From NCBI RefSeq assembly GCF_047521145.1, contig NZ_JBKOKE010000001.1: a stretch of 24,000 nucleotides of DNA. One strand, written 5' to 3'. A program made the position numbers and the translations under genes. Position 1 is the first letter of the stretch. Every line of letters begins with the position of its first letter. The notes under the pieces are model-generated. The model did no database searches. It saw only the letters and a list, made by a program, of their open reading frames with translations, and was not told where the DNA came from. Below, piece by piece: positions 1-24,000 of the stretch. Source of the DNA: Horticoccus sp. 23ND18S-11. Lineage in GTDB: Bacteria; Verrucomicrobiota; Verrucomicrobiia; Opitutales; Opitutaceae.

Positions 1-86
1 GATTGCGAAGTGCGAACTGCGGATTTTCAGCACGACTGCCGGGTCGCGGATCGAAAATCCGCAGTCCGCAATCCGAAATCCGCAGT
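1..86. repeat. Palindromic intergenic element, family A; arms made of tandem heptamers A[A/G]TCCG[C/A]
   Basis: A perfect 13-bp stem pairs actgcggattttc (16-28) with gaaaatccgcagt (53-65) around a 24-nt loop. Positions 56-83 read AATCCGC AGTCCGC AATCCGA AATCCGC. Positions 1-28 are the reverse-complement version (AATCCGC AGTTCGC ACTTCGC AATC). The element lies directly 3' of the sufB stop and may be cut by the window edge. Confidence 0.6.
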
Positions 87-91
87 AGGTA

Positions 92-1543
92 TCAGCCGAC
101 CGATCCTTCCATTTCGAGGTCGATGAGCCGTTTGAGTTCGACCGAGTATTCCATCGGGAACTGGCGGGCGAGGTCGTTGATGAAGCCGTTCACGGCGAGG
201 CTCATCGCCTGGCCCTCGGTGAGACCGCGCTGCTGCATGTAGAAGATCATTTCTTCATTCACCTTCGAGACGCTGGCCTCGTGCTGCACGTAGTTGCGGT
301 CGCCGCGGACGGTGATCGCCGGATACGTGTCGGTGCGGCTGTTGGAATTGATCAGCAGGGCGTCGCACTCGGTGTTGTTCTTGCAGCCCTTGAGATGCTT
401 CGGGATGTGGACGACGCCGCGATACGTGCTGCGGCCCTGGCCAACCGAGATGGACTTGGCGACGATGTTGGACGTCGTCTCGTCGGCGGCGTGAATCATC
501 TTCGCGCCGGTGTCCTGGTGCTGGCCGTCGTTGGCGAGCGCGATGGAGATGACCTCGCCGCGGGCCTTGCGGCCCTTGAGGACCACGCCCGGATATTTCA
601 TCGTGAGGCGGGAGCCGATGTTGCAGTCGATCCACTTGATCTCGGCCTCCTCGTGCGCGACGCCGCGCTTGGTCACGAGGTTGAACACGTTGTTCGCCCA
701 GTTTTGCACGGTGATGTACTGGATCTTCGCGCCCTTGAGGGCGACGAGCTCGACGACCGCGCTGTGCAGGGTGGAGGTCGAGAACTTCGGCGCGGTGCAG
801 CCTTCCATGTACGTCACCTCGGCGCCTTCGTCGCAGATGATGAGCGTGCGCTCGAACTGACCGAAGTTTTCCGCGTTGATGCGGAAGTAGGCCTGCAGCG
901 GCTGCGCGACCTTCACGCCCTTCGGGACGTAAATGAACGAGCCGCCGGAGAACACGGCGCTGTTGAGCGCGGAGAACTTGTTGTCGCCGGTCGGGATAAC
1001 CTTGCCGAAAAACTTCCGGAAGATCTCGGGATGTTCGCGCAAGGCTTCCGTCGAGTTGGCGAAGATCACGCCCTGCTTGGCGACGATCTCCTTGATATTC
1101 GAGTACGCGGCCTCGGAGTCGAACTGGGCCTCGACGCCGGCGAGGAACTTGCGCTCTTGCTCCGGAATGCCGAGTCGCTCGAACGTCTTCTTGATGTCGT
1201 CCGGCACCTCGTCCCAGGTGCGCTTGGGCTTCTGGCCCTGCGAGAGATAATACCGGATTTTGTCGAAATTGATGTTCTCGAGATCCTTCGTTGCCCAATG
1301 CGTCGGCATCGGCTTTGAGCGAAACACTTTCAGCGCGTTGTGGCGGAAGTCGCGGATCCACGACGCCTCCTTCTTGACGCTGCTGATGTAGTCGACGGTC
1401 TTCTCGTTAAGCCCGGTGCCGGCGTCGAATTCGTACGTCATGTCGTACTGAAAATCGCCCTTGGTCTGGTCGATGCCAGCCACGGGATTGGCCGCCTCTT
1501 CAAAGGGCGGTGCGGAGGAAACAGTCTCGGTTGCGGACTTCAT
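92..1543 (-). CDS. sufB: Fe-S cluster assembly scaffold protein SufB
   Basis: The 483-aa ORF has a full-length SufB-type sequence (e.g. ...[15 protein letters not shown]..., ...[21 protein letters not shown]..., ...[21 protein letters not shown]...). It sits next to sufC. Confidence 0.95.
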
Positions 1544-1588
1544 GGTGGATCTGAAATTTGAGATCTAAGATGTGAGATCGGGCCGGAC

Positions 1589-2353
1589 TTACGCCGGCAC
1601 GGCCGCAGCGAGTTCTTTTTTGACCCAGTCGTAGCCCTTGGCCTCGAGTTCGAGGGCGAGGGACTTGTCGCCGCTCTTCACGATCCGGCCGTCGTACATG
1701 ACGTGCACGAAATCCGGGACGATGTAGGAAAGTAGACGCTGATAGTGGGTGATCATCAGCACGCCAAGATTCGTGCTCCGAAGGGCGTTCACGCCGTCGG
1801 CGACGATCCGCAGCGCGTCGATGTCGAGGCCGGAGTCGGTCTCGTCCATCAGCGCGAACTTCGGCTCGAGCATGGCCATCTGCAGGATTTCGCAGCGCTT
1901 CTTCTCGCCGCCGGAGAAACCGTCATTGACCGAGCGGGACGTGAACTTCCGGTCGATCTTGAGCATGTCCATCTTCGAGTAGAGCCGCTTGTAGTAGGCG
2001 GTGGCGTCGAGTTCCTCGCCCTCGGCCATGCGCGCCTGCTGGGCGGCGCGGAGGAAATTGGCGATCGAAACGCCGGGGATTTCGCTCGGGTACTGGAAGG
2101 CCAGGAAAAGTCCGGCGCGCGCGCGCTCGTCGGCTTCCATCCCGAGAATCGACTTCCCGTCGAGCAGCACGTCGCCGCTCGTCAGCGTGTAGTCGGGATG
2201 CCCGGCGATGACCTTCGCGAGGGTCGACTTGCCGGTGCCGTTAGGCCCCATGATGGCATGGACTTCGCCACTGTTGATCGTGAGCGAGAGACCCTTGACG
2301 ATTTCCTTTTCGCCGATGGAGGCGTGGAGATTTTGGATGACGAGCGAGGACAT
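1589..2353 (-). CDS. sufC: Fe-S cluster assembly ATPase SufC
   Basis: The 254-aa ORF has Walker [13 protein letters not shown] signature FSGGEKKR and Walker [13 protein letters not shown]. It lies 45 nt upstream of sufB on the same strand. Confidence 0.95.
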
Positions 2354-2406
2354 GATTCGAAAAAGTGGAAAAGGGGCGGGAGACGGGTGACGGAGCGTTC
2401 CTGAGA

Positions 2407-2853
2407 TCAGCGGGTGTGGGTCGCGCTGTCCGAGGCGGACTGGGCTTTGCCGCGAAATGTGATCTCAACCGACTTCGCGTCGAAGCCGCTGGGCAGAACG
2501 CCGTTCAACGTTTCGAGCACCGACGGCGGCAGATCGATGTCGTGCGTGCGGCCGGTCTTCTCGTCGTGAAAATGTGCGTGCGGCCGGAGATTCGGGCAGT
2601 ACCGCGTCGGCCCGCGCTCAAAGTTCACTGCGCGGACGAGGTCGCATTGCACGAGCGTTTCCAGGCAGTTGTAGACCGTCGCCAACGAAATTGTCGGCAA
2701 ATCTGACTTCACTCGGGCGAACACTTCGTCCGCCGTCGGATGATCGCGTTTCTTGAGGAGTACTTCGTAAACCACCTCGCGCTGGGGCGTGGAGCGGAGG
2801 CCGCTGTCGGCGAGACGCTGGGAAAGGGCGTCGGAGTTTTCGGTGGCAGCCAT
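2407..2853 (-). CDS. Fur-family transcriptional regulator; subtype (Fur/PerR/Irr-like) unresolved
   Basis: The ORF reads [33 protein letters not shown]...[11 protein letters not shown]...[13 protein letters not shown]..., which is a Fur-type winged helix, followed by a His-rich metal site [14 protein letters not shown]. The start was chosen at the internal ATG at 2853; the ORF maximum is 2898. No CxxC pairs are present. The gene is co-oriented with sufC, 53 nt upstream of it. Confidence 0.8.
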
Positions 2854-2874
2854 GTGTGGGAGGAAGGAGCAACG

Positions 2875-2919
2875 AATTGGAATGGTTCTAAGGCGCAAGT
2901 AATAATTGGAATTATTCTA
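2875..2919. promoter_or_regulatory. Candidate operator in an AT-rich island: a 16-nt direct repeat plus a 7-2-7 palindrome
   Basis: aattggaatggttcta (2875-2890) and aattggaattattcta (2904-2919) match at 14 of 16 positions. AATAATTggAATTATT (2901-2916) is a perfect 7-2-7 inverted repeat. This is the only strongly AT-rich stretch in the divergent Fur-like/porin intergenic region. It is not a canonical 7-1-7 Fur box. Confidence 0.35.
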
Positions 2920-3079
2920 AACAAAGAGCGCGGATGGTGGCACCGACAGGAGACCGGCTGCGAATTCGCTGTGAGTCCGTTCTCTTCGTCGGCTTCAAAA
3001 CACGCGATTTTCAGTCACCGCAATTTGGGTTGGAGGCGGTCGGCTCCGCGCTCAGCGTTCCCGCACCTCGCCCCTCCCC

Positions 3080-4270
3080 ATGCTGCTCCTCCGACGATAT
3101 TTTGCGCTGGCCGGCTGCCTGTGTGCAGCGGTGGCGAACGCCCAACCCGATGCCGCTGCGATCGAGGCCCGGCTCAGCCGGCTTGAAGCCGCGCTGGCCC
3201 GAATTGAAGCGCGCCTCGGCGATCGCGCGAACGTGCCGGAACTGGCACCGGTTGCGCGGGAGCTGAGCGAGGTGACCCGCGACGTGGCGACAAAAGTGCC
3301 GACGGCGATTCCCGCCCAGATGGCCGGGCGCGAGGAGAAACTGGCGGTGGGCGGCCTGCTGCAGGTCAATGCCGGAGCCGGCGGGGTGCCCGATGCCCGC
3401 TACGACGGCGTGCGCAACCGTTTCCTCGTGCGTCGCGCGCGGCTGATGGTGCGCGGAAGTTTTGCGGAGAACGTTGACTTCATGTTTCTGCCGGAATTCG
3501 GCAACGCGGCCATCACGGGCGTCAGCGGTTATCGCGGGCAGTTGACCGACGCGTATGTGACGTGGAGAAAATATCCGCAGGCCACGCTGCAAGCCGGACA
3601 ATTCAAGACGCCGTTCGGCTACGAACAGTTGATCAGTGACGCGAAGGTCGTGACGGTCGAACGCTCGCTGCCCAACGATCGCCTGACCTTTGGCCGGCAA
3701 ATCGGCGCCAGCCTCTCGGGTGTCGCCGCAGGCGAGACCCTCACGTACTCGGCTGGACTCTTCAACGGCAACGGCACCAACAACGGCAACAACGATAACG
3801 ACCAGATGATGTCGGCCGCGCGCGTGGGGGCGGTGGTCTGGACGCACGGCACCGACAGCCTGCGGATCAACGCGAATCTGCTCCACTCGCGCGACACCGG
3901 TGTCTTCACCGGCACGCGCGACGGACGCGGGATCGATGTGCAGTTTGCGCGCGGGCCGCTGGAGGTGGCGGCGGAGTATCTGCGCGTCGACTCCGCCCGC
4001 GCTGGTGGCAGCACGATCGTTGCCGACGGCTGGATGGCGCAGGCGACGTGGTTTTTCGGCTCGAAGATCTGGCAGGCCGTCGCCCGTTTCGAAACGTTCG
4101 ATGCGAATCGTCGGGCCGCAGGCAATGTCAGCGACGGCTGGGTCCTCGGCTTCAATTACTACCTGAAAGGCGACGATCTGAAACTTTCGTTCAACTACCA
4201 CCTGGGCAATCCGGCCGGCCCGCAGGCGCAGGAGGATCGCGTCCTCGGGCGGGTGCAGGTGGTGTTCTGA
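3080..4270 (+). CDS. Outer-membrane porin, phosphate-selective porin O/P (OprO/OprP) family-like
   Basis: The 396-aa ORF has a signal peptide MLLLRRYFALAGCLCAAVANA|QP and an N-terminal coiled segment. The body resembles the porin O/P family (FLVRRARLMVRG..., AGQFKTPFGYEQL...). The pattern alternates in beta-strand fashion and the C-terminal residue is Phe (RVQVVF). Confidence 0.75.
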   Translation: MLLLRRYFALAGCLCAAVANAQPDAAAIEARLSRLEAALARIEARLGDRANVPELAPVARELSEVTRDVATKVPTAIPAQMAGREEKLAVGGLLQVNAGAGGVPDARYDGVRNRFLVRRARLMVRGSFAENVDFMFLPEFGNAAITGVSGYRGQLTDAYVTWRKYPQATLQAGQFKTPFGYEQLISDAKVVTVERSLPNDRLTFGRQIGASLSGVAAGETLTYSAGLFNGNGTNNGNNDNDQMMSAARVGAVVWTHGTDSLRINANLLHSRDTGVFTGTRDGRGIDVQFARGPLEVAAEYLRVDSARAGGSTIVADGWMAQATWFFGSKIWQAVARFETFDANRRAAGNVSDGWVLGFNYYLKGDDLKLSFNYHLGNPAGPQAQEDRVLGRVQVVF

Positions 4271-4284
4271 CCTGCGGCGCGCGG

Positions 4285-4380
4285 CAGTTGAAAGGTGAAG
4301 GGTGAAAGTTGAAAGACCCGAACCTTTAGGGGTTGCGGCCAGCTCCGGTCTTTCACCCTTCAACTTTCACCTTTCAACTG
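4285..4380. repeat. Palindromic intergenic element, family B; 34-nt arms built from heptamers G[G/T]TGAA[A/G]
   Basis: The left arm is 4285-4318 and contains GTTGAAA GGTGAAG GGTGAAA GTTGAAA (4287-4314). The right arm is 4347-4380 and the loop is 28 nt. Arms are complementary at 30 of 34 positions, and the mismatches come from two heptamers being swapped. The element fills the gap between the convergent porin and M15 peptidase genes. Confidence 0.75.
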
Positions 4381-4388
4381 CTTCCCTC

Positions 4389-4946
4389 CTACACCGACCC
4401 TTCCTGCCAGAACCAATGCCACGGCTCGTAGCCGATGCCGTGCGGGTTGTCGCGCGGGTAGGAAAGCGTGAAACCGAATTCTCCGGCGTGCCACTCGAGC
4501 CAGCGGTAGGCGGCGGTGTGGGCGAAGTCCTCGTCGAGTTCGAGATGATCGGGTGAACCGATGTCCAGCGCGCGCCCCGAGTGATGTTCGCTGAAACCGG
4601 GCGCGGCGACGTAACGCAGAATGGCGTCGAGCTGCTGACCGGCGGCGAGTTTCTCCCGAAAAATCTCGGCCTGGCGTGCCACCGAGCGGAAGCCCGAGAT
4701 CGGCATCAACTCAAGGTCATCACGCGCCGCCGCGCTCCGCATGTTGGCCCATGCCTCGGCGGCCGGACGCACCAGCAGGATGGGCCGGCCGTCGTCGTTG
4801 ATGCCCACCTCGACCAGTTCACCGGCGGGCGCATCCGCATACGCGACGAGCTGGCGCTCCGCCGCATACGTTGCCGGGATCCGTAACTCGCGATGCAGCG
4901 CCGCGAGTGGGCGGGAGAGGGGCGGGTTTGGTTTCGGGCTCGGCAC
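4389..4946 (-). CDS. D-alanyl-D-alanine carboxypeptidase family protein (peptidase M15B, VanY-like)
   Basis: The ORF carries M15 motifs SGFRS, SEHHSGRALD and EPWHW. The maximal ORF (to 5276) overlaps the trxB 3' end in another frame. The start was chosen at GTG 4946, which is preceded by GGAGGA (4954-4959, minus strand) with 7-nt spacing. The start remains uncertain; GTG 4991 and 5009 are alternatives. Confidence 0.75.
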   Translation of the reverse strand: MPSPKPNPPLSRPLAALHRELRIPATYAAERQLVAYADAPAGELVEVGINDDGRPILLVRPAAEAWANMRSAAARDDLELMPISGFRSVARQAEIFREKLAAGQQLDAILRYVAAPGFSEHHSGRALDIGSPDHLELDEDFAHTAAYRWLEWHAGEFGFTLSYPRDNPHGIGYEPWHWFWQEGSV

Positions 4947-5014
4947 GATCGGATCCTCCGGGACTGGCGTTGACGTGGGAACGGTCTCCACGCCGGCCGC
5001 CGGTCGCACGCTAC

Positions 5015-5040
5015 AAAAAACGCGGGCGCGTACGGGCGTC
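5015..5040 (-). terminator. Possible weak intrinsic terminator after trxB
   Basis: On the minus strand the GC-rich segment gacgcccgtacgcgcccgcg is followed by TTTTTT (5020-5015), just 3' of the trxB stop. The stem is short and poor. Confidence 0.25.
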
Positions 5041-5043
5041 AAA

Positions 5044-5991
5044 CTAGCCGCCGTGTTCGGCGAGCCAGCGCTCCGCGTCGATTGCGGCCTGGCAGCCCAT
5101 GCCCGCGGCGGTGATGGCCTGGCGATACGTATGATCGGAGCAGTCGCCGGCGACATAGACCCCGGGGACGTTCGTCTGCACCTGAGAGCCCGCCTGTGGC
5201 TTGAAGTAGCCGCCTTCATCCACGTCCAGCGGCGGAGCGAAGGGGCCGGTGTTCGGAATGTGGCCAATCGCGACAAAGATGCCTTTCACGGGCAGGACCG
5301 ACTCGGCACCGGTTTTCACGTTCTTCACCTTGAGGCCGTTGACCGCGCCCTCCTTCACGCCGAGCACTTCGACCGGCACGCTGTCCCAGACCATCTGGAT
5401 TTTTTCATGCGACGTCGCGCGGTCGGCCATGATCTTCGAGGCGCGCAGGGTGTCGCGACGATGGACGAGATAAACCTTGCTCGCGAAACGGGTGAGAAAC
5501 AGCGCCTCTTCGGCCGCGCTGTCGCCGCCCCCGAGCACCGCGACTTCCATCTTGCGGTAGAACGCCCCGTCGCAGGTGGCGCAGGTCGTCACGCCCTTGC
5601 CGCCGTACAATTCCTTCTCGCCCGGAATCCCGGTGAGGCGCGGCGAGGCGCCGGTCGCAATGATGACGCTCTTCGCGAGGATCACGCGGTCTCCGCAGAT
5701 CAACTTGCGCGGCGTGGACGTGAAATCCACGGCGGTGACCATCGCCTGCTCGAAGCGCGTCCCGAATCGCGTCGCCTGCGCGCGCATGTTCTGCGTGAGC
5801 TGAAAGCCGTCCACGCCGTGCTCGAAGCCGGGGAAGTTTTCCACCTCGCTGGTGGTCGTGAGCTGGCCGCCGGGCAGCGGGCCCTCGAGCACGAGCGGAT
5901 TCAGATTGGCCCGGCCGGTGTAGATGGCGGCGGTGAGACCCGCGCAACCGGTGCCGATGATGACGACGTTTTCAACAGGAGGGTTCGACAT
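5044..5991 (-). CDS. trxB: Thioredoxin-disulfide reductase
   Basis: The ORF reads [24 protein letters not shown] (FAD GxGxxG), has the redox-active CATC in [11 protein letters not shown], the NADPH site [12 protein letters not shown], and a C-terminal GVYVAGDC. The start was taken at the internal ATG 5991; the upstream extension to 6057 has no homology-like character. Confidence 0.95.
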
Positions 5992-6086
5992 GTGAAGCGT
6001 GACGGAAAGACAGAGACGCGGTCTCGCGTGACTGCAACTCCGGAGATGCAGTACCAATCGCTCGATGCCTTTCGACTGTAGCCGTG

Positions 6087-6136
6087 GCTGCGAGCGCCAG
6101 CGAGTGGCCGAACGACCACTCGCTGGCGCTCGTAGC
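6087..6136. repeat. Palindromic element, family C; 21-nt arms gct[g/a]cgagcgccagcgagtgg
   Basis: The left arm is 6087-6107, the loop ccgaacga is 6108-6115, and the right arm is 6116-6136. There is one mismatch. The element lies in the divergent trxB/dipeptidase intergenic region. A further copy of one arm occurs at 23347-23367. Confidence 0.8.
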
Positions 6137-6206
6137 TACGTTCGATCAGGAGGTCCAAGAGCAAAGGGCGATTGGTCTAACATGAGGATAAGATCACGTT
6201 GCACCA

Positions 6207-7376
6207 GTGGCCCCGGATCGCATCGTCCGCGGGATGTCCCCGGATTCCGCGAGCGCGTTGCACGAACGCTTGTTCACCTTCGACACGCACTGTGACACGC
6301 CCACCGCCTCGCTGATCAAGCCCGGCTGGGATTTCGGTGCGCGCCACGATTTCGCCGTCGATGGATCGCAGTGCGATCTGCCGCGGCTGCGCGACGGCGG
6401 CGTCGATGCGATGATGTTCGCCGTCTACGTGGGCCAGGCGGCACGAACGCCGGCCGGGCATGCGGTGGCTCACGACGTGGCGCTGCGGTGCTTTGAGCGG
6501 ACGCATGCCGTGCTGCGCGAAAACGCGGCGCAGTGCGGCCTGGCGCTATCGGCGGACGACGGTCCGCGCCTGAAAGCGGAGGGGCGTCGTGCGATCTATC
6601 TGAGCATTGAAAACGCGTACTCCCTCGGGCGCGATCCGGGCCACGTCGCGACCTTTCACCGGCTGGGCGTGCGCATGCTCGGCCTCACGCACATGCTCAA
6701 CAACGAGGTCGCCGATGCGTCGACGGATCCCCGCGGACCGGAGTGGGGCGGTCTGAGCCCGCTCGGACGTGAGATTGTGGCCGAGTGCAACCGGCTCGGG
6801 ATTGTGCTCGATGCCTCGCACGCGAGCGATGCCGTCCTCGAACAACTCCTCGCGCTCTCGAGCGCGCCGGTCGTGTTGTCGCACAGCGGGCCGCGCGGAG
6901 CGTGCGATCATCCGCGGAATGTCGGTGACGACCTGCTCCGGGCACTCGCGACCAAGGGCGGCGTGATCCAAATCAATGCGCTCGCGATCGCGTTGCGCGA
7001 TGATCCCGGCAATGGCCGGACCGCGGGCATTGCCGACGTGCTGATGCAGTATCGCGATGCGGTGCCGACGCCGGAAATGCGCGCCGCGGAGAGTCGCGCG
7101 TACGATGTCGTGTGCGCGCAACACCCCAACCCGACGGTGTCACTCGACGACGTGATTCGTCACATCGAGCACGCTGTGGCCGTGGCTGGCATTGACCACG
7201 TCGGGATCGGTTTCGATCTCGACGGCGGGGGCGGGGGCTTCGCCGGCCTGCGCGACGTCAGCGACTATCCCAACGTCACCCGCGCTCTCCTGGCTCGCGG
7301 CTGGAGCGAGGAGGCGCTGGCCAAACTGTGGGGCGGCAACACGCAGCGCGTGCTGCGCGCGGCTAGCGTGATTTGA
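6207..7376 (+). CDS. Membrane dipeptidase (peptidase family M19)
   Basis: The 389-aa ORF looks M19-like: FDTHCDTP near the N-terminus, LGLTHMLNNEVADAS, VLDASHASD, PVVLSHSG and GIGFDLDG. An alternative start is ATG 6234. Confidence 0.8.
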   Translation: MAPDRIVRGMSPDSASALHERLFTFDTHCDTPTASLIKPGWDFGARHDFAVDGSQCDLPRLRDGGVDAMMFAVYVGQAARTPAGHAVAHDVALRCFERTHAVLRENAAQCGLALSADDGPRLKAEGRRAIYLSIENAYSLGRDPGHVATFHRLGVRMLGLTHMLNNEVADASTDPRGPEWGGLSPLGREIVAECNRLGIVLDASHASDAVLEQLLALSSAPVVLSHSGPRGACDHPRNVGDDLLRALATKGGVIQINALAIALRDDPGNGRTAGIADVLMQYRDAVPTPEMRAAESRAYDVVCAQHPNPTVSLDDVIRHIEHAVAVAGIDHVGIGFDLDGGGGGFAGLRDVSDYPNVTRALLARGWSEEALAKLWGGNTQRVLRAASVI

Positions 7377-7515
7377 AGCCGCCCGTCAGCAGCAGAATCA
7401 CGCAGATGAGGACAATCAGGCCGACGGCACCGCCGCCGAACACCGGACCGCCGAAGTAAAAGCCGCCGCCACCGAACAAGAGCAGCAATACGATGATGAG
7501 AAGGAGGGGATTCAT
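7363..7515 (-). CDS. Small Gly-rich two-helix membrane protein (DUF3309-like in architecture)
   Basis: The 50-aa product is MNPLLLIIVLLLLFGGGGFYFGGPVFGGGAVGLIVLICVILLLTGGFKSR, taken from the internal ATG 7515. It has two hydrophobic segments separated by a Gly-rich turn. Its 3' end overlaps the convergent dipeptidase gene by 14 nt. Confidence 0.45.
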   Translation of the reverse strand: MNPLLLIIVLLLLFGGGGFYFGGPVFGGGAVGLIVLICVILLLTGGFKSR

Positions 7516-7666
7516 CCCATCATGGTACGGTGCGGCGCGCCCCGGTTCCGTGGGCGTGCGAATAGTTCCCGCAAACGGGATTGCACGAGGCCGGTAAAGC
7601 TCACGAAGTCGTCGGCGCAACGCGTCCTCCGCTCTGGAACCCCAGCTCCGCGTTCACCCCGCTCCC

Positions 7667-9331
7667 GTGTTCGGACTTCATCCCTACGATCTCGCCGTCA
7701 TCGTCGGCTACCTGCTCGTCACTGCGGCCATCGGCCTGTCGGTTGCGCGACGGGTCAGGGACACGAACCACTATTTCATGGGCAACCGGAGCTTCGGGAA
7801 GCTCCTCATGCTCGGCCAGTCGTTCGGCATCGGCACGCACGCCGATCAGCCCGTCGGCACCGCGGGCAAGGCGTACCAATGGGGCTTCTCGGGACTGTGG
7901 TTCGGCTGGAAGTTCATCTTCTGCACGCCGCTCTACTGGATCATCGCCCCGGTGTTCCGGCGGCTGCGTTGCGTGACCAGCGCGGATTACATGGAGGCGC
8001 GATTCGGGCGGGGCGTCGGTCTGCTCTACGGGATTTACGCCCTCGTGTTTCTGATGATCAACATGTCGGCGATGCAGAACGGCGCCGGCAAGGTCGTGAG
8101 CCAGGCGACGGGCGGCGCGATCCCTCACGGCGTGGTGGTGTGGTCGATGACGGGAATTTTCATCGTCTACAGCCTCGTCGGTGGCCGCATCTCCGCGGCG
8201 GTGACGGATTTTTTCCAGAGTTTCCTCATCATCGTCCTGTCGTTCATCATCGTGCCGTTCGGCCTCGCGAAGCTCGGCGGATTTCAGGCCATGAAGGCGT
8301 CGCTCACGGAAGCGCAGCTTTCGCTCAGCGTCCCCGGCGGCCTGACGCTCGGGTTGATCGCGGTGCTCAGTCTCCAAAGCATGTTCGGCATCTTCGCCCA
8401 ACCGCAGCAGATGGCCGCGGTGGGCACCGGCAAGACGGAGATGAACTGCCGGATCGGTTTCACCTACGGCAACATGGTGAAACGGATCTGCACCATCGGC
8501 TGGGTGTTGGTCGGCCTGATCGTGATTGCGATGGCGGGTCGGCAGATGATCCCGCCGTTGCAGGATCATGAGGCGGCCTTCGGCGTTGCCTGCCAGACAT
8601 TGCTCGGCCCCGGCTTCCTCGGGCTCATGGTGGCCAGCGTGCTCGCGACCAACATGTCGACCTGCTCCGCCATGATGGTCGATTTGGGCGCGCTCTTCGT
8701 GCAGAACGTGTACAAGCCGTACTTCCGTCCGGCTGCACCCGACGCGCACTATCTGGCGATGGGCCGCGTGTCCGGAGTGATCCTCACGTTTGGATCGATG
8801 GGCCTGGTTTACGTGCTGCCGAACGTTCTCGATGCAATTCTCCAGAGCGACAGCCTGGCCGCCTTCATGGGCGTGCCGTTCATCGCCGGGCTGGTGTGGA
8901 AGCGCGCGAATCGCGCCGGGGCGCTGGCGGCGTTCGTGGTCGGCACCGGGATGAACGTCGGCCTGAGCCTGTACCGGCACGGCAATGTCGCGGAGTGGCG
9001 GCAGGATATCTTTCTCTGGTCGCTCGCCGCGAGTCTGGTCGCGCTGGTCGTGGGCAGCCTGCTTACGGCACCGGAACCGGAGGAGCATTGGACTCACCTG
9101 CAAGCGCGTCTTCATCTGCCGGCGTCGGTCGAAGATGCCCCGCCGGCCCAACGCGCCGAGCTGGCGCGCGTCGCCGAGGCTCGCGGCGAAGGCCTCCTGC
9201 TCGCCGATCTCTTTCAGCTGCGACGGACCTTTTCGTTTCAACGCTATCGCAACGATCTCGTGGGCGCGGGCGTGGCCGCCGGCATCGTCGCCGCGCTCAT
9301 CGCCTTCGCCGTAGCTCTCGCCCGCGCGTAG
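7667..9331 (+). CDS. Sodium:solute symporter (SSS) family transporter
   Basis: The 554-aa ORF is polytopic and hydrophobic throughout. The N-terminus DLAVIVGYLLVTAAIGLSVARRVRDTNHYFMGNRSFG is typical of SSS permeases. Confidence 0.8.
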   Translation: MFGLHPYDLAVIVGYLLVTAAIGLSVARRVRDTNHYFMGNRSFGKLLMLGQSFGIGTHADQPVGTAGKAYQWGFSGLWFGWKFIFCTPLYWIIAPVFRRLRCVTSADYMEARFGRGVGLLYGIYALVFLMINMSAMQNGAGKVVSQATGGAIPHGVVVWSMTGIFIVYSLVGGRISAAVTDFFQSFLIIVLSFIIVPFGLAKLGGFQAMKASLTEAQLSLSVPGGLTLGLIAVLSLQSMFGIFAQPQQMAAVGTGKTEMNCRIGFTYGNMVKRICTIGWVLVGLIVIAMAGRQMIPPLQDHEAAFGVACQTLLGPGFLGLMVASVLATNMSTCSAMMVDLGALFVQNVYKPYFRPAAPDAHYLAMGRVSGVILTFGSMGLVYVLPNVLDAILQSDSLAAFMGVPFIAGLVWKRANRAGALAAFVVGTGMNVGLSLYRHGNVAEWRQDIFLWSLAASLVALVVGSLLTAPEPEEHWTHLQARLHLPASVEDAPPAQRAELARVAEARGEGLLLADLFQLRRTFSFQRYRNDLVGAGVAAGIVAALIAFAVALARA

Positions 9332-9382
9332 GCCGGCAAACGGGCGAACAGCGCAGAGTCGGTTTACCCTCCCGGAGGATTT

Positions 9383-9448
9383 TTACAGGAGGCAACGGAG
9401 GTCACTGAGAAAAGGCCCGGACTCGATTGCCTCTGTTGCCTCCTGTAA
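9383..9448. repeat. Palindromic intergenic element, family D; 19-nt arms
   Basis: ttacaggaggcaacggagg (9383-9401) pairs with cctctgttgcctcctgtaa (9430-9448) with one mismatch and a 28-nt loop. The left side contains GGAGGCAAC GGAGGTCAC, a 9-nt period. It lies between the convergent symporter and helicase genes. Confidence 0.75.
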
Positions 9449-9523
9449 GATTTCTGCGGTCTCGGTGTGGCCGCCTACATCAAACGCTGGACACATTTTT
9501 TCTTAAGTTGCCCGTGCGGGCTC

Positions 9524-11527
9524 TCACCACCCGTAGCTGCGCTTCATCTTCAACGGCTGGTAGAGATCACTCGAAAGCTCGGTGAGGAAACGACTCGGCG
9601 TCTGCAGCATCGCGGGCCCGCCCTTGGTGTTCACCTTGGGGAAACACAGGTAGAGCTCGTCGCGCGCGCGGGTGACCGCGACGTAGAACAGCCGGCGCTC
9701 CTCCTCGACGTCACCGGCCTCGATCGCACGGCGCAGGGGAAACATGCCGTCCGCGAGGCTGATCAGGAAAACGGCGGAGTACTCGAGGCCCTTGGCCTGG
9801 TGCACGGTCGTCAGTCGCAGAGCGTCGGCGTCGGGATCGGCCGAACGATCACTGGTCTCGCTGTTGAGCAGCATGACCTGCGCGAGCAGTTCCTGCATGT
9901 CCTCGTAGCGCGACGCGAAACCGATCATCGATTTCAAGTCGTCCAGCCGCGAAATGTAATTCGAGAACGCGCCCTTGAGGTAGTCGCCGTACCAGCCGTC
10001 GATGGCGATCTCGACGGCGTTGTGCGGCTTCATCGTGCGCATCATTTCCTTCACCTGCTGGAGCGAGGCCACGAACTTGGGCCACTCCTCCTTGGCGTCC
10101 TTCGGCACGCGTGACGCCACATCGTCGGTGGCGAGTGCATCGATGAAGTCCTGCTGCATCAGACGCGCGTGTTCGTGCGCGGCGGCGTGGAGCTTTTGCG
10201 CGTTCTTGTCGCCGACCTTCGGCAGCAGCACGGCGATGCGATTCCACGCGGCGGTGTCGCTCGGGTTGTAGACGAAGCGCAGCAGCGCAATGAGATCGCG
10301 GATGTGCGCCTGCTCGAAGAACCGCACGCCGCTCGTGATCTGATACGGAATCTGCAGCCGCGACAGTTCGAGCTGGATGTCGAGGGCCTGGAAATGCGCG
10401 CGGTAAAGAATCGCGATGTCGCTCAGCGAGCAGCCTTCGTCGACGAGCCCGCGGATGCGTTGGACGATGAACTGCGCCTGCTCGCGGCCGTCCATCGCCT
10501 GCACGAAATACGGTTTCTCCGAATTGGCGCGATGCGGCCGCAATTCCTTCTCGAACGAGCGGCCCTTCGGTTGCGCGAGCAGCACGCCGTTGGCCAGCGC
10601 GAGGATCTGCGGCGTCGAGCGGTAATTCGTCTCGATGCGGTGAATCTGCGTGCCCGGGTGGCGGTCGGGAAACGTCAGGATGTTTTCGACGTTCGCGCCC
10701 CGCCACGTGTAGATGCACTGCGCGTCATCGCCGACGGCCATCACGCGGTGGTGCGAGCCGATGAGATCGACGATCTGAGACTGCAGGACGTTGGTGTCCT
10801 GGTACTCGTCGACGAGCACATGGCGGAAGCGGTGCGCGAAATACGCGGCGGTTTCCGGCGAGCGTTTCAACAGATCGAGCCAGTGTTCGAGCAAGTCATC
10901 GTAATCCAGGATGCTGGCCTCGCGTTTCTTCTCCGCGTACTTCTTCGCGAAGAGCGGCACGCGCTCGATGATGGCCTCGTGTTGCGGGAAGAAGCGCTGG
11001 ATCGTCTCGCTCAGCGGCAGCTGCGTGTTGCGCGACATCGAGATGATCGAATGCAACGGACCCGCGCGCGGATGGGTCTTGTCCTTGAAGAACGTCTTGT
11101 CGGCGGTCTCGACGGCGTCACGGAGCACGCCCTCGGACTCCTCGGCGTCGAGAATCGTGAAACTGCGCGGCAGGCCGATGGCGGCGCCGTGCATGCGCAG
11201 GGCGCGATGCCCGATGCTGTGAAACGTGCCGCCCCAGAACCGGCCGGGCTCGACGCCGGTCAGCTCGTGCACCCGGTGGAGCATTTCCTTCGCGGCCTTG
11301 TTGGTGAATGTGAGCAGCAGGATGTCGCCGGGCCGCGCGCCCCGCGAAAGCAGGTAAGCCACCCGGTAGGTGAGGGTGCGGGTCTTGCCCGAGCCGGCGC
11401 CGGCGAGCACGAGCAGTGGCCCCGGTTCCGCGGTCACGGCGGCAAACTGTTCGTCGTTGAGTTCCCGGCGGAAATCAATCGGCGGAAAGCCTTGCGGCGC
11501 GGAAGCTGGGTCCAGGGCGAAATCCAT
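9524..11527 (-). CDS. ATP-dependent DNA helicase, UvrD/PcrA/Rep family (SF1)
   Basis: The ORF carries Walker A AGAGSGKT, motif II DEYQDT, TVHQAKGLE and YVAVTRA. The start was taken at ATG 11527 (MDFALDPASA...); the ORF maximum is 11578. Confidence 0.9.
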   Translation of the reverse strand: MDFALDPASAPQGFPPIDFRRELNDEQFAAVTAEPGPLLVLAGAGSGKTRTLTYRVAYLLSRGARPGDILLLTFTNKAAKEMLHRVHELTGVEPGRFWGGTFHSIGHRALRMHGAAIGLPRSFTILDAEESEGVLRDAVETADKTFFKDKTHPRAGPLHSIISMSRNTQLPLSETIQRFFPQHEAIIERVPLFAKKYAEKKREASILDYDDLLEHWLDLLKRSPETAAYFAHRFRHVLVDEYQDTNVLQSQIVDLIGSHHRVMAVGDDAQCIYTWRGANVENILTFPDRHPGTQIHRIETNYRSTPQILALANGVLLAQPKGRSFEKELRPHRANSEKPYFVQAMDGREQAQFIVQRIRGLVDEGCSLSDIAILYRAHFQALDIQLELSRLQIPYQITSGVRFFEQAHIRDLIALLRFVYNPSDTAAWNRIAVLLPKVGDKNAQKLHAAAHEHARLMQQDFIDALATDDVASRVPKDAKEEWPKFVASLQQVKEMMRTMKPHNAVEIAIDGWYGDYLKGAFSNYISRLDDLKSMIGFASRYEDMQELLAQVMLLNSETSDRSADPDADALRLTTVHQAKGLEYSAVFLISLADGMFPLRRAIEAGDVEEERRLFYVAVTRARDELYLCFPKVNTKGGPAMLQTPSRFLTELSSDLYQPLKMKRSYGW

Positions 11528-11640
11528 GAAGGCGTGGTGCGAAAGGAGGATGGCCGCAAAAAGGCGCTGGCGGCGCAAAGAAAATCAGAGCGAACGCAGG
11601 GGGAATGGGAATCCGATTGCGACGGATCCAAGTCTTGGGC

Positions 11641-11705
11641 CCACGGAACACACGGAATACACGGAAAACGGGCCTGAGCTTCCGTGTATTCCGTGTGTTC
11701 CGTGG
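11641..11705. repeat. Palindromic intergenic element, family E; perfect 26-nt arms with a 9-nt sub-period
   Basis: ccacggaacacacggaatacacggaa (11641-11666) pairs with ttccgtgtattccgtgtgttccgtgg (11680-11705) around the 13-nt loop aacgggcctgagc. CACGGAA recurs three times per arm. It lies in the divergent helicase/DUF4139 promoter region. Confidence 0.85.
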
Positions 11706-11782
11706 GCACCCTGCTGAAAGACGGAGTCGACGGTGGAGTCGGAATTTTTCCAAGGAACTCGCTGCTGGCGCGTCTATCCTAG

Positions 11783-13234
11783 ATGGCTATGTCTTATGTC
11801 ATGAACATCCGGCTCGTTTCGCTGCTTTCCGTCGTCGCTTCCACTGCGTTCGCCCAGCCGGCGCTCACGGTTTACAATCAGGGCTTCGCGGTGGTGCGCG
11901 AGCGCGTGCCGCTCGACCTCAAGGCGGGCGAGAACGCATTCACGTTTGCCGGCGCCACGGCGATGCTCGAAGCGGACTCCGTGGTCCTGCGCGATCCGGC
12001 GGGCAAGGTGGCGTTGCGCGTGCTGGAGCAAAGCTACCGCGCCGACGTGATGTCACAGGGCGTGCTGCTCGCCCTCAACGAGGGCAGGGCGATCGATTTT
12101 CTCGTCCGCGATCAAAACGCCAAGGAATACACGGTGAGCGGCAAGGTCATCCGCAGCGGCTACGCGCCGGGGGGCGAACAAAGCGCGCCGATCATCGAGG
12201 TCGACGGCAAGCTGCGGTTCTCGCTGCCGGGCGAGCCGTTGTTTCCGACCCTGCCAGGTGACGGGGTGCTGAAACCGACGCTCACGTGGAAAATCGGCGT
12301 GGCCCAGCCGGCGAAGCTGGAGGCCGAACTCGCCTACATCACGGGCGGGTTGAGCTGGCAGTCGGCGTACAACCTGGTCGCGCCGGAGAAGGGCAACCAA
12401 CTCGACGTCGTGGGCTGGGTGACGGTGAACAACCAAAGCGGCAAGGTGTTTGAGAACGCCGCGGTCAAGCTGATGGCGGGCGATGTGAACAAGATCGCGC
12501 CGAAGGCCGCGCGGGGCGGCGGGCCCGTCCGCATGGAGATGATGGCGATGGCGTCGATGGATGCCGCGGTCACCGAAAAAGCCTTCGATGAATTTCACCT
12601 CTACACGCTTCCGCGCGCGGTGACGCTCCGCGACCGCGAGACCAAGCAGGTCGAGTTCATGCGCGCGACGGGCGTGACGGCGCCGGTGATCTATGTCTTC
12701 GACGGCGCGTCGAACTACGGCACGTACCGGGGCGGCATGATGCGCGATCCCGGCTTTGGCACGCAGGGCAACACCAAGGTGTGGGTGATGCGGGAATTCA
12801 AGAACAGCGAGGAGAACAAGCTCGGGCTCCCGTTGCCGAAGGGGCGGCTGCGGTTTTACCGTCGTGACGACGCCGACGGCCGCATCGAGTTCACTGGTGA
12901 GAGCGAGTTGGATCACACCGCGAAGAATGAAATGATCCGGGTGAAGACTGGCGATGCCTTCGACGTCGTGGGTGAGCGGATACGCACGAACTTCAACGGC
13001 AACAACCGCCAGGATTTCGCCGAGGAGGATTTCGAAATCAAGGTGCGCAACCGCAAGGCCGAGCCCGTGACGGTGCGAATCGTCGAGCACCTCTATCGCT
13101 GGAACAACTGGCGGATCGTGCAGCAGTCGGACGAGTTCACGAAGAAGGATGCGCAGACGATCGAGTTCAACGTGACCGTCCCGCCGGATACGCAGAAGAC
13201 CGTGACGTATCGGGTGCGTTACGAGTGGAAGTGA
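11783..13234 (+). CDS. Secreted DUF4139-like (MuiA-like) protein of unknown function
   Basis: The 483-aa ORF has a signal peptide ...MNIRLVSLLSVVASTAFA|QP (alternative start ATG 11801). The segment LTVYNQGFAVVRERVPLDLKAGENAFTF resembles the N-terminus of DUF4139/TIGR02231-type proteins. This assignment is from memory and not verified. Confidence 0.55.
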   Translation: MAMSYVMNIRLVSLLSVVASTAFAQPALTVYNQGFAVVRERVPLDLKAGENAFTFAGATAMLEADSVVLRDPAGKVALRVLEQSYRADVMSQGVLLALNEGRAIDFLVRDQNAKEYTVSGKVIRSGYAPGGEQSAPIIEVDGKLRFSLPGEPLFPTLPGDGVLKPTLTWKIGVAQPAKLEAELAYITGGLSWQSAYNLVAPEKGNQLDVVGWVTVNNQSGKVFENAAVKLMAGDVNKIAPKAARGGGPVRMEMMAMASMDAAVTEKAFDEFHLYTLPRAVTLRDRETKQVEFMRATGVTAPVIYVFDGASNYGTYRGGMMRDPGFGTQGNTKVWVMREFKNSEENKLGLPLPKGRLRFYRRDDADGRIEFTGESELDHTAKNEMIRVKTGDAFDVVGERIRTNFNGNNRQDFAEEDFEIKVRNRKAEPVTVRIVEHLYRWNNWRIVQQSDEFTKKDAQTIEFNVTVPPDTQKTVTYRVRYEWK

Positions 13235-13264
13235 GGGAAGGACGTGATGGGGAAGATCGGCCTG

Positions 13265-13318
13265 GGACCGCGACCGCCCCCGGTCGCTGATTAGGGCGAC
13301 CGGGGGCGGTCGCGGTCC
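13265..13318. repeat. REP pair (BIME-like): two inverted 23-nt REPs
   Basis: ggaccgcgaccgcccccggtcgc (13265-13287), the loop tgattagg, and the perfect reverse complement (13296-13318). Each REP itself contains a 7-bp stem GCGACCG/CGGTCGC. Confidence 0.9.
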
Positions 13319-13341
13319 AAGTGCTGCACGGTTCCGATGGT

Positions 13342-13950
13342 CTACACCGGTCCTTGGTACGCTCTGCTCCACGGCCAATCTTCCGCCCGGGCCACGAGTC
13401 CCGCAGTCACCGGATTGCGATGGATGTAATCCACGGCGGCGCGGTAGTGCCGTTGGTTGCGGATGTACCGATCGAAGTAGTCCAGCTGCCAAATCCGCCC
13501 TCTCCGGATCTGTGGCCCCCCTGGACCGCGACCGCCCCCGGTCGCCTCCGCATCCGTCGCTTCCAAAATCCTCCGCGCACTCACGCTCTTCCAAGCCGAA
13601 ACCGTCTTCCCAATCGTCACCTCCGCCAGCGGCTCGACGATCACATGCACGTGATTCGGCATGATCACCCACGCGTAAAGCCGGTAGTCGTGGTCGTTCC
13701 GATGATGGAGGGCGTCACGCACCGCTGCCGCACAAGACGGCTGCCGCAACAGACACGTACCGTGGTGCGCGTCGAGGTAATGCTCGACAGCGGCGCGACG
13801 CTGGGCGTCATCGAGCGCCTGTTCTTCAAGTCGTCGGCAGACGTGAACAGGAAGCGAATCCGCCAGGTGATAGGTGATGGCCTGCATGGCCCGGCCGTCG
13901 TCGAAGTGCGGGAGGTAGCCGCGGGCATGCCAGCCGGGAGAATCGGGCAT
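13342..13950 (-). CDS. REP-associated tyrosine transposase (RayT; IS200/IS605 TnpA-like Y1 HUH enzyme)
   Basis: The 203-aa product runs from ATG 13950 as MPDSPGWHARGYLPHFDDG.... It has the HUH motif in MPNHVHVIV and the catalytic-Tyr region AAVDYIHRNPVTAGLV. The ORF-track extension to 14133 runs through REPs and the tandem array and was discarded. Confidence 0.8.
   Translation of the reverse strand: MPDSPGWHARGYLPHFDDGRAMQAITYHLADSLPVHVCRRLEEQALDDAQRRAAVEHYLDAHHGTCLLRQPSCAAAVRDALHHRNDHDYRLYAWVIMPNHVHVIVEPLAEVTIGKTVSAWKSVSARRILEATDAEATGGGRGPGGPQIRRGRIWQLDYFDRYIRNQRHYRAAVDYIHRNPVTAGLVARAEDWPWSRAYQGPV
13523..13545. repeat. Perfect REP copy inside the RayT coding sequence
   Basis: The 23-nt ggaccgcgaccgcccccggtcgc is identical to the flanking REPs. 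On the minus strand it reads in frame as ATGGGRGP, within ...RRILEATDAEATGGGRGPGGPQIRRGRIWQLDYFDRY.... Confidence 0.9.
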
Positions 13951-13961
13951 GATTGATTCTG

Positions 13962-14041
13962 GGACCGCGACCGCCCCCGGTCGCCAGCCGTACGGATGCC
14001 CGAAACACAGTACAAGCAGCGACCGAGGGCGGTCGCGGTCC
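13962..14041. repeat. REP pair upstream of RayT; inverted copies with a 34-nt spacer
   Basis: A perfect REP lies at 13962-13984, 12 nt from the RayT start codon. An inverted copy gcgaccgagggcggtcgcggtcc lies at 14019-14041 with one mismatch. Confidence 0.85.
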
Positions 14042-14106
14042 CAGTCCGGTCCCAGTCCGGTCCCAGTCCGGTCCCAGTCCGGTCCCAGTCCGGTCCCAGT
14101 CCGGTT
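14037..14106. repeat. 11-bp tandem repeat GGTCCCAGTCC, about 6.4 copies
   Basis: Six perfect units run 14037-14102, followed by ggtt. The first unit overlaps the GGTCC end of the adjacent REP. Confidence 0.95.
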
Positions 14107-14154
14107 GCAAGCCGATCGCCTGACCCACTTCAACTCCTCCGCGCACTCACCCGC

Positions 14155-15285
14155 CTACAACAACACCAGATCGTTCCGGTGCACGACCTCGAGCCGCTTG
14201 CGCGCAGGATAGAGCCGGGCGACGTCGGCGCCGTGTTTGCCGGCGAGCGCCGGAATTTCCGCGCTGCCGAACGCCGCTTTGCCGCGGGCGAACACTTCTT
14301 TGTCCGGCCCGGCGATGTTGACGATGTCACCGGCGGCAAACTCGCCTTCGTTGCCGGTGACGCCCACCGCCAGAAGACTGCGGCCCTGGTCGCGCAGTAC
14401 GGGCACCGCGCACGCATTCACGACGATCGTGCCGGCAGGACGCTGGAAAAAGGCGAGCCAGCGTTTCTTCGCTTCCATCGGCAGTCCGCTCGGAACGAAG
14501 AACGTGCCCGGGCCGCGGCCCGCGAAAAGTTTCTCGAGGATGCGCGGCTCGGATCCGCTCGCGATGAACACGCCGCAGCCCGCCTTAATCGCGAGCTTCG
14601 CCGCGGAGATCTTGCTGATCATGCCGCCCGTCGCGGTCTCGCTGGTCGTGCCGCCGGCCATCGCCTCGATCTCCGGCGTGATCCGCTCCACCACGGGCAC
14701 GATTTCCTTCGTGCCCTTCATGTCGATCAGGCCGGGCGCGGTGGACAAAATGACGAGATAATCCGCCTGCGTGAGGCTCGCGACCATCGCCGACAGCGTG
14801 TCGTTGTCGCCGAACTTCAGCATCGCGCGAATTTCGGCCGCGCTGACGGTGTCGTTTTCGTTGATGATCGGCACCGTGCCGTAGGCGATGAGCTGTTCGA
14901 GGCACTGCTTGATGCCCAGGTAACGATCGCGATCGCGCAGGTCTTCGTGCGTGAGCAGCACCTGGGCAACGGTGAAACCGTGCGGCGCGAAACCGGCCTG
15001 CCACGTTTGCATGAGCAACGACTGGCCGATGGCGGCGCAGGCCTGCTTTTTCGAAACATCCTTGGGTTTGCGCGCGAGCTGCAGCGCGCCCATGCCCAAG
15101 CCCACGGCACCGGAGGAAACAACGATGACCTCTGTGCCGCCCGCGCGCAACGCGGCGATCTCCGCGCACACGGCTTTGATGCGCGTCGTGTCCAGTTGTC
15201 CGATACCGGTGGTCAGGACGCCGGTGCCGAGTTTCACGACGACCCGGCGCGGACGCGCATGGCTGAGACTGGAGGCGGCGGGCAT
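14155..15285 (-). CDS. proB: Glutamate 5-kinase with C-terminal PUA domain
   Basis: The ORF has RVVVKLGTGVLT, the central motifs FGDNDTLSA and TGGMISK, and a PUA-like C-terminus. The start was chosen at ATG 15285; ATG 15360 is the ORF maximum. Confidence 0.9.
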   Translation of the reverse strand: MPAASSLSHARPRRVVVKLGTGVLTTGIGQLDTTRIKAVCAEIAALRAGGTEVIVVSSGAVGLGMGALQLARKPKDVSKKQACAAIGQSLLMQTWQAGFAPHGFTVAQVLLTHEDLRDRDRYLGIKQCLEQLIAYGTVPIINENDTVSAAEIRAMLKFGDNDTLSAMVASLTQADYLVILSTAPGLIDMKGTKEIVPVVERITPEIEAMAGGTTSETATGGMISKISAAKLAIKAGCGVFIASGSEPRILEKLFAGRGPGTFFVPSGLPMEAKKRWLAFFQRPAGTIVVNACAVPVLRDQGRSLLAVGVTGNEGEFAAGDIVNIAGPDKEVFARGKAAFGSAEIPALAGKHGADVARLYPARKRLEVVHRNDLVLL

Positions 15286-15373
15286 GAGGCGGGAGGCGAA
15301 GCGTGACGGCACAGCGAAAGCGCCGGCGGCAGGCGGAGGCCTGACATCCGGCGCGTTCACTGCGGCGCGTGGC

Positions 15374-15919
15374 TTAGACCGTCAGCAGGTCCTTCTCCTT
15401 GTGGGCGAGATGGGTGTTGATGTCGGCGATGGCCTTGTCGGTCGCGGTCTGAATGTCCTTTTCGAGGCGCTTCATTTCGTCCTCGGGCAGCTTGGCCTTC
15501 TTGGCGGTCTCGATGGCGTCGCGGCGCACGTTGCGCACATGGACGCGGCCTTCCTCGGCGAGACGGTGGGCGTTCTTGACGAACTCCTGGCGGCGCTCGC
15601 GGCTCATGTCGGGGAGCGGCACGCGGATGATTTTACCATCGATGATCGGGTTGAACCCGAGGTTGGCGTCGATGATGCCCTTGGCGATGGCCTTGGAGAG
15701 CGTGGTGTCCCACGGCTGGATTTGGATCAGGCGGGCGTCGGGCGTCGAGATGGCGGCGCACTGTTTCAGGGGCGTCATCGAGCCGTAGGCCTCGACCATC
15801 ACGGTTTCCACCATCTGCGGCGTCGCCTTGCCGGTGTGGATGGAGCTGAACTCATGCAGCGTGTGATCGAGGGCTTTTTTCATGCGCGCTTGCGCGTCGT
15901 TCAGGATGGGATGGCTCAT
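15374..15919 (-). CDS. frr: Ribosome recycling factor
   Basis: The 181-aa ORF has a typical RRF sequence (...HTGKATPQMVETVMVEAYGSMTPLKQCAAISTPDARLIQIQPWD..., ...IRVPLPDMSRERRQEFVK...). It lies downstream of pyrH, the usual arrangement. Confidence 0.95.
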   Translation of the reverse strand: MSHPILNDAQARMKKALDHTLHEFSSIHTGKATPQMVETVMVEAYGSMTPLKQCAAISTPDARLIQIQPWDTTLSKAIAKGIIDANLGFNPIIDGKIIRVPLPDMSRERRQEFVKNAHRLAEEGRVHVRNVRRDAIETAKKAKLPEDEMKRLEKDIQTATDKAIADINTHLAHKEKDLLTV

Positions 15920-15928
15920 GGAGGAATG

Positions 15929-16027
15929 GGTTGAGAGGTGAGAGTTGAGGGTTGAGAGCCAGAAACTTCAAGGGCGAGTCGGACTGTGGTCCGAGATCTC
16001 TCAACCCTCAACTCTCAGCTCTCAACC
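15929..16027. repeat. Palindromic element, family G; 30-nt arms built from heptamers G[G/T]TGAG[A/G]
   Basis: The left arm is 15929-15958 and contains GTTGAGA GGTGAGA GTTGAGG GTTGAGA (15930-15957). The right arm is 15998-16027, with one mismatch and a 39-nt loop that holds the small hairpin cggac-tgtg-gtccg. The element occupies almost all of the 119-nt pyrH-frr spacer. Confidence 0.85.
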
Positions 16028-16038
16028 GCCGGGCCCGC

Positions 16039-16776
16039 TCAGTTGCGCACCAGCGTGCCGATTTTCTCGCCGACGATCGCCTTGCGGATGGCGTGCTTGT
16101 CGTTGAGGTCGAACACCAGGATCGGGACGTTGTTGTCCATGCACAGGGAGAACGCCGTCGAATCCATCACGTTGAGCCGCTGCTTCAGCGCGTCGATGAA
16201 CGTGATCTGGTCGTACTTCACCGCATCGCTGTGCTTCTTCGGGTCCTTGTCGTAGATGCCGTCGACCTTCGTCGCCTTCATGATGATGTCGGCGTGCATC
16301 TCACTGGCACGGAGGGCCGCGGTGGTGTCGGTCGAGAAATACGGATTGCCCGTGCCGGCCACGAAGATCACGACGCGGCCCTTTTCCAGATGGCGGACGG
16401 CCCGGCGCAGGATGAACGGCTCAGCAATCTGGTTCATCGGAATCGCGGACTGGACCCGGGTGTTCACGCCCAGTTTTTCCAGGCAATCCATCAGCGCGAG
16501 GCCGTTGATGACCGTCGCCAGCATGCCCATGTAATCACCGGTCGTGCGGTCCACGCCGCGCTTCTCGCCATTGAGGCCCCGGAAGATGTTGCCGCCGCCA
16601 ATCACGACGCACACCTGCACGCCCAGCTCATGGATCTCCTTCACCTGCGAACAGACCTCGGACAGCGTGGCGCCGTCGATCGGATCCCCTCCTTTTCCAC
16701 CCCGAAGCACTTCACCTGAGAGCTTCAGGATGACACGTTTATATTTGGCGCGGGGATCTGGTTTGGAATCACGCAT
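16039..16776 (-). CDS. pyrH: UMP kinase
   Basis: The ORF reads [21 protein letters not shown] and ...[23 protein letters not shown].... The start was taken at ATG 16776; the ORF maximum is 16830. Confidence 0.93.
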
Positions 16777-16938
16777 GCCCTGCAGGAAACGAGCGGGAAA
16801 AATCCGCGTCAATGCCCGAGATGGTCGCATCTTCGGCGCGATCCGGTGATTTGGGCCGGGCTCACGGTCGGCGCGATCCCTCCCGTCGGAAGGGTGGTTC
16901 GCCCGACCTGAAATTGTCCGTAACGCCCAGCCTGCATG

Positions 16939-16986
16939 TGCGCAAGTCTTGCGCGCCCGCCGGCTTCGTTGCGCAAGGTCTGCGCA
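16939..16986. promoter_or_regulatory. Pair of similar palindromic sites, TGCGCAAG-N-CTTGCGC type
   Basis: tgcgcaagtcttgcgc (16939-16954) and tgcgcaaggtctgcgca (16970-16986) lie 31 nt apart. The second is followed by TTTTT on the plus strand. They sit in the 452-nt divergent region between pyrH and the secretion operon. Confidence 0.3.
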
Positions 16987-17228
16987 GTTTTTCCGGCTGA
17001 ATCGGCGGTTGGAAAAAATTCTGATCCACTTTCCCGCTTATTTCCCGATGGCTGGGAGTGCCGCTGACTGGCAATTGCGGAGCGCAGGCGGACCGGTTTG
17101 CCCCGAGGGCCGGGTGTTTTATCGGGGGGGCGAAAGGGGGCGGTCGCAGCATTGGGTTCTGGCGAGGGTGGTGCCCGCCTGAGGCCTCACCCCCATGGCA
17201 CAGGAGTTGCGATGGGGTGGGCGCCCCT

Positions 17229-17900
17229 ATGAAAACTCCCTCGTCTTCGCGGCCTTTGGCTTCGCCGTCGCCTTCGTCCCGCGCCTCTCTGCGCGTCGTT
17301 CCGGCTCTTGGATTTGCGGCTCTGCTCTGGGTAAGCGCGGGCACCGTGTTTGCCCAGGCGCCTGCGGCCGGGGCCGATGACGCGAATCGTCGGCGGCGCC
17401 CCACGCAGGACGGCGCGGCTGGCGGGGATCGGGGTAATTTCAATCCGGCGGAAATGCAGGCGCGCATGCTGACGCAGCTGCGCGAACGGCTCGAAGTCAC
17501 GGACGACGAGGAGTGGAAGGTGATTTCCGATCGCATTGCCAAGGTGAACGAACTCCGGCGCAGCGCCCCGGGCGCGGGTGGCGGCATCGGCGCCTTCATG
17601 GGCCGCGGCGGTCCGGGTGGTCCGGGCGGTGGTCCTGGTGGCGGCGCGCCGGGCGGCGGTGGCGACACCAGCGGCCGGGGCCGCGGCACGCGGACCGGCG
17701 GCGGGAGCACCGAGATGACGGCCCTCGCCAGCGCGCTGCGCGACAAGCTGCCCGACGCTGAGGTCAAATCGCGTCTCGATCGCGTGCGCGAACTGCGCAA
17801 GGAGAACGAGCTCAAGCTGACGAAGGCGCAGGAAGAATTGCGGGTCGTGTTGTCGGTTCGCCAGGAAGCGACCGCCGTGATGTTTGGCCTGCTGCCCTGA
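17229..17900 (+). CDS. Secreted Gly-rich protein of unknown function with helical LTxxQ-like segments
   Basis: The 223-aa product from ATG 17229 has a signal peptide ...ALGFAALLWVSAGTVFA|QAP. A helical segment EMQARMLTQLRERLEVTDDEEWKVISDRIAKVNELRR is followed by a Gly/Pro-rich linker (GRGGPGGPGGGPGGGAPGGGGD) and a second helical segment. GC3-rich codon usage supports coding. Its stop overlaps the gspE ORF start by 17 nt. Confidence 0.6.
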   Translation: MKTPSSSRPLASPSPSSRASLRVVPALGFAALLWVSAGTVFAQAPAAGADDANRRRRPTQDGAAGGDRGNFNPAEMQARMLTQLRERLEVTDDEEWKVISDRIAKVNELRRSAPGAGGGIGAFMGRGGPGGPGGGPGGGAPGGGGDTSGRGRGTRTGGGSTEMTALASALRDKLPDAEVKSRLDRVRELRKENELKLTKAQEELRVVLSVRQEATAVMFGLLP

Positions 17901-19677
17901 ACCCGTGGCCACCGAACTTGCACCCGCCGGCGGCGCCAACGGCGTCCTCCCTGAATTGCTCGGCCGCATGATTGCGGACCGGCAGCTCACCGAGACCGAT
18001 GCCCGCTCCTTCCAGAAACAGAATTCGGGTGCCGAGGCGCTGACCGAGGAGCGCGTGCTGCGCTGGCTGGCGCGCGAATACGGCGTGCCGTTTGCCAAGC
18101 TCGACGAACTCGAGCCGGACAAGCAGGTGCTGTCGCTCTTCCCCGCGCGCCTGCTGTTGCGCGACGAACTCCTGCCGCTGCGCCGGGTCGACAACCAGAT
18201 TGAGATCGCCACGAGCCGGCTCTTCGCCACCCAGGGCCTCGACGGCCTGAAGGCGCTGACCGGGCTCCGGCTGCGGCCGGTGCTCGCTCCATCGGAGGCG
18301 ATCCAGCGCGAGATGAAGAAACGTCTCGGCGTCGGTGCCGACACGATCGACACGCTCGACGACGAGGCGGGATTGCAGGTCGTCGACGAGAACGGCACCG
18401 GCGACAACAATCTCGACGAGGCGGCCGAGGACGCGTCGATCATCCGTTTCGTCAACCAGGTGTTGAAGGACGCGATCGAGCTGCGCGCGTCGGACGTGCA
18501 CCTCGAGCCGTTCGAGGACGAACTCCGCATCCGCTATCGCATCGACGGTATTCTGCAGGAAGTGCCCGTGCCCGCGCAGATCAAACGCTTCCAGCCGGCG
18601 ATCGTGGCGCGCGTGAAGATTCTCAGTCATCTCAACATCGCCGAGAAACGCCTGCCGCAGGACGGCCGCATCAAGGTCCGGATCGAGGACGCCGAGGTCG
18701 ACATCCGCGTATCCATCATCCCTATGCTGCACGGCGAGGCCGTGGTCATGCGCTTGCTGCGCCAGAACTCCAAGCTGCGCGGCGCGCGCGATCTCGGCAT
18801 GGGCGAACGCGAACTCACGTGTCTGCAGCGCGTGCTCGAGCTGCCGCACGGCATCGTGCTCGTCACCGGCCCCACCGGTTCCGGCAAGACGTCGACGCTC
18901 TACACCGCGCTCAACGAAATCAACGACTCGGAGCGCAAGATCATCACGATTGAGGATCCCGTCGAATATCAGCTCAAGGGCGTGAATCAGATCCAGGTGT
19001 CGGAAAAGTCCGGTCTCACCTTCGCCCGCGGCCTCCGCTCAATTCTGCGTCATGACCCCGATGTCGTGCTCATCGGTGAAATCCGCGACCAGGAAACCGC
19101 GCAGATTGCGGTCCAGGCTTCCCTCACGGGGCACTTGGTCTTTTCGACGCTGCACACCAACGACGCCGCCGGCGCGCTCACGCGTCTCGTCGACATGGGC
19201 GTGGAACCGTATCTCGTCGCTTCCTCGCTGGAAGCGGTGCTCGCGCAACGCCTCGTGCGTCTGCTCTGTCCGCATTGCAAGGAAGTCGACACGACGACCG
19301 AGTCGCGGGTGTACCGGACGAAGCTGGGCATCAAGCCCGAGGCGAAAGTGTATCGCGCGGTCGGCTGCCGCGAATGTCGTCAGACCGGCTACCATGGCCG
19401 TCGCGCGATTTTCGAATGGATGGATTCGAGCAGCGAAATCCGTTCGCTCATTTTGAAGAACGGCTCGACCGACGCCATTCGCGATTCCGCCCGCCGCGCC
19501 GGAATGAAGACGCTGGCCGAGGACGGACGCCGGCTGGTGGAGCAGGGGATTTCGACCATCGAGGAGATCTTGAGCGTCACGACCGTGCACGAAATGGAAA
19601 CGACCGACGCCAAGCCGAACCATCACGCGCCCGCCACCAACGGAGCCGAAGCCGCCCTGCCGCGTTCGTTGATCTAA
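17884..19677 (+). CDS. gspE: Type II secretion / type IV pilus-family assembly ATPase (GspE/PilB family)
   Basis: The ORF has a T2SSE_N-like N-domain, Walker A GPTGSGKT, Walker B VVLIGEIRD, His box GHLVFSTLHTND, and the tetracysteine CPHC...CRECRQTGYHGR. The start is uncertain among ATG 17884, GTG 17905 and ATG 17968. Confidence 0.9.
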   Translation: MACCPEPVATELAPAGGANGVLPELLGRMIADRQLTETDARSFQKQNSGAEALTEERVLRWLAREYGVPFAKLDELEPDKQVLSLFPARLLLRDELLPLRRVDNQIEIATSRLFATQGLDGLKALTGLRLRPVLAPSEAIQREMKKRLGVGADTIDTLDDEAGLQVVDENGTGDNNLDEAAEDASIIRFVNQVLKDAIELRASDVHLEPFEDELRIRYRIDGILQEVPVPAQIKRFQPAIVARVKILSHLNIAEKRLPQDGRIKVRIEDAEVDIRVSIIPMLHGEAVVMRLLRQNSKLRGARDLGMGERELTCLQRVLELPHGIVLVTGPTGSGKTSTLYTALNEINDSERKIITIEDPVEYQLKGVNQIQVSEKSGLTFARGLRSILRHDPDVVLIGEIRDQETAQIAVQASLTGHLVFSTLHTNDAAGALTRLVDMGVEPYLVASSLEAVLAQRLVRLLCPHCKEVDTTTESRVYRTKLGIKPEAKVYRAVGCRECRQTGYHGRRAIFEWMDSSSEIRSLILKNGSTDAIRDSARRAGMKTLAEDGRRLVEQGISTIEEILSVTTVHEMETTDAKPNHHAPATNGAEAALPRSLI

Positions 19678-19690
19678 ACTCCACTCCGCG

Positions 19691-20956
19691 ATGCCGCAGT
19701 TTGCCTACAAGGCCATGCAGCACGATGGCGTGCTGACCGAAGGATTGCTTGAAGCCAGCAACCGCCAGGAGGCGATGCGCCAGGTGGAAGGCCGGGGCCT
19801 GAAACCGATTAAGCTGGCCGAATCGGCCGGCGGTGCCGCCCCGAAGAAACCGGGCGGTGGCGCGGGCGCCGCACCGGCGACGGGCGGCGGCTCGGCGCTG
19901 TCGTTTGGCCGGAAGGCGAAGATCACGCCGCGCATGCTGGAGAATTTCACGCGCCTGCTGTCGAGCCTGCTCGCGGCCGGCGTGCCGTTCAGCCGCGCGC
20001 TCGTCATCCTGCACCGTGAATCCGGCGAGCCGGTCGCGAAGGCCAAGTGGAAGGAGATTCACGATCTCGTGATCGACGGCATGTCGCTGTCGAAGGCGAT
20101 GGAGCGCTCGCCCGAGACCTTCCCGCGCGTTTACGTGGCGATGGTCGAGGCGGGCGAGACCGGTGGCTTTCTCGACGTTGTGCTGGCGCAGATCGCAGAC
20201 TTCCAGGCGCGCGAAAAGGAGCTCAAGTCGAAGGTGATGACGGCGCTGATGTATCCGATCATCCTGCTGATCCTTGCGCTCGGCGTGCTGGTGTTCCTGA
20301 TGGTGTTCTTCATCCCGCGCTTCCAGCTGATCTTCGCGGGCTTCAACGCCGAACTGCCCCTGATCACGCAGGTGATCGTGAAAACGAGCGAACTCGTGCG
20401 CGGCTACGGTTTGTTTCTGGCCGCGGCCGTGGTTGTCGGCGTGATCATGCTCAAGAGCTGGTTCAACTCGCCGAAGGGCCGGCGCGCGTGGGAGGGCATG
20501 TTGCTCAAACTCTCGATCGTCGGGCCGTTGATCGCGCAATTCGCGATGGCGCGTTTCTGCCGCATGCTCGGCACGCTCTTGCAGGCCGGCGTGCCGTTGA
20601 TCAGCGCGTTGAACGTCGCGCGCCGCTCCATCGGCAACCAGGTTCTCATCGACGCCGTGTCGGACTCGATCGATCGCGTGAAGGAGGGCAAACCGCTCGG
20701 CAAGAGCCTCGCGCAGAACCGCAATCTGTTTCCCGGCGCGATCGTCGAGATGATCTCGGTCGCCGAAGAGAGCGGCAAACTCGATGTCGAGTTGATGCGC
20801 ATCGCCACGGTCACCGAGGGCGACCTCGATCGTCAGCTCAAGTCCGCCGTCGCGCTCGCGGAACCCGTCATGCTCTTCGTCATCGCCGCGTTCATCGGCA
20901 CCATCTTCATCGGCATGGTGATCCCGATCTTCTCCCTGCAGGACCACATCAAATAA
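19691..20956 (+). CDS. gspF: Type II secretion system inner-membrane platform protein GspF
   Basis: The 421-aa ORF has two internal T2SSF repeats (LSSLLAAGVPFSRAL and LGTLLQAGVPLISAL) and hydrophobic TM segments. It lies directly after gspE. Confidence 0.9.
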   Translation: MPQFAYKAMQHDGVLTEGLLEASNRQEAMRQVEGRGLKPIKLAESAGGAAPKKPGGGAGAAPATGGGSALSFGRKAKITPRMLENFTRLLSSLLAAGVPFSRALVILHRESGEPVAKAKWKEIHDLVIDGMSLSKAMERSPETFPRVYVAMVEAGETGGFLDVVLAQIADFQAREKELKSKVMTALMYPIILLILALGVLVFLMVFFIPRFQLIFAGFNAELPLITQVIVKTSELVRGYGLFLAAAVVVGVIMLKSWFNSPKGRRAWEGMLLKLSIVGPLIAQFAMARFCRMLGTLLQAGVPLISALNVARRSIGNQVLIDAVSDSIDRVKEGKPLGKSLAQNRNLFPGAIVEMISVAEESGKLDVELMRIATVTEGDLDRQLKSAVALAEPVMLFVIAAFIGTIFIGMVIPIFSLQDHIK

Positions 20957-20966
20957 TTTTTCATCC

Positions 20967-21449
20967 ATGAATCTGAACCACTCGAAAAAGACCCCGCGCG
21001 TTTCGTTCCATCGCGGCCCAGCTCGCCGAAGCCGCGGCGAAGGCGGCTTCACCCTCGTCGAGCTCCTTCTCGTGCTCGTGATTCTCGGCATTCTCGCCGC
21101 GATCGTGGTGCCGAAGTTCGGCGGCCGCACCGAGCAGGCGCGTATCACCGCCGCGGTGACGCAGATCTCGACCTTCGGCACGGCGCTCAACGCGTTTGAA
21201 GTCGACACCGGCAGCTATCCGCGCGGCCAGGACGGTCTCCGGCAGCTGCTTGTTGCCCCCGCGGACATCACCGGCTGGCGCGGGCCGTACCTGATGAGCG
21301 ACATTCCGCTCGATCCCTGGGGCCGCGCCTACCTGTACGAGTTTCCCGGCCGCGTGAATCCCAGCGGCTACGACATCGTTTCGATGGGACCGGACGGTCA
21401 GCCCGGCACGCCCGACGACGTGGTGAATGCCAGCATCACCGGAAAGTAA
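20967..21449 (+). CDS. gspG: Major pseudopilin GspG
   Basis: The class III signal ends in G|FTLVELLLVLVILGILAAIVVP. The GspG core reads ...LDPWGRAYLYEFPGRVNPSGYDIVSMGPDGQPGTPDDVVN. The leader is 27 aa, and no in-frame ATG, GTG or TTG lies between ATG 20967 and the cleavage site. Confidence 0.9.
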   Translation: MNLNHSKKTPRVSFHRGPARRSRGEGGFTLVELLLVLVILGILAAIVVPKFGGRTEQARITAAVTQISTFGTALNAFEVDTGSYPRGQDGLRQLLVAPADITGWRGPYLMSDIPLDPWGRAYLYEFPGRVNPSGYDIVSMGPDGQPGTPDDVVNASITGK

Positions 21450-22026
21450 ACGCTCGCGCCGCTGGTGTCGCGCCTTCCTCCGCCGCAATCGCAGCGGAGG
21501 CGGGTTCACCCTGATCGAATTGATCTTCGTGCTCGCGCTGCTGGCGATCGGCGCGCTGTTCGTGGCGTCGCGCATGGGCGCCTTCATCCGCGGACGCGCC
21601 CTGAACTTCGAGGCGCGGCGGCTGTTGTCGCTGTCGCATTATGCCCAGAGTCGCGCGGTCGCCGAGGGCGTGCCGATCATACTTTGGGTCAACGCCAAGG
21701 ACTCCACCTACGGCATTGCGATCCAGTCCACCTTCGGCGTCACCGGCGACGACGAGGTCGACATGCACGCGGTCAGTTATACCGCCGAGTCCAGCGTGAC
21801 GTTGGAAGCGCCCACGGGGCCGACGGCCGCCGTTTCCGAGCAGGAAGACGAACGCCTCGGGCTGACTGAAGGCCTCGCCGCCATCCGCTTTAATCCCGAC
21901 GGCTTCTTCGACGAATCGAGCGTGATCAAGATCACGCTCCGTCAGGGCACCGAGGCCGGCCTTGAGTTGGTCCAGACGGCCAACCGCCTCGCCTACGAAA
22001 TTCGCCCCGCGTCCAATGCCGACTGA
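21427..22026 (+). CDS. gspH: Minor pseudopilin, GspH/FimT-like
   Basis: The ORF has GGG|FTLIELIFVLALLAIGALFV followed by RGRALNFEARRLLSLSHYAQSRAV, which is GspH-like. It occupies the position after gspG and overlaps gspG by 23 nt. The leader is 26 aa. Confidence 0.7.
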   Translation: MPASPESKRSRRWCRAFLRRNRSGGGFTLIELIFVLALLAIGALFVASRMGAFIRGRALNFEARRLLSLSHYAQSRAVAEGVPIILWVNAKDSTYGIAIQSTFGVTGDDEVDMHAVSYTAESSVTLEAPTGPTAAVSEQEDERLGLTEGLAAIRFNPDGFFDESSVIKITLRQGTEAGLELVQTANRLAYEIRPASNAD

Positions 22027-22495
22027 CGCCCAGTTCCGTCCGCATCTCGGTTCGACCAAGAACGGACCCGCCCGCCGTAGCCTTGGCGAAGGCGGCTTCA
22101 CCCTCGCCGAAGTCCTCGCCGCGCTTTTGTTCATGGCGATCCTCGTGCCAGTCACGATGCAGGGCGTCACGGTGGCGAGCCGCGCGGGCATGCTGGGCCA
22201 GCGCAAGGCCGCGGCGATGCGCATCGCCGAGCGCGTGCTCGAGGAGCAGCTCGTATCCGGACAGGTCGCGACGGCCACGCCCTACGGTACGGTCGTTGAC
22301 GGCGACATGAGTTATCCGTGGAGCATGAGGTCCGACCCGTGGCCGGAAGACACGGCGATCGCCCTGAACGTGCTGACCGTGCGCGTGGAGTTCACCGTGC
22401 AGGGGGCGACGTTCGACGTGGCTGTATCCACCTTGTACGATCCGGCGATCACCGTCACGACGTCCACCAGCTCACCGGCAGTCAGCGTCGAGTGA
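22016..22495 (+). CDS. gspI: Minor pseudopilin, GspI-like by N-terminus, size and position
   Basis: The start is ATG 22016, overlapping the gspH stop by 11 nt. The 27-aa leader ends in GEGG|FTLAEVLAALLFMAILV. The mature part is about 133 aa. Confidence 0.6.
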   Translation: MPTDAQFRPHLGSTKNGPARRSLGEGGFTLAEVLAALLFMAILVPVTMQGVTVASRAGMLGQRKAAAMRIAERVLEEQLVSGQVATATPYGTVVDGDMSYPWSMRSDPWPEDTAIALNVLTVRVEFTVQGATFDVAVSTLYDPAITVTTSTSSPAVSVE

Positions 22496-23310
22496 TGATC
22501 TCCCGGCCTCCAGTTTCCCGTCTTAAGTGCGGCCGCAATCGCGGCCCAAGCGGACCCGTCCGCCGTAGGCTTGGCGAAGGTGCACCTGTCCGCCGTAGGC
22601 TCGGCGAAGGCGGATTCACCCTCCTCGAACTCCTCCTCGCCACCGCCATCGGCGCGGTCGTGCTGCTGGTGGTCAACGCCACGTTTTTCTCCGCGCTGCG
22701 CCTGCACAACGCCACGCATGATCGGATCGACGGCGATCTCGTGATTCAGCGCACGCTGGGCATCGTGCGCCGCGATCTCGCGGGAATCATGATCCCGCCC
22801 AACCCGCAGGCGACGACGCCCAAGCTGTCCGGGCAGCTGGTCACCGACGGTGCGACGACCAACGCGATGGACGCCACCGCCGAACGCATCACGCCGGACA
22901 TCTACACGAACTCCGGCCGGCTTGATGGCTGGTCGACCTTCTCCGATGTGCAGATGGTGTCGTATTATCTCGCGCCGGCCACCGATGGATCGCCGACGAA
23001 GAATCTCGTGCGCGTCGTGACCCGCAACCTGCTCCCCGTGATCGAGGCGACCACCGAGGATCAGACGCTGCTGACCGGCGTCACGGCTGCCGCGATGAGT
23101 TATTTCGATGGCGAAAACTGGCTCGATATCTGGGACTCGACGGCGAGCAGCAGTCTGCCGACCGCCATCAAGTTCAGCGTCGTGGTCGCGCCGCGCGATC
23201 GCACCGTGTCCAGCGCGGAGCCCGCGCCGATTGAACTGATCGTGCCGGTGATCGTGAAGACGATTGCCACGTTGCAGCAGGAAGTCGCCGCGGAGGCGGC
23301 GTCGCTATGA
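22495..23310 (+). CDS. gspJ: Minor pseudopilin, GspJ-like
   Basis: The start ATG 22495 overlaps the gspI stop (TGATG). The 40-aa leader ends in GEGG|FTLLELLLATAIGAVVLLVV. The mature part is about 231 aa and sits in the expected position before gspK. Confidence 0.6.
   Translation: MISRPPVSRLKCGRNRGPSGPVRRRLGEGAPVRRRLGEGGFTLLELLLATAIGAVVLLVVNATFFSALRLHNATHDRIDGDLVIQRTLGIVRRDLAGIMIPPNPQATTPKLSGQLVTDGATTNAMDATAERITPDIYTNSGRLDGWSTFSDVQMVSYYLAPATDGSPTKNLVRVVTRNLLPVIEATTEDQTLLTGVTAAAMSYFDGENWLDIWDSTASSSLPTAIKFSVVVAPRDRTVSSAEPAPIELIVPVIVKTIATLQQEVAAEAASL
22558..22617 (+). repeat. 30-bp tandem duplication within the gspJ leader-coding region
   Basis: gtccgccgtaggcttggcgaaggtgcacct (22558-22587) is followed by gtccgccgtaggctcggcgaaggcggattc (22588-22617). 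The first 23 nt match at 22 of 23 positions. The duplication encodes VRRRLGEGAP then VRRRLGEGGF. Confidence 0.9.
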
Positions 23311-24000
23311 AGCGCGTTTACGAACGCCCCCTCGCTTCCAGTCGTGGCTACGAGCGCCAGCGAGTGGCGCTGGCTCCCCGTTCGTCGCGCGGCTCCGTCC
23401 TGATCATCGTGATGTGGATCTGCCTCGGGCTCGTCGCGCTCGCGCTGTATTTCGCCAACTCGATGAACTCGGAGCTGCGCGCCGGCGACAACCGCGTCGC
23501 CGAGGTCGCGGCCCGCCAGGCCATCGCCGGCGGCATCCGCTACGCGACGTCTGTGCTGACCCAATACGCCGTCGGCGGGACGGTGCCGGCCCTCGAGGAT
23601 TATCGCGCGGAGGCCGTGCCAGTGGGTGACGAGGCCAGTTTCTGGTTCATCGGTCGCGCCTATGATGCGTTGCCCTCGCAGCAACAGACCAACGAGCCTT
23701 TCTTCGCGCTCGTCGATGAGGCGTCGAAGCTGAATCTCAACACCGTGACGTCGGCGATGCTGCAGGCGCTGCCGCTGCCCGACATGACGCCCGAGTTTGC
23801 CGACGCGATCGTGGCGTGGCGGAGTGCCAACAGCCAGAACGCGGCGATCGCCGAGAACTATTATTCGCAGCTCGACCCGCCGCGGCACAACAAGGGCGCG
23901 GCCTACGAAACCGTCGACGAGCTCCGGCTCATCAACGGCGCGATGCTCCCGCTCGTGCTCGGCGAGGACATCAATCGTAACGGCGTGCTCGATGCCAATG
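23307..24000 (+). CDS. gspK: Type II secretion minor pseudopilin GspK (partial, runs off the window)
   Basis: My own translation from ATG 23307 (an ATGA overlap with the gspJ stop) gives ...RGSVLIIVMWICLGLVALALYF..., ...FALVDEASKLNLNTVTSAMLQAL...FADAIVAWR and ...ETVDELRLINGA.... These are GspK hallmarks. No stop occurs before position 24000. An alternative start is GTG 23364. Confidence 0.85.
   Translation, partial: MKRVYERPLASSRGYERQRVALAPRSSRGSVLIIVMWICLGLVALALYFANSMNSELRAGDNRVAEVAARQAIAGGIRYATSVLTQYAVGGTVPALEDYRAEAVPVGDEASFWFIGRAYDALPSQQQTNEPFFALVDEASKLNLNTVTSAMLQALPLPDMTPEFADAIVAWRSANSQNAAIAENYYSQLDPPRHNKGAAYETVDELRLINGAMLPLVLGEDINRNGVLDAN
23347..23374. repeat. Copy of a family C palindrome arm inside the gspK 5' coding region
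   Basis: gctacgagcgccagcgagtgg (23347-23367) equals the reverse complement of the right arm at 6116-6136. It differs by one nt from the left arm at 6087-6107. The following cgctggc forms a short local hairpin gccagcg-agtgg-cgctggc. Confidence 0.85.

Follow-up and report, generated by a model that had tools for sequence, protein, structure and literature searches.

As judged by sequence, cognate REP hairpins are shown here to lie in the same loop of RayT proteins across many phyla. In the window (the whole stretch of DNA that was analyzed, 24,000 nt from Horticoccus sp. 23ND18S-11; GCF_047521145.1, NZ_JBKOKE010000001.1), a 23-nt REP element is located inside the RayT gene, and comparison with orthologous genes shows that it is what is left, namely the right arm, of an old inverted REP pair (REPIN) that lies in frame and has been inherited vertically with the gene. 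The arm is an old and conserved one, and very probably it is subject to maintenance at the nucleotide level.

The RayT gene and its REP copies

The ORF at 13342 through 13950 (− strand), which starts MPDSPGWH, encodes an intact protein of 202 residues and, by its matches and its surroundings, is a RayT with the layout of a REPtron, having REP pairs on both sides and vertical inheritance. It matches Pfam Y1_Tnp (PF01797; 32.5 bits, cut-off 23) and NCBIfam NF047646, “REP-associated tyrosine transposase” (97.9 bits, cut-off 80); the IS200 model NF033573 fails on it (24 bits, cut-off 55). Its sole sequence match in the Protein Data Bank (PDB) is 4er8, E. coli TnpA_REP (E = 3.5e-10, C-terminal part only), where VDYIY (Y115) aligns with VDYIH of RayT. 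The AlphaFold model of RayT (pLDDT 83.6) has 4er8_A as its best PDB fold match (E = 1.7e-08; TM 0.52/0.62; 21% identity), and the next fold matches are IS200/IS608/ISDra2 transposases. The HUH motif (H100/H102; 13645 through 13653, − strand) and the catalytic tyrosine (Y175; 13426 through 13428, − strand) are invariant in a 43-sequence alignment; the ORF is unbroken, and the gene looks functional. An earlier note on this DNA, made from the sequence alone, had named a disrupted catalytic element as the sign of a pseudogene; with H100, H102, and Y175 intact, the pseudogene reading is ruled out. There is one RayT gene in the window. The closest proteins in a collection of 5.8 billion are 55 to 62% identical, and the closest relatives belong to Opitutaceae/Verrucomicrobiota.

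The intragenic REP, GGACCGCGACCGCCCCCGGTCGC (13523 through 13545, + strand, antisense to the gene), has a 5' tail (GGACC) followed by the hairpin GCGACCG-CCCC-CGGTCGC, with a 7-bp stem and a 4-nt loop. It matches three extragenic copies at 23 of 23 positions (13265 through 13287, +; 13296 through 13318, −; 13962 through 13984, +), and a fifth copy (14019 through 14041, −) is identical at 22 of 23. Five matches were thus observed in the window against 0.00 expected from 100 dinucleotide-preserving shuffles, and a chance origin of the internal REP was rejected because no copies are expected in shuffles. No copy is more than about 700 bp from RayT, and the rest of the window has none.

Two REPINs bracket the gene. 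The downstream one (13262 through 13287, +, and 13296 through 13321, −; 8-nt spacer) lies between the convergent stops of a DUF4139 gene (13234) and RayT (13342). The upstream one (13959 through 13984, +, and 14019 through 14044, −, with one mismatch; 34-nt spacer) begins 9 nt 5' of the RayT start codon, between proB and RayT, and a tandem array of 6.4 perfect copies of an 11-nt unit, CGGTCCCAGTC (14036 through 14105), extends from the tail (GGTCCCAG) of this upstream REP. The possibility that the external repeats are fragments of RayT pseudogenes was considered and rejected; they are hairpins of 23 to 26 nt without gene-like flanks. A promoter and terminator scan around the RayT locus returned nothing informative.

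The internal copy is a REP by sequence and not by location, as it lies inside an intact ORF and the other four are extragenic; it is a singlet rather than an inverted doublet. Immediately 5' of its core stand the bases CCT, where CTG is found in three of the four external copies; its version of the conserved CTGGGA tail thus deviates by one base. The external copy at 13259 through 13290 carries the tail CTGGGACC. The description, given in the earlier note, of a perfect REP in frame inside RayT therefore stands for the frame and for the core, at 23 of 23 positions, and falls short at the 5' flank. The altered tail could weaken recognition by RayT, if the tail works like the GTAG of E. coli REPs.

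An in-frame insert shared by orthologues

On the basis of alignments, the AlphaFold model, and loop lengths, the loop segment was placed at residues 127 through 153, with coding DNA at 13492 through 13572 (− strand). It lies between the long helix bearing W-K-S-x-S-A-R and the W-Q-x-D-Y strand, a segment whose length varies strongly among homologues. In the window RayT the loop has 31 residues, compared with 16 in the family base state (e.g., FTAKEANKILGRSGDF), which is the base state in one large clade; an excess of about 15 residues had been predicted, and the homologue alignments agree with the earlier proposal that REP DNA was inserted here with the frame preserved. Read in frame from its reverse complement, the REP encodes A136-T-G-G-G-R-G-P143 within RRILEATDAEATGGGRGPGGPQIRRGRIWQLDYFDRY, exactly where the peptide ATGGGRGP had been noted. 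The insert brings in no stop codon and leaves the core motifs of the host protein intact.

AlphaFold gives a helix (residues 113 through 137), a low-confidence loop (138 through 153), and a strand (154 through 162), with a mean pLDDT of 56 over residues 141 through 150; the REP-encoded residues 136 through 143 span the end of the helix and the start of the loop. The insert is predicted from this model to lie in a surface loop, in keeping with the tolerated placement suggested before, and the flexibility of the loop would allow the extra Gly/Arg/Pro-rich segment to be tolerated. By position, the insert segment corresponds to residues 64 through 91 of E. coli TnpA_REP, between the two aligned 4er8 blocks. 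According to PMC3479197, R78 and K82 of that enzyme contact the hairpin, and R97 lies in the next strand. The insert may thus sit beside the DNA-binding face, a placement derived from positional correspondence with TnpA_REP and not from structural superposition.

The DNA of fourteen relatives, including L008, L081, and L082, was compared with that of the window RayT. Translation of the + strand REP gives GTATAPGR, and that of its complement gives ATGGGRGP; both peptides occur in this order in homologues (e.g., P0008, PGSATAPDRKGSGEATGGGRAPR). A complete in-frame REPIN is found in the loop of six genes (L161, L163, L165, L166, L168, and L171). In the orthologues the inserted DNA follows CC, begins with GGGAGCGCG, continues through hairpin, spacer, and second hairpin, and ends with CGCGCTCCC before AGG. 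To the nucleotide, the insert has the same boundaries in six divergent genes, and its position and frame are the same in the window and in orthologues whose proteins share only 55 to 69% identity with the window RayT. The picture of an insertion particular to this gene, implied in the earlier note, is consequently not supported: orthologues share both its frame and its exact position, and most of them have the full REP pair. The left arm is decaying in L167, and is also counted as decayed in L171; L170 and the window have the right arm only, the left arm of the orthologues being absent from the window loop.

The gene order proB (AA_kinase+PUA), RayT, DUF4139 is common to the window, L165, L166, L167, and L168; these genes are therefore orthologues, and the insert is older than their split. 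Gene-wide identity at third codon positions is 0.35 to 0.57 (0.71 in one close pair), which is saturated at this GC content. The earlier note had also named, as evidence that would refute it, homologues with a similar peptide in genomes lacking the REP; on the contrary, the homologues with such peptides, P0004 and P0008 (ATGGGRGP/ATGGGRAP), have the REP around the gene.

The copy in the window looks partly eroded, with its left arm gone, its tail one base off, and an unexceptional fold. As RNA, the 81-nt context of the window hairpin folds no better than shuffles (z −1.2). The REPINs inside the ORFs of the orthologues reach −58 to −75 kcal/mol, with z of −7 to −10. Given the unexceptional context in the window, an argument from strong structure is limited to the orthologues with a full REPIN.

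Conservation and recurrence of the loop hairpin

Between genes, the 24-nt right arm is identical at 17 to 24 of its 24 positions. Six to eight of the eight third codon positions within it are identical, as against saturation in the rest of the gene (gene-wide identity 0.40 to 0.57 in this comparison). The stem occurs in several variants (GCGACCG, GCGGACG, GCGGCCG, and GCGGGCG), and the partner bases change along with it: pairing is kept in 98.4% of cells, two pairs show double changes, none of 500 shuffles is equal, and slid controls are all poor. Meanwhile the loop peptide varies non-conservatively (ATGGGRGP, ATGDGRGP, ADEGVRAP, AAGDGRAP, and AGEPPALP) and the hairpin stays. Within clusters at 90% identity, the REP-encoded core is invariant or nearly so, and the adjoining loop residues vary; no presence/absence polymorphism of the insert is seen within these clusters, the length differences being at the N and C termini.

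The internal copy also follows the REPs of its own genome. Over 24 to 62 nt it equals the flanking REPs in the window, L161, L165, L166, L167, L168, L169, and L171, and the stems differ among these eight genomes (GCGACCG, GCGGACG, GCGGCCG, and GCGGGCC). L163 and L164 depart from this rule, with an internal REPIN of the GCGACCG type and flanking REPINs of the GCGGGCC type; the internal arm of L163 is identical at 23 of 24 positions to that of its sister gene L161. Co-variation thus has exceptions, and those flanks cannot derive from the internal copy. The insert has decayed in L081, short loops with remnants resembling REP tails are found in L082 and L172, and L008 has a base-state loop; because RayT and its flanking REPs are intact in all four, the internal copy is dispensable. 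Taken as a whole, the pattern points to a constraint on DNA or RNA, or to homogenization with the REP family, and not to selection on the peptide. Conservation at the DNA level argues for some constraint on the nucleic acid, though gene conversion by nearby REPs could also yield it.

The association of loop and hairpin extends well beyond the orthologues. A survey of GTDB genomes and metagenomes yielded 167 distinct RayT loci among the matches listed, mostly distant relatives with at most 48 to 55% identity. Identical stretches of 15 nt or more shared by gene and extragenic DNA fall on residues 131 through 150 in 31 to 32 of the 167 loci listed, and on any other 10-residue bin in only 1 to 3. 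Of the 149 loci that could be classified by loop length, 61 have base-length, 44 intermediate, and 44 long loops, and the loop DNA has an extragenic match in 1, 2, and 22 of these, respectively; control segments of the gene give a match in 1 to 3 loci. Many of the contigs are too short to show external copies. A perfect hairpin followed by TCCC is present in 37 of 147 loops (11.5 kb), compared with 7 genes for the remaining core gene (71.6 kb).

At least eight hairpin families are represented, in at least six RayT clades, and they are read in different frames. The hosts include Acidobacteriota, Zixibacteria, Nitrospirales, Hydrogenedentales, and Desulfobacteraceae, as well as Coprothermobacterota, Methylococcales, Lamprocystis purpurea DSM 4197, and Verrucomicrobiota. 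Common to all these loop REPs is a 5'-CTGGGA(N)C tail adjoining a variable hairpin. Where the loop holds a single copy, the tail lies 3' of the hairpin on the sense strand in 21 cases versus 4, counts that are not phylogenetically independent.

For annotation, it follows that the unusual segments rich in Gly, Arg, and Pro that RayT proteins contain are translated REPs (e.g., GSATAPGR...ATGGGRAP, SRTGVRRSQ, CRAGARRSQ, GNANLLIG/ANQEIG, and NAELGLGVP), so that the REP type of a genome can be read from the protein alone.

Possible roles of the hairpin and comparison with known systems

The reading we prefer, to which we give an even chance, is that the internal REP is a cis-acting element that dampens the production of RayT. 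The constraint would then act on the DNA or RNA of the hairpin and not on the peptide, and the internal REP would be a live copy of the recognition hairpin of the enzyme itself, with cis-dampening as its most likely role. Two routes can be envisaged. RayT might bind the hairpin in the DNA or the transcript that encodes it, or the fold might be effective in itself, as with the REPINs inside the ORFs of the orthologues. An RNA fold of the size of these REPINs is long enough for an RNase III-type target. Unlike the REPIN-bearing orthologues, the window retains only a 7-bp hairpin. That the nucleotide-level maintenance of the arm reflects a selected function in cis is, in our judgment, at best an even call: dispensability, the single 7-bp hairpin in the window, the off-by-one tail, and the multi-unit arrays in some loops all count against it. 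More tentative still is the general proposition that RayT genes of many phyla keep the substrate hairpin as a selected self-recognition element, whether as a feedback site by which the enzyme or the hairpin would throttle RayT synthesis, or as a heritable master copy that would keep enzyme and REP family matched over long evolutionary times; we regard it as possible and no better than doubtful.

The maintenance of the arm may instead have a neutral cause, the main alternative, which we do not consider probable but which deserves serious weight. An old REPIN would persist as a passenger in the only permissive loop; gene conversion or template switching with the flanking copies, or RayT-mediated replacement, would repeatedly restore its likeness to a REP. 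The RayT gene is the DNA nearest the enzyme and is ringed by REPs, with flanking donors 100 to 700 bp away. Neutrality is plausible because in-frame intragenic REPs are common in Opitutus terrae (PMC3733652) and because several losses of the internal copy are seen: it is gone or decayed in L008, L081, L082, and L172, with RayT and the flanking REPs kept. The left arm likewise is decayed in L167 and L171 and gone from the window. The loops of L011 and L099 hold arrays of at least three REP units, which look like ordinary REP clustering and not like a tuned operator. Furthermore, a 42-nt stretch of the window (the internal REP and 18 nt of flank) is 83% complementary to 13295 through 13336, and could be a conversion tract. 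Against such a passenger, the nucleotide-identical boundaries in six divergent genes speak against repeated re-insertion, L163 retains the old REP type though both of its flanking REPINs differ, and the 90%-identity clusters are free of presence/absence polymorphism. The REPIN papers covered here describe duplication and decay, and do not present gene conversion among REPs as a main process. Even if the neutral explanation is true, its own gene is still by far the commonest intragenic target of RayT.

A role as master copy is improbable. The internal REP or REPIN, together with the copies hugging the gene, would be a heritable source from which RayT seeds extragenic copies preferentially in cis; in sequence, the REP family of a genome would then follow the internal copy. 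This would fit the co-variation of internal and external copies in eight genomes with four stems, the position of all five copies of the window within about 700 bp of RayT, and the strict inheritance of the insert with the gene. It does not fit the flanking REPINs of L163, which are unlike the internal one, and RayTs without an internal copy are still flanked by REPs; L008 and L172 already hint that REP families may be abundant in genomes whose RayT has a base-state loop.

Equally unlikely is selection for the peptide, whereby the REP-encoded Gly/Arg/Pro-rich segment extends the DNA-binding face of RayT. The insert does follow a helix that matches by position residues 64 through 91 of TnpA_REP, where the R78 and K82 contacts lie (PMC3479197), many inserts are Arg-rich (GRAPRKR and RRSQ), and the peptide NAELGLGVP is kept in one clade. 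However, amino acids switch freely (T/D/A and G/E/D/V) while base pairs are preserved by double changes, and it is the third codon positions that are most conserved, the opposite of what peptide selection would give; clades differ in the frame and in the orientation in which the hairpin is read, and the model has low confidence in the insert segment.

Finally, a recent private insertion, with which perfect identity to the neighboring copies would agree, is excluded by the same-site inserts in orthologues that are saturated at synonymous sites when compared with the window. More generally, a recent lineage-specific event, chance, or an assembly artifact peculiar to this genome is highly improbable, because independent assemblies and metagenomes have inserts at the same position, no copy is expected by chance, and the ORF is intact.

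Two questions stand open in the field: by what means REP/REPIN families and a single-copy RayT remain matched over millions of years, and what holds RayT activity extremely low. A cognate hairpin at a fixed loop of the gene of the enzyme provides a concrete handle on both, and one that can be tested by mutation. That RayT genes contain their cognate REP, always in one loop, with conservation between orthologues and recurrence in many phyla, appears to be new: REPs inside RayT genes were not found described in the full-text REP/RAYT literature that was covered (PMC5581495, PMC6006769, PMC8266576, PMC3733652, PMC3333891, PMC3116915, bioRxiv 10.1101/2021.07.10.451892, PMC3479197, and PMC3390384; Nunvar et al. 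2010 and subscription-only papers were outside this scope).

The locus has the hallmarks of the REPtron or REPIN-RAYT systems, represented by E. coli TnpA_REP (YafM; PDB: 4er8) and the RAYTs of Pseudomonas: the same single HUH/Y1 gene flanked by inverted cognate REP pairs and vertical inheritance at a fixed chromosomal site. The tail is CTGGGA(N)C here and GTAG in E. coli REPs, both conserved and both 5' of the hairpin, and the window RayT is only distantly related to the E. coli enzyme. Unlike those systems, the locus has one more cognate REP, placed in frame within the coding sequence at a fixed loop.

With respect to regulation, a stem-loop in the tnpA mRNA of IS200 limits translation (as stated in the discussion of PMC3733652), and the C-terminal tail of E. 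coli TnpA_REP is auto-inhibitory and occupies the active site (PMC3479197); both are ways of keeping a Y1 transposase at very low activity. In contrast to the hairpin of IS200, the one described here lies about 400 nt inside the ORF and not at the ribosome-binding site, and its regulatory effect is putative.

The nearest relatives of the insert itself are the in-frame intragenic REPs described in Opitutus terrae (GTAG-17/18/19), Thauera, and Stenotrophomonas (Di Nocera et al. 2013, PMC3733652), and the palindromic elements of Rickettsia. All are short palindromic repeats or dimers in frame, adding 7 to 30 residues. Opitutaceae are the richest known case of intragenic REPs; the catalogue of that paper lists unrelated target genes with different sites, and its authors argue against a functional constraint. 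In the supplement to the paper, no host gene is annotated as a transposase or RAYT; a few “hypothetical” ORFs of R. baltica are listed there (RB08499 and RB08740), of about 180 residues and with REPs at residues 121 through 171, and these might be unrecognized RayTs. The element described here differs from those intragenic REPs in that the host gene is that of the enzyme acting on the repeat, in that its site is fixed across orthologues and recurs across phyla, and in that the repeat itself is conserved beyond coding needs.

Sequence adjoining the REPs of the window RayT gene

The similarity between the REP inside the RayT (REP-associated tyrosine transposase) gene and the downstream REP copy may extend beyond the REP itself. 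Over 42 nt, the internal REP with an 18-nt flank (13505-13546) and the downstream REP with its own flank (13295-13336) are complementary at 83% of positions; in the non-REP part, about 11 of 18 positions match, counted by hand. This hints weakly that a stretch longer than the REP was copied or converted. After the internal REP, the gene carries five extra codons (GGPQI), and such an event might explain them.

The intergenic region between proB and RayT contains a tandem array of 6.4 perfect copies of an 11-nt unit, CGGTCCCAGTC (14036-14105), which begins within the upstream REP (14019-14044), in its tail (GGTCCCAG). The array resembles a REP tail multiplied by slippage or by repeated cleavage and ligation.

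Other palindromes in the window

Four consecutive genes (20967-23310) encode a prepilin-type N terminus (GGFTL[VI]ELL), and each opens with a conserved 57-nt leader; in the last of them, a 30-nt unit of the leader is duplicated in tandem (22554-22610). The leader holds a small palindrome, CCGCC-GTAGSCTYGGCGAA-GGCGG, that codes for RRSLGEGG and may represent a second family of in-frame palindromic repeats. Intergenic palindromes that are long and of low complexity, with arms of 23 to 38 nt (for example, GCCCACGGAACACACGGAATACACGGAA/TTCCGTGTATTCCGTGTGTTCCGTGGGC), lie at 1-80, 4284-4381, 9372-9459, 11639-11707, and 15929-16027; they are unrelated to the REP in sequence and may be terminators.

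RayT loops of relatives and earlier examples

Two orthologs with short loops, L082 (loop within 6313-6426) and L172 (loop within gene 10001-10609), carry tail-like remnants, CACCTGGGGCATTTGCCCGG and TTCTCCTGAGG, at the insert site. The remnants are similar to the REPIN tails CCTGGGA...TCCCAGG, where a REPIN is an inverted REP pair, and suggest that these loops once held a REPIN whose hairpins were deleted.

At a further RayT locus, L163, the stem is GCGGGCC-GCTG-GGCCCGC in the REPINs that flank the gene (9960-10027 and 10641-10705) but GCGACCG-CCCC-CGGTCGC in the one within the ORF (10429-10487). Two REP types are therefore present at one REPtron (a RayT gene with its flanking cognate REPs), and within the 20 kb examined the older type (GCGACCG) persists only inside the RayT gene.

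Earlier examples may exist in the literature. Among the hosts of intragenic REPs catalogued in PMC3733652 (Additional file 3) are "hypothetical" ORFs of Rhodopirellula baltica (RB08499, RB08740, and RB12800; 156 to 203 aa), with the REPs at about residues 121 through 171. Their size and the position of the insert fit RayT and its loop, and they may be unrecognized cases of REPs inside RayT genes.

The 90%-identity cluster of the RayT homolog P0073, built around a RayT of 255 aa, also includes numerous proteins of 105 aa that are annotated as the heme-degrading monooxygenase HmoA, as well as RayT-HmoA fusions of 358 aa; in some assemblies the C-terminal extension of RayT apparently runs into the neighboring gene.

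Loop arrays and a shared REP tail

Some RayT loops hold in-frame arrays of REP units: the 71-aa loop of L099 contains at least four (3881-4147; ANLLIG / GNANLLIG / ANQEIG), and that of L011 contains three in tandem (1187-1306; SRTGVRxSQ). Across the loops and flanks of the RayT loci of relatives (L001-L172), which come from very different phyla, the REPs linked with this RayT family have the tail 5'-CTGGGA(N)C in common, and the hairpins beside it are otherwise unrelated, with stems that include GCCAATC, CCGCAC, GCCGAGC, CGCGAGG, and GCGACCG. This tail is probably the counterpart of GTAG, the recognition motif of Escherichia coli REPs.

Follow-up and report, generated by a model that had tools for sequence, protein, structure and literature searches.

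Rickettsia palindromic elements (RPE; Ogata et al. 2000) reportedly insert in frame into coding genes and are translated as extra segments that do not destroy the protein. They are said to be ~100–150 bp long, restricted to Rickettsia and its relatives, and placed at surface loops within the mature protein. Cyanobacteria have small dispersed repeats (Elhai et al. 2008) that are said to be ~21–27 nt long, palindromic, apparently mobile, nested, and also present inside genes; we know of no link between them and signal peptides. Nor, to our knowledge, has repeated insertion at one signal-peptide junction been described for REPs. Leaders of ~6–10 aa are usual in model proteobacterial T2SS pseudopilins, and type IVb prepilins carry 15–30 aa or more before a class III signal-peptide cleavage site. 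REPs are palindromic, 20–40 bp long, multi-copy and mostly extragenic (Di Nocera et al. 2013, PMC3733652). Opitutus terrae, a member of the Opitutaceae, is highly enriched in them and exceeds every other surveyed genome in its number of in-gene copies; that in-frame REPs are frequent in Opitutus is known already (PMC3733652). Across the surveyed species, in-gene copies were commoner at protein N-termini than at C-termini (PMC3733652).

The window analysed here is a 24,000-nucleotide stretch of Horticoccus sp. 23ND18S-11 (Opitutaceae) that carries a T2SS operon on the + strand. Its upstream members are gspE (17884–19677; TIGR02533 602.8 bits, below the NCBIfam cut-off of 630.25, with PF00437 above the Pfam cut-off) and gspF (19691–20956; TIGR02120 344 bits, below the NCBIfam cut-off of 424, with PF00482 above the Pfam cut-off). 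The major pseudopilin gene gspG (20967–21449, 160 aa) matched PF08334 and scored 123.9 bits with TIGR01710, above the cut-off of 88.85. It is followed by a gspH-like minor pseudopilin gene (21427–22026, 199 aa; weak PF12019 GspH and TIGR01708 matches, with the N_methyl motif), whose reading frame overlaps that of gspG by 23 nt. A gspI-like minor pseudopilin gene (22016–22495, 159 aa; weak TIGR01707 and XpsI matches, with a fitting operon position), the minor pseudopilin gene gspJ (22495–23310, 271 aa; PF11612 T2SSJ and TIGR01711) and gspK (23307–24000, truncated by the window end; NF037980 and PF21687) complete the series. In family searches, GspH, I, J and K scored under the equivalog cut-offs yet matched the correct families. 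Two loci (L001 and L213) have the order E-F-G-H-I-J-K, then three unnamed ORFs and the secretin.

All four pseudopilins G, H, I and J contain G|FTLxE, with the Gly(-1), Phe(+1), Glu(+5) and following hydrophobic helix of the T2SS pseudopilin class. PF07963 and TIGR02532 were above cut-off for GspG, H and J; in GspI the motif was read by eye, and neither HMM gave a match. The mature domains are also of the T2SS kind, clearly in GspG by TIGR01710, by Pfam matches to T2SSJ and GspH, and weakly in GspI. The portion of gspK within the window lacks both a prepilin G|F motif and any covariance-model match to the repeat unit described below. Type IVb pilins combine their long leader with a non-Phe residue at +1, a fold of their own and a Tcp/Bfp-type assembly operon. 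A type IVb pilin identity was rejected in view of Phe at +1, the T2SS G/H/I/J domains and the gspE-F-G-H-I-J-K...D-type operon; a long leader is common to both groups, the extra length in the present proteins coming from repeat insertion and not from a long leader that is conserved. Tat signal peptides combine S/T-R-R-x-F-L-K with an uncharged h-region and an AxA cleavage site. On reading, this candidate was also rejected, the leaders having RRS[LR]GEGG followed by G|FTLxE, no FLK, and Glu at -3.

An earlier note on this DNA had described leaders of 27, 26, 27 and 40 aa in gspG, H, I and J. RefSeq places the starts identically, with proteins of 160, 199, 159 and 271 aa (WP_414660035 to WP_414660038; the gspJ product is 100% identical to WP_414660038). 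The leaders span 20967–21047 in gspG (MNLNHSKKTPRVSFHRGPARRSRGEGG, with the Phe(+1) codon at 21048), 21427–21504 in gspH (MPASPESKRSRRWCRAFLRRNRSGGG), 22016–22096 in gspI and 22495–22614 in gspJ. Codon reading verified the further claim that, past the start codon, none of the four contains ATG, GTG or TTG before the G|F site is reached; near-cognate codons are limited to CTG (codon 3, gspG) and ATC (codon 2, gspJ). The gspH ATG has a stop codon immediately upstream, and the MNLKNSK N-terminus of GspG is kept among orthologues. These lengths had been set against a T2SS norm of under 10 aa, which proved inapplicable to this clade. In 80 verrucomicrobial T2SS loci the basal leaders of G, H, I and J are ~11–25 aa as a rule, with 13–20 aa the normal length, and long basic leaders are general. 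A short leader is a habit of model systems and no requirement for membership of the T2SS pseudopilins. Annotators and pilin classifiers dealing with Opitutaceae should not take leader length as a sign of type IVb character.

We consider it likely that the RRxxGEGG module in these leaders is a REP-like 30-nt hairpin repeat, inserted in frame at the Gly(-1)/Phe(+1) junction and tolerated as a passenger in a leader that is removed. The module is probably not a conserved processing signal. The unit has the consensus CCYGYC-CGCC-GTAGCCTTGGCGAA-GGCGG-N, encodes P[AV]RRSLGEGG and separates the Gly(-1) codon from the Phe(+1) codon. The DNA module CGCCGNAGNCNNGGCGAAGG occurs four times in the window, always within leaders, against 0.08 expected. 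Leader copies and flanking DNA were scored with R1, a covariance model of the repeat. The gspI unit (22067–22096, + strand; cccgcccgccgtagccttggcgaaggcggc, PARRSLGEGG) is pristine, with 46.4 bits (E = 2.5e-8) and 24/24 bases identical to the cross-phylum core. The gspJ leader contains two units, a distal one (22555–22584, +; cccgtccgccgtaggcttggcgaaggtgca, PVRRRLGEGA) with 3 mismatches to the core and one adjoining Phe(+1) (22585–22614, +; cctgtccgccgtaggctcggcgaaggcgga, PVRRRLGEGG) with 46.0 bits (E = 3.1e-8). These are the near-identical copies reported previously, and the two are visible as a tandem of 30-nt period. Partial decay is seen in the gspG unit (21018–21047, +; ccagctcgccgaagccgcggcgaaggcggc, PARRSRGEGG), which scored 20.3 bits (E = 0.018), has 4 mismatches to the 24-nt core and forms a clean 30-nt indel against orthologue leaders of 17 aa.

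The claim that all four genes share RR-x-x-G-[E/G]-G-G held for G, I and J. GspH ends in RRNRSGGG, with Ser for Gly, and its candidate unit (21475–21504, +; ttcctccgccgcaatcgcagcggaggcggg, FLRRNRSGGG) agrees with the unit consensus at 19/30 bases by eye and scored a non-significant 10.2 bits (E = 3.5). It is possibly an old, degenerate copy. In the ~35 kb scanned from this Horticoccus genome, as in 85 kb from relatives, all significant R1 matches were + strand leader copies directly before the Phe codon; the ~35 kb scanned in this genome held no copies outside leaders.

The 20-nt core gave at least 120 matches in GTDB genomes from at least 10 phyla, those listed including Acidobacteriota, Verrucomicrobiota, Bacteroidota, Planctomycetota, Patescibacteria and Nitrospirales among others. 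Matches also lie in other Opitutaceae genomes (L033, L061, L065, L066, L068 and L074), and from these we infer dispersal of the repeat within Horticoccus. Conservation of the core between phyla is partly imposed by the search pattern; flanks outside the pattern are still conserved, with G at +2 and +3 in 118/126 copies. Among the matches listed, TTCACC directly followed none of 128 dispersed copies. Where a dispersed copy lies, the longest stop-to-stop span is 189 aa in the median, compared with 431 aa for positions chosen at random, and the copies lie mainly outside long ORFs. Several genomes have at least two core matches, and ~20 additional copies were found in 8-kb flanks. Arrays occur in three loci, one of which (L038) also contains a nested copy at 5956–6033. 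A RAYT (REP-associated tyrosine transposase, Y1 type) gene with repeats on both sides is a mark of REPs; in L025 the region between inverted copies has no ORF longer than 93 aa. The repeat is also found in frame in other real proteins, namely in a Ser/Thr kinase activation loop, at a flavoprotein N-terminus and, in the antisense frame, in a DEAD-box/DUF1998 helicase. This dispersal of an identical core across phyla, in non-prepilin and mostly non-coding contexts, bears out the suggestion that the module is a repeat-derived sequence co-opted into the coding region.

Within its 30–32 nt, the unit of this family has a 6-bp stem with covarying arms and a loop that is conserved. The pair formed by columns 13 and 38 is CG in 41 copies, UA in 40 and GC in 9. 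Overall, 90.3% of stem cells are paired, compared with 27–50% when the partner is slid, and the covariation score was reached by 0/500 shuffles. In copies not forced by the search pattern the loop is kept and the stems change jointly, for example CCAGCC with GGCTGG. The repeat consensus folds at -20.9 kcal/mol (z = -5.2). Rfam 15 found only tRNAs in 12 repeat-carrying loci, and nothing meaningful up to E = 10 in window positions 20500–23500. The repeat is a small multi-phylum hairpin with a conserved loop that lies outside the Rfam families and has no sequence match in the literature searched.

The repeat resembles REPs in several ways. The present unit shares the size and palindromic form given above, being a 20–40 bp stem-loop with complementary stem variants, and probably also the multiplicity, the mostly extragenic location and the frequent clustering or inverted pairing. 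Both kinds of repeat have covarying stems with G-T pairs, a GTAG tetranucleotide and in-frame copies within known proteins (PMC3733652). The placement of GTAG differs. In the tagged REP families, GTAG (or CGTC) is unpaired and outside the stem, whereas here GTAG lies 3' of the left stem arm, within the loop that the covarying outer stem encloses (CCGCC-GTAG...GAA-GGCGG), its invariance being fixed by search design; it would be a terminal tag only relative to a weak inner stem of 4–5 bp (CCTT with AAGG). Unlike in REPs, conservation is highest in the loop. The core is found in at least 10 phyla, whereas many described REP families are confined to one species. The residues encoded by O. terrae REPs (VGPALAAG, GTGVPPV and others) are unrelated to those of the present unit, and the table of PMC3733652 has no GEGG or RRSL entries. 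RPE and the present unit are both in-frame palindromes, the latter of 30 nt and in a removed peptide. Nesting is common to the present repeat and the cyanobacterial small repeats; sequence and host range differ.

Alignment of orthologues had been proposed as a check for conserved leader length and motif. Lengths instead change in steps, and the unit is present or absent among relatives. GspG leaders fall into groups of 17/18, 27 and 35/36 aa. The middle group corresponds to the 17-aa form plus [PL][AV]RRS[RL]GEG[GA]. GspJ leaders measure 13/14 aa (22 proteins), 23/24 aa (45), 33 aa (7) and then 39–40 aa, with 0 to 4 units each; in one GspJ more than 90% identical to the Horticoccus copy (L214), four units of mixed loop subtypes make up a 60-aa leader. 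Unit number per leader varies from 0 to 4 even between near-identical strains. At the DNA level, 30 nt are inserted between the GGN and TTC codons. A single 90%-identity GspG cluster holds members of 150 aa, in which the unit is absent, and of 160 aa, in which it is present. The genes that carry the unit also differ among close relatives. They are G and I, without H and J, in L202; G and H, without I and J, in L204, where H has two clear units at the same position as here; and G only in L206, where the gspI orthologue has a 15-aa leader (MPTDAPRSSLYRSRA). In L208, G lacks the unit and J has a decayed one. In two-unit leaders, the unit adjoining Phe(+1) was nearer the consensus than the distal unit in 9/11 cases, with the reverse in 0/11. 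The unit is missing from 79/80 more distant verrucomicrobial T2SS loci.

A tolerated passenger would be accommodated by removal of the whole leader by the prepilin peptidase. Only the sense orientation in this frame was seen, presumably because it reads Arg-Arg...Gly-Gly, which keeps Gly at -1 and leaves the stretch ahead of the membrane helix positively charged; one alternative frame includes a TAG stop. Leaders would grow and shrink by 10 residues per step over a basal 13–17 aa that is normal for the clade. Older copies do decay. Recurrence at one junction most likely reflects insertion or duplication beside existing copies and the resemblance of the basal Arg-Arg-Gly codons (CGCCGNGGN) to the two stem arms of the repeat. 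Every leader copy seen has the same position, orientation and frame, which tolerance alone does not predict. This counts against tolerance because insertion elsewhere in the variable leader should be tolerated too; the antisense frame (PPSPRLRRTG) also ends in Gly and should likewise be tolerated. The lack of copies outside leaders in the ~35 kb read from this genome also counts against the passenger reading, as does the share of the core's cross-phylum conservation that came from the search pattern. As a passenger, the unit would show cleanly, in a natural setting, how a signal-peptide leader that is later removed can take up in-frame repeats, with quantised, strain-variable lengths as the result. 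The variation in unit number would then be a built-in experiment on how much extra leader the prepilin peptidase tolerates.

A bolder version, which we hold tentatively and consider rather unlikely, sees in the unit an active miniature insertion element, or a templated repeat, shared across phyla and homing to the prepilin Gly(-1)/Phe(+1) junction. Leaders would accrete stepwise (13, 23, 33, 40 and 60 aa), the Arg-Arg-Gly codons mimicking the stem arms and the cleavable leader offering a site where insertion is harmless. Once accumulated, the hairpins might in addition have been recruited to adjust pseudopilin stoichiometry in this operon without intergenic space.

It is still more doubtful that the hairpin acts on the polycistronic T2SS mRNA by protection, RNase processing or partial termination, setting the amount of GspG relative to H–K. 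Such an RNA element would be confined to leader-coding stretches because the overlapping genes leave no intergenic space. For REPs located within operons, roles in stabilising and attenuating mRNA have been reported (PMC12306157, PMC3733652). The sense orientation of all leader copies is consistent with such a role, and the earlier suggestion of an mRNA structure is still conceivable, the repeat family having a covarying stem and a conserved loop. The window copies in G, I and J, however, fold no better than shuffled sequence (z -0.03 to -1.7). The strongest hairpin of the region, that of the gspH leader (-22 kcal/mol, z = -3.98), begins to matter here by its place ~27 nt downstream of the gspG stop, since an element that stabilises or attenuates the major-subunit message would be expected there. 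In L124 the stem is compensated (CCTCC with GGAGG), the right-arm change being synonymous, and stem complementarity tends to persist in decayed leader copies (the gspH leader hairpin and L204 H1). This persistence could reflect selection on structure, but the same stem bases code for Arg-Arg and Gly-Gly, so the two effects are confounded. Against an RNA role, the loops decay in leader copies despite being the best-conserved part of the dispersed family, copy number ranges from 0 to 4, and close relatives lack the copies in the corresponding genes, as do nearly all the distant loci.

We regard it as very unlikely that the module is a selected leader-peptide extension, serving membrane targeting or the recognition, timing or quality control of a dedicated prepilin peptidase. 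In its favour, the module always borders the cleavage site, GspG and GspJ orthologues keep RR and GEGG better than its other residues, the unit adjoining Phe(+1) is the better conserved, and long basic leaders are general in verrucomicrobial pseudopilins. Basal leaders, however, end simply in RRG, RRA or RAG, and the unit was found in 0 of the 120 best generic prepilin N-termini. No prepilin peptidase gene was found in the T2SS locus, and identical DNA occurs in non-coding DNA and unrelated proteins of other phyla. The earlier idea of a recognition or regulatory element for such a peptidase is further weakened by gain or loss of the unit within one 90% GspG cluster, by the 0 to 4 units per GspJ leader, by carrier genes that differ in close relatives and by the unit's near-complete absence from distant loci. 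The shared RRxxGEGG is no evidence of a special prepilin peptidase signal, and a tempting false lead is removed.

Least probable of all is a local origin within prepilin leaders, in which Arg/Gly-rich GC codons multiplied through slippage or tandem duplication and then spread by gene conversion among G, H, I and J, with a coincidental likeness to the dispersed repeats: the gspJ array (Tandem Repeats Finder: 30-nt period, 1.9 copies at 22554–22610, 92% matching), the 22 identical nt noted earlier between gspG and gspI, which are visible in the sequence and extend into the mature coding region, and the constant placement, as expected from conversion of a leader-plus-GFTLxE block, speak for it, but paralogue homology at the junction is just ~12–15 nt, the shared TTCACCCTC is expected from codon bias alone, the gspI copy matches the cross-phylum core in full and has the family's 5' CCYGYC flank, and the L214 array mixes subtypes. 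The loop subtypes of the gspI copy (GCCTT) and the gspJ copies (GGCTY, that of unit 1 included) differ, so neither was copied from the other. Both are found among dispersed copies, the gspJ unit 2 subtype for example in three verrucomicrobial loci (L018, L041 and L079).

Within the 24 kb of the window, the DNA motif CGCCGNAGNCNNGGCGAAGG occurs four times against 0.08 expected. Each match lies in a pseudopilin leader (the residues between the start and the cleavage site, with Gly at -1 and Phe at +1), in agreement with the earlier note. Chance and codon bias were ruled out as its source, both by this excess and by the identity of core and flanks with a dispersed repeat family. The underlying 30-nt unit has the sequence CCY GYC CGC CGT AGC CTT GGC GAA GGC GGN. 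One unit is found in the gspG leader (21018-21047) and one in the gspI leader (22067-22096), while the gspJ leader contains a 30-nt tandem array of two (22555-22584 and 22585-22614). A decayed copy in the gspH leader (21475-21504) is doubtful. The RRxxGEGG module had been ascribed to all four proteins; it is present in GspG, GspI and GspJ, and the GspH leader (RRNRSGGG) fits it loosely.

The long leaders preceding G/FTLxE were borne out at 27 aa for gspG, 26 aa for gspH-like, 27 aa for gspI-like and 40 aa for gspJ. ATG, GTG and TTG codons are absent inside all four. RefSeq places the same four starts, and the four proteins are identical to its entries. The start of the gspH-like gene is pinned by a stop codon immediately 5' of it, and the GspG N-terminus MNLKNSK is kept in orthologues. 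The missing canonical start codons, the conserved N-terminus and the RefSeq agreement rule out re-called starts. Tat signal and type IVb readings were ruled out on sequence features. The expectation of T2SS leaders under 10 aa, a rule from proteobacterial models, fails for this clade: in 80 verrucomicrobial loci gathered with GspG, leaders are ~11-25 aa nearly throughout G, H, I and J. In a set of 120 close GspG orthologues, the shortest leaders measure 15-17 aa, as in MNLKNSKQRSRISSRRG followed by FTLVELL.

What is peculiar to Horticoccus and its near relatives is an added 10-residue block, not a long leader as such. The 27-aa GspG leader equals a 17-aa leader plus [PL][AV]RRS[RL]GEG[GA]. Among orthologues, leader lengths cluster at 17/18, 27 and 35/36 aa for GspG, and at 13/14, 23/24, 33 and then 39-40 aa for GspJ. 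Leaders of intermediate length, 18-22 aa, look like partial deletions. DNA comparison placed the extra 30 nt precisely after the codon for Gly(-1) and before the TTC that encodes Phe(+1). Site, orientation and frame are identical in every leader copy. Comparing junctions with the core by Hamming distance in a fixed register proved insensitive, and a covariance model was used instead. Across ~35 kb of this genome and a further 85 kb belonging to relatives, this model gave no significant match outside the leaders.

The T2SS loci of four relatives (L202, L204, L206 and L208; GspG 79-84% identical) were compared, and the pattern of units differed gene by gene. L202 carries the unit in G and I and lacks it in H and J. 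L204 has it in G and, as two units, in H, with none in I or J. The unit is confined to G in L206; L208 has a G leader without it and a decayed unit in J. Within one 90%-identity GspG cluster, members are 150 or 160 aa long, the difference being the unit. The gspJ of a further relative (L214, 123-302), >90% identical to that of the window, carries four units, belonging to two loop subtypes, in a leader of 60 aa; the window's own gene has two units and 40 aa. Between strains, the leader therefore behaves as a variable-number repeat would. Among close relatives the unit is present or absent, and leader length varies, apparently in 10-aa steps. A dedicated recognition module for prepilin peptidase found no support. 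Neither the window nor the contig downstream of it contains a prepilin peptidase gene.

The gspI copy is of the pristine GCCTT subtype and matches the core at 24/24 bases. The gspJ copies belong to the GGCTY subtype, found as well in dispersed copies of Verrucomicrobiota. Being of different loop subtypes, the gspI and gspJ copies were not copied from one another. Of 11 two-unit leaders, 9 have the unit adjoining Phe(+1) nearer the consensus than the distal one; the reverse is seen in none. This suggests that new units enter at the junction, with older ones shifted upstream and decaying. Parsimony of unit presence on the GspG tree (21 changes versus 25.5 in shuffles) was uninformative, as the strong conservation of the mature domain leaves the tree unresolved.

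Copies outside prepilin genes were sought by scanning one genome per GTDB species with the pattern CGCCGTAGNCTNGGCGAAGG, which returned at least 120 stretches. The matches listed come from Acidobacteriota, Verrucomicrobiota, Bacteroidota, Planctomycetota, Patescibacteria and Nitrospirales, and further from Lentisphaeria, Kiritimatiellia, Marinimicrobia, Acidimicrobiia, and alpha- and delta-proteobacteria. With 18 fixed bases, tens of random matches could arise in 596 Gb of GC-rich DNA. Chance was ruled out because positions left unconstrained by the search are conserved among the matches listed: +2 and +3 are G in 118/126 copies, -1 is C in 85/126, and the two free loop positions are C in 111/126 and T in 104/126. 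A ~30-nt hairpin repeat, cYTGYC-CGCC-GTAGCCTTGGCGAA-GGCGG-R, is seen in genomes of 10 or more phyla (loci L002-L121; for example L005 266-313, L066 5845-5892 and L038 41-88).

Among the matches listed, dispersed copies lie mostly outside long ORFs (median largest open span 189 aa, versus 431 aa at random positions), and TTCACC directly follows the copy on its 3' side in 0/128. In unrelated proteins the repeat is read in frame: in a Ser/Thr kinase activation loop (DFG...RRSLGEGG...APE; L101 ~1967-2014, minus strand) and at a flavoprotein N-terminus before a GGGPAG motif (L003 4171-4218, minus strand). A DEAD-box/DUF1998 helicase contains it too, there translated from the antisense frame as PPAFAEATAG (L085 7083-7130 and 6288-6335). 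A generic prepilin query carrying the module recovered it in 0/120 best matches, a weak negative since these matches were driven by the mature helix. Target-site duplication cannot be claimed: GCGGN flanks match in some copies, yet the 5' GA-CYTGYC stretch travels with dispersed copies. An intrinsic terminator role of the dispersed copies was also rejected, as a 3' T-run occurs in isolated cases such as L011 and is not general. Repeat arrays with periods of 32 and 61 nt were observed at L038 41-88 and its flanks, L079 2283-2452 and L098 4671-4782. In L038, the left (GACTTGTCCGCC) and right (GGAAGCCTTGGCAAAGGC) half-units each recur several times on either side of one core. The loop is split by added sequence between GTAGCC and GGCGAAGG at L038 5956-6033, L002 3324-3386 and L089 6280-6347; at the first of these the addition is a second repeat copy, a nested insertion.

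The repeat forms a 6-bp stem, [T/C]CCGCC with GGCGG[A/G], around the loop GTAGCCTTGGCGAA. Its outermost pair lies outside the search pattern; 41 copies have C-G there, 40 have U-A and 9 have G-C. Pairing was found in 90.3% of cells, compared with 27-50% when the partner was slid, and the covariation score was reached by 0/500 shuffles. Extra copies found by the covariance model keep the loop while their stems co-vary, as in CCAGCC with GGCTGG. The repeat consensus folds at -20.9 kcal/mol (z = -5.2). No Rfam family matches the repeat, and a literature search for its DNA and translated peptide strings, REP papers included, gave no match. The right half, TGGCGAAGGCGG (window 22083-22094 and the consensus), appears identical to a part of bacterial 16S rRNA, around E. 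coli position 720, known for its universal conservation; this may be coincidence.

An RNA-level role for the hairpins in the T2SS transcript is possible. The most stable local hairpin, encoded by the gspH leader (21472-21507; CCUCCGC with GCGGAGG), reaches -22 kcal/mol (z = -3.98) and lies ~27 nt 3' of the gspG stop, which would be a fitting position for an element that stabilises or attenuates the message behind the major pseudopilin gene. However, folding of the G, I and J copies does not exceed that of shuffled sequence, and relatives can dispense with leader copies.

A repeat-derived sequence within coding DNA, the third alternative of the earlier note, is the reading supported here. The simplest account is a REP-like palindromic repeat inserted in frame into a coding stretch able to absorb it, because prepilin peptidase removes the leader. 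The sense frame gives Arg-Arg...Gly-Gly, which would maintain positive charge before the membrane helix and the obligatory Gly(-1); one other frame of the unit contains a TAG stop. The constant site, orientation and frame, and the restriction of model matches to leaders in the DNA scanned, are not predicted by tolerance alone. Insertion or duplication beside existing copies, as in REP clusters, may have fixed the site. Two other candidate causes are the resemblance of basal Arg-Arg-Gly codons to a loop-less repeat (compare CCGCCGTGGA in L208 gspG) and conversion among prepilin paralogues.

Palindromic repeats in frame within genes are already described as a kind, notably in Opitutaceae. In Opitutus terrae, of this family, palindromic REPs are highly enriched, and in-gene copies reach their highest number among the surveyed genomes; across the surveyed species, such copies favour N-termini over C-termini (PMC3733652). 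The O. terrae families encode peptides different from that of our unit, with no GEGG or RRSL entry in the in-gene REP table (PMC3733652), so the unit represents a different family. What appears to be new is this particular family, the range of phyla that it covers, and the way its units build up in steps where prepilins are cleaved.

The type II secretion operon occupies 17884-24000 in the order gspE-F-G-H-I-J-K. GspG passes its NCBIfam equivalog cut-off. GspE and GspF miss theirs but clear the Pfam cut-offs for T2SSE and T2SSF by a wide margin; GspH, GspI, GspJ and GspK match the right families more weakly. There is zero intergenic space from gspG to gspK, with overlaps of 23 nt for gspG/gspH (21427-21449), 11 nt for gspH/gspI (22016-22026), 1 nt for gspI/gspJ (TGATG; 22495) and 4 nt for gspJ/gspK (23307-23310). 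Upstream, 92-16830 holds ordinary housekeeping genes: SufB/D, SufC, a Fur-family regulator, an M19 dipeptidase, a sodium:solute symporter, a DUF4139 protein and an amino-acid kinase family gene. Past gspK, the same contig (L213) encodes three unnamed ORFs, the secretin as two ORFs, and a histidine kinase with a sigma-54 response regulator. The two secretin ORFs are separate (L213 11357-12568 and 12609-13754; ~27358-29755 in window coordinates, beyond the window end), with N0 and Secretin_N on one and the Secretin domain on the other. This split is conserved in all relatives examined (L202, L206 and L208), with a gap of 40-66 nt across loci.
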